Part shown: positions 1-64,000 of the stretch, in pieces
How the letters are laid out: every line of letters starts with the position of its first letter
Numbering within the stretch: position 1 is the first letter of the stretch
DNA from: Diplonema japonicum
Taxonomy: Eukaryota; Protista; Euglenozoa: Diplonemea
Assembly (NCBI GenBank): GCA_964019335.1
Contig: OZ025679.1
Location: 310,001 to 374,000, forward strand
Direction: 5' to 3'
Length of the DNA stretch: 64,000 nucleotides
Program-made: the position numbers and the translations under genes
Notes under the pieces: model-generated
Databases searched by the model: none
Told to the model about the DNA's origin: nothing
Seen by the model: the letters and a program-made list of their open reading frames with translations, nothing else

Positions 1-19
1 AGAGGAAAAAAAAAAGAAA

Positions 20-562
20 ATGTGCCATCTTGAAAATCTGATGGAAGAACGAGCAGCTCTCCGGTGCCTGATTATGGACGGCAAGGGTGAAAAGGAAATT
101 GCGGAGAAATACAAAAAGATAGGAGAGATCCTTGCAGTGCAAGGAAGGCACATAGCGGCAATGGACACAATGGTAAAGGCGCTGAAGCTCGGGCCTGGCT
201 CAAGGGGAATAGCCAACTCTGCAAAAACCGCTTTCGTCACTGCCGCCGGCTTGCAAAAGTCAAGCGATGAACGGGAAGAAGCTGCGATAACCCAGGGGGA
301 ACGGATTCCAATCCCAGGTTGCTCGGGCACCTCCGAAGGACGCAGAAACCAGCGAATCAAACTAAAGGTAATAGCGTCCGCCACAGAACTCATTCTGGCA
401 CTCCATGAAATCTGGCCTGACGAAACACGTTTCCTCGCTTTAGAAAACCCGCACGTTGTGAAATCCGAAGTGCTCCGTTCCGTTACGTCCAGCACCACTG
501 CGTCCCCGTCTCATATGCGGACACCTCGCTCTTCAGTATCTACACGGTCGTTTCGAAGTTGA
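20..562 (+). CDS. Hypothetical protein, possible single TPR-like helix pair
   Basis: 180-aa ORF after an A-rich leader; AEKYKKIGEILAVQGRHIAAMDTMVKALKLGP resembles a TPR; may be incomplete at the window edge. Confidence 0.55.
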   Translation: MCHLENLMEERAALRCLIMDGKGEKEIAEKYKKIGEILAVQGRHIAAMDTMVKALKLGPGSRGIANSAKTAFVTAAGLQKSSDEREEAAITQGERIPIPGCSGTSEGRRNQRIKLKVIASATELILALHEIWPDETRFLALENPHVVKSEVLRSVTSSTTASPSHMRTPRSSVSTRSFRS

Positions 563-716
563 AAACATGGGAGAGAGAGAGGTGAGTGGCTTTACAGCCG
601 CTTCATTTTTTTTTTTTTTTTTTTTTTACTTTCTTTTGAACCACCCCCTGGGAGAGGAATGGAGTTTTTTTAAAAAAAAGAAGAAAAAAAAAAAAGGGTG
701 AAGACATGCTAGACGC

Positions 717-2807
717 ATGACGGGCCACCTCTTGCAGGGTAATGGTGTTTCGGTGAACATTTTCAAGTACCTCTGCATCCAGAGCCTCCATGAGACGAGG
801 TTCAGCTTCAGAATCGCTTCAACGGTTGTGTTTCGAATGTGCCCCATTGTGTGGTATGAGAACGTGCGGGAGAGGGGTGTGAAGGGGATCACGATACGCC
901 AAAAACCAGGGAACCAGATGGACGTAGGCTCTATCTACAGACATTTTGGGAGGAAACAGAGGAACACAGTAAGCGATGTGGTGTGCTGCTTTGTGGACCA
1001 GCACGGGGACAGGGCTGACCATGAGGTGTCTTACATGACGCAGAAGAACCTGCACGACTTCTTGTTCAACGAGAACGCACAACGGTACGGTTTCCTTCAG
1101 GAGTTCATCTATCCCGGAAGCGACCACTCCGAGATGGTGCAAGCGGTGTGGTCGCCACGAGTCGTGGTGTCCTTGCGAAGGATGAACAACACACGCATGT
1201 CGAATACCACCGTTTCCAACGCCCGCCGCTCCACCACCTTCGATGGGCCATCCAGCAGCTGTTCTGAGGTGCTCTGCACCAAGGCCACCAACATAGAGGC
1301 CACCGAGATCTGTAATCAGATTGTTCGGCATGTCACGCTCACCGAGCCTCATGTTACGATACGGCGTCTCGTCGTGTACTTCCGCAGGGACGCGCGTGAC
1401 CAGCTACACTTTATGTTCACCTCTTCCATCCGTCTAACTGAAGCCTCCTGCGGTAAGGTCCGCGTTGCCCCTGTCTGTCTCAGGCCCAATTTCGACTGCC
1501 GCATCCCCGCCACGCATAGCTATCTCCGCAGGAAGCTCGACGATACCATCGCAGCGGCGAAGCAAGATGTCCTACCACCACCGTGCCCGTCGGTCTCCAC
1601 ATGGGAGGTTGCCGTCGCCCCTAGCATAAAGGTAGCGGCTGTGCACGTTTCGCAGCCACTCTGTATCGCAGGCGAGGTGATCGACGACCAGCTGTACTGC
1701 CTTGCGTCCAGCCTGCTGGGGGCCGTTGGGAAGAACAGAAAAACATACGCCAGGTATATGTTGACAGAGGAAAAGAGCGTGTACACCGTGAACGTTGTCC
1801 CAACGCTGCTGGTTCCCGACGAGGCCGTGGCGTACCTGGAACCAAGGGGCACCTTCCCGGGATACGGGAGTGTGCTAGAGCGGCTTGGAATGCGGCGGAT
1901 CACAGGGACAATGTCTTACCAACTTGCAGAAAAAACTGCTCGGGAGGGGACTATTGCTACGCTGCAGGAATTCAGGAACCCTTGCAAGGCTCTCTCTGAC
2001 AGGGCCGTCGACGATGAGGCACAGCACATCGCAGAGGTGTGGCACTGCAGGAAGGAGTCGCGGGAGCACAAAGAGCTCCTCCACATGATCGAGGGCGGTG
2101 CCAATCTCAGGTCTGTCACCACCGTAGTCTCGCAATCCCCGTGGGTGGCGCAAGAATGGGCATATCTATCAACAGAGCTGAGCATGACACTCTCACACGT
2201 AAGGCTCCTGAGGAACCCAAAACTACGGCACCTCACGGTTCTAAACAAAATAGCGTGCAGGAACCTAGCGAAAGAGAAGATTCGGTTGGTTGAACCGCAA
2301 GAATCCGATGAAAGAGAAAAACAAGCTGTGCCAGAAACACGGGTAGCACAGATTCAAGAAGTGGTACATCAACCAACGTCACAGGAGGTAGAAGTGACAC
2401 AGCAGGCAGAAGTGACACAGAAGACAGAAGTGAAGGCAGAAGTGACACAGGAGGTACAAGCGGACGAAGCGACGCAAAATAAAGCGAAGGAAGACACAGT
2501 ACAGGAAACGCCACAGAGCATAGAAAACAAAGGCGAAGAAAGCAAGGAGCTGCAAGACGGCACAGCACGCGAGTTTAACGAGGAAGGCAGCAACAAGTCG
2601 ATTGCTACGTTCGAACATGATGTCCCCAGCCAGCCGGTACAGAACTTCCCGACCACCTTCAACAAGGACACGAAGGGCTACGCGGTGCAGCCCATAAACA
2701 TCTTCAAACACTCGTCGCTGACCCACGACCCTGTCACACGGCCTACAGAGACAAAACAGCAGCTCTCCAGACAAGGCTCGATCCCTGCCACGGAGACGCC
2801 AGTGTGA
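717..2807 (+). CDS. Hypothetical protein: globular N-terminal domain, low-complexity C-terminus with EVTQ repeats
   Basis: 696-aa ORF with coding-like composition; a possible terminal intron 2802-2855 would extend the CDS to 2891. Confidence 0.75.
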   Translation: MTGHLLQGNGVSVNIFKYLCIQSLHETRFSFRIASTVVFRMCPIVWYENVRERGVKGITIRQKPGNQMDVGSIYRHFGRKQRNTVSDVVCCFVDQHGDRADHEVSYMTQKNLHDFLFNENAQRYGFLQEFIYPGSDHSEMVQAVWSPRVVVSLRRMNNTRMSNTTVSNARRSTTFDGPSSSCSEVLCTKATNIEATEICNQIVRHVTLTEPHVTIRRLVVYFRRDARDQLHFMFTSSIRLTEASCGKVRVAPVCLRPNFDCRIPATHSYLRRKLDDTIAAAKQDVLPPPCPSVSTWEVAVAPSIKVAAVHVSQPLCIAGEVIDDQLYCLASSLLGAVGKNRKTYARYMLTEEKSVYTVNVVPTLLVPDEAVAYLEPRGTFPGYGSVLERLGMRRITGTMSYQLAEKTAREGTIATLQEFRNPCKALSDRAVDDEAQHIAEVWHCRKESREHKELLHMIEGGANLRSVTTVVSQSPWVAQEWAYLSTELSMTLSHVRLLRNPKLRHLTVLNKIACRNLAKEKIRLVEPQESDEREKQAVPETRVAQIQEVVHQPTSQEVEVTQQAEVTQKTEVKAEVTQEVQADEATQNKAKEDTVQETPQSIENKGEESKELQDGTAREFNEEGSNKSIATFEHDVPSQPVQNFPTTFNKDTKGYAVQPINIFKHSSLTHDPVTRPTETKQQLSRQGSIPATETPV

Positions 2808-2982
2808 CCCCTTCCGGGGTTTCACACGGTGCCGTGCATTCTTACTACCCACAAGGGTGCAGAACACGACAGCAGACACGGGACGGGATGAAAGCGGAGG
2901 ACTATAGCTGGTGAGCGCGAAAACGCGAACCTTATATGTCTAGTTTATTTTCTTTGTCCTTGCTACAACCATCACCACAGCG

Positions 2983-4713
2983 ATGATAAGCATCGACTTC
3001 GATGCCAGTAACCTCGTCGAGAATGTTGTGCGGACAAACAGCGGGCGGCTGTTCGGTGTCATCACGCAGCTGGTGGACGCCTCGAATGAGATGAGAGACA
3101 AGAACACCGCCATGGAGGAAAGGATGACCAGGTCCGAGATCCTCGCAGGCGAACGCAGGCAAAGCAGAAAGAAAAGCGCAGAGCAGCCAATATCATCAGT
3201 ACCCGAAGACCTAAAGGGACAGCTAGAAGATGCACTCGCGAGAATCGACATCCTTGAAGACAGACTGGACAAGGAGGAAGAGGACAAACTAAAACTGCAG
3301 GAAAAGCTGAACTCTTGCACAGAGAAGTTTGAAGAACACCCGAAACACGCCGACCTAGCAGACCTCAACACCACGCTCTCAGCGACACTCAACGAAAGCG
3401 TCGAGGGTTTGGTGGCTCGATCGGATGTTGCTGACGAAGGCCTCAAGACGCTTCAGACGACAACGGACACAACAGCCACCACACTTGCTGAAAAGATACA
3501 CACCATGGAGGAAGAAATGAACCGTGTTGCCTCTAGGATGGATCGTTTTGACTCGCTTGCAGAGGCCGTTGAGACAGTCAGCCGCGACCAACGCAACCTC
3601 ACCTCGAACTTGCAGACTGTGATTGGGAACGCTGAACGACTTGCCACGAAGTCATTCGACTTGGATGAAGCACAGAACAAGCTACAGGACATGCTCTTCT
3701 GTCTGCACAGGTTCTTTGGTATCACCCACCACGACGCCATGGCCTGCATAGGCAACGACACATGCGTCGAGGCCGTTGCAGCTCTTCCCGGCATCGCTGC
3801 TGTGAAGGATGATATTGTTGCGAACTTCAACATCATGAAGACAACACTTGAGGGTGATATGATAGAGCTGCGCGGAAGGGTGATCGGGAAGTGTGATAAA
3901 AACCATGTTGACAACCAAATGAAGGACTGCTTCACGAAACTTGAAGAGTTAAAACAGCATGTGACGGTGGCGGAGCGGGAGGTGAACACACTCAAGGAGG
4001 AGAAGGCCAGTAAGGCGAACACCGACCAAGCATTGACACGGTTATCTGTCGAGAAGGTCGACAGAGCAGAGCTTCATGAAAAAGCTGACCGCAACGAACT
4101 GTCTGTGTACGGGACAAGGTTGGGAGATCTGCAGATAGAGATAAACAACATGTGGGAGCGCATGAGCCACAGGGGCAGCATGTCAGCAGACCGCAAGGGC
4201 TCCGCATCGGCTTTTAACAACCTCGAAGCGTTGAAGCTGCGCGTGACGAATGTGGAGTACGCCGTGAAACAAGAAGAGGCGGAAATCGACAAACTGCGTG
4301 AAGTGAAGCTTGACAAGCAGGTCATGCGCGATATCTACGCTTTCCTTGACAAGGTGACACGACGCATCGACTCGCTGTCCCTTAACCAAACGGACCTTCA
4401 AAAGGTTGTCTCACATGCCACATCAGCCGAGCACTCTGTACATGAGACGTCCTCCTTCCCTGGCCCCGCACCGCCATCTACCACCATCAACCCCCGCCCC
4501 AGGCCGGGCACCGCGAACGCCGCCAGCATCCTGTCCAAGATCATCCCTGCAAGTTTCAACCCGCCGCAGTCGATGGACGCCGTCCAGCAAGGGAAGAAGT
4601 TCGAGTCAAAACGCGAAATCTCCCCCGGCAACTCTCGGTGGAGCCCAGGGGCGTGCACTTTCATAAGAACCTCCTCAGGTCGCTTTACATCGGCCTGCAT
4701 ACGAGGGTCATAA
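2983..4713 (+). CDS. Coiled-coil protein with KAD/KVD-type repeats
   Basis: 576-aa ORF, heptad-rich, Pro/Ser tail. Confidence 0.75.
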   Translation: MISIDFDASNLVENVVRTNSGRLFGVITQLVDASNEMRDKNTAMEERMTRSEILAGERRQSRKKSAEQPISSVPEDLKGQLEDALARIDILEDRLDKEEEDKLKLQEKLNSCTEKFEEHPKHADLADLNTTLSATLNESVEGLVARSDVADEGLKTLQTTTDTTATTLAEKIHTMEEEMNRVASRMDRFDSLAEAVETVSRDQRNLTSNLQTVIGNAERLATKSFDLDEAQNKLQDMLFCLHRFFGITHHDAMACIGNDTCVEAVAALPGIAAVKDDIVANFNIMKTTLEGDMIELRGRVIGKCDKNHVDNQMKDCFTKLEELKQHVTVAEREVNTLKEEKASKANTDQALTRLSVEKVDRAELHEKADRNELSVYGTRLGDLQIEINNMWERMSHRGSMSADRKGSASAFNNLEALKLRVTNVEYAVKQEEAEIDKLREVKLDKQVMRDIYAFLDKVTRRIDSLSLNQTDLQKVVSHATSAEHSVHETSSFPGPAPPSTTINPRPRPGTANAASILSKIIPASFNPPQSMDAVQQGKKFESKREISPGNSRWSPGACTFIRTSSGRFTSACIRGS

Positions 4714-4807
4714 ACCCACGCTATACGCTACGTGTAAATTGTAATATCTCAACAACAAATGCGCGACTGTAACACATGTAGGTTTACAATAAAAGAAAAG
4801 GAAGAAA

Positions 4808-6658
4808 ATGATGGTCAAGTTGGACCCGGAGGTGCAGAGGCTGCGTGCAGCACTAGATGTATGCGAGAAAGAGCTGCGGAGAGAAAGGGCAGAGGTGGAA
4901 GGACACAGAGACAAGATTTTACAGCTGTCGGAACAGCTTGGGATGGAAATCAGCAGAAGAGAGAGGGTGGAGGCAAAGCTCAGGACGAGCAACTACGGAC
5001 CGAATGAATGGACACGGCAACTGGAGGTGCTGCAGGAGGAGAACAGACACAAGGATGTCCTTGTCGCAAGGCTACAACGGCAGGTTGATGAGGATCAGAT
5101 TATTATTGCGGGTCTTAAGGGACTTCCTGTGTCGCCGCTGTCAGGGGGGTCCACCCGTTCACGCTCACACTCACCTCGTGTGTCACCCAGACCGCCAAGG
5201 CTGCCCAGCCCGCCTCTCAACGGCCGCAGGACACCTGACCCTGCAGAGCTTGCAAGAGTGACGCGAGAACTTCAACAATTGCAACTCGATGCGTCCATTC
5301 TGAAGCGTGAAAACGACCGTTTGAAGAAAGGTGCCGACACTACCGATTTCAAGCATTTGAGATCAGATCTCTCAAAGGCCACACGAGAAAACGTATCGCA
5401 AGCACAAGAGCTGCTTGAACTGAGGAAACAAGCCTTGGAGCATAGAAGGGCAAAATCCCAGTCAGCAGACCCGCAGCTTGCAAAGTACAAATTAGAATGC
5501 TCACGTCTGCAAGGAGACCTTCGCGCACAAGAGGAGAAGATCGACGCTGTCGAGGCAGACATTAGAATGCAAGAAGGCCGACGATACGACCAAGCAGTCT
5601 CCCTACACAGAGAAGAGAAGGAGGTGCTGAGGGAAGAGGTTGCTTCGCTGAAGAGCGAGGTCGCGACTCTCATCAAAGAAAAGGAAGCCCCACGGAGCGT
5701 GGACAGAAGGAGAGCAAACGACATTGAGAGACACAGAGCGAAGGAGAAAGAACTAGAAGCCGAAGTAAGACATTACAAAGAAGAAGCGGAGAGGAATAAA
5801 GCGCGCAGCGTAGACCGCAACAGAGAAAGAGAACTGGACCACCAAAAAAGAGAAGCGGAAAGACGATGCAACGAGTTAGAAGCGGACCTGAGATACTACA
5901 AAGAGGAAGCGGAAAAAAACAAAGCACGAAGCGTGGACAGGAACAGGGAGAGGGAACTAGAGGCACGGTGTAACGAGCTGGAAGCTGACGCCACATACTT
6001 CCGACAAGAAGCCGAAAAAAACAAAACCCAAAACGTGGGCAGAGCGAGGGAGAGGGAACTGGAGAAGCAATGCAACGAACTGCAAGCAGACGCCAGATAT
6101 TACAAAGAAGAAGCGGAGAAGAACAAATCACAAAGTATAAACCGAGGGAGGGAGAGGGAGCTGGAGGCCGATGTGAAGTATTACATGGAAGAGGCGAGAA
6201 AAATAAAAGGCCTTGAGAAGGATAAAATGGAATTGGTGGTGGAACTGGAAACGCTGATGGTGGAAATGGCAGACAAGAGAAAGATGACAGAAGCCATCGC
6301 CGAGAAGGCAACAGAGTTCGCTACAGCTAAAAAAGGTTTACAAGAGCAGTTTGAAGCTGACAAGGAAGAGATCACACACCTCAAGGAGCGCAATCAGCTC
6401 ATTGAAGATGAGCTAGAGCGGATACAGGCAAAAATGGAGGTGGAGCTGGCAGCACGGCGCAGCTCTTCGCAGCTCTCAGCCGCGTACTCTATTAAGATAA
6501 ACGAGCTGATGAACAAGCTCAACGATGCAGCTGCATACGGGAACGCAGTACATGTAAGGGATGTCATGGACGCACATATGGAAGTCTTCGAGCAACTTCA
6601 CAGGCATTGCGAGTCTGTGAAAGCACAGTCACAAAGCCCCGTTAGACCGTCTCCGTGA
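4808..6658 (+). CDS. Coiled-coil protein with tandem charged repeats
   Basis: 616-aa ORF; about five copies of ELEADxRYYKEEAEKNKARSVDRNREREL. Confidence 0.8.
   Translation: MMVKLDPEVQRLRAALDVCEKELRRERAEVEGHRDKILQLSEQLGMEISRRERVEAKLRTSNYGPNEWTRQLEVLQEENRHKDVLVARLQRQVDEDQIIIAGLKGLPVSPLSGGSTRSRSHSPRVSPRPPRLPSPPLNGRRTPDPAELARVTRELQQLQLDASILKRENDRLKKGADTTDFKHLRSDLSKATRENVSQAQELLELRKQALEHRRAKSQSADPQLAKYKLECSRLQGDLRAQEEKIDAVEADIRMQEGRRYDQAVSLHREEKEVLREEVASLKSEVATLIKEKEAPRSVDRRRANDIERHRAKEKELEAEVRHYKEEAERNKARSVDRNRERELDHQKREAERRCNELEADLRYYKEEAEKNKARSVDRNRERELEARCNELEADATYFRQEAEKNKTQNVGRARERELEKQCNELQADARYYKEEAEKNKSQSINRGRERELEADVKYYMEEARKIKGLEKDKMELVVELETLMVEMADKRKMTEAIAEKATEFATAKKGLQEQFEADKEEITHLKERNQLIEDELERIQAKMEVELAARRSSSQLSAAYSIKINELMNKLNDAAAYGNAVHVRDVMDAHMEVFEQLHRHCESVKAQSQSPVRPSP
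5690..6200 (+). repeat. Coding tandem repeat (about 35-42 codons per unit)
   Basis: Recurrent tacaaagaagaagcggagaagaacaaa and agggagagggaactggag units. Confidence 0.8.
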
Positions 6659-6952
6659 TGATGGGCCTACCCCCCCCTCCCCACCCCCTGTATTTTAATT
6701 TAGCTTGTACATTTGTCTCCTTTTTTTTGTTTCCCCCTTTATCTTTCTGTTTATAGCGTCACGTTACGGGACAAGACTCGCACGAGCTGTTTTCCCTTTT
6801 TTTCTTTTTTTTTTTTCTTCTTTTTTTAAAAAAACCGGAACGATAAAAAAAAACAAAAAAAAAATCCTAATTTCCTCTTTTTTTTTTTTTCGCCGGTCGA
6901 AAGAACCCGAAGAGTCCTTACAGAATTTTACACACAATAGAAAAAAAAAAAA

Positions 6953-7369
6953 ATGGGCAACTCAATAGGGTGGTTCCCAGGGTGTGGGAGGGTACCAGTA
7001 TTTCCCTTGAGGAAGAAATTGCTGGCCATTGAAAGGTGCGACATGGGAGAGTGCCCTAACGACACGCCTGTGGAGCTGTTGGCGGGGCACCTTAGCAGCC
7101 CGGATGCAGCCACGAAGGCGTTCTACTGGGCAGTGGTCCTGACAAGGTGGGAACAGCTGAGGGAAGTGGACGGCCCTGTGGAAATATCTGGATCCTTCGA
7201 GGAGATGGAGGACGCTTTAAAAGAACGGGACGGGGGCCAACGCTCCAGCGTGTGGGCCACAGAGGAAGGCGTGCGAAACCTGCAAGAGTTCTTTGCCGTT
7301 GAACAATGCAGCTTCTTCACACGAGACGCCGCGAAAACATGGTGCATACAACTATACCCCGCACCATAA
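6953..7369 (+). CDS. Small hypothetical protein with putative N-myristoylation signal
   Basis: 138-aa ORF starting MGNSIG directly after poly(A); complex coding-like sequence between homopolymer flanks. Confidence 0.65.
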   Translation: MGNSIGWFPGCGRVPVFPLRKKLLAIERCDMGECPNDTPVELLAGHLSSPDAATKAFYWAVVLTRWEQLREVDGPVEISGSFEEMEDALKERDGGQRSSVWATEEGVRNLQEFFAVEQCSFFTRDAAKTWCIQLYPAP

Positions 7370-7435
7370 AAAAAATATCTTCTTTTGTTTCCCTTCAAAA
7401 AAAAGAGGAAAAAAAAAAACATACAGGAACTGGAT

Positions 7436-8374
7436 ATGTCTCTCCCTATAATCGACCTCGAGTCGCCGGATGCCGCCTCTGCCATCAAGCAGGCCTGTCT
7501 TTCAAGCGGCTTCTTCTATGTCACCAACCATGGTGTTCCCGATGCGGTCATAGCCGATATGTTCGCACAGAGCAAAGCATTCTTCAAGCTCCCTGTCGAT
7601 GTTAAAGAAAAGGTCCTTGCCACAGAGGCCACGAAAAACAAAGGCTACACGATGATGGGCGAGGAAACCCTCGACACGGAGAAGCAAAAAAAAGGTGACA
7701 CAAAGGAAGGGTACTACCTGGGAAGGGAGCCCACCGAAGAGGAGAAGAACATCGGGATGATGGGGATGAACGTGTGGCCTGACGAAACGGACGTCCCGGG
7801 GTGGAAGAAGACAATGGAAACGTACATCGAAAAAGCAACGGTGGCAGGGCTCCGAATCGTGAGAAAAATCGCGGAAAATCTTGGAGTGGATGTCGATGAA
7901 TTTATGAAAATGTTTGACCTACCCGTTGCCACTCTGAGGCTTCTGAGGTACGCCGAAGAAAAATCAGATGAGCGCGAAGGGGTTTATGGTGCAGGTGCTC
8001 ACACAGACTACGGCATGATTACACTTCTCGCCGTGGCTGACGGAGAACCTGGTCTTGAGATCCATCACGATGGGCAATGGATCCCAGTCTCACACGTTCC
8101 CTCCTCCTTCATAGTTAACCTTGGCGATCTCCTCCAAAGGTGGACGAATGACGCATACCACTCTACCCTGCATCGAGTTATCAATGTGCGTGGCATGGAG
8201 CGGCACAGCACGGCATTCTTCTTCGACCCAGCCTATCCTACCATGGTTTCATGCCTTGATTCTTTCCAGTCTGAAGCCAACCCGCCTAGGTACCCTCCTA
8301 TTAAATTCCTCGATCATCTTCTTAAGAAATATGACGAGACCCACTCCGGGTTCGACAGCAAAGAGCTGAGTTAA
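7436..8374 (+). CDS. 2-oxoglutarate/Fe(II) dioxygenase (IPNS/DIOX_N + 2OG-FeII_Oxy family)
   Basis: LPIIDL...ACLSSGFFYVTNHGV N-terminus; HTDYG, distal His (STLHRV) and RxS (RHS) motifs; ATG at 7436 follows an A-run-CAG. Confidence 0.93.
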   Translation: MSLPIIDLESPDAASAIKQACLSSGFFYVTNHGVPDAVIADMFAQSKAFFKLPVDVKEKVLATEATKNKGYTMMGEETLDTEKQKKGDTKEGYYLGREPTEEEKNIGMMGMNVWPDETDVPGWKKTMETYIEKATVAGLRIVRKIAENLGVDVDEFMKMFDLPVATLRLLRYAEEKSDEREGVYGAGAHTDYGMITLLAVADGEPGLEIHHDGQWIPVSHVPSSFIVNLGDLLQRWTNDAYHSTLHRVINVRGMERHSTAFFFDPAYPTMVSCLDSFQSEANPPRYPPIKFLDHLLKKYDETHSGFDSKELS

Positions 8375-8448
8375 AAAAAAAAAGTATTTTTTTTTGGGGG
8401 GTCTGGGAATGGGTAGGGGTTCTTTTTTTTTTTTTTTTTTTTTTCACT

Positions 8449-8489
8449 CGGCCGGTGAGCGCAAAAACGCATACCTTAACAAGAATAGT
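8449..8489 (+). repeat. ~40-bp dispersed motif (also 44022-44061; diverged at 2910-2944)
   Basis: cggccggtgagcgcaaaaacgcataccttaacaagaatagt recurs with two differences. Confidence 0.8.
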
Positions 8490-8562
8490 TTTTTTTTTTT
8501 TATCCCCCTCTCTTTTTCTTCCTTCCCCTCTTAAGTAGAATTATGACAGCAAAGAAAAAAAA

Positions 8563-9822
8563 ATGAAACGTCTCATCGTGTTGATGGTATGTTCTGTGGT
8601 AGTGGCAGCACAGCAAGGGCCGTGTGGGTGTTCATCGGATGAGACGTGTTGCAAGGACGATGCGGGGTATTCTTGCTGTGTTGATGTGGAGACGTTTTGC
8701 GTGCAGAAGACATCACCCCAGTACCCTTCGAGATGCTGTCCCAACTGGACGGTCGGGTGCCAGGCTGGAAGTGTTGGTTGTTGCGACCCTGCGCGTCCGT
8801 GGCAAAGGGCGCTCGGGTCGTCCACACCTGTACCCCCTTCAACGTCTGCAACTGCAACCACCGTCAACAGCACTATGTACGCAATCTTCACTGCAGGGCT
8901 GAACATTCATCTTGAAGCTCTCACCATCGAACCCTCTGGCGCCACCAAACGCCTTAGCATCACAGGCCCTGCTCTGGAGTGGTACACCACGCTCTACGGT
9001 GAAGGCACACGTGTGTTCCCGTTCGACGCACGAAGGAACCTTTTCCACTTCGTTGAAGGAACCCGCAACACGTCCATCACACTCTACACTGTTGACCCCA
9101 AAACAGGCTCCTCCACATCACGCGTTCTCAGCGTGAAAGGGTACCCCCTTAGCTTCAGCTACCACTATGAAAGTGACTCGCTCCTTTTCACGGTTCTAGA
9201 AAACAGCGTGTATCAATTCTACACTGTCAACATGACAACAAACTCTGTCGCACGAATGGGTGTTCTGCAAAGGGGAGGGTCCGAAGAAGACGCTGGGTAT
9301 TACGGAGGGTACGTGTCAGGAATTAGCCTTGACGGGAAGACGGTTCAGAGGTTGGGCTACAAAACAGTGACGACAGGGACAGGGTCTGGAGTGGGGATGT
9401 ACAACGTGACTAAAGGAGGCGACGCGACGTGGACCGCACTAGGAAACCCGGAAGGGTGCGAATTCTACTTCACATGGACAAGGAAGATGCATAGTGAAGA
9501 ACTTATCTCTCTGGCGCCCTCTGCAACAGGATCACGATCTTTCAAAGTAGTGCGTTGGAATGTAGGAGGCCAGTCACAGGTTGTCGCCACACTCGAGAAT
9601 GCCCACTCACCCAGCACCTTAGGGATTGATCTAGGTTACATTGCAGCAGCACAGGCAGGCAACACTTATGCTGGAATGGTTCTTGAAGACCACGGGGCAT
9701 CTCACAAATGGGCCGTTCTGACCATGGATCTCGCCACCAACACCGCTGTGGTCAATACGCTCAACCCTGAGTTCACCATTTCTGGTGGATCTGGGATAAG
9801 CGGGTTCGGAGTTTCTCTTTAG
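8563..9822 (+). CDS. Secreted protein with Cys-rich (granulin-like CC) N-terminus and beta-rich, propeller-like domain
   Basis: Signal peptide MKRLIVLMVCSVVVAA, four CC doublets, Thr/Pro linker, beta-strand-rich remainder. Confidence 0.75.
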   Translation: MKRLIVLMVCSVVVAAQQGPCGCSSDETCCKDDAGYSCCVDVETFCVQKTSPQYPSRCCPNWTVGCQAGSVGCCDPARPWQRALGSSTPVPPSTSATATTVNSTMYAIFTAGLNIHLEALTIEPSGATKRLSITGPALEWYTTLYGEGTRVFPFDARRNLFHFVEGTRNTSITLYTVDPKTGSSTSRVLSVKGYPLSFSYHYESDSLLFTVLENSVYQFYTVNMTTNSVARMGVLQRGGSEEDAGYYGGYVSGISLDGKTVQRLGYKTVTTGTGSGVGMYNVTKGGDATWTALGNPEGCEFYFTWTRKMHSEELISLAPSATGSRSFKVVRWNVGGQSQVVATLENAHSPSTLGIDLGYIAAAQAGNTYAGMVLEDHGASHKWAVLTMDLATNTAVVNTLNPEFTISGGSGISGFGVSL

Positions 9823-10439
9823 ATATTTCCCTGGATGAAGCTCCCCCCCCCCCCCCCCCCCCCTTTCTTTTTCTTTTTTTTATAAGAACTTCTCATTGAG
9901 GACTTTCCGAGGAGGCATATTAAAAAGAAAAGGGGTTTTTTCTTTTTTCTTTGGATATAACCCAAAAAATAACCCAAAAAAAAAGATAAATGGGGAGGGT
10001 GGTGGGGGGGGGGGGGGGTGAAAGCTATTTTTTCCATGTGGCGTTTTAAAAAAAAAAAGTTTGTATTCTCTATTGTTTCCCTTTTTTTTTATTTTTTTAT
10101 TTTTTTATTTTTATTTCTTGTCCTACAAAAAATAAAAAAGAAGAAGAAGAAAAAAAAAGAAAATTACAACGTCTTTTCTCTGATACAGAGTGAAGTGGAG
10201 ACAAAAAAAAGGGGGGGGGGGGGGGGGCGTTCCAAAAGCAGGAACCACCTTTTTTTTGTTATTCCTTCTCTGTTTTTCTATCTTTCGTTTTTACTTTATT
10301 TTTTTTTTGTTATTTTCCAGAATATTTGTTTTTCTCCAGCAGTTTTTCACGCTAAAAGTTCCCCCCCGTTGTACCCATATTGTAGTAGGAGGGGAGGGGA
10401 GGGAGGAAGGGGAAAAAGAGGAAAAAAAAAAAAAAAAGA

Positions 10440-13400
10440 ATGGCGGATGACCCGTTAGCCCCGGCGGTGGTACCAGATACTCTGAAACCGTTTGTAAATT
10501 CCGATGTATTGTACATAAGGCTAATGGATAAAGTGAGCTCAAAGAAGAAGAAACAGAAGAGGGTCTTGGCGTTAACAGGCAGCAGCTTAGTGCTGGCAGA
10601 CCCGCGGAGTGGGAATGTGAAGCGCTTCTTCTCCAACGATATGATCAACTGCATCAAGTGGCAGGACGTTCCAAAGAAAAACGGCCACGAAGAAAAGCAC
10701 GTGGTGCTGGAGGTGGAAGGTGAGCACGACCTAGCACTGTCTCAAATCGACGACAAGAAGAACCCCCCTGGGTCCAGTGCCATCGACTCAGAACTCATTA
10801 CAAAGCTCCCTTTATGGATAAAGAAGCAAACAGGGAAGATCGTTCCTGTGATGGAGATCGACGCCTCACGCGACATAGTGGCCGAGTCCGACAGAGTGCG
10901 CAAGCCGGGATACAATGAAAAAAGGGACAAGATGCTTGATGCCATTCATGATTCTGCGAAGCGGCGGCGGCATGACAAGAAGCACACGCCCAAGGAGGAG
11001 CCCTTGAACCCCGCACCCCCTACCCCATCCACAGCCCCTTCTGAGGCTCGTCTCCAGCCTTCCTTTGCGTCCCAGCCCCTCCAACCTGCCTCTGCAACGG
11101 CTTCTCAACTAACCCCCAGTGCCAGTGTGGCCCGTTGTTCGTCGCCTCGTGAGCCCAGTAGGTGCTCCGTCGCTCTGTCGGCGTGGCCTGAAAGCAACCG
11201 TGCCTCTATGCCCCCCTCCCGGTACTCTGTTGGGCTCTCTCCTGCCAGCTTCCCTCGTACTTATGCGAGTATGGCGCCCTCGAACATCGATGTCCAGTCC
11301 AACTCGCCTTCCCCCGGACGCCGTTCTGTCCTCTTCGCAGGTGGGACACCCGTCCCCACTGGGTCTCCCCGTGCATCGCAGTCCGTGCTGTCATCTGTCG
11401 GCAAGCGGCATACCCTAGACCCTATGTTCAAGCAGATGACAGAGCAGCACGCGGAGATGATGAAGCTGCACGAGGCCATGATGCACAAGCAGAACGATCT
11501 CGCTAGACAGCAGGAGATACTGAACCACCAAAGAGAAGTGCAGGACCTGAAACAGCAAAAAATTATGGACAGCCAGGACATGAGGGTGAGGGACCTGCAG
11601 CAGAAGGAACAGCTGTCGCGTCCCGAAACAGAGGTGTACACAAACAAGATAAATGGTCTTGAGCGGCAGGTGGAGGAGCTGGTTGGTGCCATGGTGCTTA
11701 TGAGCAAGCAGCTGGAGCAGAAAGGACAAAGAGATCTGCTGCCGCTGCCGCCGCCTGAGCCACCACAGCCACTGTTGCACGGCGATCCTGAGAGGGAGTA
11801 TGCGTCACCCGAGCCAGTGGCCATTGCTAGCGAGACCATGACAGAGACGGAGACTGAGACGGAGACGGAGACAGAATACGAAGAAGACGAAGAAGCTGAA
11901 GAATTCATGGAACCCGAGCCTGAACCGGTGCATGTGCCAGCAGTACCTGCAGTACAACTGCGGAGGTCGCCTGTGCCGCCAGACACCATACTTCCCCACA
12001 GGATACCTGTCGTTCCCTCACCGCGCCAACGTGCTAGCATCCTCCGTGTGTCCCCCTCCCCCCCCGACATACCTGTCGATTTCCTTGACACACCAAGAGA
12101 AGCATCTCCCAGCCCCGATGGCCTGCCGGAAGGTTTCCTGTCCATCCCGCAGATTGTGGACGAGGTAGAGGAGCGTCGGGAATTCGTGGTGCCCGTCGAC
12201 CCCGCGGTGGCGCCCTCACCCGAGCCGATGGTGATCCCTCCCGGCAAGTATGTGGGCCCCTTCCCTGTCGATGTTCCTGTCACTGTCTCACACGACGAGC
12301 AAGGCACAAGAGTCATCCTACACTCACCCAGAGAGAATGTTGTTGAGGAGCTGTTCATGGAGAAGATGCACAACGTGCCCCCACCGCCTGAAGTAGAAGC
12401 GGAGATCGTGCAAGTGATGGAAGCAACACGCTCACCGTCTCCTAATGTCCCGATGGGGACACCTGCGCTCCCTGCTGTACCGTCACCTGTTCCTGAAGAA
12501 AGCTTTTTGGGAGACTCCCCCCTGTCAGCTGAGCCAGCGCTAATCGCCCAAATGGAGTCACCTGTTGTTCCAGTGGCTTTATTGCCTGAGGTGGATATTG
12601 AGCCAGTTGATTCTCCAAAAGAAGCACCAGTCTGCAGCCCTGTTCAGCAGCCGAGTCTGCCGTCTTACGACGATGACGTGCCTACAGGCTACCGCAGCAC
12701 GGAGCTGCGGCAGTACATCGCCGAAGAAGCCGAGGCGCTAATATGTGAGGAATCGCCTCAAGCCATGCAAGTCCTCCAGGCCACCCAGGTGCCTGTTGAG
12801 ACACAAGTGCTTCCTCAAAGAAGTGTCATGCGCAACCAAACGGCCCCTACTCAGATCGCACAACAGGTATGGTTTGTGCACACGCATCGACATCACACAG
12901 ACTGCTCTTGCTGACTTAGAGACGCCGCAGAAGCAAGTCGTCGAGCCTGCTGTGGTATGCAACAAACCCACGTCATTCATTTTTCTTTTCCCCTCCATTC
13001 AGACTCCATTTGACATGGCGTTGAAGCGAGCACAGAAAACCACAGCAGCGACCCGTGCCAAGACAAAGGTACAGCACCATCACCCTCGGAGCGCGTCGCC
13101 ATTCAGCGGTGGGTCTCCAGGTATTCTTCACGGGAGTGATGAAGAGCAGCAGTACTTGCAACAACAATTGGCGTTGCTGCAGCAACAATGGAAACAACAG
13201 AAGGAAGATGCTAAGAACCAGCAAGTGGCGGTGCAGCCCATAGTACTCAACGGGGTGCCTACGGTAACGGCTACCCCGACACAGGTGGCCGCAGCACCAG
13301 TGGCAGCACCGGTGATGAAAACGCCTGGTGTGGGGTTCTCTCAGATCCTTGCAGGAGCGGAGGAGCTGCAGGAACAGATCAATACCAAACACAACGAAAT

Positions 13401-13896
13401 GAAGGAATTTCTGAGTTCGGAGATGACGAAGCTGAGCGGGATCATCAAGAAGAGTCGTGACTCCGTGCGGCAGACGCCTGCGACGCCTTCCGTGCACGAC
13501 AAGAAACCGGTGTGGGAGCAGCAGAGCTACGGGAACCCAAGGGCAGCAGTAGCAGAAGGGTCACGGTTGTTGAGGGAGTCACTAAGTGATTTGGCAATGG
13601 CGGACAGAGCAATGCATTTTGCAGAGGCATTGGCCGTTTTGAGTACAGAGGCCTTGGTAAGGGTCCTGTGTGAGTTCGTACCTAGCCACCTGCAAATGAA
13701 CCTCGACAGCACCTGGCCCAGTGTTGTGCAGCAGTACCAACAGAAGGCAGCAGAACGTCTTCAGCAACAGTCGAGCTACTACCAACGACCTCATCTTCAG
13801 CGTGCCCCTGCAGCTGGGATGCTTCAGACGAAAAGGACGTCTCCTCCACGGAGGGTGCCCTGCCCACCTGGTCATCAACTTTTATATGGGACGTGA
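10440..13896 (+). CDS. Large Pro-rich/coiled-coil protein with N-terminal PH-like beta domain; exons 10440-12866, 12901-12954, 13003-13896
   Basis: GT-AG intron 12867-12900 joins ORFs 10440 and 12745 in phase 0; second in-frame intron 12955-13002 is inferred; N-terminal KVSSKKKKQKRVLALTGSSLVLAD is PH/TH1-like. Confidence 0.75.
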
Positions 13897-14619
13897 TGTT
13901 TTAAGTCGTGTTTTTAGAGTGATTTTGTGAAATGAAAATTCTTTTTTCTGATTTACCCTCCAAAAGAGGAGCCCCGTTGTATTTAATGTATTTAGAGTCA
14001 TTCCCCCCCGCCCTCCCCACTCTCTTTTATGGTTTCTATGAAAGAATCGAAAAAAGCGAAAAAAAGAAGAAAACACGCGGAGATACTATTTATAAAAAAA
14101 AAAAAAAAAGAAAATAAGGGAGGGGGGAAAACAAAGAAGAATTGAGATAAAAAAAAAGCCTCTTTTCCCTTTGATTTATATTTTGTACGAAAGGTTTTTA
14201 CGCCCATTGATTTGCGGATCGTTGAAAAAAAAAAAAAAAAAAAAAAAAAAAAGCCCCTTTTTTTTCTCTCTCTTTTCTGCTCTTTGTTTTTCTCTTTTTT
14301 CTTTTGTATATCTTCTGTGTTTTTTTTTCTTTCTTTTTTCCCTTTCTCTTCTTTTTTCCCCTTCCCGCTTGTTAAACCTTTTCTTTTGTTTTTTTTTTTT
14401 TTTTCCCCCTTACGGAGGCCTCATGCGGAATTTGTAGCAACATCGATTTGTCTTTTTTGTTCTTGAGGTCTTCAGCTGTATTGTGTTTACGTTAGATTGA
14501 AAAAAAAAAAAAAAAAAGAGTATTTGCAACTTTGCATGCTTACCTAATTCGTCCCTCTCACTTCCCCTTTTCCCTTCCTTGCTGTATAACCTTTTTTTCT
14601 ACTTTTCTCCTTTTAATAG

Positions 14620-14657
<38 letters not shown>

Positions 14658-14750
14658 ATGCACTAAACAGACACTCCTTTCCCCAATTTCCTTTTTTTTT
14701 TTTTTTTTTTCTCTCTTCTTTTTTTACACATAACAACGAGCGAGAAAAAA

Positions 14751-15658
14751 ATGGCAGAAGATGACCGCATATCGGAGGTGTCGGTGAGCGAGGAGGAATC
14801 GTGCGAAAGCTTTGCGGTATATTTCGGGGGGAAAAAAAAAAAAAAAAAAAACAGACGGAGGATGAAGAGGCCTTCCAAAAGGAGCAGTACATGTACGCAA
14901 TGGGCCAGGAAGAGCGCAAGGCGCAGGAAGAGAAAGCCGAGCAGCAACGAAAGCTGCAAGAACGAGAGGCCCAGTCCGAAACACGACGCGAAATGAGAAG
15001 AAAGGAAGAAGAAGAACGCCTTGTCTCTTTAGGAAGGCGCAACGTCATCGTCGTTATATGGGACGGGTACGACGAGATGACCGCAGTCACCATCATCGAC
15101 GTCCTGAGAGCAGCAGGCGTCAATGTTGTAATAGCAGCTGTGGGGAACAACGGACTGGGAAAAGACTGCGTCCCTGTTAAGAGCGCGGTTGGGAGGCACG
15201 GGGTGTCCTTGCTAGCTGACGTGGCATTCGAGACAACATGCAACAGCAATTTTCATCTTTTCAATGCTTTGGTCATACCCGGAGGGAGCAACCAGCACAT
15301 TCCCACGTCCCACAGAAAGCTTCGTTCATTGGTCAAGACACTCTCTTACAAGGAAAAGTTCATCTGTGCCGCGGGGGAGACCCCGTTCACGCTGCTTCCA
15401 AAATGCGGGATCACCAAGTCCCGTGCTGTGACGGGGTGCCCCCCCCACCCCGGCACCCTGCCCTCTTCCACGTTCAAGTCTGTTCTCGACATCCCTGTTC
15501 ACGTTGACTACAATGTCGTCACATGCAAGACAGCAGCGAATGCGATTGAGTTCGCCTTGACCGTGATAAAATGTATCTTCGCCGATGAAGCTGTTGCTGT
15601 GAAAACTGCGAAAGAGTTGGGTTATGAGGGTTTTGCCCCTACCTTGAAACCGGAGTAG
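14751..15658 (+). CDS. DJ-1/PfpI (ThiJ-like) domain protein with charged N-terminal extension; intron 14817-14854
   Basis: DGYDEMTAVTIIDVLRAAG, NALVIPGG and VHVDYNVVTCK...AIEFALTVI motifs; the 38-nt intron restores frame. Confidence 0.88.
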
Positions 15659-15746
15659 TTTTCTTTTTTTTTTTTTTTTTTTTTCCTTCAAAAAAAAAAA
15701 AAAAAAAAAAAAAAGTAAAGGTTGGGAGTGGGGTGTAGGTGCGCAC

Positions 15747-16312
15747 ATGAACAGCACCCCTGAGCAACCCGAAACGGAGCTTTGGGAAGACGGCAGGCTG
15801 ACGCTGCTGTTGATCTTCACAGGGGGCTTTGTGCTGTTATGCTGCATGATACTGTGCTTCTGTCAATGGATCGTGCGGCAGAGCGATTACTACCAAGACG
15901 CATGGTTTTGCCGGGCTGAGTCGGACGGGTGCTTAGATCCACATTCGTGTTCCAAGATAGAGCAGTGCTATGCAGAGAAGGAGTCTGAAGACGAAGAGGA
16001 GTGTGACCAGGGCTTTGACACCCCGAAGCCCCCCGACCTTGGGAGGGGGATGCCAGACAGCGAGGAGGGCGATGGGTCACACCCCCATCATGATGTCATC
16101 TCTGTCCAGGAACTGCAATTCTCACCTGCACTGCAAGCATCCCATCAACCACCTACTAGTGGTACGCAGACTCACACCCCTGCTACAGCGCCTGCTGCAG
16201 GGGACATAACAGAATGGAGGTGTGTTTTTATTTTTTGGGGGGGGAAATAAAAAAAAAAAAAAACAGTGACAAGGAGTCTGAACAAACTGACCATGCTTTA
16301 TCAGATGAATAA
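15747..16312 (+). CDS. Single-pass membrane protein with juxtamembrane Cys; intron 16220-16266
   Basis: Hydrophobic LTLLLIFTGGFVLLCCMILCFC; a phase-2 intron gives the terminal exon SDKESEQTDHALSDE*. Confidence 0.7.
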
Positions 16313-17350
16313 TGAATAAAAGGAAGGAAAAAATTTCATAAAATAGAAAATTGAGGGGGGGGGGGGGGGGAGGGAGGGATAAATAGAACTAGAAAGTTTT
16401 TCGAAAGAGAAAAGAAAAGAAAAAAAGGGGAGACAAAGGTTTAAACATTTTAAAACCCTTCTTAAAACCCACCCAGTTAGAGCGCCGCTTTTTTTTTTTT
16501 TTTTTTTTTTTTTTTGTTGGCATGTAAAACTCGTTTCCATCCGTTTTTTATTTTATTTTTTTTTTTAATGCGGAAACGTTTCCACGTTTTTTTTTTTTTT
16601 TGTCTAACAATTTGACAAAATAGACAACTATTCGTTGGCTTTCGGTTTGCGCACAAACAAAACGCCAGGACAGTTTCTAGTTTCACTTTCGCAGGGCAAA
16701 AAAAAAAAAAAAAAAAAAAAAAAAAGAAACTCTAAGCATAAAGTGCAAGCACATGGTTGTAGTTGTGAGTTGTAGAATTTGAAGTTTTTTCTTTTTCTTT
16801 TTTTTTCTTGTTGTCCTTTTCCAGAGTCAAACAACAAATTACAATGATCCAATCTGCGCAGCACACTGGCACTGAGCGGAAGATTTTCTCTGTTCTTTTA
16901 AAGTTTTTTTCTTTCCCTTCTTTTTTTTAAATTCCTTGGGTAAGGCAAGTTGTGAAAAATATCCGCCAAGTAGAGGCGATGGAAGGTTCAAAAAAGAAAA
17001 AAAACCTAAGAATAAAAAGAAAGAAAAAAAAAAAAGAAAAAAAAAAGAAGAAAAAAACCGTTTTTTTAGAAGAAAAGAAATCTGCAATGAAGGGGGGGTC
17101 GCTTTGCTAACAAAACTTCTCTCCTCTCCCCTCCTTCATAGCGAAATTTCTTCTTTTTTTTTTGTGGTTTACTTTCTCAGTCTTCTGTCCTTATTCTTTC
17201 GTTTTCCATTTTTTTTCTTGTCTCATGCTTTATGTTGCTTACTATCATGGAAAAATCTCACACCCTTGCATTTTTTTTTTTTTCCCCGCCCAATTTATAC
17301 CCTGTCACAAGGAGAGGAGGAGGAGGAAACAAAACCAAAAAAAAAAAAAA

Positions 17351-20300
17351 ATGGGGGGAACATGCTGCAAGTCAGACGCAGGCCCCGAAGAGGGCGAAGA
17401 AAGGATGATCACAGTAGCAAGCGGAAATGAAGGTTTCCGCGACAACTGCATCGTGTCATCGAAATACGTATTGTGGCTCCCTCTACACTACCGGTTCTTC
17501 ATTTGGAAGAATCTTTTTGAACAGTTCCATAAGGTTGCAAACTTGTACTTCCTGCTGATGTCCGGGTTGATGCAGATCCCAGGCATCTCGCCGTTTGGAA
17601 GATGGCCAACATTGTTAACCCTTATCGGGGTTGTCATCGTGTCCATGATCAAAGCTGTTCATGAAGATGTTAAACGTCATCGAGACGACGCCAAGAAGGA
17701 CGGAACAGAAGTAAAAATCCTCAAAGACGGGGAGTGGACCACCGTAACCTGGAAAGACGTTAAAGTAGGCCACGTGGTACTCATTGAACACCACGATTCC
17801 GATGTCCACGACAAAGGTCGAACCGGTGTACCCGTTCCTGCTGACATCGTGTTGATTTCAACGTCAGAAGGAACGAACGGTGTCGGCTACGTGGAAACCA
17901 TGGACTTGGACGGGGAGACCAACTTGAAACCGAAGTCCGTGCTCAATTTCGAGTCCGTTCCCGGTATGCCCGACAACGAGATCGAGAGAAAACACTATTT
18001 CATGGACGCGAAGCGTGCCGGGTCGGAGCCTCTTAACAATTCTTCCTTGAAGTGCGACTCACCTCACGCCGATCTTACAAAATTCTGGGGCAGCCTTACC
18101 ATAGCGGGGAAAGAGGTTCCTATTGACATACACAACGTTATGCTGCGCGGTGCGAGAATGTCGAAAACAGAAGCTGCTGTTGGGATTGCTGTGTACACCG
18201 GGCATGACACCCGTCTTGGGAACAACATGCGCGAACCAAGGACAAAAATGTCGCGTTTGGACAGGCTGACCAATATCCGTTTATTACTCATCTTTGGGAT
18301 CCAACTGTTCATTTGCATTGTGTCTGCGATCGGGTTCCGTGCCTGGCGTCAGGACCACGGCAGCGACTCCTACTACCTCGACTTCCCTTCGGACAGTGCC
18401 GACGCTGCCGCCGTCTCCTTCTTCACATTCTTCATCTTGTACGGGAACCTCATTCCCATCTCATTGTATGTGTCGATGGAGATGACGAAGATGATCCAAG
18501 GCCGCTTCATCGTGCGCGACCTTGCGATGTACGACGAGACGAAGGACCTCCCCGCAAACGTCAAAACAACAGACATCAACGACGAGCTGGGTGCCGTCGC
18601 GCACGTCTTCAGCGACAAGACCGGGACGCTCACACAGAATGTGATGCAAATGTTCAAGTTCAACTGCGACGGCGAGACCTTCGGGACGGGCATCACGTCC
18701 ATCGGGAAGTCGCGTGCGGAGCGCATGGGCGGCACGACTGTGGACCCACGTCCTGCAAGGGTCATCGATAGCCAGACCTGGCCTTTGTACGATGAGAGGA
18801 TCCAGGATTGGGACACCGGGAAGCGAGTATGGGCGAGTGACATGCCACCCGTCACCTCGACGGAAATACGTAAGATGTTTGAGACGCTAGCGGTGTGCAA
18901 CACAATCGTGCCGAGCGGCGGTGGCGCAAGGCCTGCATCAAAGCGTGGTGTGTCTGTCGGACTGCTGGAGGCGGAGTCCCCAGACGAACTGGCCCTCGTC
19001 ACTGCAGCTGGCGAGATGGGCGTGGCCCTTGCCGAGGCCGACCAGGAGAAGAAGGTCGTTGAGATGCACCGTTCCGTCGTGCCGTCAGCAGAGCGTAACG
19101 CCACTGAAGACGAGTGGATCCGCACAACGTGGAAGCAGCTAGCAGTCATCGAATTCGATTCCGACAGAAAGAGGATGGCGGTCGTCGCACGCAAGCACGA
19201 CCCCTCGCACCCCCATGGGGGCACCATCCACTTGTTCATGAAGGGCGCCGACAACGTAATGGAGCCCCTGCTGATGAGCTATGACAAGGGCTGGAAGACG
19301 CCCGAGATGGTGCAGAACTACGTTGAGGGGGGAAGGAACTGGGCGGCGGGGGCAGACGAGACGGAGACGAACCAACGCGAGGTGTGGATGAAGGAGAACA
19401 AGTGGAAGACGCTGAAGAACTACTCAAACTGGCTGGAGGCAGGGAGAGGGTACAAGGGAAAACAAAAGCTCATGGAACACATGGAGGAGCTGGAAGCAGC
19501 AAAAACCGCCGAGTTCTACCAAACATGGTGGGCAACACATGACAAAGACGTAGCGGACACTGGGATAGACCTGTCAGAACAAGGTCTGCGCATTTTGTAC
19601 ATTGCACGAAGGGAGGTACCCGAGAGGGAATGGGAAACATGGGGCGTGGAGTGGACACAGGCGATCAAAATAGTTTCCGAGGACGACAGAAATGCCGCGA
19701 AGAAAGGTCTCGCAGCTCAACTGGAACAGGACCTGGCTCTGGTGGGCGTCACTGCCATCGAGGACAAGCTCCAGGCCAAGGTACCAGAGACAATCGCATC
19801 CCTAAGAGAAGCGGGCATCAAGGTGTGGATGATCACAGGGGACAAAAAGACCACCGCCATCAACATCGGGCATGCTTGCCTCTTGCTGGACAAAACACTC
19901 GACGACCCTACGAGCGATCCTCCTATCAACCCCATCGAGCTCGACGGGGAAGGGAAGGACAAAGCACAAATCATCAAGGACTTGGACAAAGCGGTATATA
20001 AACACAAAAAAAGAGAAAAAAACCAAATCCCTACCCACAGCATGCGCTTGCTACTAAGAGGAAACAAGAGGGTGTGGACTACGCAGTGGTCATCACGTCG
20101 AGCGCACTAAAGGTGATCTTTGCACCTGACGATGACGTGGGCAAGCAGAAGTCATCATTCGACGACTGCAGCGGTGAGGCCGCGGATAAGGTATGACGCA
20201 TGAAAAGGGGAAATGGAAAAGAACCCACGCCCAACCCCCAGCTCTATGATATCACGTTCGAAGCGAAGTCCGTCATCGTGGCCCGGGCCACACCTATGCA

Positions 20301-20481
20301 GAAGGCACAGGTAGTCAATATGATAAAGTCGCGAAACGAGTGGAACGTCACCCTCGCCATCGGCGATGGTGCCAACGATGTTGCCATGATTCAGCAAGCG
20401 CACATCGGGATTGGGATCAAGGGTCTTGAAGGGGGGCAGGCTGCAGCGCAGTCTGATTATGCCATCGGGCAGTTTAGGTGT

Positions 20482-20514
<33 letters not shown>

Positions 20515-21658
20515 CCGGCGACAAATTAAAAAAAAAAAAAAATTGCAGATTCCTTCACCGTCTCCTCTTCGTCCACGGCCGGTGGAACTACCGCCGACTG
20601 GCGCTGTTCTACTGTTATTTCTTCTACAAGAACGCTGTGCTCAGCTTTTCCCTGTTTTTCTACAATTTTTTGAACGGGTTTTCCGGGCAGCCGCTGTACG
20701 ACATGTGGGTATGCTCCCTGCAAAAAAAGAAAAAAAACAACCCACAGGTTGTCGCCGGATTCAACGTTTCATGGGCAGCCCTCCCTGTCATCACCGTGGC
20801 CATCATCGACAGGGACATCGTCAACACCAACAACTTACACAATTTCCCGCTGTTGTATAAACACGTATGACCCAACAAAACAAAACCAAAAAAAAAAAAG
20901 AAAAAAAAAAACAGGGCCGGATGAACCACGACTACACCTCAAGAAGAATGGCTCAATGGTATATGAACGCTGTTTTCCATGCAATTCTATGCGTGTATAT
21001 ACCAGTGGTAGCGACACTCGAGGCTAATATACTGGACAAGGACGGAAGGGACTACGGCTTGTTCCATCTGGGTGTCCTTGTGTACACAAACGTAGTGCTA
21101 TGTGTCACCCTGAAACTTGCTCTGCACGTCAGCTCGTGGACATGGCTGCACCATATATTCTTTTGGTGCTCGTTTGCAACATGGCCGATATTCTTGGTTC
21201 TGTACGGCGCTGTGTTCTTCTCTTACGGTACTATGAATGGTGAGCTAGAAGATTCAGCGTCTTGGGCCATGTTCTGGATGATACTCATTACTACTATGTA
21301 CGCCTGTCTCACAAGAGACTTTGTCTGGCGTTATATTTCGTACAGAGTAATGCCATTGCTGCCCCCGTCTGAGCTTGAGACGCTGATCCAAGGCAGGGTC
21401 AATGAACCGGGCTTCCGTAGTTCCTGTACTGTGAGGCCCATGACGCTTCTTAAGATAGTTAGGCTGCTTGACTCTGCGAAGGATGGTTCTTCTTGGGAAA
21501 AACCTGTTGAGCTGCAAGATGTTCATGAACCGTTTAACGAGGATACCGTTGAGGCAAAGAAACGGATGAAGGACGAGGCTCGGTTCGGAACATTTATCGG
21601 AGATTGTGGTATTTCCCCAAAGAGAAACCCCAATGTTCAAAAGAAGGTGAAGGAATAA
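17351..21658 (+). CDS. P4-type phospholipid-transporting ATPase (flippase); introns 19994-20040, 20191-20241, 20478-20548, 20709-20747, 20865-20914
   Basis: [33 protein letters not shown]; [17 protein letters not shown] is restored across an intron. Confidence 0.96.
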
Positions 21659-21678
21659 AAAAAATAAAAAAATTGGGG

Positions 21679-21711
<33 letters not shown>

Positions 21712-23083
21712 CTTTTCTTGGGAACAAGAAAAAAAAAATGTTTTTTTTTTTTTTTTTTTTTTTTTGTACTTGTATGGGCGAACAATAAAAAAAAAAGAAA
21801 ATTATAAAATAAAAAAAAAAAACTGAAAATGAAAAGGGAAAAAAAAAAAAAAAAAAAAAAAAAATCTTTATATCCTGTAAAACATCCACCTCTCATTCCC
21901 CCCCCCCCTTTTTTTTCCATATCTTTTTTTTTTTCCTTCTTTTTTTTTCCCCCCCACCCTCCGTTCAGTTTTCGTTCGCGTGATCGGAAATAGGGGAAAC
22001 GGAAGAGGAAAAAAAAAAGAAAAATCCGGTTTAGAAACCAAAGAAAATGAGGAATAAGTCCATATAAATGTACCATCCCCCCCCCCCCCCCCCCCCGCCA
22101 ATGGTTCTTTTTTTTTCTTTTGAGGGGCAGACTTCTTTTCTTTGGCAACTCTTCTTTTTTTCCTCTGATCAACGGACGTCGAAAAAAACTCACTTTCAAT
22201 TCATCAAAAAAAAGAGGGGGGGGGAGAGATATAAAGAAATGAACATAAGAAAGAGTAGATGTAAACACATAGGAGATTTAGCGAATAAGACTCCAAGGGA
22301 GTGCCTCACAAGATTTCGTTGAATTCACCTACGGGATCGGCATCTCTTCCTCAATGGGGGAGCTCTTTTTTTTCTCTTTTTTTTTTCTCCTTCTTTTTCT
22401 TTCAGTATTCATTCCAATTTCTAGGAAGGGCGCCCCTTTCCTCCTCCCATTTTTCCTAACCTCAAGAAAAAATGCTTTTGCCTCCTCGGCAGGGTGTATA
22501 TACAACGGTATAAAAAGGCAATATTTCCCTCCCCCTTCCCCTTTTTTTTTTATATCCCTGAAAGATCTCTTAAAAAAAAAGAAAAATGCTCCTTCTCCCT
22601 ACCTTTTTTTTTTTTTTTTTTAAAGAATAGAAGAATGAAAGCCCCAAAAGAAATTAAAGGAGCACACAAAAAAAAAGGGATTTTTTTTTGTTGCCCTCTC
22701 GCTTCTTGTCTTCATTTCTTTTTGTTTTTTTGAGTTTTAACAATAATATTATTATTGTTGAGACTAAGGCTAGTTGATGGGACGCGCAATGAGCTATTTT
22801 ATTAGGTAAAATCCCGCTCGTGTGCGCACAGACAGATGAAGCGCCAAACTAGTTTTTTTTTTTTCAAGGGGGCGTCTCACAAAGACTTCCTTTAACTCAC
22901 ATATTTTTTTTTCTTCTTCTTCTTATGGGGAGTGATTATTTCTCACCCTGTGCCCGTTTTCCTTCCTTTTGTTTCCCCCTCTTTTTTTTTCTCCCACCCC
23001 CCCCCCCCCCCTGCTGACAAAATTCAATAAAATACTACCCTGCCAAAAAAAAAAAAAAAAAGAAAAGAAAAAAAAAAGGAAAA

Positions 23084-23321
23084 ATGAGAACTCCGATGAT
23101 TGCGTTTAGGTATGGCGTGCGCGAAACGGCTAAAACTGCCACTACTGCCGCCTCTTCTGGCTTTTTGCGGTACAGTGACCTTCCTAGTCGCCTGCAGAAA
23201 AAGCCGATTTCTGAAAAGGAGATGATAATGATTCAGGTGTGAGAAAGGGGCACAATGAGGAAAACACACAAAAACACAGATGGGTGGTGCTGAAGACTAT
23301 GAACCGAAGAAAAGGAGATAA
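23084..23321 (+). CDS. KGD4: KGD4/MRPS36-like 2-oxoglutarate dehydrogenase adaptor, 64 aa; exons 23084-23236 and 23280-23321
   Basis: Spliced product MRTPMIAFRYGVRETAKTATTAASSGFLRYSDLPSRLQKKPISEKEMIMIQMGGAEDYEPKKRR has the N-terminal PxIxF and C-terminal LPxRxxxKPISxxExxxIxxGGA motifs; absent from the ORF track. Confidence 0.85.
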
Positions 23322-23715
23322 GATTCGTGTTGCGGGAAAAAAAAAAAAAAAAAAAAAAAAAACGAAGAACGAAATATTTTAATTTTTTTTTGTTCACCCC
23401 CCCCCTTTCCCAAAAACCTAACACGGCCCTTTTTTGTTTCAGTGTACTCGCAAGTGATGGTGCTGACTTCTTTTTTTTTTTTTAAGGCACCTCTCAGGCA
23501 AGCCAGTCTGAGGGGCACCGCACAGGTTAGAAACTCGCTCCAATGTGTTGCTGGACTACAAATTCCCCCACCACCCCATGTACATGATACACTTGGAGCG
23601 CCGGTTGACCTGTCACCCTGACGTTAAAAGATCGAGCTTGTTTTTTTTTTTTTTTTTTTTTTTTGTGATGAACAGGGAAAAAAAAAAGAGGGTGGTGGAA
23701 GAGGGAGGGAGAGGG

Positions 23716-23753
<38 letters not shown>

Positions 23754-24399
23754 GGAGGGAAAGAGAATGTGTATAAAAAAAAAAAAGAAAAAAAAAAAAA
23801 AACGAAAAAAAAAAAAGTGTTCAAATGGTTTTTTTTTTTTTTTTTTTTCTTTGCAAGAATGAGCTTAGTCTACAAAGGGAATGTTTCTACCTTGGCACAT
23901 ATAAACTACAACAGATCCCATGTTTTCCCTCTTTTTTTTTTTGCTAAGATTTCTGTGGCCTGAAGCGGAGAGGGAAAATAAAGAAAATAAAAAATAAAAA
24001 ACATGGGTTATTTTTTAAACTTTTTTTTCTCCTCCCCCCTCCCCCCATTGTAATGTAATATTCATACCATGTCTAAGAACTGGTTTTTAAACTTTTTTAT
24101 TTCGGAATTTTCCCTTCCCCCCTATTTTTTCAAAGAAAAATAGAAGTGAAGAATGGACTTTGAAGGACTAAAAAAAGGGAGGAAGAAGGGGAAAGAAGGA
24201 AGTACAATTTTTTTTTCTTCTCTTTTCTTTTCACCTTATTCCCCCTGTTGTCCCCTTCCCTCTTTCTCTGTTGCCCTTAAAAGATTTATGCTCCCCATAA
24301 AAATAAAAATAAAAAGAAGAAAAAAAAAAAAAAAAACTGTCAAAAAGATAATTTTCCCCATTTTCTACTCTTTAAGTATACTAAAAAAAAAAAAAGAAA

Positions 24400-24741
24400 A
24401 TAGCTATTTTATTGCCAACAAATTATGAGTCATGTTTAACTCGAGTTCCCGAACGATAACGAGTGTTAAATAATGGCTCATTTGGCGGTTATTTCACTCT
24501 TCGGGTCAGCTTTTTTGGGATTTCCCTGAGGTAATACGGGGTGGCTATTTCCGTGGCATTTTAAGGGGTTAAGAGCCGGAATGGCCTCAGATTGCCAAAA
24601 AGAAATAGTAATAACCCCTCAGATTTTTCAAGGTGTTGGGGTACATTTTCCTTCCATGACTTACCTCTTTAGTTAAATAGTGTTTCCCGTTAAATTATGA
24701 GGCCCCATAGTGAGTGAAGAAAAATGACGAAGAGTGAAAAT
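24400..24741 (-). mobile_element. Short divergent Helentron/HINE-like element
   Basis: Ends match the 54.9/60.6 kb copies (atagctatt..tgccaacaa; gaagagtgaaa); asymmetric IR ttatttcactcttcg (24489) / cgaagagtgaaaataa (24728); terminal hairpin 24425-24481. Confidence 0.75.
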
Positions 24742-24779
24742 AAAAAAAAAAAATAAGGGGGTGTAAAAAAAAAAAAAAA

Positions 24780-25210
24780 ATGGAGGAAAAAAAGAAGGTT
24801 TCCGTAATGGTGGACGGCTCGCGAGATGTAGATGACAAACCTTTTGACTTCACAGAGTTCCAGGTATTTTTTTTTGGGGGGGGTAAAAAAAAAAAGGATG
24901 AATTTTACATCGAGCCCAGCGGACCCTACCAGACCAGGAAAACCAGCATCGTGAATGGAATGAGCACTGACAGGCTAATTGATGAACATAGGAAGAGTAT
25001 AGCCCATCTGAATGAAGGTGCTGGAAATGCAGTTGGGGTAGAGACTCTATCAGGGGTCACTCTGAGCCGGAGGCATACGTTGAGCGCGGAGGAGTACAGT
25101 GGAGGATTGGTGTGTGTTTTTTTTTCCCTAACCCCCCACCCTTTTTGATTTTATAGGAAGAAGATAGGTACGATGCGCTTCGGGGCTATGCATTCACCGG
25201 AGATGAATGA
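24780..25210 (+). CDS. Small hypothetical protein (about 116 aa); introns 24864-24896 and 25110-25156
   Basis: Two phase-0 GT-AG introns remove the homopolymer stretches and give a continuous frame ending GYAFTGDE*. Confidence 0.7.
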
Positions 25211-26100
25211 AAAAGTTTTTTTTACACCTTTTTTAAAAAAAGTAAGGGGGGGGGGGGGGGGAGAGAGTACAGTGCATACTTTGTTACACCTGAAAATCCA
25301 TACGACTGTCCCCCCCCCCCCCCCCCCCCCTCTTCTGTGCTATTTTAGGAGTAATCGTGGTTTTGTGATTTGCCCTCGAGCAACAGTTAACAGTCTTCCC
25401 ATCGCATATGCAAAATGTCTCACGGATAGGGGTAAGAAAAAAAAGGGGGGGGGAGGGGGGATTGCGTCTTTCACTGTTCCCATCTTGTGTCCTTTTATGC
25501 GTACACACATTCTTTTTCTTTTCTTCTCTCTTTTTTTTTTGTTTGTTACGTAATACATGGCATATGCGCTGTATCAGTACACACAACGTTATTCGTTTTG
25601 AGATGGAACACTACGGGAAGGCACACTACCGTTACCTCGAGGTGGTCAGGTCGTTCCTTCCAAGGTACAGCAAAGGGATATGGACTACTCTAGTCAGAAA
25701 ACAGCAACATGTCATCCGTTTCCTAGGCTCGGTCAGGGTATCTGGGCGTGCCCAGGCCATTTTTGACCTAATTAAATACCAGAGTGTATTAAAAATACCT
25801 GGCATTGGTATACGCTATGGTAAGAGGCTTGAAAAGTCCTTTTTTTTTAAAAAAATAATTTTCTGTCTTTTTTTTCTCTTCTTGGGGGGTGGGGGGAGGG
25901 CAGCGCAAACCCGCAAACCCCCCCCCCCCCCCCGCGTTTACTACAAAACCAACAATGAATAAAACTGCCAGTATTTCCTCCCCCCCCCCCCCCCCCATCC
26001 CCGCTTTTTCTTTCAATGTTCACCACCTTTTTTCTATTCTTATTCTTATTTTTTTTTTTTTTTGCATCATATTCTTAAAAACCCAAAAAAAAAGGGGGAA

Positions 26101-28405
26101 ATGGAAGCACCGCCCCTCTTAGATGACCTCCTTGGGTGCTGGCAGTACACAAGTAGCTTGACTAAGGAAGACCACACTTATAATATTAGAAAGAACGCGG
26201 AAGGGGATTTCATATGGGGAGAGGGCGAGGTGTGTGGGGAGATAACCGAGACGAAAGAACACCCAAGCTACCAGTGGAGCGTGGCACTAGAGGGACTGGA
26301 GGGAAAACTGTGGATGAAGGCGGTCGGTACACCCCCCGACCTACGACTGCTAGTTACCTTATTCGAAACAGGGGACAACAATCCAATCAAGGAAACAGCA
26401 GCTTTGTTAACATCTGAGATCGTTGGCACCTGGGTGTATACATCAAGCACCACAGGCACCACGCACGCATACAGCATCTTACCATCATGTGGTCGACTGT
26501 TGTGGAAAGAATCAGATCTTTCAGGATGCTTAGAACACACGCAACCTGAGGACAACCACCCCGACTTCGCGTTCAAGGTTAAAATCCCAAACACAACAGG
26601 GGTGTTGTGGCTGAAGGTGGTCGACTCTCTGCAGGCAACGCGCCTTCATACATTGTACAAAGAAACAGAAGATTCAGAAGGCGTCTTGGAGGTCGCATCC
26701 CGACTACTGGGGGCGGCAAGCTTCGTGGCAGTTGGCTCGTCCGTTCAAGTCTGGGAAGCAAAACAAAAAAAATGGATTTCAGGAACCATGACCAACAGGG
26801 ACGCAGCAAACGGGACATACACCATTTTGTCTACCGAAGGGGATGAATTGACAAACATTGACAAGGACAGCATGCGTGTCATCGACACCAAGGCGATTAT
26901 TAACCACGTGCGACGAAAAAGTGAAACGGAGCTCAACGAGAAGCACAACGAGCTTCTTGCTGAGTCGAACCAAAAAGTTGCTCGAATCGACAAGATGGAC
27001 GTGCTCACAACACCGCAGAGTACGCCCCCCACGGACACCTTGTCCCCGAGCGCAACCTCGATTTTGAATAAGAAACCGTTTTACCACCTTGAAAAGGTTT
27101 ATGTAAAACCCGTTCCCGAGGAGCTCGAAAAGCTCTCCGCCAGCCATGGCGGGTGGGGCGGATCTTTAATGGCTGAATGTAGCGGGAAGCTCGGGCTCGT
27201 AACAAAGCCCACCCCCAACTCGGACCCGCTAGTGATGTTCGGCGACGGGCAGGTGTGGAGGATGAACCCTCAAGCGTTGGCCAGAGGGGATGAAATGCTA
27301 CGCTTTGCACGTCAAAAAAAGGACAACACCACCGCCAACATCAAACAAGAAGAGGAATCGGGAGAGGAACGTACTGTTCGGTGGGGTTCAAGCCCGCCGG
27401 CTGAATGCAACAAAACCCAACAAAACCCTGTCAAGGGGACCACGAAACAACGGCGGGAAAAGTCGGGCATGACGCGCGAGGTATTGGGGAAAAAAGAAAG
27501 AAAAGAAAAAAGAGAAAAAAAAAAACAGTCACGGAGGCGGCCCCGTTCCTTATCTCCTGCGGATACTCTGATCCGCAAGCGGTTTCCCGCAAAACAGCAA
27601 CAGCACCAAAGCTCTGTTTCACCGAATGTATGGGGGGGAGAAAAAAAAAGAAAGTTGAAAAGTAAAATAAATATAGCCGTTTCAACGAACTGCTTCCATC
27701 TCCCCCTCGCGATCTAACCTCTCCAAGACCTCATCGACTGCAGCGTTCTCCAGGACACCGTCTGCTCTGGCGAGTGTTACGGCAGCGGCGAGGTACCCAC
27801 AGATTCCGGTATTTTTGAGGGGGGGAAAAAAGAAGAAAAAGAGAAAAATAACTGCAGAAGAAACATGGCACGAACGCCACCAACACCACCACCACCAACC
27901 ACCACCCTCGGCACCAATCGGCCACGTCGAGCACGGCGGCAAGGAAGGCGAAGATATTGGGGGATTTACAGGTATTTTTCTTTTTTTTTCCCCCTCTTTC
28001 CCCACACACCAACAGAAACCCATTGCCTCCAACAAGACAAACTTCGCTACCGGCGAGCAGATCGATATTTACTATGGAGGCGAATGGCTGGAAGCTGTTG
28101 TGAAGCGGAAAAGAATGGACGGGAATTTCGACGTTGAGTACAAAACTGGGGAGGTTTCCTACAAGGTGGGGGCTGAGTTCCTGAGGAAGGTGGGTGGTGC
28201 AGTGCCTAGAAGGATCCGCTTAGCGTCCGCATCGCCGCCACGTGCTCTGACTAGTCTTAAACTTGAGTCGCGAAGCAAAAGCCCTTTAAGAACCCTCCCT
28301 GCCTCGCGGTCTAGGTCTCGATCTCCAGCTTCGTCAAATTCTGACCACCCTGTACCTGCTCCGGGCGCTCGATCGAGGTTCGCCCCTTCGATCCCTCTTT
28401 TATAG
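26101..28405 (+). CDS. Multidomain protein: two ~95-aa beta repeats, Tudor-like, Mind-bomb SH3-like repeat, C-terminal Tudor/Agenet-like; introns 27481-27528, 27628-27676, 27809-27857, 27972-28015
   Basis: Four phase-0 introns link ORFs 26062 and 27815; HGGW..M....GKLGLV......PLVMFGDGQVWRMNPQAL motif. Confidence 0.8.
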
Positions 28406-28428
28406 TGGGTGAAATGAAAAGGGAGTTA

Positions 28429-28536
28429 GGGGGTCTAAAAACCCATGCAAAGGCGGTTTTTTTCAGTTTTTCCAAAAGAAAAAAAAAAAAAAAAAAAAAA
28501 CGCGTTTCTGACCCACCACAAAACACCCTCACAGCC

Positions 28537-28571
<35 letters not shown>

Positions 28572-28608
28572 TCCAATTTTTTGATTTTTTTTAATTTACC
28601 CATTCTTG

Positions 28609-28646
<38 letters not shown>

Positions 28647-28770
28647 GTCGGGAGGGGGTGTTTTGTGGCGGGTTTGGGTCAAGGTATACGGTCAAATGGC
28701 CTTAGAAAAGCGTTTTTTTATTGGCAAAACTGAAAAAAAACCACCTTTGCATGGGGCTTTTGATACCCCC
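28429..28770. mobile_element. Foldback MITE with GGGGG termini and TTA target duplication (PIF/Harbinger/Tourist-like)
   Basis: Imperfect ~45-bp TIRs (cccatgcaaaggcggtttttttcagtttt / aaaactgaaaaaaaaccacctttgcatggg), inner IR ccacaaaacaccc/gggtgttttgtgg, TTA at 28426-28428 and 28771-28773. Confidence 0.75.
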
Positions 28771-28773
28771 TTA

Positions 28774-28937
28774 GGGCTATGTTAGCAAGAAGCGGGGAAG
28801 CGTTTCCGTTTTTTTGTATCCGTTTCCTTATTTTCTCAGATACTTAAGGAAACGGCCCCAAAATAAAGAAGCGTTTCCGCGTGGAAAAAAAAAATCTTTT
28901 TTTTTTTTGGAAACGCGTTTCCTTGCCAACATAGCCC
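28774..28937. mobile_element. MITE with GGGCTAYGTT TIRs (164 bp)
   Basis: TIR gggctatgttagcaag / cttgccaacatagccc (15/16), TA on both flanks, internal gcgtttcc repeats. Confidence 0.8.
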
Positions 28938-29270
28938 TAGGGGGGGGATGAAAAAGAATTGCAACTTTTTTCTCTTCCTCTCCCAAAAAAAAAAAAAAAA
29001 AAAAAAAAAAGCGTTACGAGTAAAATATCTCTTTTTTTTATCCTTTTTTTTTGAGGTCAAAAAAAACCATCCCTTTGTAAACAAATGGTGTAAAAAAAGA
29101 AATCCTTTATCTCATCGAACAAAGAGCCGGGGGGAGGGGGACAAAAGATCACTAGGAGTGGACTCTTTTACCAAGACGGAAAGCTAATGATGCCCCCCCC
29201 CCCCCCCCCCCCTCCAGAAAGAAAACTAAAAATCGATGATCCCCTGAGGTTAGCAGGTTAAAAAAAAACC

Positions 29271-29318
<48 letters not shown>

Positions 29319-30019
29319 TTTCTTTCTTCTTTTGAGTCAGTTATCTTTTTTTTTTTTCTCTTCCCCCTCAGAAATTGTTTAGAGAACAGAAGTTTTAATA
29401 AAGAAAATGAAAAGGAGAAAAAAAAGAGAGGGGGGGGGGGGGGGGGGGGTCGCCACCCTTTGTGGGGTCTGAGCGAACACACGAACAGAACGCAGCCCTC
29501 GGCTCACTCCCGTGACTGTCGTGATGCCAATAGATGAGCCCTTCTCCTCCCCACGCCCCCCCAAAAAAAAGAAGAATCTCGCGCGATATCTACTTACCTT
29601 TTTCTTCTTTCCCCCTCCTTTCTTTTTTTTTTTCCCGAAGGAATCCCATAATGCGCAAGGGATCGTCTGAGCCATTATGTCTACTAAAATAATCAACTTT
29701 CGTGGCATCAGGGACAGCGCTGACCCCGTGGAGGGTTGTTTTGTCGCTTGTTTTTTTTTTTTTTTTTTTTAAATATCGCATCCTTGAAGCCCACCTTGAT
29801 TCGGTCATTTTAGAGATATGGTTTCTTTTTTTTTTTTTTTGTTGCGTTGCGTTGCACGAGAGAAAAAGAAGAAAAATGAAGGGGAGAAAAAAGTGCTTTT
29901 TTTTATTGTAGTTCCCCCCCCTCCTCCCCTGCCCCCCTGCCCACTCTCGATACCTTTTTACTTGTTAAAAAAGAAATATATAAAGAGAACTAAATCATAA
30001 ATCACAGTGGGGTAGGGGG

Positions 30020-33000
30020 ATGGGGTGCACAGAGAGTAAAGACCCGAAGGCGAAGGCGCCACCAAAAGCGCAGGTTCAGGTCCAGCCGCCTGCTGCGAAG
30101 AAGAAGGAGAACCAAGCTTCGGCAAGCTCGGCACCGAAGCAAACAACGGCTGCAGCAGGGACATCAGACCCGAGTGTAGGGTCAGGATCACCCAAAAGCC
30201 CCTCACAGGCACCGCCAACAAAGACGCAGCAAACGAAAGGGCGGCGGAGCAGCCCTACCATCCCATCAATCCAAACGAACTGGAAACAAGCCCCGCTGGC
30301 GAAGGTTGGCTCCTGGGCGCCGACCGTCCGTACCCTCAACGAAGACATCGCACCCACAGAGACTGTGAAGCCCCCTGTGTTCAAGGATGGCATCCCCAAC
30401 ATCGACCTTGTGGGCGTCGATCTGAACAACTTCAAGAAGGAGCCCCCCATTGACGAGAAACCTGACCCCTTCGTGCACACCATGCGCAAGTCGCCAACAT
30501 CTGCCGAGTGCGACCTCGCCGTTCAGCTGGGCATCGACCCCACAAAGGAACCCAACCTTGTGTATCTCGCCCGTGAGCTCATGAGTCTCCCTGCCCCCAT
30601 TGGATGGGAAGAGATCTCACACAAAGGCGAGCATCTCTTCCGCAGAGTAAACGCCACCGAAGGCCAGCTGGAGCATCCTCTCACGGGCCACTACCGCCAC
30701 CTCGTCCACGATGCCAAGAACGCTATTGATCAAGAGCAGCCCTTCGCCTCTCCGAGGAACCCCAAGAAGCTCGATTACTTCACCTTTTCGACGCCCTGCC
30801 ATCTCTTCCTAAGCGACTACCAGAAGAACGACGGTGCCTTCGTCGACTGGAACGACAAGTTCCAGAAGCTGTGGGGGTCGTCATCCATCCAGCCGCACCA
30901 GTTGTCCGACAGGGAGAAGGCCATAGTCAAGCTGCTGAGTGATTTTTCCGAGGAAGCCGAGTACGCAGCTGTCGAGTTTGTGCACCAGACAGGGACCGGC
31001 GACAGGAACGTGCGGATGCGCAAAGGGAACCTTCTCCTTTCGTACCAGAACTCTGTGGACAACATGCACTTCTACGGGTCGCGAGAGCTTGCCGTAAAGA
31101 TGCACCAGCACGAGATGATGGGCTACAGGTGCGTCATGTCTGCAAACCTGATCGACTTGCACGTCCCGCTGCACTGCACTGTGTCGTACCTTGGGAACAG
31201 GGTTACTGTTGTAGCTGCCGTACCACTGACGGACCATTCTATGATTCTGGGTCCTAAGGACCCAAGTGTCCCCCCCAAAGACAGGCAATATATCGGAACA
31301 GGTAGTGAGGTGGAGTCCCTGCTGGAGATAATGTCCTCTGACTTCAGGTTGTCTCAACACCGAACACCAAACATGCAGGTGGTGAAGGTAGGTGCTGCGA
31401 CTACTGAGGCTCACTCAGGCACGGACGGGCGGTATTATGTGACACAAGCCAGCAGAACGCTTCCCTGCCTGCCTGTCGTGCAAGTGGACACCAAGCGATT
31501 CCGACCGGAGCTGGTGAAGACGTACAGACAGACTAAAGGACTCATGAACTTTTCCACCATGTCCGAAAAGGAGATGCTGGCAGACCTTCAGAACTACCTG
31601 GACAAAGACACAATAGACTTCTTTGCCAACTGGCTTGTGTCCCCCGACGGGGTGCAGGCAACGAACTCCGCCACCGACATGGCGTCTGTGTTCCACCATT
31701 TCGGAGTCAACATACGGAAGATATGTGTCGTCTACGACAAGCTGAAAGATATGCTCGACAAGCCTAACGCGGACCTGCCCGTCGTGGAGAGTAGGCTGCA
31801 GGACTTCCAAGCAGAGATGTTTTCCAGAGCGCTGAAAACCGCCGTACGGAGCAGCAACAACCCTGTAGAGGCATTCGAGGCCTTCATGGAGGACCCCGTG
31901 TACCAACTGAAACCCATCGTGAAGGAGAAATTCGGATGGACGCCCCCCGACATGGTGCAGGTGGACAAGGAAACCGTCTTGAAAAAACTGGCAAAGATGC
32001 TCAAGTCCGTGCTGCACACGTCGCGGGATTCGCAAGGGAACCTCATGCTCAACGAGGTGGACCTGAACCATACCGTTATGACGAAGAACGATAAGCCCCG
32101 CCCTACTCAACCTATTTTCTCCTACTCCCGAGGGTACTGCAGGTTCCGGCCTGAGATCCTGCGTGCACTGAACCGGTCGCAGACAAGCACCCACATCAGC
32201 AGCGACTCCCTGTCCTCCGAGGGCCTCGACGGCGACATCACTGTCGACGCAGCGAACATGGAAGCACTGCTGAGCGAGGTGCTCCTCAACGAGGTCATTC
32301 CGAGGTTCGCAAAGGACATCCTGACACGCCCCCCGGAGGACCAGGATATGCTGTGCAAGCTCGCCCACGAGAACGGCATCAACCTGCGGTACCTGGGCAT
32401 AACGCTGCATTACTTGAACGAAGCCAACGACCCGAACGATTGGAGGATCGTAAAAAACAGCGGCGGTGTCCCTTTAGCGGTGGACGCCGTCAAGGTGGAG
32501 ATGTACGCACGTTCGTTCCTCTCATTCTATGAGGACAGGGTGCAAGGGCGGACTTACTCCGATGCGTGCAGGATTGCAAGGAATGCGTTCCAAGCGCTGA
32601 TCGACGACCCTGTGTGGCTCACTCCGAGGATGTATAGCAAGTTCACGTGCCCTTCGAAGTTCTCGATCCCTGCCGCCGATGTGCTGATGGCTAGGTGCAT
32701 CGAACTGTGCGGTGCCACTGTCGTGATGAAGGACCCCGTCACGGTGGAGTCTGTGGGCGTCAAGCCGGTGATGAAGGTGATGGCGATCCCACCGCACCTT
32801 CGAACAAGGTGGCTGATGGAGACCGACACACTCGACACCAGCATTCTGCCCGCCGTGGAGCACGCGCTTGTCGACCGTTGCGACGCGCGGCCCAAGGGGA
32901 CCACCTCGTTGCCGCTGTTGGCGTTGCTGTCATTGTTGTACCAGCGTTGGGAAACAGAAGAGCCGGGCAAAAAACAACAGGAGCTGCTAGATAGAAGGCA

Positions 33001-34898
33001 GACCATGGTGAACACGACAGACCCGGCCTCGGAGGAGCATGGCCAGGCGAACCTACTGCTCGGCGAGTATTACAACGATATCGAGGATTATAAGCAGGCG
33101 GCGCGGTGTTTTTCGCACGCGTACTCCGTGCTGGACAAGAGGGGCTCCAAGGACGGTGCCCTCACGGCTGCCCTAGGGTTGGCGCAGGTGCTGAAATCGT
33201 CCGGTGACGACAAGCAGTCAATGGAGTGGTTCGCAAGGTCGCGCGACCTGGCCTCGAACATGGAAGGTGTTGGGAACGAGAAGATCGTTGAGATCGACAC
33301 CGTCACAGCTGCGGCCTTCGCACACGAAGGGCGCTACCACGACGCAGTGAAGTACTACACACAAGCCATCGACATGCACGAAAAGTCCAATGGTGAAGAT
33401 GAAGGTCTTGCAAAACTCCTCGAGGCCAGAGCCAGAGCACACTACAGCATGTGTCGCTACCCCGACTCCGCGAGAGACTTTGAAAGGTATCACAAGAAAC
33501 ATGAGAAATTTGAAAATAAACCACAGAGCCACGCACATCTACAACAAGGTCCACGGTCGCGACTGTATCTCCATTGCTGATGTGGCGGTGTGCCTTGGAC
33601 AGATAAGGTCCCACGAAGGTGCCTCGAAGGAGGCCAAGGTGCATTTCGAGACTGCATTACAAATCTACAAAAAACATCACGGCCCGGTATGTAGCTACTT
33701 CTTCAGGGGGGAAAAAAAAAGAAAAAAAAAACCCCCCATCCAGACTGCGGAGCAAGTGGTTATAATTTTGAATGAGCACCTTGCTCCCTTGTACATGAGA
33801 ATGGAACTCATGAGCCAGCATCATAAATGTCAGCTTGAGGTGTGTTGAAAAGGAAGCAAACTATTTTTCATACGTCTTGTTGTCTTTTGAACAACAAAAT
33901 GTTGTTGATCAGCTGTGAAGCGTTGGGTTTTAGTGACCTCAAGGCTCCACTCTCGTTGTTCGCAGAAAAAAAAAAAAAAAAAAAAAAAAAAAGAAGAAGA
34001 AAAAGAATACCAATACAACCATAGGTTCTGTTGATGACCCACGCTGACGACACGGATCCTGTGGCACAGAAATATTTCGAGGTATAAAGTGGGGAAGAAA
34101 GAAAACGGGAATCCCCCCCCCAGGTTGCCCTGGCATACGAAAGGGAGAACCTCCCAGAGCAGGCTGTGAAGTACTTCCAGCTTGCGCTAATCTCCCACAG
34201 GAAGGTGTACGGCAAGGAACATAAATACACTATAAAATGCTTGGAGTGGTTAGAGCACCTTGGTGGCGCGTATGTCCCCCAGTTATATCTCTTACAAAAT
34301 TAAAATGTCTCCCACAGTGACCCTCAAGAACGACCGCTGATCGTGACAGGCACGTCGCCCCGTTTCGGGTCTCCACGTGTCGACATCCCAAAGCTACCTC
34401 TGGCATCACAGCAGACAGACACTGAGGTTTGGTCTCGAGGAAAAAAAAAAAAAAAAAGAAAATACAACACAGCAACCGATGCCTGAAATCTGCTTAACCT
34501 CTGAAATTACCGATGGGGACGTAGACAGGGAGCTAGCCTACCATCAACAGCAGCAGAAAAAGTACACGCAGGGCAAGCCAGGCTATCAGTCACACTTCGA
34601 CCATCAATCACCCCCTCCTCAAGAAAACCTCCCGCTCCCATATGTGCAGGAACCTTCTTCTTCAAGCAACATGCTGTCGCCTGGGGGTGGTGGTGGTGGA
34701 GGTGCACTGGACGTAGGCCTGACCCCAAGTAGGCCCAGCTTTTATAAGAACGAGAACAACCCCCACGCAAGGTCTGGGGTCGTGCACATGCAGCCAGATG
34801 CATTGAAAGGCTCACCACCAAGCGCACTGCTGGATGCCAATTATAAGGGAACACCCGGCTCCCCTTCGTTTTATAAGTATGTGATGAAAGAGGAATAA
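30020..34898 (+). CDS. Acylated CEP164-like WW + Clu domain + duplicated Clu-central + TPR protein; introns 33487-33526, 33687-33743, 33840-34024, 34082-34123, 34270-34317, 34427-34472
   Basis: MGCTES; LGIDPTKEPNLVYLARE..LPAPIGW..HPL; HVPLHCTVSYLGNRV and EAHSGTDGRYYV; HFGVNIR/HENGINLRYLG; TPRs continue in frame over introns. The last two introns are less certain. Confidence 0.85.
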
Positions 34899-36427
34899 AG
34901 AATTTAAAAAAAATCCCCCCCCACAGACAAGAACCCCGCACTATCCGTTCCATTCTGTTCAGATCAGGGATAGGTTCCTTCAGTGCAATTCCCGTGGCGC
35001 AGGATATAGGTGAATCGGATACCTCATCAGAGTGGGATTGATCTGGTTTTTTTCCCTTTCTTTTTTTTTTTTTTTCCCTTTTTTTTTATTTTCTTATAAA
35101 GGGCAGCAAGCTTTTGGCCTCCAGCTCAAGTCCAAGGTGGGTAACGACACCTCCCTCAGGCGAGTTGCTTCCTCATGTTGTAGTGACCCGACAAGAGTAT
35201 GAGAGGTGTTCCCACTGGGTCCTGGTGTTGGCCGGCTTGGAGCCATTGCACTCCCCAAAAGTACTCGTGATCTCGTCACCCTGACATGAGATCTTTTTTA
35301 AAATATCGGGCCAGGGTTGCTGCGAAGGGGCTGGCAACACACACCTTTTCCATGTCTCGCCTTTCTTAAGAACCCGTTTCACCGTTTTTAGAGGAGTCAC
35401 CACGGAGTTTGCCGACAGCCAAGCAAGGGACAGGCTAGCACTGCCCCTGAGGTAACTGGAGGGGCGGTTTGTTATTTATTCTAATTTCCATCTGAGCACG
35501 GTTAAAAGTTATTCTTTTTTCTTTCGGGATTAAAAAATCATGTAAAAAAAAGGGGGGGGGGAAGAAAAGAAAGTAAGAAAAGAAAAGGGAGGGGGGAGAA
35601 GGGAAACTGTATCCTATATATTGTGTTGCCATAAGTTCCTACATACTATTGTTTATTTTCTTTTTTTTTTTGCTATTGAGAAAACCAAGAACCTCCCCCC
35701 CCTCCCGTTTCTTAAAAAAGGCGGAAATATAGTGTGGATGGCGTACTTTGGGTACTTATAAGGCCGAAAAAAAAATGAAAATAATAGTGTCAAAAAAAAG
35801 AAGAAGAAAAATACTCCGAGCGTTCGCCCACCTCCGGTCCCTTTCCCCTCCCCCCCTTTTTTTATTTGGGTCTGGCGGGATATTCCCCCAGAAGCCCCCC
35901 GAAATATCTGATATTACATATGCTTACGCACCTCTATAGACCGTCATTCTAAGTCTGGAAAGATTCCAAAGGGTACAGAAGAAAAAAAAGAGCGTTTTGT
36001 GGCGCATCAGAGCGATTCAGTTCCTGTTGCTTTTGACGGTCTATTGAGATAAGAAGCGTTTTTGTAAACAGCGGAGTGTAGCACCTTCAGTCCACACTTT
36101 GAGTTTCTCCTTTCTTTTCTTTTTTTTTTTTGTAAAGCTGATGAGCGCGCTTTAATTTTTATTTGAAAAGGAGAAAAAAAAAAGAATTCAACAAAATATT
36201 TTTTATCTACATTAAAATTCTTATTGGCTGGAAGGAAAGGCTTCTTTTTATAGACATGTGATAGGCTAGTTGCCCTTTTTTTTCCCTCCATCACTCGACC
36301 CATATCCCCCATTTTTATTTCTCCTCCCCCCCCCCCCCCCTGGAATCAGTGTTCCGTTACTACCACAGGTTACACTCGAAGGAAGACAAAAAGTATTTAA
36401 GAAAAAAGAAAAGAAATACATCAATCG

Positions 36428-37903
36428 ATGAATGACAGAAGTCCCAAGAAGGCTGCAGTGCAGTACCTGTCGGAACACCGAATCCCTGCTGTGATGGAAC
36501 ACCTGGTAGCTGAGCTGGTGCAGACGAGGCCCGGAGAGGATGCCCTGTTCAGGACGATGGAGAGAATCTTGAAAAAGACTTGTACCACACGGTACAAGGA
36601 TTGGAGGACACGTGTGGAGTCGATGAAGGAGGGGGGCTTTGAGGAAGGGCTCTCCTTCACCGTCCCCGAGAAGCCTGGGAGGTCTGGGTCAGAGCTGCTC
36701 CCTGGTGGCATGGAGAGGCCTGTGAAGAAGGAGGACTGCGAGGAGTTCATCCGCCTTGTGGGGGAAGCACAGGCTTGCTGCGTCAACGAGGCACTTCTGG
36801 ACGGGACCTTCACACTCCCTGCGAATGACATCGCGGAAGGCAAGCTGATGTCGCTGGGCTACATCAGGAACTCGCTGAACATCATGATCGTCACCCAGCA
36901 CACACAACAGCAATGGGACAGTTTCGGTCTGGTCTGGGCAGCCCCCAAACAAGGCCGATGGGAGGGCCTCATCACGAACGGTTTGACGAAACGTGTTGCC
37001 TTCACAGACAAGCTGAAGTTCTTGTTGGAATCCAAGTCAGCCATCGATATCGAAGAGGCGCGCATTCTGGAGGAAATCGTCCGCTCTGAGGGGATGGAGC
37101 CTGCTACAGAGATCTCTCCAAACCACAAAAGTTCTCAAAACCAGCTTAATAGAATGATGTCAGGGAATGATTTGAAAACCCTCCGCAACAAGACGGACAT
37201 TACGAAAGAAGAATGGGAGGCCTACAACATCACGTGGTCTGCCCCGCCAGTGGCGATGGTTCAGAAGAAATGCGGGGAGGCGAAGCCTGTGGCCTATCGT
37301 GAGAGGATGTCGTATTTTGCAGCATGCGATGAGTACACGATGCAGGGCGGGAATGTTACAATTGACCTGGTCAGGAGGTTCTCTCCAACCCATTTCGCGA
37401 AGGACCTGTTTTCACCGAACTCTCTTGAGGAAGGGTCAAATGAGGGTGAGGGCAACGAGTCAGGTGTACCATCTTCCATTCCAACGGCTAGACCTTCGCT
37501 GTGGCAAGAGCACTTGGACACATACAGGCAAGAGTTCGAACCTATTATAGAAGCACTTGAAGAGGTTGACTACGACAGTGAAGAGTGGGAGGAGATGGAG
37601 GTTCGTTGGTGTGTCTACATGAATGGGGAGAAGATGGACCTCATTCCGAAGGGAGCTGTGACCCCTGTTAAGCTAACCGACAAGGCCATCTACTGTGACA
37701 TTGCTAGGAAGACGTTGAACCGCACACGCCCCGCTCCAACGCAGATCACCATCCCGCCGAACACCACCGAAGCAACATGGGAGGACCTCAACATAACATG
37801 GTGCGCAATCTCCGATGGCGTCATCACCGATATCATCCCCAACGGCAGGTGTATCCCGGTTCACTTTTCGATGAGAGATTTTTACCTCGAATCCCAATAT
37901 TGA
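36428..37903 (+). CDS. RIIa/DPY-30-like docking domain plus five HECT-small-subdomain-like repeats, copy 1
   Basis: 491-aa intronless ORF; YLSEHRIPAVMEHLVAELVQTRP; repeats such as LSFTV...ELLPGGMERPVKKEDCEEFIRLV. Confidence 0.8.
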   Translation: MNDRSPKKAAVQYLSEHRIPAVMEHLVAELVQTRPGEDALFRTMERILKKTCTTRYKDWRTRVESMKEGGFEEGLSFTVPEKPGRSGSELLPGGMERPVKKEDCEEFIRLVGEAQACCVNEALLDGTFTLPANDIAEGKLMSLGYIRNSLNIMIVTQHTQQQWDSFGLVWAAPKQGRWEGLITNGLTKRVAFTDKLKFLLESKSAIDIEEARILEEIVRSEGMEPATEISPNHKSSQNQLNRMMSGNDLKTLRNKTDITKEEWEAYNITWSAPPVAMVQKKCGEAKPVAYRERMSYFAACDEYTMQGGNVTIDLVRRFSPTHFAKDLFSPNSLEEGSNEGEGNESGVPSSIPTARPSLWQEHLDTYRQEFEPIIEALEEVDYDSEEWEEMEVRWCVYMNGEKMDLIPKGAVTPVKLTDKAIYCDIARKTLNRTRPAPTQITIPPNTTEATWEDLNITWCAISDGVITDIIPNGRCIPVHFSMRDFYLESQY

Positions 37904-38226
37904 GTGGAGGGGGGGGGGGAGTTTTCTTCTTATCTTGTCTTCTTTCAAAAAAAAAGGAGTCCCGGGTGTTTTTTCTTGTTTTTTGATGAAAGGGCAGTAC
38001 CTCCCTTTTTTTTTAAAGAACATTTTTGTTCTCTCTGTTTCCACAGATAGCTTTTTTTTTTTTTTCTCTCTTGTTTCTCGTACTTTTTGTGAGGGGACGC
38101 CTCGTGGATGTCATTATTTTTTCTAAAACTGTTAGTTAGGTTAGCTTCCTTGGTTATTGCCGTTTGAGGAATTGCCGCGCTCACAGTGATATCGAATCTC
38201 TCTCTTTTTCTTTTTTGTTTTTTAGG

Positions 38227-38776
38227 AGGTGGTGGGGATAACATGGAAATATAAGAAGTACATCAGATGTGTTGTTCGCTGTTGACCTCCTCGTCGGTCA
38301 TCACCGGTAGCGCCCGAGTGGAAGAACGTAACGCAGATGCTCAGGGTGACGAACAGGCAGCAAACTGCACGAGCGCAGAATCTTGGTTACCCGGGACGCC
38401 CCGGCTAGGGTTGAGCACACCGCACGCATTAAGGACACGACGCGGAACGCAAAAGAAGCTACAACTCGGCCGGGGAGCGCCCCCTGTAATCAAGTAGGTA
38501 GTTCGTGCTTCATTGCACGCTTAACGCCACCTAGTGTTGCAATCAAAGCCCCATTTTTTTTTTTTTTTTTTTTTTTTTCAAGGTGGTGGGGATAACTTGG
38601 AAATATAAGAAGTACAGATGTGTTGTTCGTTGTTGACCCCCACGTCGGTCATCACCGGGGTGACGAACAGGCAGCAAACTGCACGAGCGCAAAATCTTGG
38701 TTACCCGGGACGCCCCGGCTAGGTTGAGTTGCACACCGCACGCTTAATGCCCCTTAGTGTCACAATCAAAGCCCCA
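38227..38776. repeat. Two direct copies of a non-coding repeat (38227-38553, 38581-38776), possibly retroposon-like
   Basis: Shared aggtggtggggataac...caatcaaagcccca; copy 2 has two internal deletions; T-runs on the flanks. Confidence 0.85.
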
Positions 38777-38790
38777 TTTTTCTTTTTTCG

Positions 38791-38832
38791 GCGGGCCGTT
38801 GCTAACCACTTCGTTCCTATCATAGTGAATTT
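38791..38832. repeat. 42-bp exact repeat, also at 43967-44008
   Basis: gcgggccgttgctaaccacttcgttcctatcatagtgaattt lies downstream of both duplicate genes. Confidence 0.9.
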
Positions 38833-39347
38833 CTTTTTTCCTGACTGTGCACAAACAAAAACAGTTTACCTGTCCGAACATAAGCCTCCTGGGGCTGTGT
38901 CTTACCGTCGTGCGAGAAGGCACACACGTCCGGCTGTGCACAAACAACAATCAACCGACTCCCTTTTTTTTTTTTTTTTTGCGGGGAACAAAAAACTGAT
39001 ATTCTTTATCTTTAAATTAATATATGCAACTAATGCTGAGCAAAAAGAACTTTTACAGCTTTTTGAAAAAGAAAGATCTCATTTGCCCCCGGCAAGACAT
39101 ATAGACATAAAGGAAAAGATTCTCCCTTTTTTTGTAATGTTCAGGGTTTACTGCTTCAATCCTTTTTTTCTTTCCCTTCTTTTTCTTTTGGTTTTGTAAC
39201 ATGTAGTACTTATCTCATGGTTTGTTCGCATGACTCAAATGATAATATGGTAAAAGGTTTGTGCTGATTTTTTTTTCGAACAAGGGGGGGGGGGGGGGGG
39301 AGAATACCAAGCTTATTCATCATACCATTTTTTTAAAGTTGAAATTA

Positions 39348-39749
39348 CTGTAAAGTGTCCGACAGACAAACTCCCAGGCGCCAAAGTGAACCGGGCATTG
39401 TCAGTCCGGGAGTTTTTCTTAAGCGGGACCCCCGTTTTTTTTTTTGCCTGGGTGGGGGTAGGGATAGGCCGGGTAGGTAATATCCCCCCCCCCGTATTTT
39501 TTCTTTTCTTTTCGCCTTTTATTCTAAGTAGAGACAAGGGGGACGTTCCAGAACAGGAATCTCTAAGCTTTTTGCTGCACATGAACAAGCAAGTGAATAG
39601 CCGAGAAAATGAACTCAGAAATACAGTGACGTTGGTGGGTTTCTTTGCAAGTCAGCCCAGAAGCCAGGCCGCCAGGGGGTCAAGAAGAATTCCCGGACGG
39701 ACAAACTCCCGGACGTGAAAAAGACTCCGGACGGTCGTTAACTTTACAG
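39348..39749. mobile_element. MITE with CTGTAAAGT TIRs and TA flanks (Tc1/mariner-like)
   Basis: ta|ctgtaaagt ... actttacag|ta, with subterminal gacaaactccc/ccgga repeats at both ends. Confidence 0.7.
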
Positions 39750-40073
39750 TATTTTCTTGCAAGAACGAGTCTTTGACTTGTCTAAACAAAAGGGGAACGT
39801 TGGCAACGTGTTTCGGGTTGACAAACTTGGTAATTGAAGCGCAAATAAAAAGGGAAACTCTAGTTCTACACCAAAAAGCTAAACTCTTCTTTTTTTTTTC
39901 CCCTCCCTCCCTTTTTTTTTTTTTTTTTTTTAGCAGGGCGCCGCCAACACCGGCCTCCTTTAACTCATATATATTCTTTTTTTTTTTTTAAAGTCATCAC
40001 AAGATTCATAGACTGGGGGCCTTTTCTCTGCCCTGTCTGCATCGAGTTCTTTGATGATGTACTTTAGTTCTTT

Positions 40074-40790
40074 CTAGCTCGTGGACGCACACGTAGCAAA
40101 TACACCCTCCGGTGTGCTCCTGAGCTCATATGCACCTGTAAAATCCGGAAACTCAAGAATTTTCTTTTTGTACGGGCCAAAGACATCAGTAACTACATGC
40201 ATGGCGCACCGTATCGTATTGGTGATGTTACCTATTTGTTCCACAGTTTTAATTGTTGTGGAACGAGGCACCCAAAACCAAAAAACACGAGAGAGCACAC
40301 CAAAGTGGCTGTCCCTGTTGTTTTTGCCGTGTTTCTCCCCCAGAAACCACAGGGAAAACGTCCGATCGGGATATACATAACGAAGACCAAAAAGAACAAA
40401 GTAGCAAAATTCCTTTGCACGAAAGTGACGCCCACCGTCAGTCCAGAGTATCCACTCCATTTTTTTCTTTATTTTTTTCTGTGCCCATGCTACTGTGGAA
40501 CAAGACTTTTCCAACAGTAAGGCCAGCTGCCCTTATTTCATCATGTGTGATGTGGTCAAGCCTCATGCCTCTGACCAATTGGCGCCGTGTGGTGTCTTGT
40601 TGGCTACTATATCAACCAGAAAATGATAGCAGAAGTGCCTCTAGAAGTTCCCCTTTACACACTACGCCACAAACTAGTGCAGCACAGTCGTTGCCACTGA
40701 GCTTCTCAAAAACCTCTGTGGCGAGTGTCCTGATCACCGTGGTGTTCCCATTTACCCTTTCTCGGTCCGAATACCATTTTTTTTACCCCT
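40074..40790 (-). pseudogene. Degenerate DDD/E transposase fragment, Sola2-like
   Basis: WTDGGRHFR ... FLGEKHGKNNRDSHFG in ORF 40074-40514; upstream DHITHD motif lies in another frame with a stop; the only plausible protein relic on the minus strand. Confidence 0.65.
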
Positions 40791-41051
40791 AGCTTCTCAA
40801 CAGCAAGTTTAAAAGCATCCATTTTTGTCACCCCCTCTTTTACTGAATTTGTGCAAAGTGAAAAAACCCATTTTTGCCCCTAGGACTGAATTTTCTGGGT
40901 ACCAGTAACACTCACTTTCCCATTTTCTGGGGTGTTTTCTTTCCTAATCTGGGCCGGGAAAGTTGTAGGATTTTTTTTTTTGGGAAAAAGTACTTAGAGA
41001 AATATTGAAAGTGTCAATTGGCCTCATTTTGGGGGTTTTGAAACGATGCCA

Positions 41052-41099
<48 letters not shown>

Positions 41100-41331
41100 A
41101 TAAATCTGTCTCGGCCAAGACTGCTGCAGTGGGGTGGAGGAAATCAAAATTTGCTTCAGTACAGAAAATGCACCTAACGACACCCCTCACACATTATCTC
41201 TGCCAGGGGGAGGCTGGTGCCCTCTCTCGTGCAAAGAAGTTGTGTGTTCTCCTTCTCTTCCTTTCAAAAAGAAAAAAGGATTGTGCCGACGTAAAGTAAT
41301 AAGGTATAAGTTCTTTGCGATTGAGACTTCT

Positions 41332-41756
41332 GGGGGGGGGAGTCATAAGGGGGTCGTTATTTGCCCTTTTTCAGGCTCTTCGCCAAGGGCATTTTGGGCC
41401 CTTAAGAAAACTGTAACCACCCCAAAAGTGCCCACAAATCACCCAAACCCCCGTTTCCCGATGTTTTCCGGCCCCAGAATCATGTTCTAATTTTGGGACC
41501 CCCGTTTGGTACTTTCCCTATGTAATCCTAGGGACATAAAATAGGGGCCCCTAGGATTACATAGGGAAAGTACCAAACGGGGGCCCCAAAATTAGAACAT
41601 GATTCTGGGGCCGGAAAACATCGGGAAACGGGGGTTTGAGTGATTTGTGGGCACTTTTGGGGTGGTTACAGTTTTTTTAAGGGCCCAAAATGCCCTTGGC
41701 GAAGAGCCTGAAAAAGGGCAAAAAGTGGCCCTTTTTAAGGACCATATGACCCCCCC
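41332..41756. mobile_element. Foldback palindrome, ~174-bp near-perfect arms (41360-41533 / 41549-41722), 15-nt spacer
   Basis: Direct reverse-complement match with about three mismatches; outer G-run-gtcata / tatgac-C-run ends. Confidence 0.9.
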
Positions 41757-41758
41757 TA

Positions 41759-42125
41759 GGGCTACGTTGTCGGCGTACGCGTACGCAGCAAAATCTGAAA
41801 AAGTGCGTACGGCGTACGGCTGTGCGTACGGCTCCTTACAGGTATAGGGCTTACGTTGGAGACGCATGTACGTTTCCGCAATGAAATTGGCAATGTATCC
41901 CATAGTCTGGCTCTGTCCTGTGGTGTTGCGGTTCTCGAAGTACCACGCGTTGTCAACTGTGCAGATAACGGCGTTTAGCACGTTCTGCTGGGTGAATCCT
42001 TGAAGCCGTCAAATGTCATTGTTAGCCCATACGCCCATTTCTGATGCAGATCTTGCATCATCGCGGTGTTGTCCGAAGCGTTTGCTTCAAAAAGTGCGTA
42101 CGGCCGTACGCCGACAACGTAGCCC
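41759..42125. mobile_element. MITE with perfect 21-bp GGGCTACGTT TIRs
   Basis: gggctacgttgtcggcgtacg / cgtacgccgacaacgtagccc, TA on both flanks, internal cgtacg repeats. Confidence 0.88.
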
Positions 42126-42346
42126 TAGGGGGGGGGGGGAAGAAAAGGAAAAAAGAATCCAATATTGCTAAACCAACATTGCATGTTTGTTGTTGTCCCC
42201 CCCCCCTTTTTTTTTCCCCCGTCTTTTTCAACTTCTTCCTCTCGAGTATCTTATTGTTTACCTCATCCCGATTTGGTCCCATAACACCGAACAACCAGGG
42301 GTTTCAGGATCTGAACGGGAGAAAAAAAGGGGGGAAATAATATCGA

Positions 42347-43822
42347 ATGAATGACATAAGCCCCAAGAAGGCTGCAGTGCAGTACCTGTCGGAACACCGA
42401 ATCCCTGCTGTGATGGAACACCTGGTAGCTGAGCTGGTGCAGACGAGGCCCGGAGAGGATGCCCTGTTCAGGACGATGGAGAGAATCTTGAAAAAGACTT
42501 GTACCACACGGTACAAGGATTGGAGGACACGTGTGGAGTCGATGAAGGAGGGGGGCTTTGAGGAAGGGCTCTCCTTCACCGTCCCCGAGAAGCCTGGGAG
42601 GTCTGGGTCAGAGCTGCTCCCTGGTGGCATGGAGAGGCCTGTGAAGAAGGAGGACTGCGAGGAGTTCATCCGCCTTGTGGGGGAAGCACAGGCTTGCTGC
42701 GTCAACGAGGCACTTCTGGACGGGACCTTCACACTCCCTGCGAATGACATCGCGGAAGGCAAGCTGATGTCGCTGGGCTACATCAGGAACTCGCTGAACA
42801 TCATGATCGTCACCCAGCACACACAACAGCAATGGGACAGTTTCGGTCTGGTCTGGGCAGCCCCCAAACAAGGCCGATGGGAGGGCCTCATCACGAACGG
42901 TTTGACGAAACGTGTTGCCTTCACAGACAAGCTGAAGTTCTTGTTGGAATCCAAGTCAGCCATCGATATCGAAGAGGCGCGCATTCTGGAGGAAATCGTC
43001 CGCTCTGAGGGGATGGAGCCTGCTACAGAGATCTCTCCAAACCACAAAAGTTCTCAAAACCAGCTTAATAGAATGATGTCAGGGAATGATTTGAAAACCC
43101 TCCGCAACAAGACGGACATTACGAAAGAAGAATGGGAGGCCTACAACATCACGTGGTCTGCCCCGCCAGTGGCGATGGTTCAGAAGAAATGCGGGGAGGC
43201 GAAGCCTGTGGCCTATCGTGAGAGGATGTCGTATTTTGCAGCATGCGATGAGTACACGATGCAGGGCGGGAATGTTACAATTGACCTGGTCAGGAGGTTC
43301 TCTCCAACCCATTTCGCGAAGGACCTGTTTTCACCGAACTCTCTTGAGGAAGGGTCAAATGAGGGTGAGGGCAACGAGTCAGGTGTACCATCTTCCATTC
43401 CAACGGCTAGACCTTCGCTGTGGCAAGAGCACTTGGACACATACAGGCAAGAGTTCGAACCTATTATAGAAGCACTTGAAGAGGTTGACTACGACAGTGA
43501 AGAGTGGGAGGAGATGGAGGTTCGTTGGTGTGTCTACATGAATGGGGAGAAGATGGACCTCATTCCGAAGGGAGCTGTGACCCCTGTTAAGCTAACCGAC
43601 AAGGCCATCTACTGTGACATTGCTAGGAAGACGTTGAACCGCACACGCCCCGCTCCAACGCAGATCACCATCCCGCCGAACACCACCGAAGCAACATGGG
43701 AGGACCTCAACATAACATGGTGCGCAATCTCCGATGGCGTCATCACCGATATCATCCCCAACGGCAGGTGTATCCCGGTTCACTTTTCGATGAGAGATTT
43801 TTACCTCGAATCCCAATATTGA
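42347..43822 (+). CDS. RIIa/DPY-30-like docking domain plus five HECT-small-subdomain-like repeats, copy 2
   Basis: Protein identical to 36428-37903 except R4I. Confidence 0.8.
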   Translation: MNDISPKKAAVQYLSEHRIPAVMEHLVAELVQTRPGEDALFRTMERILKKTCTTRYKDWRTRVESMKEGGFEEGLSFTVPEKPGRSGSELLPGGMERPVKKEDCEEFIRLVGEAQACCVNEALLDGTFTLPANDIAEGKLMSLGYIRNSLNIMIVTQHTQQQWDSFGLVWAAPKQGRWEGLITNGLTKRVAFTDKLKFLLESKSAIDIEEARILEEIVRSEGMEPATEISPNHKSSQNQLNRMMSGNDLKTLRNKTDITKEEWEAYNITWSAPPVAMVQKKCGEAKPVAYRERMSYFAACDEYTMQGGNVTIDLVRRFSPTHFAKDLFSPNSLEEGSNEGEGNESGVPSSIPTARPSLWQEHLDTYRQEFEPIIEALEEVDYDSEEWEEMEVRWCVYMNGEKMDLIPKGAVTPVKLTDKAIYCDIARKTLNRTRPAPTQITIPPNTTEATWEDLNITWCAISDGVITDIIPNGRCIPVHFSMRDFYLESQY

Positions 43823-45034
43823 GTGGAGGGGGGGGTTTTTCTTTTTGCTTTTCTTCCGATTCGTCAGCTTTAACTTTCGTTTTTGCCAAAACTAATTGTA
43901 CTCTCTTTATTTATTTTTTTTTTTTCCCGAAAAATTGCACAAACTGCTTTTTTTTTTTTTTTTTTTGCGGGCCGTTGCTAACCACTTCGTTCCTATCATA
44001 GTGAATTTTTTTTGGAAAGCGCGGCCGGTGAGCTCAAAAACGCATACCTTAAAAGAATAGTTTTTTGGGGACCAATGTTTCCAACCTCCCTGTGGTGGTT
44101 CCTGGTAATTGTGGTTTGGAGAAACACAAGCGAAAGGGAAACTCTCGTTCTAAAGCCGTACACGTGGGGAAACCTGGACGGGGGTGGAGAGCCCACCCTA
44201 CGCGTGGCGCCAGTTAGCATCGCCCTCAACGGAGAGTCCCTTATCCCATTACATCGGACAAGGAGGTGGCTTCAACAGGTCAGGCAAGTAGCCTCCCCGC
44301 GGCATCGTGCCAGTGAAGCAAGCCTCCCACAACTCTCCAGTTGGTGTTTAATTGCTTCTGTGGCCCCTCTCCCTATTTCAATTTCCAAGCTTTCTTTATC
44401 TCTCCACTTTTACTTTCTACGGGACCACAGGGGACGTGGGAGGCTTCGGGGCGAAGTTTCACAAGGGTGGCCGCTGTGTCACATACTGCATGGCACCACT
44501 AAAATCGAGACAACTTATTTTTCTTTGCTTTTTTTCCAAATAACAAGTTGGTTAAAAATGATAATAAACTTGCGTTAATTGTGCCGAGTAACAATTTACC
44601 TCTGCAGGGTTTTTGCCTTTTGCTGCCCCCCCCCCCCCCCCCCCCCTTACTCGAGCGATACTAAAACGGCGGGTTTTCCCTATTATTATTTTTATATACT
44701 TCGCAAGCAACAATGACGCTCTCCTCTCTGTTTCCTTACTTCCTTTATCAAACTCCGTCATTTCCCTTTTTTTGCTATTCTCTACTGTCATATACAAAAC
44801 AAAAAAAAAGAAGAAAAATCCTCCCAAAAAAAAAAAGAAGAAGATTCCACCCGAAAAGGATTCTTCCGTGTTCCTGCAGGAAGAATACCCGCAAACCCGG
44901 GTTTTGCGGATCTTTCTTTTGTCACTTACACAAACCACCCTCCCCCCAATGACAAGTGGCGGAAATAATTTTTTTTTTTTTTAAATCGTTTTACAGCTAT
45001 TTCCTCCAGGATCTCAAGTCCCCCCTGCAAGAAC

Positions 45035-47743
45035 ATGAGGGCGGTTATCGCTGCAGTGCTAGCAGCAACTCTTTGCGAATCGCGAGAAGTGGTGAATTTC
45101 GACTTCGCATGGCGGTTTTTCAAAGGGAATCTACAATGCACCCCAGGCAGCTTCATTGAACAGAACGGGTACAGATGCGACGGGCTGCACTTTGCAGGGA
45201 ACGCCACCGCACAAGCTTGCAAAGACATATGTTGCAACGACCCGCAGTGCAGGGTGTGGCAATGGCTGAACGGAGCCCAGCAAAACGGGGGGTGTTGGAT
45301 TGGTGAATGCAGCTCAAACCCCATCCCCGACCAAACATGGGTCGGCGGCGTAAAGACAAACAACGTAACATACCCCGCCTCCCACCATGAGTACGATGAT
45401 GCCACATGGGAGGTTGTTGACGCACCCCACGATTTTCTCATAGGCAGCGCGGTCTCCCCTTCTGCTGTCCCTGACCAAGGGTACATCCCGCGAAGCGATG
45501 CATGGTACCGAAAACACTTCATAATCCCGGAGTCATGGTCGGGAAGGACCATTTGGATATATTTTGAGGGGGTTTTCAAGACAACCACGATGTACCTCAA
45601 CGGGGTCCCGTTGGGCGTGCACGAGTCGGGGTACACTTCGTTCCACTACAGAATCGACAATGTTACATCATTGAATTACAACACGGCGAACGTATTGTCG
45701 ATCTTCGTGGACGGGACGGTAGGGACGGGCTGGTGGTACGAAGGCGCTGGTATATACAGACACGTGCAGATCGTCGCTTCTGACAAAATACATGTTGATG
45801 TTGACGGTACCTTCGCGCCTGCAGAGTTGTTGGGGGACGTTGTGAATGGGACGGCTCCTGCGGTGATCTACGCGTCTTCTTACGTTGTTAACGATGCGCA
45901 GCCTCCTTCTTCTGCCGAGGTCGAAGTGGCTTTTGTACTGTACGACCCGTCCACGTCGACCATCGTTGCAAGTGGAACCAGCGAGACGAAAACGATAGGG
46001 TCGGTAGGCGTGGGTTTCAACGCAACAGTGAGCATTCCCTCCGCGAAGCTTTGGTCTGTTTCAAACCCGAACTTGTACGTCCTGTCAAGCATTGTGAGGG
46101 TCGGCAACAATATCGTCGATGTGGTCAATACAACAGTCGGTGTGCGGGGTATTGAGTACACGGCCGACAGTGGTTTCTACCTGAATAACGAGCATGTGAA
46201 GATACGGGGTTTTTGCGACCATAATAATTTTGCGGTGGTCGGGATGGCGGTTCCGGACCGTGTCAAGCTCTTTGCTGCGCAGTCCTTACGTAGCATAGGG
46301 GGCAACGGAAGGCGTATGTCGCACAACCCACCCGAGCCTGTCATGATAGACATCTACGACAGACTGGGCGTCCTCGTCATGGACGAGAACAGACAGTTCG
46401 GCAACAACCCCGCCTTCGTCATGAACATGGGCGCCATGGTGAAGCGCGACAGAAACCACCCCTCCATCGTGATCTGGTCGTATTGCAACGAAAATGGTTG
46501 TGGAGGAAACGCCACCGCCGGTGCACCATTTCGTGACATCACGTACAAGTACGACGGTACCCGACCCACGCTTGGGAACAATGTTTACAACACGAATCTG
46601 AACAAGTACATGGACGTGCAAGGGTTCAGCCACATGGCGAGCTCGGAGTTTTTGAAGTACCACTCGCAGTTTCCTAAAAAACCAACCTTCGCATCGGAAT
46701 GCTGTTCATGCGAGTCTATGCGCGGCGAGGATGTGTCGAGCTCTGCAGACGGCGGCGTCATTCAGAACTTCAACGCGGACTGCGTAGCAAGCCAGACAAA
46801 CGCATCCGACGGCCTACCCTTCATGTCCGGCACTATGGTGTGGACGCTATTCGATTACTTCGGAGAATCGCACGGTTGGCCGCACGTGTCGTCTATGTAC
46901 GGGCAGTTCGACGTCGCTGGGTTTAGAAAAGCCGCTTCATATTGGTACGAAACATGGTGGCCGTCTACCCGCGGTGACATAGTCCCGTCGCACACGTGCC
47001 ACATTGTGGAGCATTGGGCGAAGGATGTCGGCGGTCCTTCACGCACCGTCCATGTCTACACCAACGCACCGAGCGTGGAGCTGTTCCTCAACGGGGCCTC
47101 ACAAGGCGTGAAAACCGTTCCCACCCTTGGGTACGGACAGTGGGACAATATACAATACGCACAAGGCCGTCTTGACGCAAAAGCAATGGACGGTTCAGGC
47201 AGGGTAGTTTCAACTGATTTTGTAGTGTCCGGGGGTACGCCTAGTCGGTTGGTGTTGAAGGTGGACGCGCCTTCTCCGGCGACAGGTACTGGTGCTGTTC
47301 TGTACGGGGATGGTCAGGATGTTGCTCTGCTCCGTGTTGAAGTACAGGATTCTGAGGGGAATGTTTTGAACACCGCGAATAGTCAGAATGTGACCTTTGA
47401 GGTGGTGTCAGGCCCTGGTAGGGTGTTGGGCGCGCACAACGGTGACCCGAGGAATCATGTTCCTAATCATAGCCAGTCGTGCGCTGTGATGCATGGGTTG
47501 GTCAGAGGGGTTGTCCAGGTTACGGAGGATTACTCGAAAACGCTGGCGTCGCGTCAGCTCCTCACGAAGATCGACGTGGACTCCGGGCGGAGGACGAAGA
47601 TCGTCACCACTAACGAGCAGCCCTCGCCCATAGTTGTCAAGGCGTCGTGTACTGGATTTTCGCCGGTCACAGTTACCATCTCTGTTTCTGCTGATCCGTC
47701 TTATAGCGTGCTTGATTCAGCATCTGCCTTTGTTCGATTCTAG
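45035..47743 (+). CDS. Secreted glycoside hydrolase family 2 (beta-galactosidase-like) with PAN/apple-like insert
   Basis: Signal peptide; WYRKHF, YFEGV, SGYTSF, WYEGAGIYRHV, RMSHNP, RDRNHPSIVIWSYCNE (acid/base Glu) and FASEC (nucleophile Glu); intronless. Confidence 0.95.
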   Translation: MRAVIAAVLAATLCESREVVNFDFAWRFFKGNLQCTPGSFIEQNGYRCDGLHFAGNATAQACKDICCNDPQCRVWQWLNGAQQNGGCWIGECSSNPIPDQTWVGGVKTNNVTYPASHHEYDDATWEVVDAPHDFLIGSAVSPSAVPDQGYIPRSDAWYRKHFIIPESWSGRTIWIYFEGVFKTTTMYLNGVPLGVHESGYTSFHYRIDNVTSLNYNTANVLSIFVDGTVGTGWWYEGAGIYRHVQIVASDKIHVDVDGTFAPAELLGDVVNGTAPAVIYASSYVVNDAQPPSSAEVEVAFVLYDPSTSTIVASGTSETKTIGSVGVGFNATVSIPSAKLWSVSNPNLYVLSSIVRVGNNIVDVVNTTVGVRGIEYTADSGFYLNNEHVKIRGFCDHNNFAVVGMAVPDRVKLFAAQSLRSIGGNGRRMSHNPPEPVMIDIYDRLGVLVMDENRQFGNNPAFVMNMGAMVKRDRNHPSIVIWSYCNENGCGGNATAGAPFRDITYKYDGTRPTLGNNVYNTNLNKYMDVQGFSHMASSEFLKYHSQFPKKPTFASECCSCESMRGEDVSSSADGGVIQNFNADCVASQTNASDGLPFMSGTMVWTLFDYFGESHGWPHVSSMYGQFDVAGFRKAASYWYETWWPSTRGDIVPSHTCHIVEHWAKDVGGPSRTVHVYTNAPSVELFLNGASQGVKTVPTLGYGQWDNIQYAQGRLDAKAMDGSGRVVSTDFVVSGGTPSRLVLKVDAPSPATGTGAVLYGDGQDVALLRVEVQDSEGNVLNTANSQNVTFEVVSGPGRVLGAHNGDPRNHVPNHSQSCAVMHGLVRGVVQVTEDYSKTLASRQLLTKIDVDSGRRTKIVTTNEQPSPIVVKASCTGFSPVTVTISVSADPSYSVLDSASAFVRF

Positions 47744-48193
47744 AGGTTAGAAAAATCGAGTCTTTTTTGCTTTTCGAACGTAATTTCTTAGATAATCATG
47801 ATAAAAATTTAAAAAAAAAAAAAAGAAACGTCTTTTCCTCTTCTTTTTTTTTTTTTTTTTTTTGTGTTTTCCTGTGGCGATCCTGTCACATACTGCAGAT
47901 TCCCTTCAAAGACATCTTTTTTTTTTATTGTGCGTGCCCCCATAACGCCAGCGGAGACCGCGATCGTTGTTCTTTTTGGCGCAGATTGCATCCATGACTG
48001 ACAGACGGTCAGCACCAGAATGCAACCGCAGAATGGTGACAGGCACGTGTAGGACTCAGCCCAGATCGAGTTTCTTCTTTATTTTTATTTTCTATGTTGC
48101 AAATATTCTTATGCAACCTTGATCCCAGCAAGAAATGATAAATTTCGGTGTGCTGGTGGGCTCACCGTTGGGGGAATAAAAAAAAAGAAAGGG

Positions 48194-48226
<33 letters not shown>

Positions 48227-48381
48227 CAGCTTTCTTTTTTCTTTTTGCGCGAACAAACAAATCACCTACACAACACAGTTGGGGAACCGAAAAAAAAAAC
48301 AAAACAAAAGAATACAGAAGAAAGAAAAAAAAAAAAAAAAAAAACACACAAACTTTCTTCTCCCCCTTCTCTCTTTGGAAA

Positions 48382-48412
<31 letters not shown>

Positions 48413-48445
48413 GCAGAAAACCCCACATCCTGATCTTTTCTTTAA

Positions 48446-49434
48446 ATGGGTCCTGCTGAAGGGTTGATTACCTTTCTAACCGCGATGCCCCATGATCTGT
48501 GTTGGTTGGAAAGGGCGGCAACAGGCGGCGGCCTTGGGAAAGACCCGCTTTTGGAGCATTGCCTGCTTAGGGCAGAGAACGGCGAAGTGGGCACAGTAGA
48601 GGGTCTGAAACAGGCTGTTTTAACCGTCATCCTCCTAGGAGTGATGGGAGGGGTCTTGTACTTGGTGAGATGGATAAAGTTGTTAGCGAGAAAATCCGAG
48701 GATGAAAAGACAAGGGAGCTGAGAAAACTGGTCCCGGTCCAGAAGAAAGATTCGGAGCTAACCGTGGTTCTAGATTTGGACGAGACGCTGGTGAGCTTTG
48801 GGGACAACGCATTCGCCAGCAAAGGGACGGACGGAGTGAGGCTAAGGCCACGCTTGAAGAACTTCCTCGATTTCTTAGAGGAAGCCGACTTTGAGGTCAT
48901 TATTTGGACAGCAGCTACGAGATCTTACTCAAAATGCGTTCATGAGGCTTTGGCTGCAGTCAACCCCAACGTTATTCACCACAGGCTGTACCGTACCAAT
49001 TCGTGGTACACTGCCGATCACGTCAAAGATCTCAGAAGGTTGGGCCGTGACCTTGATAAGGTGGTGATGGTTGAGAACCGCGCTGCCTCGGGGCGTTTGC
49101 AGCCCGACAATACTATTCTAGTCCCGGACTTCACGCACAGAGGCGGGGGGTGCAGGGGCGGCGAGCAGGATCATGCCCTTGACCATGTGACATCCCTCTT
49201 GAAAGGCTTGGTCATGTCTAAGCAGACCGTGCCAAATTTTTTGAAGAAGACCAAGCTGGCTCGGCACATTCATGCTTCAAAGGTGATGATTTGAAAAAAG
49301 AAAAAAAAAAAAAAAAAAAAAAAAAAAGAAAAAAAAAACAGATTGAGGAAGACCCCAGTCACGCTGTGTTCCATTATGTGAGTGGGAAGTACGATTCTTA
49401 TATTACTGAAGCGTCTGGACCGAGGGGTCCTTGA
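48446..49434 (+). CDS. NIF/FCP1-SCP-type HAD phosphatase with one TM helix (Tim50/Nem1-like layout); intron 49283-49341
   Basis: VVLDLDETLV, RLRP, WTAA, RLYR, KDLRRLGRDLDKVVMVEN. Confidence 0.9.
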
Positions 49435-49436
49435 AG

Positions 49437-49480
<44 letters not shown>

Positions 49481-50562
49481 GAATTTTCTCTCACACTTTC
49501 TGAATTTTTCCATTTTAAAAAAAAGAATTCTTTTTTTTTTCCCCCTCTTTTTCTTTTTTTTTTTTTTGATTCTCTCTTTTTCTATCTTCCCCCATTGTCC
49601 CCCCATTGTCCCCCTACTTGGGGGTGGTTTCTGATTTTCTACTGTTGCATTGGAACAAAACAATGAGCTAAAGAGAAAGAGCCGAGTGGGGGATACGTTA
49701 CATTTTTGGAGGGGGGGTCCCTCCCCCCTCCCCCTTTTCTATTTTAAAGATTATTTTCTTTTGTGTGTGCTTTCTTCTTTCTTTTTTTTTTCTTCGTTTT
49801 CTGCAGTTCTTTCTTTCTTTTCTCTCTCGTTCTTTTTTAAATTACTTTGATCAACCTTTTTTCCGGCCTGTTTCATATTGACAATGAATGCTTTCTTGGT
49901 TTACATATGTCATTTCTTTTTTTTTTTATTTGCCTTGGTCGGAAAGGGTTTTAAATTAAACAAAAAAAAAGAAAAAGAAGAAAAAAGAAGAAAAAAAAAA
50001 AAGAAAAAACTTATCTTTCGCGTGCCCCTTAAGAAAAAAAAAACTTTTTCATTCCCCCTTCCCTCCCAGAGATGGCAGCTCACTCTTCTGTTTTACAGCA
50101 GCCCTGATCTCAACATTGCAGTTTTTTTTTTTTTATTATTATTGTGAATACTTTGAAAGGATGGGGGGGAAAGTAAGCCCCCCCCCTCCTCCCCCCTTTT
50201 TTTAAAAAAATATTTCTTTACTTTTCTTCATCCATTCTCTTCCCGCTTGTGTATTTTCCACTATAAGAAAAAGGGTAAAAACAACAACACACAACGAGCG
50301 GGCACTCATCTTATACTACAAAACAGGCCCAGGCCAAATTCGTTGGAAGGAAAGGAAAAGAAAAAGAAAGGGGTGGGGGGGAGGAATAAAAAAACCCCCC
50401 CTATTTTTTTTCCCCTATTTTTTTATATTTTTTTTTTTTTTACTTTTTATTATTATTTCTTTTTTTTGTTCTTTGTGCGGTTTACCGTAAAAAAAAAAAC
50501 AAAAAAAAAAAAAAGAGAGACCGCCTCCCCCCCCTCCCCCCTCCTCCACCCCCCCTCATGAC

Positions 50563-51014
50563 ATGACAACTTGCATAAATCGAGACCTTAGCATAGGTGT
50601 GGACGGTGCTATTATTGAAGTCCTAGACTGGTATAACAGAAAAACCTGCCAGCAGAAGCAAAGTGTTCTCACGCGCGTGGCGTTCAGGCCATGTGATATT
50701 AAAAGGTGTGCAAGTGGAGTAGAGCTATGTTGGGTACCAGGGTACATAAGATGCGATGCAGTGTTTGGCAGGGCGGTACCAACAGGGCGGGTGCAGGGCA
50801 AGGTTGTTGCATGGAGTGGAGAAGGTGACAACAACCGAGGGTGGTGGGCCTCCACGCTCTGGTCCTGCAGAATGTACTCCAGCCTCATTAGAATAACAAA
50901 ACACTCTAAGTCCGTCACAGCTTTCATCAAAAGGGAGCCCACCCAGGCACTCCCTGTCATGGTGAAGGCAGGCTTCGGGATAACCCATTTCAAACAGGCC
51001 GCGTATGTAACTTG

Positions 51015-51050
<36 letters not shown>

Positions 51051-51730
51051 AGCCCGAACATCCATTGGGGTATCTCAGCCAACTTTCCTCGAAGCCTAAC
51101 AGCATCTCTCTGCGCTGACGTCTACCGAAGGTGGACCGCATCCATCTCATACTGCTTCTCTATCTTTACTGCCTCCGCTCGTTTCGCTGGCAATGTGGCT
51201 ACTAAGGTACTTTTTTTTTAAAAGTTTTTTCCAAAATAAAATAAAGGCCGACTCTGTATTTGAAGTTGCTGCCATGCTGAAAATACACCATTTATGGGAC
51301 CTGCTGAGCGACGGGTCCTCTGCTCACGTTTCATGGACAGTGGAAGGCATCGCAGCTGGTATTTTTTTTTTTTTTAATACTTTTTTTTGAAAAAAAATTA
51401 AAAAAAAATATTCTAGGGGTGTCTCTTTACCTTGACAGCGGGGCCGTAAAGAGCGATAAAGGCACGCACGGGGGCATGCCTGTGTGCCTTTCTTTCAATG
51501 CATTGTACCCAATAGGGCAGCCTTTGGGGGCGGTGGAGCCTTCTATGGCCTCAAGGCGGCCGCTCAGGTTCTTTTTCGGGTTGGAGCTACGTCCTTGGCT
51601 TGCTGGGTCTACTCATTCTGAGCATTTGCTCGAGGAGGATCCTTTTGCTAACCCGCCCCCTCCACCTCTACCACCGCCTTTGCCTCGGCGAACGCAGATT
51701 GACGGTCCGCGTCACCTTTCTGCTGTGTAA
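50563..51730 (+). CDS. Hypothetical 339-aa beta-rich protein, possible outer-membrane beta-barrel; introns 51003-51052, 51207-51246, 51359-51416
   Basis: Three GT-AG introns (phases 2, 0, 1) join four ORF fragments into one frame; alternating hydrophobic strands; RFFFGLEL near the end. Confidence 0.7.
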
Positions 51731-51958
51731 GAGGGGGGGGACGTTATTTTTTTTTGTATTTAACAAGCACCGCTCAGTTTTCTTGTAAAAGGGGCAGAAA
51801 AAGAAAGCAGGAAAAAAAAAAAAAAAGAAAAAAAGAAAAAAAAAAGAGTGGTTAACATTGGAGTATTTTTACCCCTAGTATTCTTTTGGGATTTTTAGTA
51901 CACAAACAAGAATTTGTCGGACGTGAGCACAAATAAAAAACCCGACTCTCTCTTCTTC

Positions 51959-51990
<32 letters not shown>

Positions 51991-52891
51991 TTTTTTCTTT
52001 TTTTTTTTGCTCAAATGCAACGCGTGGTTTAAAAAAAAAAAAGAAAAATGATAATAAAACTTGTGTTCTCTTTTTTAACTCTTTTGTTTTAACAATATTT
52101 ATTGTCGGGGCTAAAAAAGAAACAAAAAAGAAAACGCCGAACTAGTTTTTCTTTTGCGCCCGTGAGGCAAAAGAGATCAAAGAACCTACCATGACCAGAA
52201 AAGATATGATGCCTTTGGTTTCACAAGTTTTACCATATTATTTTCTTTTTTTTCCCATCTCCTTGTTGCACACACACGCATAGTGGAATAGAGAAGAAAA
52301 TCACGAGAGGCCGAAGGCCTCTCGTGAATTTCTTTTTGTTTTGTTTTGTTTTGTTTTTGTTTCAAGAGAGTGACATAAGGTTTTCCTTGGGCGTGAATAA
52401 GTTTAAAAAGAAAATAATGTAAAATCCACCGTATCCCCCACACTTTCACCATCGTTTCTTTTTTTTTTTTTGATCTTCCCGTTGATCTTTAGTTAAAGAA
52501 AAAGAAGGAAAAAAAAAAAGAAAACCATCAGTACCATTTTCCCCCCCTTCCCCTTCAAATGTGTTCCTTCTACACCCCCCCTTTTTTTTGTATGCTCCCT
52601 GTCTCCCCTCTTTTTTATTTCTTCAGTGGCACCCCACCTCATCCCCCCCTTAAATGTCTCTTTTTTTTTTTTTTTTTTTTTTTCTTTATAAATATTATGT
52701 TCATTTTCTTTTTTCTTTTTTTGGTCTCTTTCCTTCAATTCATTCTTTTTTTGAAGTTTTTTTTTTGATTTCCTCCTATGGTGCTGCTTAACTTGCCACA
52801 GGAAAGGGGGTAGAGAGGCAGGAAAGAGGGGAGGGCGGGGGGGGGGGGGGGGGGGGGGGTCCCCCTCTTGTCCCCTTCAGCGCCTCTTTGT

Positions 52892-54306
52892 ATGAACACG
52901 ACACTGGCAGCCCGAGGGGGACGGAGCCGAGTGAATGGATCGATGCACCACTCGTATAGCCAAATTAGTATATTTGGGGATCGACCACCATCGCCACCAC
53001 CAGCTGCTCAAGTACACCCGATGCCAGTTTCTATGCCTGTCCCGCAGCCACTGAAGGGACAGGCTCCTGAGGGGCAGCGGAACTGTCAGGAGTATCGGGG
53101 TGAGGCGGGCATGTTCGCAGGCCCAGAATCCGCTTATGGTCTGTTGGAGGAACCTCGGCAACAACAACAGCAACAACAACAACAGCAGCAGCAGCAACAA
53201 CAACAACAACAACAACAACAACAGTCAACCAGCCCTGTCCAACGGCCGCGGGACCCCGTCACCTTTAAGGAACAAGTCTGCGAAGTCCCTGAAGACCCCC
53301 AAAGCCCCATAGATATCAAGAAGCGCCCCCCTACTAAGGGCGACGCTGTCAGCAAGCGCGAACAGGAACGGAACCAGCGGCAAAAAGCAAAAGAAAAACG
53401 GGCTCGCGAAGCAGAGCGAGCCTCGCTACGCCTCAAAGAACAGCAGAGACAGAAAGAAGCCGACCGCTTGACAAAAGTAGCAAAGGCACGCGAGGAAGAA
53501 GCCCAACGAAAGGAGAGGGAAAAGGCAGAGAAAAAAGCAAAGCTGAAGACAGAACAAAGACGGAAGTCAGAAGTACAGCACGAAGAGAAAATGATAAAAG
53601 ATCTGATGGCGGACCTGGAGAGGGAGAAGCGGAAGGGGTCCCCTGTCGTCACACCGGGCAGCTCTCTACGAAGATCGAAGACCGCAGAAGGCGACAACGG
53701 CAAGCGTCTGCCTGGTAAGCTAGAACCTCTACAGTATGATGGTAAGTATGGCAGGCCACCGCTGACGGCCCCGGTTGATGTAGTCAACACGCTGGACACG
53801 CCTCCTCTCCACCCGCAGCCTCCTGAACCTGTATGGACGCCAGCACCGTTGTACGCTATTGAGAAGCAGGTCGTTACGTCTTCAGCAGAATTGTCGCAAC
53901 AGCAACGCAACCAGCTATGGGATTTCCTTTCGGAGAAGTGTCCAGAAGCACCCACCACCACAGCACCCCTCCAGGTCTACATTGAGAAACCCCTCTTGCA
54001 CTCCTCTGTAATGACAGGTGTTCTTGCTGGAACTCAGGTTGAGGCCCTCTGGGACTTCCTCTCACTATCCTGTCCTAGTGACGATCACTACACTGGCCAC
54101 GTCGAGGACCTCATACAAGACGAGGAAGATGAGGAACAACTTGTGGACTTCCATAAAACCAACAGCATTGTGAGCAAAGCTAGTTTGGACTCTACAAAAT
54201 CAAAGGCACGAGAGAGACTTTCGGTACTGATGCAGGCAGCTGCCATGAGCGCTGCGAAGGAACAAGAGGAACAAACAGAGCAAAAAGAAGAAGAAGAGGA
54301 AGAGGT

Positions 54307-54339
<33 letters not shown>

Positions 54340-54502
54340 AACCCCTGCCATGGAAGCGAACGAATTGTTACGGCGGTATAGTGAGCTGATGGGCCGCGCG
54401 AACAATGAGGTGTCCGAAAAAAGTGAAGATGATGATAGTGATGGTGAAAATGATGACCAGGAGGAGGAGGAAGAAGAAGAAGGAGAAGAAAGCGATACGT
54501 GA
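52892..54502 (+). CDS. Low-complexity protein: polyQ, charged coiled coil, two LWDFLSxxCP repeats, acidic tail
   Basis: Long ORF; first ATG at 52892. Confidence 0.7.
53158..53224 (+). repeat. CAA/CAG polyglutamine microsatellite
   Basis: About 22 Gln codons in a row. Confidence 0.9.
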
Positions 54503-54856
54503 CCGGGGGTAAAAGAAAATGTAGTCTTTGAGAAAAGACTTCTGCATCTTTCCCTTTTGGTTTACGTGCATCAGTTCTACAAACGGAAACAACGAAAATA
54601 AAAAGAAAAAGGACTCCCCCCTATCCCGTCAGTCACTTGACACTTGTGTAGTGTAGAGGCCCCCTTCTATTCCCTTTTTTTCTTTTTTTGTTTTTTGTTT
54701 TTTTTCCCTCTCGGGTGACGAGGCGCAGAGAACTGGGACCATTGCAGGAAGCTGACGGCTAAGCTTTGTCGGCATAAAGAAAACGCGCGCTCAACATAGA
54801 AAACTGCCCACCCACGGTATTGGTCTCATTACTTTGACCGTTTTTTTTTTTTTTTT

Positions 54857-55597
54857 ATTTCACTCTTCAGAAATTACTTCACGCACTGGGGGGCCCATTA
54901 CTTCACGCTAAATCTCATTACTTCACGGTGAAATAATGGCCTGTTTTCCGTGAAGTAATAGGGGGTTTCCGTTAAATAATATGCCTCGGTAGGCCAATTT
55001 TTGCCTCGGTTCGGTTCCCAGTGGGGCTACTTTTTCCTCTCAATTTGCTATTTCCCCCCAGGTTCAGCTCAATTGGCCAACTTTTGCCTCGGCTCAGTTC
55101 CAAGTTGGACTACTTTTTCCTCCCAATTTGTCCACTTTTGGCTAGGCCTTGTTCCCAGTTTCTGTGGGTAACTCTTCTGTGGGTAAGGGTAACTTAGTCA
55201 GCTTACCCAAGCACCCCAAAAGACTTCAAAATACCGAAGCAGCAGAAAAAAAAGAGCCAGCGGCCGCGCCAGGTATGGGAAGGCTTGATTAGAGATGGTG
55301 ACAGTGGCAATGCCAGCGACAGCGGCAGCTCTTAGTCAACAAAAGGAGGAAAAACAACTTGTATTGTAACCTTTGTAACCCCTCTCTTGTTGTACCCCTT
55401 GTCACCCTGTTGTGCCCCTCGTGGTGAAGTAATTTCAGAGTGTCGTGAAATAAAACCACTTACCTACCGCCAAGTAATGACTTTACCGACCTCTCGGTTC
55501 CGCATTTTACCATCTCGGGCCCTGCGGGCCCTCGACGGTAAAATGCGGAACCTCGAGGTAACGGTAAAGTCATTACTTGTTGGCAGTAAATAGCTAT
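54857..55597 (+). mobile_element. Helentron/HINE-like non-autonomous element, copy A (741 bp)
   Basis: Sits in T-runs with no TSD; terminal and subterminal asymmetric IRs; 18-bp hairpin stem 55471-55488/55562-55579; near-identical inverted copy at 60632-61311. Confidence 0.85.
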
Positions 55598-55891
55598 TTT
55601 TTTATTCACACCCAAAAATGAATTTTTTTTTTTTATTTCGAGTTGACATAATTCAAAAGAATACATTGTGGATAAAAAAAGAAATACAAAAAAAAAAAAA
55701 GAATACCCCCCCCCCCATACCCCCCCCATTTTTTATTCTTCTTCCCCCCTCATACCACTTTGTCTTTCTTTTTTATCTTTTTTTATTTTAAAAGTTTCGT
55801 TGTTTGATCTCTCTCCCCCCTCCCCCTTTTTTTTTTATCCGCTTCTCACAAAAATTCAAGCAGAAGTGGGAAGGGAGGGAAAAAAGGGGAA

Positions 55892-56964
55892 ATGGGTAAA
55901 GATGAAAAGAAAAAGCAGATGTTAGACATGCTCAAAAAAGAAATTGAGGCGGTATCGGATCGGTGGAGGGTAACGGCGTACCTAAGCGGTGGATCATACG
56001 GTGAAGTTTGTGGGGCTATTGACACAGTGACGGGGCAGAAGGTGGCGATCAAGAGGGTGTACAAGGCGAAGGCGGCAGAAGGGGAAGTTGTCATTCTCGA
56101 CGACCCATTCCTCTCGAAAAGGGTGTACCGAGAGATAAAGCTCCTGTCCCACTTCAACCATGAGAATATACTGGGCTTGATTTCGGTAATGGTGGACCCC
56201 GAGCCACCAGAACCGCTCTCGAAGCTATTCATGGTTATGGAGTGCATGGACACCGATCTGTCTCAAATCATCCGCGACCCTACAGTCAATGTGACACCGG
56301 AGCACATCCAGTATTTTATGTTCCAGATTTTCCACGGGCTGAAATGTCTGCATGATGCGAAGGTGATACATAGGTGTTTTTTTTTTGGGGGGGGAAAAAA
56401 AAAGAGAAAAAAAAAAGAAAAAAAAACACAGAGATCTTCACCCTGGCAATATCCTTCTTAACACGGAAAACGACATAAAAATCTGTGATTTCAACCTTGC
56501 AAAGGCGGACACTGGAAGCAGCCAGGCATCGACGGACTACGTGACATATCGATGGTATCGTGCTCCTGAGCTTGTCATGCAATGGAAGAAGTACGACAGA
56601 AAAATTGATATTTGGTCCGCCGGCTGCATCATGGTGGAGTTGTTTAACAGAAAACCGCTCTTCCCAGGCACCACTTTTTACAACCAGCTGAACAAGATTA
56701 TCGAGATCCTTGGGACGCCCTCTGAGGCGGATGTGGAGCATATCGGGTCGGACTCTGCAAAGCAATACCTTTTCAGGGAGCTGACGGGCATCCCATCTGC
56801 AAAATGGGAGCGAATCGTGAAGACGAAGAACCGACATGCCATAGACTTGGTGAGCAAGCTGCTTGTCTTCAGCCCTGTGAAGAGGCTAAATGTTGAACAG
56901 GCACTTCGACATGATTTCTTCAAATACCCGAACTGCCTTTATGATGAGGAGGAAATGGTATTTG

Positions 56965-57002
<38 letters not shown>

Positions 57003-57367
57003 AGCAATCCATTCCCGCCGTGGAGCACTTCAGCTTCGATGAGGCGCTCAAGACGTCAGAGCAAATCAAGTCCTCTCTGTCAGGGTACATCACGCAGATT
57101 CAAAGGCGGTTCAAGCAGGAGGAAGACTACTGTCGCACTTCGCCGCCTTCTGTCCCGCTTGACCCAACACTGACAGGGTCCACTGTGAGCAGGGGCAAAC
57201 CACCGGTGTCGAATAATTCCATGTGTGGGGACGCCAACAAGTACCTTGCTCGGACAAATAGCGATTACATCATTGAAGAGATCAATCAAAGGATGTGCGA
57301 TGTATGGAGGAAAAAAAAAAGAAAAAAAAAAAAAAAAAACTAGGACGAGGCAGAAGCAGCCGAGTAA
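55892..57367 (+). CDS. MPK10: MAP kinase, orthologue of kinetoplastid MPK10; introns 56374-56431, 56958-57004, 57302-57343
   Basis: GSYG, VAIKRV, HRDLHPGN, CDFNLA, TDYVTYRWYRAPELVMQ, GTTFYNQLNKI; HRDLHP and DFN match Leishmania MPK10 as recalled. Confidence 0.9.
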
Positions 57368-57476
57368 GATTTTAATAGAAAACAGGGGGCAGGGAGGGGT
57401 GGGTGGGGGTGAGGGAGAGAAAGTGTAGGGATAGAGAGAGAGAGTGTTTTTTTTTTTTTTTTTTATTTTCATATAT

Positions 57477-58538
57477 GAGCTCGTCCGGAAAAAAATGTCA
57501 ACAAATGACCCTCCTATGCGGCGTAAAACCCCCGCTAAATTTCTAAGTAAAAAAGTAGTCCGACACCACTTTGTGTGCAGAAATGCAGTCTAAGCTTGAA
57601 CACCATATGGGTCAAAATGCTCGCCGTTTGTTTTATTTTTAAAACGCACGTGCAAAAACATGTTTTTTATTTTATTCTTTCTTTTATTTTTTTGAATGGT
57701 TTTTGGCAAACGATTCAATTTGGAAGTTGCAAATAACCCAGACTCCATTTTTTATTCTCGTTTTTCCGTGAAAAGCGACAGGAGGAATAGACGCAGATTG
57801 AAAATCTGTGAAACCTTTGGGGTCATTTTGGGTGGGCTGGACTCTAAATCACTATTAAAATGGGGTGGGTGAACTTACCCTTAAAGTGCCATTTTGGCCT
57901 ATTTAAGGCTAAAAATCCCTTTAAAACCCCTTAAAAAAGCAAAATTTTCACCTTTAAAGTATTATGAGTGCTAAAGGTGGTAAAATAAAAGGAAAACCCT
58001 CAGCAGATGGGTAGAGAATGAAAGTTTGACCCCAAAGATACCGATGTCAAAGCTCTGCATGAGCAGGCAAGTGTTAAGAATTGGTTTTTCTGAAAAAGGC
58101 CAAAATCCCTTTGGAACCCCTTGAAAAAGCCAAAAAATAGGGTGTAAAAAACCGGATTTTCGGGGGCTATGCGGCGCCATATATTTTTCGCTAAGTACTT
58201 TTAACAGTAACCCGACCCTGGGTTGTACCCAGGGTCACAAGTGCGCTTGAACACCAATTTTATGCACCCTAGATGCTGCATTTTAAGCAGAAAAATTGCA
58301 TTTTAAACATTTTCCGCCGGTTTTCTGACCTCTATTTTTCGCTTCCCGGAGGCAGCCGGTTGCAACGCCTGCCGCCCTCATGGCAAAACAAGCATCGCAA
58401 TTGAAAGAACGGCGTCATGTACACCATGTATGTCATCTTCCTATGGTTGCATGCTGCCTTTTTTTTGCGCAAATAATCAAAACAAGAAATTTTCGAAGGT
58501 GCCCAAAAAAGTGTTGACATTTTCGTCCGGACGAGCTC
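57477..58538. mobile_element. Non-autonomous TIR element with GAG..CTC ends and ATAT target duplication (Sola-like)
   Basis: 27-bp TIRs, 25/27 identical (gagctcgtccgg.......tgtcaaca); atat on both flanks; no coding capacity. Confidence 0.85.
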
Positions 58539-58577
58539 ATATATTTATTTCGCGCATACAAAAGATTAGAAAATTGG

Positions 58578-58611
<34 letters not shown>

Positions 58612-59036
58612 TTCGAGGCACAACGAAGAGATGTGTGGTCATAGCACTTCCCCCCCTCCCCTCTTTATGTGATCCCTTCTCCGCCCCCTGAGCAACAAAG
58701 TTTTTTTTTTTTTTTAAAAAAAAGAAAACAACGAAAGTTTAAAAAAGAAAAGAAAGAAAGAAAAAAAAAAAACCTAGCTTCCCAAGGAAAGAAAGGAAAG
58801 AAAGAATTTTTTTTTACTCCATTGTACCACCTTATTCTCGTTTTCCGTCCCAAAATGACGCGACCTTCATTTTTTTTTTCTTCTCTCTTTTTTTTTCTCC
58901 TCCATCTTGCTTAGGGCAAGGGGAGGAGAAGAAAACCTTGGTCCCCTTCCCCCTGCCCTTACAACTCCATCTCGTTGAATCTGGCCTTTTTTTTTTTTTT
59001 TTCAGGATGGACCAAGTGGGGATCGCCTTTTTTTCG

Positions 59037-59068
<32 letters not shown>

Positions 59069-60421
59069 GTTGGCAACATATATTTTCTCCGGGACGTAGT
59101 TCGAACAACAGCTAGTTCCTCTTTGCAGAGAGGTCCCTTCGTCTGTCCAGAGCAGCTATGTGCATTTTTCTCCTTTTTCGTCGATTTTTTTTTTTTTTTT
59201 AGATGATAAAGTCATTTCTTTTTTTGTGGCATCCCCAAAAAAGGAAGGTCAAAGGGCAAAGGGCGACTAGGGAGCTCCCCCCCCCCCCCCCCCCCCCCCC
59301 CCCAAACCTCTGAGTGAAAATTCCTTTGCGATTTTATTCTCTCTTTACCAGAGGGTTTTTTTTTTATTTTTTGGGTAGGGCCGGAGCGGGCCCGAGACGA
59401 CGAGAAACCCTTGTCTACTACCAAATCAGCTCCACAGGTGACACTTCCACCGCTCTTTTTTTTTTTTTTTTTTTTTTTTTTCCATATTTTTCTTCAACCC
59501 ACACTCTTCCTCGTTCTGAAGACATTTAGAAGAAAAAAAAAAGAAAAAAAGGAGAAAGAAAGACAAGTGGAGTCAAAAAAAAAAAATCCTTTCTCTTTCT
59601 TTTTTTTTTTAATTGTGTTTTTTATTTTATTTTTTTATTGTTTTCTCCCTCTACTTTCCCGGGAATATCAGTGGCCCGTTTTTTTTTTCTTTTTTTTTTG
59701 TACCTACCCTCACGAAATAAAAAGGAAGAAAAGATAGGTCTCTCTCTTTTCTTTTTTTGTTTTTATTGTTAGAGAAGCAGGGAGGCACCGGGGTGGCGTG
59801 AAATTAAAATGAAAAGACACAAGCCTTATTGAGAGAAAAGATTTTTTTTTCCTGCTCCTTTTTGCGATTAGCCTTGGGAAGAAGAAAAGAAAGAAAGTAG
59901 AGGGGGCACGGAGAGGGGGGATGGTGCAAAAGTGATGCTCGCGTGTATAAGTTTTATTTTTATTTTTTATTATTTTTGAGTACCCCCCCCCCCCCCTTAC
60001 CGGCCTGCATTCTCTCCTTTCCCATTCCAGTCCCCTTCCCCCCCTCACCTTCTTTTTTTTTGATAAGCCCCTTTAACGAGGTTGCTGCAGCGTTATGCCA
60101 ATCAAACAATTGGAAAAGAAAAAAAAAAAGAAAAAAAAAGAAAAAAGCTAACCCCCCCTGAGCTGAGGCCCACCTCTTTTCTTTTTTTTTTTTATTATAT
60201 TCTTCATATTTTATTTTTTTTAGTTTATTTTTTTTGTACCAAACACCCCGGCATTGGTTTTCTTTTCTTTTTTTTTTCTTTCTTTGAAGGCCCTCATTCC
60301 CGAGGCGTTGCTACAATACAATTACACTGACTCTCCACCTGCTACACAGCCACGGTGCCCCTTCTTCGAGATGACGGATCCACTTTCCACCTAGCTTCTT
60401 CTGACAGATGACCTCACTCTC

Positions 60422-60454
<33 letters not shown>

Positions 60455-60536
60455 ACCCCAAGAAAAAATACTAAAAAATAAACAGGGGAGGGAGAGCAGA
60501 AAAAAAAAAAAAAAAGAAAAAAAAAAGGGAAAGAAA

Positions 60537-61482
60537 ATGGCAGGAAAGGTTGTGGTGCCTCGTAACTTTAAGCTGATCGATGAGCTTGAGAAAGCAGAAA
60601 AAGATCCGACTTCAGCAGGTATGGAGCAAAAATAGCTATTTACTGCCAACAAGTAATGACTTTACCGTTACCTCGAGGTCGGTAAAGTCATTACTTGGCG
60701 GTAGGTAAGTGGTTTTATTTCACGACACTCTGAAATTACTTCACCACGAGGGGCACAACAGGGTGACAAGGGGTACAACAAGAGAGGGGTTACAAAGGTT
60801 ACAATACAAGTTGTTTTTCCTCCTTTTGTTGACTAAGAGCTGCCGCTGTCGCTGGCATTGCCACTGTCACCATCTCTAATCAAGCCTTCCCATACCTGGC
60901 GCGGCCGCTGGCTCTTTTTTTTCTGCTGCTTCGGTATTTTGAAGTCTTTTGGGGTGCTTGGGTAAGCTGACTAAGTTACCCTTACCCACAGAAGAGTTAC
61001 CCACAGAAACTGGGAACAAGGCCTAGCCAAAAGTGGACAAATTGGGAGGAAAAAGTAGTCCAACTTGGAACTGAGCCGAGGCAAAAGTTGGCCAATTGAG
61101 CTGAACCTGGGGGGAAATAGCGAATTGAGAGGAAAAAGTAGCCCCACTGGGAACCGAACCGAGGCAAAAATTGGCCTACCGAGGCATATTATTTAACGGA
61201 AACCCCCTATTACTTCACGGAAAACAGGCCATTATTTCACCGTGAAGTAATGAGATTTAGCGTGAAGTAATGGGCCCCCCAGTGCGTGAAGTAATTTCTG
61301 AAGAGTGAAATAAAAAAAATAAAAAAAAAAAGGTATCTCTCTTGGTCTTGAAGACTACAATGACATCTTTATGCATAATTGGAACGCCACCATCTTTGGG
61401 CCAATGGGCACGGCATTTGAGAACAGGATCTACAGTCTTAAGATTCACTGTGATAAGAATTACCCGAACAAGGTTTGCTTCC

Positions 61483-61513
<31 letters not shown>

Positions 61514-61754
61514 ACACATTTTACAGGCACCCATTATCTCTTTCATCACTAAGGTTAGCATGGACAGTGTAAATAGCAGGGGGCAAGTTGACATTGACAA
61601 AATTCCCGTTATGCAAAACTGGAAGTCTGACCTGAGCATGATGGATTGCCTCATGGGGATCAGACAGGTATGGATGAGAAGAAAAAAAAAATAAATACAG
61701 GAAATGGTTGGGAAGGAGCGTAAGACCCGCCAGCCGCCTGAAAGCAACTACTGA
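60537..61754 (+). CDS. UEV1: Ubiquitin-conjugating enzyme E2 variant (UEV1/MMS2); exons 60537-60618, 61333-61472, 61527-61667, 61701-61754
   Basis: VVVPRNFKLIDELEKAEK, GISLGLED, WNATIFGP, FENRIYSLKIHCDKNYP, C-terminal QPPE. Confidence 0.95.
60632..61311 (-). mobile_element. Helentron/HINE-like element, copy B (680 bp), inside UEV1 intron 1
   Basis: Reverse complement of 54857-55597 except for a 61-bp indel and one substitution seen. Confidence 0.88.
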
Positions 61755-62507
61755 GAATAGTGGGGAAAAGAAAAAAAGGGGGGGAGAAGAAAGGAATGAA
61801 AAAAAAAAAGAAAAAATATCCGAGTGTTTTTTTTTTTTTTTTTAAAAGATATTAAGTGAGTGATTGGGTGAAACTTGCCCCCCATGACTTCAAAAAAAAT
61901 ATGCTTCCTAAACATGTTTTTTTTTTTGTTTTTTTTTTTTTTCCCCCTGCTTTCCCCTCCCTCCCATAGTGTGTGTTTTTTTTTTTTTTTTTTTTTTTTC
62001 CTCTTTTCTTCTTCTGTCTTACTCCCCCCCCCCCCCCCCACCTTGATGTTCTTTTTTTTTTGCAACTTCAAAACAAAAGTGCGCGCTGTTGCAAAACCCT
62101 GTGTTTGTATTTTCCCCTTTTTGATGAAGTTGGCAGGCATTATTCTTCCCCCCTTCCCACTTTTTTTTTTTTGAGTTACATAGTATCTTTAGTTGCCTTA
62201 GTTACAAGAGACAACTACGAAAAAAAAAAAAAAAAAAATGTTTGCGGATTTTTATATTATGACCAACAGCACCACATGACTTCGGGGTTTCCCCCCAGAA
62301 AAAAAAAAAAAAAAAAAAGAACATGCCCCAACCATTTGCTTGATTGCCCTTTTTTTTTTTGTGTGTTTTCTTCTTTTTTTTTTTTTTTTTTTGTATGACA
62401 GCACCCCTGGAGGAGTTATTCGCGCACACTGTGATCCAAAAAAATGACCCAATTCACAAATTCCAATAGGAAGTGTGCATGGGGAAGGGGGAGGTGGAAA
62501 AAAAAAT

Positions 62508-63974
62508 ATGGAAGTACCACCCGACAACCTGAAAATAAGTGGAAACATCAAATTCTACAGTGAAGGCACGATCCAAAGCGAGAAAGCCGCAGAAGGGACA
62601 CTAGCAATCACACAAGGCGACATAAAGGGGAGCATCACCGTGGGAGATGAAACGGGGGAGGTTATCGGAAGGGTATCTGGGGGGGTGTACATTGTCACAC
62701 TGTGCATAAAAACCCTTATGGACGAAGAACTAAAAGGCAGCATGCAGGAGTCCCTGCTTGTCCTGACGAGCGACGACAACAGCATAATCTGCGATTTTGA
62801 AATTTACTCAGAGGACAGTTCCTCTCCCTGTTCACCCTCAGAAGGCCGTGCTTTTGAAAACACATACTCTGACGTTCGAAACGTCCTGTCAAAAGCTGGT
62901 ATCGAACAACGCGATCTGCCAACGGTAGCTGACGAGCTTGAGAAAAAAGGGATCACCACAGCGTCGGAGCTTTCTTCTGTCTCGGCGAGATCGCTTCGCG
63001 AATCAGGTGTTCCTTTAAAAGACTCCGGATCTGTCCTCGCCCACGCCGAGGTCGCCGCCAAGCAGCAGGAGAACAAACCCGACAAAATAAAACCCCTGCA
63101 AAAAAAAGTCCTTGGTGTTTTCGAAAAATACCACGTTGTCAAACTAGCGTCCGCGTACTACCGAAAATTCAGCGCTTTCCGATATGTGAAGGGGAGGTCT
63201 TCGTCAACTGGGTACGATTTGCAGCAAAGGTTAGCATTCGTAGAATCTCAACGGGATGGGATCCTCAACAAGATTGCCGAGGATGGTCGAAGTGTGGGTG
63301 AAACCGAACGCATGCAAGCCGCGCTGCAACGCGAACTCGCCCTCAGAGAAAGCAAGGTTAAAGAGCAAGAATCCGATCGGAAAAAGCTCCAAAGAAAAGC
63401 CGACATATTATCCAGCAGAGTCGACGGCCTGAAAACCGAAAACCAGGCTTTAAGCAACAGGGTCGAAACGCTTCAAATGCAGTTGCTGCGCAAACAGCAA
63501 TGTGAGAAATCGGTTTTAATTGCTTCAAAAACACCCTCGCCACGACGAGAGGGGAGCAGGGAACCCGAATACAGACCGCAGGTTCTAAAGCCGATCGAAT
63601 GCCCTGTTTTGAAGACACCCTCTCCTGCTAAGAATACAACAGCGCTTTCAAAAGGGAAGAAAGCCGATTCTTCTTTTGTTGCATTGAGACTGATCCACTG
63701 TAAGATACTCCGGTTATACCCCACCGTCCCGGCTGCCTTTTCCAAAGTTCCCTCTGATAGTAGCGGGCTTGTTAAAGTATCTTCTTTGAGAGCTCTGTTT
63801 ACTTCTCTGAGCATTCTCCATCTTCTCCCCCACGTCCTGAAGAAGGCCCCTGAAGAAGGAAAGGGTCTGTACCCTCTCTCCGCTATCGTCGATACTATTG
63901 CTTCCGGGGCACCACCATCAGCGCCACAACGTAGAAGTCACAGCAAGGAAAAGGAAGAGAGTTTTAAACTGTAA
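62508..63974 (+). CDS. Hypothetical protein: beta-rich N-terminus, SAM-like domain, coiled coil, degenerate EF-hand-like segment
   Basis: VRNVLSKAGI...LEKKGITTASELSSVSARSLRESGV is SAM-like; start codon uncertain. Confidence 0.7.
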   Translation: MEVPPDNLKISGNIKFYSEGTIQSEKAAEGTLAITQGDIKGSITVGDETGEVIGRVSGGVYIVTLCIKTLMDEELKGSMQESLLVLTSDDNSIICDFEIYSEDSSSPCSPSEGRAFENTYSDVRNVLSKAGIEQRDLPTVADELEKKGITTASELSSVSARSLRESGVPLKDSGSVLAHAEVAAKQQENKPDKIKPLQKKVLGVFEKYHVVKLASAYYRKFSAFRYVKGRSSSTGYDLQQRLAFVESQRDGILNKIAEDGRSVGETERMQAALQRELALRESKVKEQESDRKKLQRKADILSSRVDGLKTENQALSNRVETLQMQLLRKQQCEKSVLIASKTPSPRREGSREPEYRPQVLKPIECPVLKTPSPAKNTTALSKGKKADSSFVALRLIHCKILRLYPTVPAAFSKVPSDSSGLVKVSSLRALFTSLSILHLLPHVLKKAPEEGKGLYPLSAIVDTIASGAPPSAPQRRSHSKEKEESFKL

Positions 63975-64000
63975 AGAATCGGTGGTGTATTTTTTTTTTT

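Follow-up and report, generated by a model that had tools for sequence, protein, structure and literature searches.

What can repeated pieces of a HECT ubiquitin ligase do in a protein that has no catalytic lobe? This question is raised by a locus of Diplonema japonicum, lying in a 64,000-nucleotide stretch of contig OZ025679.1 that was analysed at its full length (the window). A preliminary description had taken positions 36428..43822 for one protein gene; the span holds instead two near-identical copies of a single intronless 491-aa gene (Table 1). The copies differ at 2 of 1476 bases and at one residue, and both keep an uninterrupted reading frame, with a GC3 of 0.66, like that of neighbouring genes. 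The protein of copy 1 is present in EukProt. All four junctions between the copies and their flanks were found in contigs of public runs, one of which is possibly the window's own source. One public-run contig fuses the 5' flank of copy 2 to the 3' flank of copy 1, which we read as an assembly collapse of the 1474 shared bases; the sample behind that contig may be single-copy for the gene. The preliminary description had missed that the gene is duplicated, that it belongs to a wider family and that its linker carries the FSPTHF motif, the latter two being treated below.

No match was obtained by an NCBIfam search with the protein, nor from Rfam over positions 35000-45000 of the window. Word-index protein searches returned the gene itself as the sole match and nothing among longer proteins, a whole-protein Atlas search gave no usable match, and a metagenome locus scan produced 41 pattern matches, none of which was confirmed.

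Table 1 Features of the duplicated gene, in window coordinates.
Feature	Position	Strand	Residues	Remarks
Gene copy 1 (P0001)	36428..37903	+		Intronless ORF, 491 aa
D/D-like (RIIa/Dpy-30-like) two-helix head	36449..36598	+	~8-57	Model helices
Unit 1	36599..36802	+	~58-125	HECT small-subdomain-like; Pfam HECT 95-148 of 306; 24.8 bits
Unit 2	36857..37048	+	~144-207	26.2 bits; leading helix by spacing only
Unit 3	37163..37345	+	~246-306	Shortened hairpin; 15.7 bits
Linker motif FSPTHFxxDLFSP	37379..37417	+	318-330	Single copy in this protein
Unit 4	37511..37735	+	~362-436	Complete; 65.5 bits
Unit 5	37760..37897	+	~445-490	Incomplete; 40.8 bits
Gene copy 2 (P0002)	42347..43822	+		Parts of copy 1 shifted by +5919

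Five units homologous to the E2-binding subdomain of HECT ligases

All five repeat fragments quoted in the preliminary description are present in the reading frame of copy 1. The repeats are real, but the leading helix had been left out; with it, a unit measures ~75-80 aa. Units 2-5 resemble one another above chance in all six pairs (z 5.3-14.8, 2000 shuffles). Unit 1 is related to them more weakly (z -0.3 to 3.3), not significantly so to units 2, 3 and 5, and is the best Pfam HECT match of the protein (E 5.6e-4 on its own), the match being confined to profile positions 95-148 of 306. Rebuilt with this protein left out, the unit profile recovered all five units at 15.7-65.5 bits, against a best domain score of 6.9 among 300 shuffles, a test that is not fully independent because the members were first collected by a profile seeded from this protein. 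A comparison by hhalign with P0049, a true HECT fragment, gave 96.9%. Unit 2 carries I/L/M at -17/-13/-10 from its conserved W, as does unit 4, and unit 3 has a gap where the conserved hairpin Leu sits. Unit 5 is without a leading helix and has its last helix cut by the stop codon, the protein ending 3 aa past the unit.

The single-sequence fold of the protein was unusable (pLDDT 32.7). The model of unit 4 superimposes on the HECT small subdomain of HECTD3 (639-710, Z 8.6), WWP1 (Z 7.8) and E6AP (630-703, Z 7.6; 1c4z, the E6AP-UbcH7 entry), with an rmsd of 2.4-3.2 over 64-69 residues, and also on HACE1 687-751. Similarly, the model of unit 1 superimposes on Tom1 3045-3122 (Z 6.8). Unit 2 was poorly modelled (pLDDT <50), and the HECT-fold assignment of units 2, 3 and 5 comes from the sequence profile only. 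In a Foldseek comparison with the PDB, HECT domains ranked top, none of them at E <=0.001; a viral fold library gave nothing meaningful. Searching PDB sequences with phmmer returned no significant match. With the family profile 63 matches were obtained (E <=1), and all 60 of those listed are HECT ligases, matched in one short region of only ~60-75 residues.

The preliminary statement that there is no HTCFN-type C-lobe was borne out, as the C-lobe motif [HS]TC[FS]..L is absent from every frame of the window, and no frame holds a further unit or a SAM domain. For the large N-lobe subdomain, the flanks of P0049 match no family protein at E <=1. Pfam, the profile, the PDB matches and the predicted fold thus agree with the earlier reading of the repeats. 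We conclude that the units are homologous to the small, E2-binding subdomain of the HECT N-lobe (PF00632 ~85-150; E6AP 630-703, HECTD3 639-710, HACE1 676-751), with the same predicted helix, hairpin, helix fold, and that the catalytic and large subdomains are missing. Unlike true HECT domains, the units stand without the large subdomain and C-lobe and are repeated 2-10 times, and the family proteins cannot make a ubiquitin thioester via the HECT route.

The D/D-like head and a euglenozoan family

The model of the N-terminal head has helices at residues 8-16, 19-33 and 37-67 (pLDDT 77-93). It superimposes on the D/D domain of PKA RI-beta (4f9k; Z 4.6, rmsd 2.2, 57 of 57 aligned), with a Z within the common range of helical matches, and on a radial-spoke head-neck chain (8wzb_A; Z 3.9, rmsd 1.6). 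Its nearest Atlas language-model clusters are RIIa/Dpy-30/DUF5586 (0.78-0.82, below the 0.9 mark). None of 12 N-termini matched PF02197 or PF05186, and the head profile found no D/D chain among PDB sequences; we therefore term the head D/D-like rather than a D/D member. It is a candidate D/D dimerisation head. Anchors of the D/D superfamily (PKA RIIa/RI, Dpy-30, radial-spoke head proteins) bear cNMP, kinase or EF-hand cargo; the cargo here is a set of HECT-derived units. What the preliminary description observed is confirmed overall, with corrections to the span, the unit extent and the D/D head, whose support is slender. Its interpretation holds for the HECT small-subdomain homology and the missing catalytic lobe, while the D/D anchor stays a lead from fold and language model.

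A HMMER profile search of 1.84 billion representatives gave a family of 46 proteins, this one included. From the 50 profile matches we had dropped three Ig/fibronectin repeat proteins (P0023, P0041, P0052) and P0049, which served as comparator. Two to ten units were found in 42 of the 46 proteins and the C-lobe motif in none. An organism is named for six, all of them euglenozoans, and the family covers both diplonemids and trypanosomatids. The Diplonema protein has the features of the family, namely five isolated units, no C-lobe and one FSPxHFxxDLFxP motif. Two subfamilies can be told apart: one D/D-headed, to which this gene belongs and which often has a C-terminal SAM domain, and one headed by a domain matching dCTP pyrophosphatase 1 (DCTPP1) at a profile E of 5e-23. 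The SAM domain occurs in eight of the 46 proteins and is absent here, as is a DCTPP1/MazG-like N-terminal domain; the protein is a short one for its subfamily. A quick tree, drawn for 17 chosen proteins and 86 of the 163 units, has too little resolution to give the family an age or a root.

The DCTPP1-headed subfamily includes Trypanosoma brucei Tb927.9.1350, the orthologue of Leishmania mexicana HECT14 (LmxM.26.2650). Our P0058 (59,813 Da, pI 6.02) matches Tb927.9.1350 (59,814, 6.024), and P0037, its cluster representative, bears three units plus the linker motif. HECT14 has been called a 'possible pseudo-HECT', and the accessible text of that paper notes one 60-aa partial domain, with no mention of repeats, motif or family (PMC7647121). 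It belongs to the same family as the Diplonema protein and has a DCTPP1/MazG-like head instead of a D/D head; given this different head, HECT14/Tb927.9.1350 is a paralogue and not an orthologue of the present gene. Among the annotations of Tb927.9.1350 are basal-body GO terms and 'response to drug', and the protein falls in the 'microtubule structures 1' group in bloodstream forms; its localisation is 'unknown' in procyclic T. brucei, as is that of both T. congolense copies in the sole stage where they were found. It has no row among the readable supplements of PMC11971395, nor in those of PMC11190437. By analogy, a basal-body paralogue from the other subfamily would fit, indirectly, a cytoskeletal localisation of the Diplonema protein.

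Candidate ligands of the units

Seven unit positions, which we take to map onto the E2 groove of E6AP, are hydrophobic in 145-162 of 155-162 filled cells (162 units). Two positions past the last helix, which in true HECTs presumably pack against the large subdomain, vary (hydrophobic in 66/160 and 90/158). The segment of helix and loop carries a net negative charge in 129 of 162 units, which suits the Lys-rich hot spots of E2s (PMC5095918), and HACE1 676-751 is a putative E2-binding site (PMC10520629). From these sequence features we infer that the units may still be able to bind E2. Groove conservation is no proof of this, because the same hydrophobic positions also make up the core of this small fold. 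A predicted complex between unit 4 and a metagenome Ubc4-type E2 used as stand-in scored 0.00 twice, with alignments unused and controls unfolded, and speaks neither for nor against binding.

Our tentative reading, to which we give somewhat less than an even chance, is that the protein is a non-catalytic, D/D-anchored multivalent scaffold whose units dock E2 without passing ubiquitin on. The head would dimerise and attach, by way of an AKAP-type helix, to a structure of the cytoskeleton or flagellar base; D/D, DCTPP1 and SAM are all oligomerising folds. Those units that have all their parts (1 and 4, and probably 2 and 3) would retain an E2-type groove, in which weak binding of E2 or E2~ubiquitin would be strengthened by avidity. 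E2 would thereby be concentrated for nearby ligases or withheld from them, and the Ser-Pro sites of the linkers and the FSPTHF motif might gate access. That unit 5 is incomplete, unit 3 shortened and unit 2 unfolded in the model counts against E2 docking. In a more speculative form, which we think doubtful, the proteins would be a novel type of ubiquitin-system component, cytoskeleton-anchored oligomeric E2 sponges that euglenozoans made by excising the E2-docking wing of a HECT ligase and multiplying it; an E2-mimicking FSPTHF motif would fill the grooves until phosphorylated, giving switchable local control of E2 at the flagellar base.

The ligand of a unit could instead be a linker motif of the family itself, (L)FSP[TS]HFxxDLF[SA]P, bound in cis or trans in the old E2 groove. 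Together with oligomerising heads or SAM this would make a self-assembling cytoskeletal network with a Ser-Pro phosphorylation switch. Of 47 proteins, 38 contain the 13-residue motif, 74 times in all (0.01 would be expected from shuffles), and its F7, F10 and P12-type positions are 84-97% fixed (FSPxHF is constant by the search pattern). It lies at a median of 42 aa past one unit and 70 aa ahead of the next, and the longest members alternate motifs with units (8 motifs with 10 units; 6 with 6). In Ubc4-type E2s the loops that we take to contact HECT domains read WSPA and YPFKPP, and FSPT and LF.P look similar to them, but this likeness was judged by eye, and residues 307-364, with the motif inside, have a pLDDT <50 in the model. 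Moreover, P0026 and P0038, from the trypanosomatid D/D subfamily, have six units each and no motif by pattern, the present protein has a single motif for five units, and units next to a motif differ weakly in their residues from the other units, a contrast confounded by kinship. We hold a motif-binding role to be unlikely.

We think it rather unlikely that the units have been recycled as a small fold that no longer binds E2 and acts as a spacer or on an unrelated cytoskeletal partner, with no ubiquitin role, since diplonemids and trypanosomatids alike preserve exactly the E2-binding subdomain, leading helix and acidic loop included. Such recycling would agree with units that are very divergent, number 2-10 per protein and lack colinearity from one relative to another, with the degenerate look of the DCTPP1-like head in several members of the sister subfamily, and with the grouping of Tb927.9.1350 among cytoskeletal proteins. 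Quite improbable is a truncated or decaying ORF, whether one exon from a larger HECT ligase or a functionless shortened paralogue of the ~900-1000-aa proteins with D/D head, units and SAM. The protein does stop inside unit 5 without a SAM domain, and aligns at only 23% to residues 16-582 of a 997-aa Flectonema protein. However, both copies are open and intact with normal GC3, the window frames offer none of the missing parts, the C-lobe motif is found in 0 of the 45 other family proteins, and 33 of 46 end <=60 aa from a unit.

A HECT small subdomain outside its ligase

gp78 G2BR, Cue1 U7BR and OTUB1 are non-catalytic E2 binders. TRIM pseudoligases (10.1101/2024.10.15.614675) and SMAD7 (PMC6063350) are further pseudoligases or non-catalytic E2 binders. 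All of these are, likewise, ligase-derived or E2-binding modules without ligase activity of their own, but each consists of one module (RING, helix or OTU), whereas the units described here stand in tandem. To our knowledge, the HECT small subdomain is known only within a catalytic domain; its occurrence alone, in arrays of up to ten and on two different oligomerising heads, indicates that the module has an independent life. The euglenozoan pseudo-HECT repeat family is apparently undescribed; the literature searched held only a passing mention of 'partial HECT domains' and no tandem array of isolated HECT E2-binding subdomains.

Family proteins pass the Pfam HECT threshold through their summed repeats, and counts of HECT ligases can thereby be inflated. 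If the units bind E2, they would provide an unrecognised route to localise or buffer ubiquitination, and a testable function for a conserved trypanosomatid basal-body protein that has been set aside as a pseudo-HECT. If they bind their own linker motif instead, domain and motif would make up a new interacting pair of the euglenozoan cytoskeleton.

A near-identical pair of intronless genes

The preliminary description had drawn a single feature from 36428 to 43822; the span instead holds two near-identical open reading frames (ORFs), encoding P0001 and P0002, identical at all but 2 of their 1476 bases and at all but one residue. Most long ORFs of the window are likewise intronless and on the + strand, with homopolymer-rich spacers between them. 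Two ORFs resemble, by eye, the halves of a single P4-type ATPase, and introns are therefore likely in some window genes. None of the eight window ORFs scanned is a ubiquitin-system gene, and an intact E2 motif was not found anywhere in the window. A 42-aa sequence co-clustered with P0001 and P0002 in the collection, P0003, looks by eye to be unrelated.

The flanks of the two copies (36402-37942 against 42323-43856) are unrelated, exact identity ending 13 bases past the stop. Because the copies share so little outside the coding sequence, a retro-copy or ORF-limited gene conversion is suggested rather than segmental duplication. A pure assembly artefact is unlikely, since contigs of the public runs X1, X2, X3 and X5 carry the 5' and 3' junctions of both copies; no contig covers both copies, and two of the junction-bearing runs (X1/X2) may be the source of the window assembly itself. 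Dispersed high-copy repeats, with an imperfect palindrome among them, separate the copies and recur after copy 2, and an inverted duplication lies elsewhere in the window.

Features of the window
Feature	Position	Strand	Remark
CLU/eIF3-p135/TPR protein	30020-33580		neighbour
ORF copy 1	36428-37903	+	491 codons
FSPTHF-type motif	37379-37417		residue 318 of own protein
ORF copy 2	42347-43822	+	491 codons
GH2 glycosidase with PAN-like insert	45035-47743		neighbour
NIF phosphatase	48446-49294		neighbour
P4-type ATPase parts	17225-20110; 20867-21658		by eye
Dispersed repeats	38200-42100; 43930-44500		high-copy
Imperfect palindrome	41360-41722		363 bases
Inverted duplication	54841-55493; 60675-61327		653 bases, 99.7% identical

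HECT-derived repeats and their D/D-like head

The Pfam HECT model matched the 491-aa protein at 32.1 bits (E 1.2e-7), the best stretch covering profile positions 95-148 of 306. Similarity was significant in all six pairs among units 2-5 and in one of the four pairs formed with unit 1. With a profile rebuilt without the own protein, all five units scored 15.7-65.5 bits, against a maximum of 6.9 in 300 shuffles. A complete unit has ~75-80 aa and runs from a leading helix through an acidic loop and a hairpin to a closing helix. Units 1 and 4 are complete; the leading helix of unit 2 was recognised from residue spacing only, the hairpin of unit 3 is short, and unit 5 has no leading helix and is cut at its end by the stop codon. 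No additional unit or SAM domain was found in the window, nor a C-lobe motif in any of its frames.

We compared an AlphaFold2 model, built from a 20-sequence alignment (mean pLDDT 66.9), with 48,161 chains. The model is confident for units 1, 4, 5 and part of 3, and not for residues 126-193 and 307-364. Every one of the best 14 structural matches was a HECT ligase. Residues 364-433 (unit 4) aligned with HECTD3 639-710 (Z 8.6, rmsd 2.9, 69 aligned), WWP1 (Z 7.8) and E6AP 630-703 in the E6AP-UbcH7 entry (Z 7.6, rmsd 3.2), and residues 56-129 (unit 1) with Tom1 (Z 6.8). These Z values are modest singly, but the 14 matches are concordant in family and region. Predicted units 4 and 1 superimpose on the HECT small subdomain, the check named beforehand. 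PMC10520629 assigns the equivalent region of HACE1 to the small subdomain, where E2 is putatively bound.

For the head, residues 8-66 of the model superimposed on the dimerisation/docking (D/D) domain of PKA RI-beta (Z 4.6, rmsd 2.2, 57/57 aligned); a radial-spoke head-neck chain also matched (Z 3.9, rmsd 1.6), and the closest clusters in the Atlas language-model search carried RIIa, Dpy-30 or DUF5586 (0.78-0.82). However, no Pfam D/D family was found in 12 family heads, nor any by a head-profile search of PDB sequences. The D/D-type anchor proposed earlier is therefore kept as a predicted, D/D-like head. Overall the feature is real and its first anatomy largely right: the five repeats and their HECT derivation are borne out by Pfam, rebuilt profile and, for units 1 and 4, predicted fold, as is the missing catalytic lobe by the all-frame motif search.

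A euglenozoan family in two subfamilies

Searching 1.84 billion representatives with the five-unit profile gave 50 hits, from which three unrelated repeat proteins and one true HECT fragment (P0049) were removed; the family, own protein counted, has 46 proteins. There are 2-10 units in 42 and a single unit in four fragments, a unit lies within 60 aa of the C-terminal end in 33, a SAM-like domain ends eight, and the C-lobe motif is absent from all 46. The flanks of P0049 match no family protein, and its small subdomain is closely similar to family units. HECTD3 is the best structural match, and a HECTD3/large-HERC-type ligase may have been the source of the units. An organism was named for six of 20 clusters looked up, all euglenozoan: Hemistasia (from the prefix 'Hpha'), Flectonema, Namystynia, Trypanosoma brucei, T. 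melophagium and T. conorhini; the other 14 may include members from outside Euglenozoa. The nearest named relative comes from the diplonemid Flectonema neradi.

Proteins of subfamily A carry a D/D-like head and frequently a SAM domain, and those of full length have 4-10 units. Subfamily B (~23 proteins among P0017-P0053; 24 as listed, partly by construction, with P0027 probably misassigned) joins 2-3 units to a DCTPP1/MazG-like head, whose profile matches dCTP pyrophosphatase 1 (E 5e-23) and which looks degenerate in trypanosomatid-like members. Of 47 proteins examined, 38 contain the linker motif (L)FSP[TS]HFxxDLF[SA]P, with 74 copies in total against an expectation of 0.01; the own protein has one. 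Separately, 31 of 162 units have a PxSP site directly ahead of their leading helix.

The T. brucei TREU927 member P0058 (XP_803427.1; 59,813 Da, pI 6.02) matches Tb927.9.1350 by mass and pI (59,814, 6.024; supplement of PMC10361982). Its curated GO terms there are basal body, pro-basal body and response to drug. Bloodstream forms place it in the class 'microtubule structures 1', whereas for procyclics it is 'unknown'; both T. congolense copies are 'unknown' in the sole stage where found. The L. mexicana orthologue of Tb927.9.1350, HECT14, is set apart together with HECT13 in PMC7647121 as 'possible pseudo-HECTs' with partial domains (60 / 69 aa) and no catalytic cysteine. PMC4632311 lists LmjF.26.2650, presumed from its gene number to be orthologous to Tb927.9.1350, as a metacaspase interactor, and PMC6071061 gives Tb09.160.0350, a hypothetical HECT-domain protein, as a hit of a melarsoprol screen. 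Tb927.9.1350 and HECT14 belong to subfamily B, whereas the window gene has the head typical of subfamily A, so they inform on it only indirectly. Tb09.160.0350 may be Tb927.9.1350 (P0058), given the latter's drug-response term.

Predicted function

Judged by its sequence, the window protein cannot be a HECT ligase, because the large subdomain and catalytic lobe are both missing. The part kept and multiplied is exactly the HECT E2-docking wing. Positions that we map onto the E2 groove of the E6AP-UbcH7 structure stay hydrophobic across 162 units; positions expected on the same mapping to pack on the lost large subdomain are variable, and 129 of the 162 units have a helix-loop face with net acidic charge. 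For these reasons we tentatively favour, at a little under even confidence, an anchored, dimeric scaffold whose multiple units would dock E2; the scaffold or decoy role first proposed is plausible as a prediction. The mapped groove positions double as fold core, a weakness of the E2-docking reading.

The main rival, which we hold to be unlikely though worth weighing, makes the FSPTHF motif a putative ligand of the units, driving autoinhibition or self-assembly. By eye the motif is like the WSPA and YPFKPP loops of the E2 itself, but by pattern it is absent from two trypanosomatid members with six units each, and the stretch that holds it is not folded in the model. It is rather improbable that the units retain no link to ubiquitin at all, and that the ORF is a decaying, truncated paralogue seems very unlikely.

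No description of tandem isolated HECT small subdomains was found in the literature searched, which left most subscription papers outside. This euglenozoan family, which sets HECT E2-wing modules in tandem behind heads of predicted oligomerising folds and has a conserved linker motif, is apparently undescribed; it is of the same kind as the pseudoligases, in a variant form.

What the first reader, a model, noticed from the sequence alone, without database searches (positions are those of the whole stretch)
54857..61311. Recently active Helentron/HINE-like rolling-circle family
Seen: two near-identical inverted copies with no TSD, embedded in T/A-runs. One IR is terminal (ttttatttcac..gaaattacttcac) and its partner is subterminal (about 55424-55455), followed by an 18-bp hairpin and the end aatagctattt. 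There are internal attacttcacg iterons and ~57-bp tandem repeats. Established: asymmetric IRs, a 3' hairpin and TT insertion define Helentron-associated elements such as DINE-1. Inference: an autonomous RepHel partner should exist in this genome. I do not know of such elements being characterised in euglenozoans.
Basis: partly seen in the sequence, partly recalled or inferred. Interest (0 to 1): 0.8.

Follow-up and report, generated by a model that had tools for sequence, protein, structure and literature searches.

The report
Long-hairpin rolling-circle-type transposon in Diplonema
Two almost identical, oppositely oriented copies of an abundant gene-less repeat in a marine flagellate have ends built like those of Helitron2/Helentron jumping genes, so they likely move by rolling-circle copying with an enzyme borrowed from a partner element that was not found, a known kind of element that my searches did not find described in this group of protists.

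Summary
The element is real; its class is likely but not proven. Copy 1 (54857-55596, +) and copy 2 (60633-61311, -, in an intron of a UEV/MMS2 gene) differ by one substitution and a 61-nt loss inside the 3' hairpin. Public contigs show an abundant family with a fixed 3' end followed by T-runs (74 and 36 contigs). The host is a diplonemid.

The layout matches non-autonomous HLE2 (Helitron2/Helentron/HINE) elements, but the 3' hairpin (57-118 nt) and the IR-to-end distance (82-143 nt) exceed published ranges. No RepHel partner, empty site or circle junction could be shown, because no genome is held. 'No TSD' therefore cannot be told from a T4-T7 or TATT duplication.

The two copies share four alleles that are rare in the family, so they are likely local sisters (local re-insertion or conversion). 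Modest interest.

The parts
54857..55596 (+). Copy 1 of the non-coding element (740 nt), between T16 and T7 runs
   Evidence: longest stop-to-stop frame lying wholly inside it is 85 aa, with no Pfam hit
54853..54897 (+). 5' asymmetric inverted repeat (terminal 9 bp TTATTTCAC plus perfect 13-bp core at 54870-54882)
54873..54959 (+). ATTACTTCACG iterons (54873, 54897, 54917 forward; 54949 reverse) forming a 5' fold-back region
   Evidence: 5' 118 nt fold z -4.0
54992..55130 (+). Two 56-bp internal repeat units at an 83-bp period
55411..55455 (+). Subterminal partner of the 5' IR, ending 143 nt before the 3' end
55468..55585 (+). 118-nt compound 3' hairpin (18-bp outer stem, 5-bp, 16-bp and 6-bp inner stems)
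   Evidence: z about -11
55589..55598 (+). 3' terminus AATAGCTA plus TT, forming a palindrome; fixed end of the family
   Evidence: 74 (X2) and 36 (X3) contigs run on into longer T-runs at 55603
60633..61311 (-). Copy 2 (679 nt), lacking 61 nt of the inner hairpin, inside a GT-AG intron (60619-61332) of a UEV/MMS2-like gene
   Evidence: contigs of the same depth cover exon 1 and exon 2 in X12 and X14
24401..24741 (-). Third, diverged member (341 nt): perfect 12-bp asymmetric IR, 75-nt hairpin, same 3' end, T-runs on both sides
   Evidence: (end score 67 against a background maximum of 40 in 596 tiles)

Best explanation
This is an abundant, non-coding repeat family with an asymmetric inverted repeat and a 3' hairpin, inserted in T-runs, that is likely a non-autonomous rolling-circle transposon of the HLE2 (Helitron2/Helentron) type moved by a RepHel enzyme encoded elsewhere. 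Shown: the ends, the hairpins, T-run flanks, many copies, and no coding capacity. Inferred, from Helraiser and HLE2 work: RepHel binds the 5' iterons, nicks at the 5' TT and peels off one strand. The 5' IR then pairs with the subterminal IR, which sits 1-14 nt upstream of the hairpin, so both ends are brought together. The hairpin stops the helicase, a second nick at GCTA|TT releases a single-stranded circle, and the circle is joined into another T-run without a TSD. The 61-nt loss in copy 2 is likely replication slippage across the hairpin. The two copies are likely local sisters, by local re-insertion or by conversion between the inverted copies.
For: - The same order (5' IR / subterminal IR / hairpin / AATAGCTA / T-run) occurs in 3 of 3 members, with different interiors in member 3. 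The pattern GTGAAATAA-N(0-20)-CGCCAA matches 3 times against 0.02 expected.
- The hairpin base pairs in 35 of 38 cells, with one two-sided change, G-C to A-T.
- The perfect IR cores are 13 and 12 bp, the size given for DINE-1/HINE subTIRs (PMC4067079).
- The family end is fixed after the hairpin, not at the IR: the largest loose-end group is at 55603 (74 contigs in X2, 36 in X3), followed by Ts.
- Summed contig depth over the element is about 10^2 to 10^3 times that of the neighbouring kinase gene in X2 and X3, and it is highest in the 3'-end bins in 4 of 4 runs. This fits shared ends with varied interiors.
- Internal-deletion derivatives appear.
- ORFs resembling Helitron proteins are reported in D. 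papillatum (PMC10161547).
Against: - No RepHel was found or linked. A motif scan of six frames of the window found no Helitron Rep motif and no Walker A match, and no genome is held.
- The subterminal IR lies 82-143 nt from the 3' end, against 38-60 (mite HINE), 20-30 (Helitron2) and 38-51 (FoHeli).
- The hairpin spans 57-118 nt, against 5-10-bp palindromes in HINEs.
- The 5' fold is not significant in member 3 (z +0.7).
- The single two-sided change is matched by 162 of 500 shuffles (3 rows, 2 independent).
- TATT stands at both junctions of 3 of 3 members, so a 4-bp duplication or terminal direct repeat is not excluded.
- A nearby sister pair is not expected from Helraiser, which showed no local hopping (PMC4778049).
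Confidence: 0.7

Rival explanations
1. The family moves with a different single-strand or recombinase enzyme (Replitron-type Rep, IS200/IS605-like Y1 transposase, or Crypton-type tyrosine recombinase). TATT(T) at both junctions would then be a short terminal direct repeat or target repeat.
For: TATT is present at both junctions in 3 of 3 window members. Replitrons have short terminal direct repeats, a right-end hairpin and mostly no TSD (PMC10288648). Three 11-bp iterons next to a fold-back recall Rep-binding origins (same paper).
Against: The 5' TTA pairs with the subterminal IR in families 1 and 3, so it looks like part of the IR. The Replitron passages read describe direct repeats and contain no 'inverted repeat'. 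One variant contig end in X12 shows only two Ts after the terminal A.
Confidence: 0.13
2. A cut-and-paste MITE: the 600-nt segment between the imperfect IRs (54855-55455) is the DDE-mobilised unit, the iterons are transposase sites, and the hairpin tail is an appendage. A T-rich TSD is hidden in the T-runs.
For: Subterminal iterons and local hopping are typical of DDE elements (recalled general knowledge). DDE-type elements occur in the window: a high-copy TIR element at 57471-58544 and a transposase-like ORF at 40077-40532. The pair are local sisters.
Against: The hairpin and AATAGCTA follow the IR in 3 of 3 members. The listed loose ends at the IR boundary (60715) are single contigs that continue into another hairpin-like variant with the conserved CTCGAG, not varied flanks. 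The main family boundary is at 55603.
Confidence: 0.1
3. A non-autonomous derivative of a DIRS/VIPER/TATE-like tyrosine-recombinase retroelement. The subterminal IR plus the left hairpin arm would act as an internal complementary splint that joins the two ends of an RNA-derived copy into a circle.
For: The segment 55424-55488 is complementary first to the 5' end and then to the subterminal 3' arm. The family is well covered in runs that appear to be RNA (X5, X9). TATE-type proteins are reported in D. papillatum.
Against: The last 8-12 nt are not covered by the 'splint'. The repeats are short, not long split or inverted terminal repeats (DIRS anatomy recalled, not read). RNA cover is expected from introns and UTRs.
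Confidence: 0.05

Closest known systems
HINE / DINE-1, non-autonomous Helentrons (PMC4067079; abstract, section 3, part 1 of 3 of section 4, sections 8 and 10 read)
   Same: Non-coding; 12-13-bp subterminal IR core; further partial IR near the 5' end; stem-loop after the 3' IR; central repeats; T-run targets with uncertain T partition; high copy number.
   Different: 3' IR 82-143 nt from the end (38-60 in HINE-Mo); hairpin 57-118 nt rather than 5-10 bp; no microsatellite core; partner Helentron not shown; host is a diplonemid, a group not in that paper's distribution list.
Helitron2 (PMC3627910, passages) and FoHeli1/2 of Fusarium (PMC5148889, passages)
   Same: 5' ATIR at 0-2 bp from the end with a downstream fold-back; 3' ATIR immediately upstream of the 3' hairpin; insertion after T-runs; terminus reading ...ATTTT as in FoHeli1/2.
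   Different: The ATIR is 20-30 (Helitron2) or 38-51 nt (FoHeli) from the 3' end, against 82-143 here; no 5' TC; the 5' hairpin is significant only in family 1.
HLE2 as defined by HELIANO (PMC11417382, passages and supplement search)
   Same: Short TIR pair of 12-13 bp plus a right-end stem-loop; T-T insertion.
   Different: HELIANO classifies by the transposase, which is absent here. Its survey row shows Kinetoplastea 0/1 for HLE2, and the supplement has no occurrence of 'Diplonema'.
Replitrons (PMC10288648, passages)
   Same: Copy-and-paste-like abundance, right-end hairpin, possible short terminal direct repeat.
   Different: This family has an asymmetric inverted repeat and T-run targets; the candidate direct repeat is only 4-5 nt of T/A.

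Membership tests
HLE2 (Helentron/HINE, Helitron2) | Asymmetric short IR: one terminal copy at 5', one subterminal at 3' | tested here: met
   3 of 3 members; perfect cores of 13 and 12 bp
HLE2 (Helentron/HINE, Helitron2) | Stem-loop directly downstream of the 3' IR | tested here: met
   Starts 14, 14 and 1 nt after the IR; fold z -11 and -5.9; member 3 beaten or matched by 3 of 300 shuffles
HLE2 (Helentron/HINE, Helitron2) | Published sizes: 3' IR 20-60 nt from the end, short (5-10 bp in HINE) palindrome | tested here: not met
   82-143 nt from the end, hairpins of 57-118 nt
HLE2 (Helitron2, DINE-1) | 5' hairpin or partial IR next to the 5' IR | tested here: inconclusive
   Family 1 z -4.0; member 3 z +0.7
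HLE2 (Helentron/HINE, Helitron2) | Insertion in TT / T-rich targets | tested here: met
   6 of 6 window junctions lie in runs of at least 4 T, while 9% of window bases are in A/T runs of 5 or more; T-run loose ends in 74 and 36 contigs
HLE2 (Helentron/HINE, Helitron2) | No target-site duplication, shown by empty sites | tested here: inconclusive
   No non-T duplication; no empty site among the listed joints, but the tables were cut (126 and 7 rows hidden) and joints at T/A runs are dropped
HLE2 (Helentron/HINE, Helitron2) | Autonomous partner with the same ends encoding RepHel of the HLE2 clade | not testable with these tools
   No genome held; none in the window; collection scans found only chance matches
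Helentron proper | AP endonuclease fused to RepHel | not testable with these tools
   No partner sequence available
Helitrons in general | Head-to-tail circle junctions | tested here: inconclusive
   None among the listed joints (15 of 141 and 15 of 22 shown); contigs drop rare forms
Canonical Helitron (HLE1) | 5' TC, 3' CTRR, A|T insertion, no IR | tested here: not met
   The 5' end is (TT)ATTTCAC, the 3' end is GCTA|TT, and an IR is present
MITE / DDE TIR element | Symmetric TIRs at both termini | tested here: not met
   The family boundary lies 82-143 nt beyond the 3' IR
Replitron / Crypton | Short terminal direct repeats | tested here: inconclusive
   TATT at both junctions in 3 of 3 members, not separable from IR plus T-run

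The most novel reading that the evidence does not exclude
The family is the passenger of a diplonemid-specific HUH/RepHel lineage outside HLE1 and HLE2, like the third clade found in Paramecium (PMC13085455). Its oversize 3' fold-back and splint-like IR would define a new terminal design, and, unlike Helraiser, it would re-insert locally, the sister pair 5 kb apart being a fresh local hop.
Probability: 0.15. Interest if true: 0.62.

Novelty: new variant of a known kind. Interest (0 to 1): 0.3.

Why it matters
If the RepHel link holds, it extends HLE2-type rolling-circle elements to Euglenozoa. DNA transposons are absent from 57 trypanosomatid genomes (PMC12278014), and diplonemid Helitrons are known only from a one-line mention of ORFs (PMC10161547). 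The ends given here are ready probes for the autonomous partner in a transformable protist group. The long, length-variable hairpin is a natural test of how much terminator an HLE2 enzyme needs, and the sister pair poses the question of local hopping. None of this overturns current views: such elements are common in eukaryotes.

Tried and rejected
- Genome-wide search: no genome is held.
- End-motif scans: viral contigs gave 0 matches. Metagenome contigs gave 1 match (L001), a 22-nt match with no other part of the element in 20 kb, rejected as chance.
- Attempt to obtain a Helentron Rep from viral contigs with the published motif II: 2 loci, both on the strand opposite a 392-aa ORF that is not a RepHel by length and sequence; rejected.
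- Rfam on 54700-61500: 10 matches, all far below the gathering scores.
- Pfam on the element's longest frame and on five other frames in repeat regions: no TE domain; one weak MARVEL hit at E 0.048 was ignored.
- Earlier scan notes: none on this family by sequence, place or words.
- One search used a mis-registered structure (43% paired) and was repeated with the correct register.
- No listed run is on record as RNA. Reading X5 and X9 as RNA is my inference from contigs that skip kinase introns.
- Summed contig depth is not a copy number, so no exact count is given.
- A composite transposon carrying the kinase gene was rejected: the copies face each other tail to tail, and nothing shows joint movement.
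- An inversion between the copies was rejected: UEV exons 1 and 2 remain colinear.
- The element as an intron-maker was rejected: copy 2 lies inside an ordinary GT-AG intron.
Full report
Observation. The two copies exist as described. Copy 1 runs 54857-55596 (+) and copy 2 runs 60633-61311 (-). They differ by one substitution and by a 61-nt deletion in copy 2, bounded by ACCTC on both sides. The 5' 45 nt are imperfectly complementary to 55411-55455 (79% over 47 columns, perfect 13-bp core). Fourteen nt further on a hairpin starts: 118 nt in copy 1 (z about -11) and 57 nt in copy 2 (z -5.9). Both copies end in AATAGCTA followed by Ts. The iterons are real (12 window matches, 10 in the copies, 0.57 expected). 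The internal repeat is a 56-bp unit at an 83-bp period. The longest frame wholly inside the element is 85 aa, without a Pfam match.

A third member. BLAST of copy 1 against the window found a 30-nt match at 24399-24428. It is the 3' end of a 341-nt element (24401-24741, -) with a different interior but the same order of parts: a perfect 12-bp asymmetric IR, a 75-nt hairpin starting 1 nt after the IR, the same terminus, and T-runs on both sides. Its combined end score is 67 against a maximum of 40 in 596 background tiles. The IR-hairpin junction pattern occurs 3 times against 0.02 expected. The hairpin base pairs in 35 of 38 cells with one two-sided change, which is not significant on three rows (162 of 500 shuffles). 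Its 5' region does not fold better than shuffles.

Host and setting. The best protein match of the kinase between the copies is a Diplonema papillatum MAP kinase at 80% identity, so the host is a diplonemid, probably another species. Earlier scan notes also call this genome Diplonema. Copy 1 is intergenic. Copy 2 lies in a GT-AG intron (60619-61332) of a UEV/MMS2-like gene (exon 3 matches UEV2/MMS2 at E 2e-4). In X12 and X14 a contig of one depth (19.5 and 52.4) covers 60578 in exon 1 as well as exons 2 and 3. The intron is therefore likely spliced out there; whether those samples carry the insertion is unknown.

The family. No genome is held, so I laid Logan contigs of 8 of the 17 listed runs. 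Summed depth over the element bins is 407,000-662,000 in X2 against 424-717 over the kinase bins; 58,000-324,000 against 116-436 in X3; 5,300-21,000 against 86-114 in X5; and 760-2,900 against 17-23 in X9. The tool warns that this is no copy number. In X13 the genes are absent, but a 654-nt element contig stands at depth 25. The largest listed group of loose ends is at 55603 (74 contigs in X2, 36 in X3, 2 in X11) and continues with Ts, so the family boundary lies after the hairpin and not at the IR. The 3' bins are the deepest in 4 of 4 runs. Deletion derivatives and alternative hairpin interiors are present, and X13 holds the long hairpin form (records 16, 17). X14, whose kinase pieces differ at 11 of 208 and 9 of 378 letters, holds variants of the family. 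No empty site and no head-to-tail joint is among the listed rows, but 126 and 7 rows were hidden and joints at T/A runs are dropped.

The pair are likely local sisters. At four sites both window copies carry a letter that is rare in the family:
- 55043: the other letter has 763,134 of 764,048 depth in X2 and 39,835 of 40,020 in X3.
- 55253: 637,261 of 647,909 in X2 and all of 107,048 in X3.
- 55285: 409,901 of 410,500 in X2 and 96,329 of 97,377 in X3.
- 61037, the mirror of 55131: all depth in X2 and X3.
The X13 contig differs from copy 2 at 7 sites, 6 of them shared by copy 1, while the copies differ from each other at one. If the window's letter at 55043 and its mirror 61125 (914 + 2,848 in X2) stood for two copies, hand arithmetic gives some 400 copies; this is an order of magnitude only. 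Caveats: contigs that fit both copies are split between them, contigs drop rare variants, X3 shows none of the window's letter at 55253/60915, and two further shared letters (55213, 60898) are common in the family. Local re-insertion and gene conversion between inverted neighbours both explain the pattern. Helraiser showed no local hopping (PMC4778049, passages).

Mechanism. Shown: anatomy, abundance, T-run flanks and lack of coding. Inferred: mobilisation in trans by a RepHel. By analogy with Helraiser and the Helitron2 model in which ATIR pairing sets the end point (PMC3627910, passages), the 5' end is nicked and one strand is displaced. The 5' IR pairs with the subterminal IR next to the hairpin base, bringing both ends within about 10-15 nt. 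The hairpin halts the helicase, and a circle is released and joined into a T-run. I put this at 0.7. The rivals are a direct-repeat HUH or recombinase element (0.13), a MITE with a tail (0.10) and a DIRS-like derivative (0.05).

Works like versus is. It works like HINE/DINE-1 and Helitron2: an asymmetric 12-13-bp IR core, a hairpin just downstream and TT targets (PMC4067079; PMC3627910; PMC5148889; PMC11417382). Membership is not established. The partner enzyme, empty sites and circles could not be shown, and two size features lie outside the published ranges. I therefore file it as a variant rather than a member.

Novelty. Searches for diplonemid + Helitron (2 papers), Helitron + Euglenozoa + rolling-circle (2), Diplonema + transposable elements + genome assembly (9) and a five-term search (12 papers, 11 listed) gave no structural description of such elements in euglenozoans. 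PMC10161547 (passages) says only that some ORFs resemble Helitron proteins, and its 7 supplement files had no hit for four terms. HELIANO's supplement shows Kinetoplastea 0/1 for HLE2, one euglenozoan row and no Diplonema. PMC12278014 (passages) found no DNA transposons in 57 trypanosomatids. Passages only were also read of PMC13085455, PMC8788227, PMC10288648 and PMC12621601; some searches were seen as listings. The library lacks most subscription papers and Repbase/Dfam entries, so prior description is not excluded. The scan holds 342 Helentron notes in at least 67 genomes, protists included, and none on this family.

Verdict. This is a genuine, young, abundant non-autonomous family with HLE2-type ends and an unusually long 3' hairpin, in a lineage where I found no description of such ends. 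The mobiliser is unproven. Interest 0.30.

Noticed in passing
window 57471-58544: A separate high-copy non-coding TIR element (about 1.07 kb; 33-bp TIR, 94% identical, starting ATATATGAGCTCG), probably with a TA or TATA target. Depth is as high as that of the main family, and internal-deletion derivatives exist.
   Followed up: partly
window 39960-41070 (ORF 40077-40532, -): A broken transposase-like frame with a DGGRHFR...HGK...DSHFG motif; no Pfam hit; ESM Atlas neighbours at 0.95-0.96 carry DUF7869 on 14-58% of members. One end reads TATATATGAG like the TIR element above, so it may be a related DDE family (DDE reading recalled, not tested).
   Followed up: partly
window 41351-41731: A near-perfect 183-bp-arm palindrome (96%, 15-nt loop), abutting a second IR-bounded element at 41750-42134 (40-bp IR, 95%).
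   Followed up: no
window 36402-37942 and 42323-43856: A tandem duplication (98.8%) of a ~490-aa gene with a partial HECT match, the two copies separated by a stack of repeats.
   Followed up: partly
window 56374-56431, 57304-57343, 61667-61699: Short GT-AG introns whose 3' tracts are poly-A rather than pyrimidine-rich; PMC12621601 reports A-rich tracts for D. japonicum.
   Followed up: no
window 55589-55598 and 24397-24410: The 3' terminus plus the following Ts forms a perfect palindrome (12 bp in family 1, 14 bp in member 3), which could mark the nick site.
   Followed up: no
window 38205-38432 / 38559-38788 and 38777-38837 / 43953-44013 / 8449-8494: Further short dispersed repeats next to T-runs, of unknown class.
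   Followed up: no
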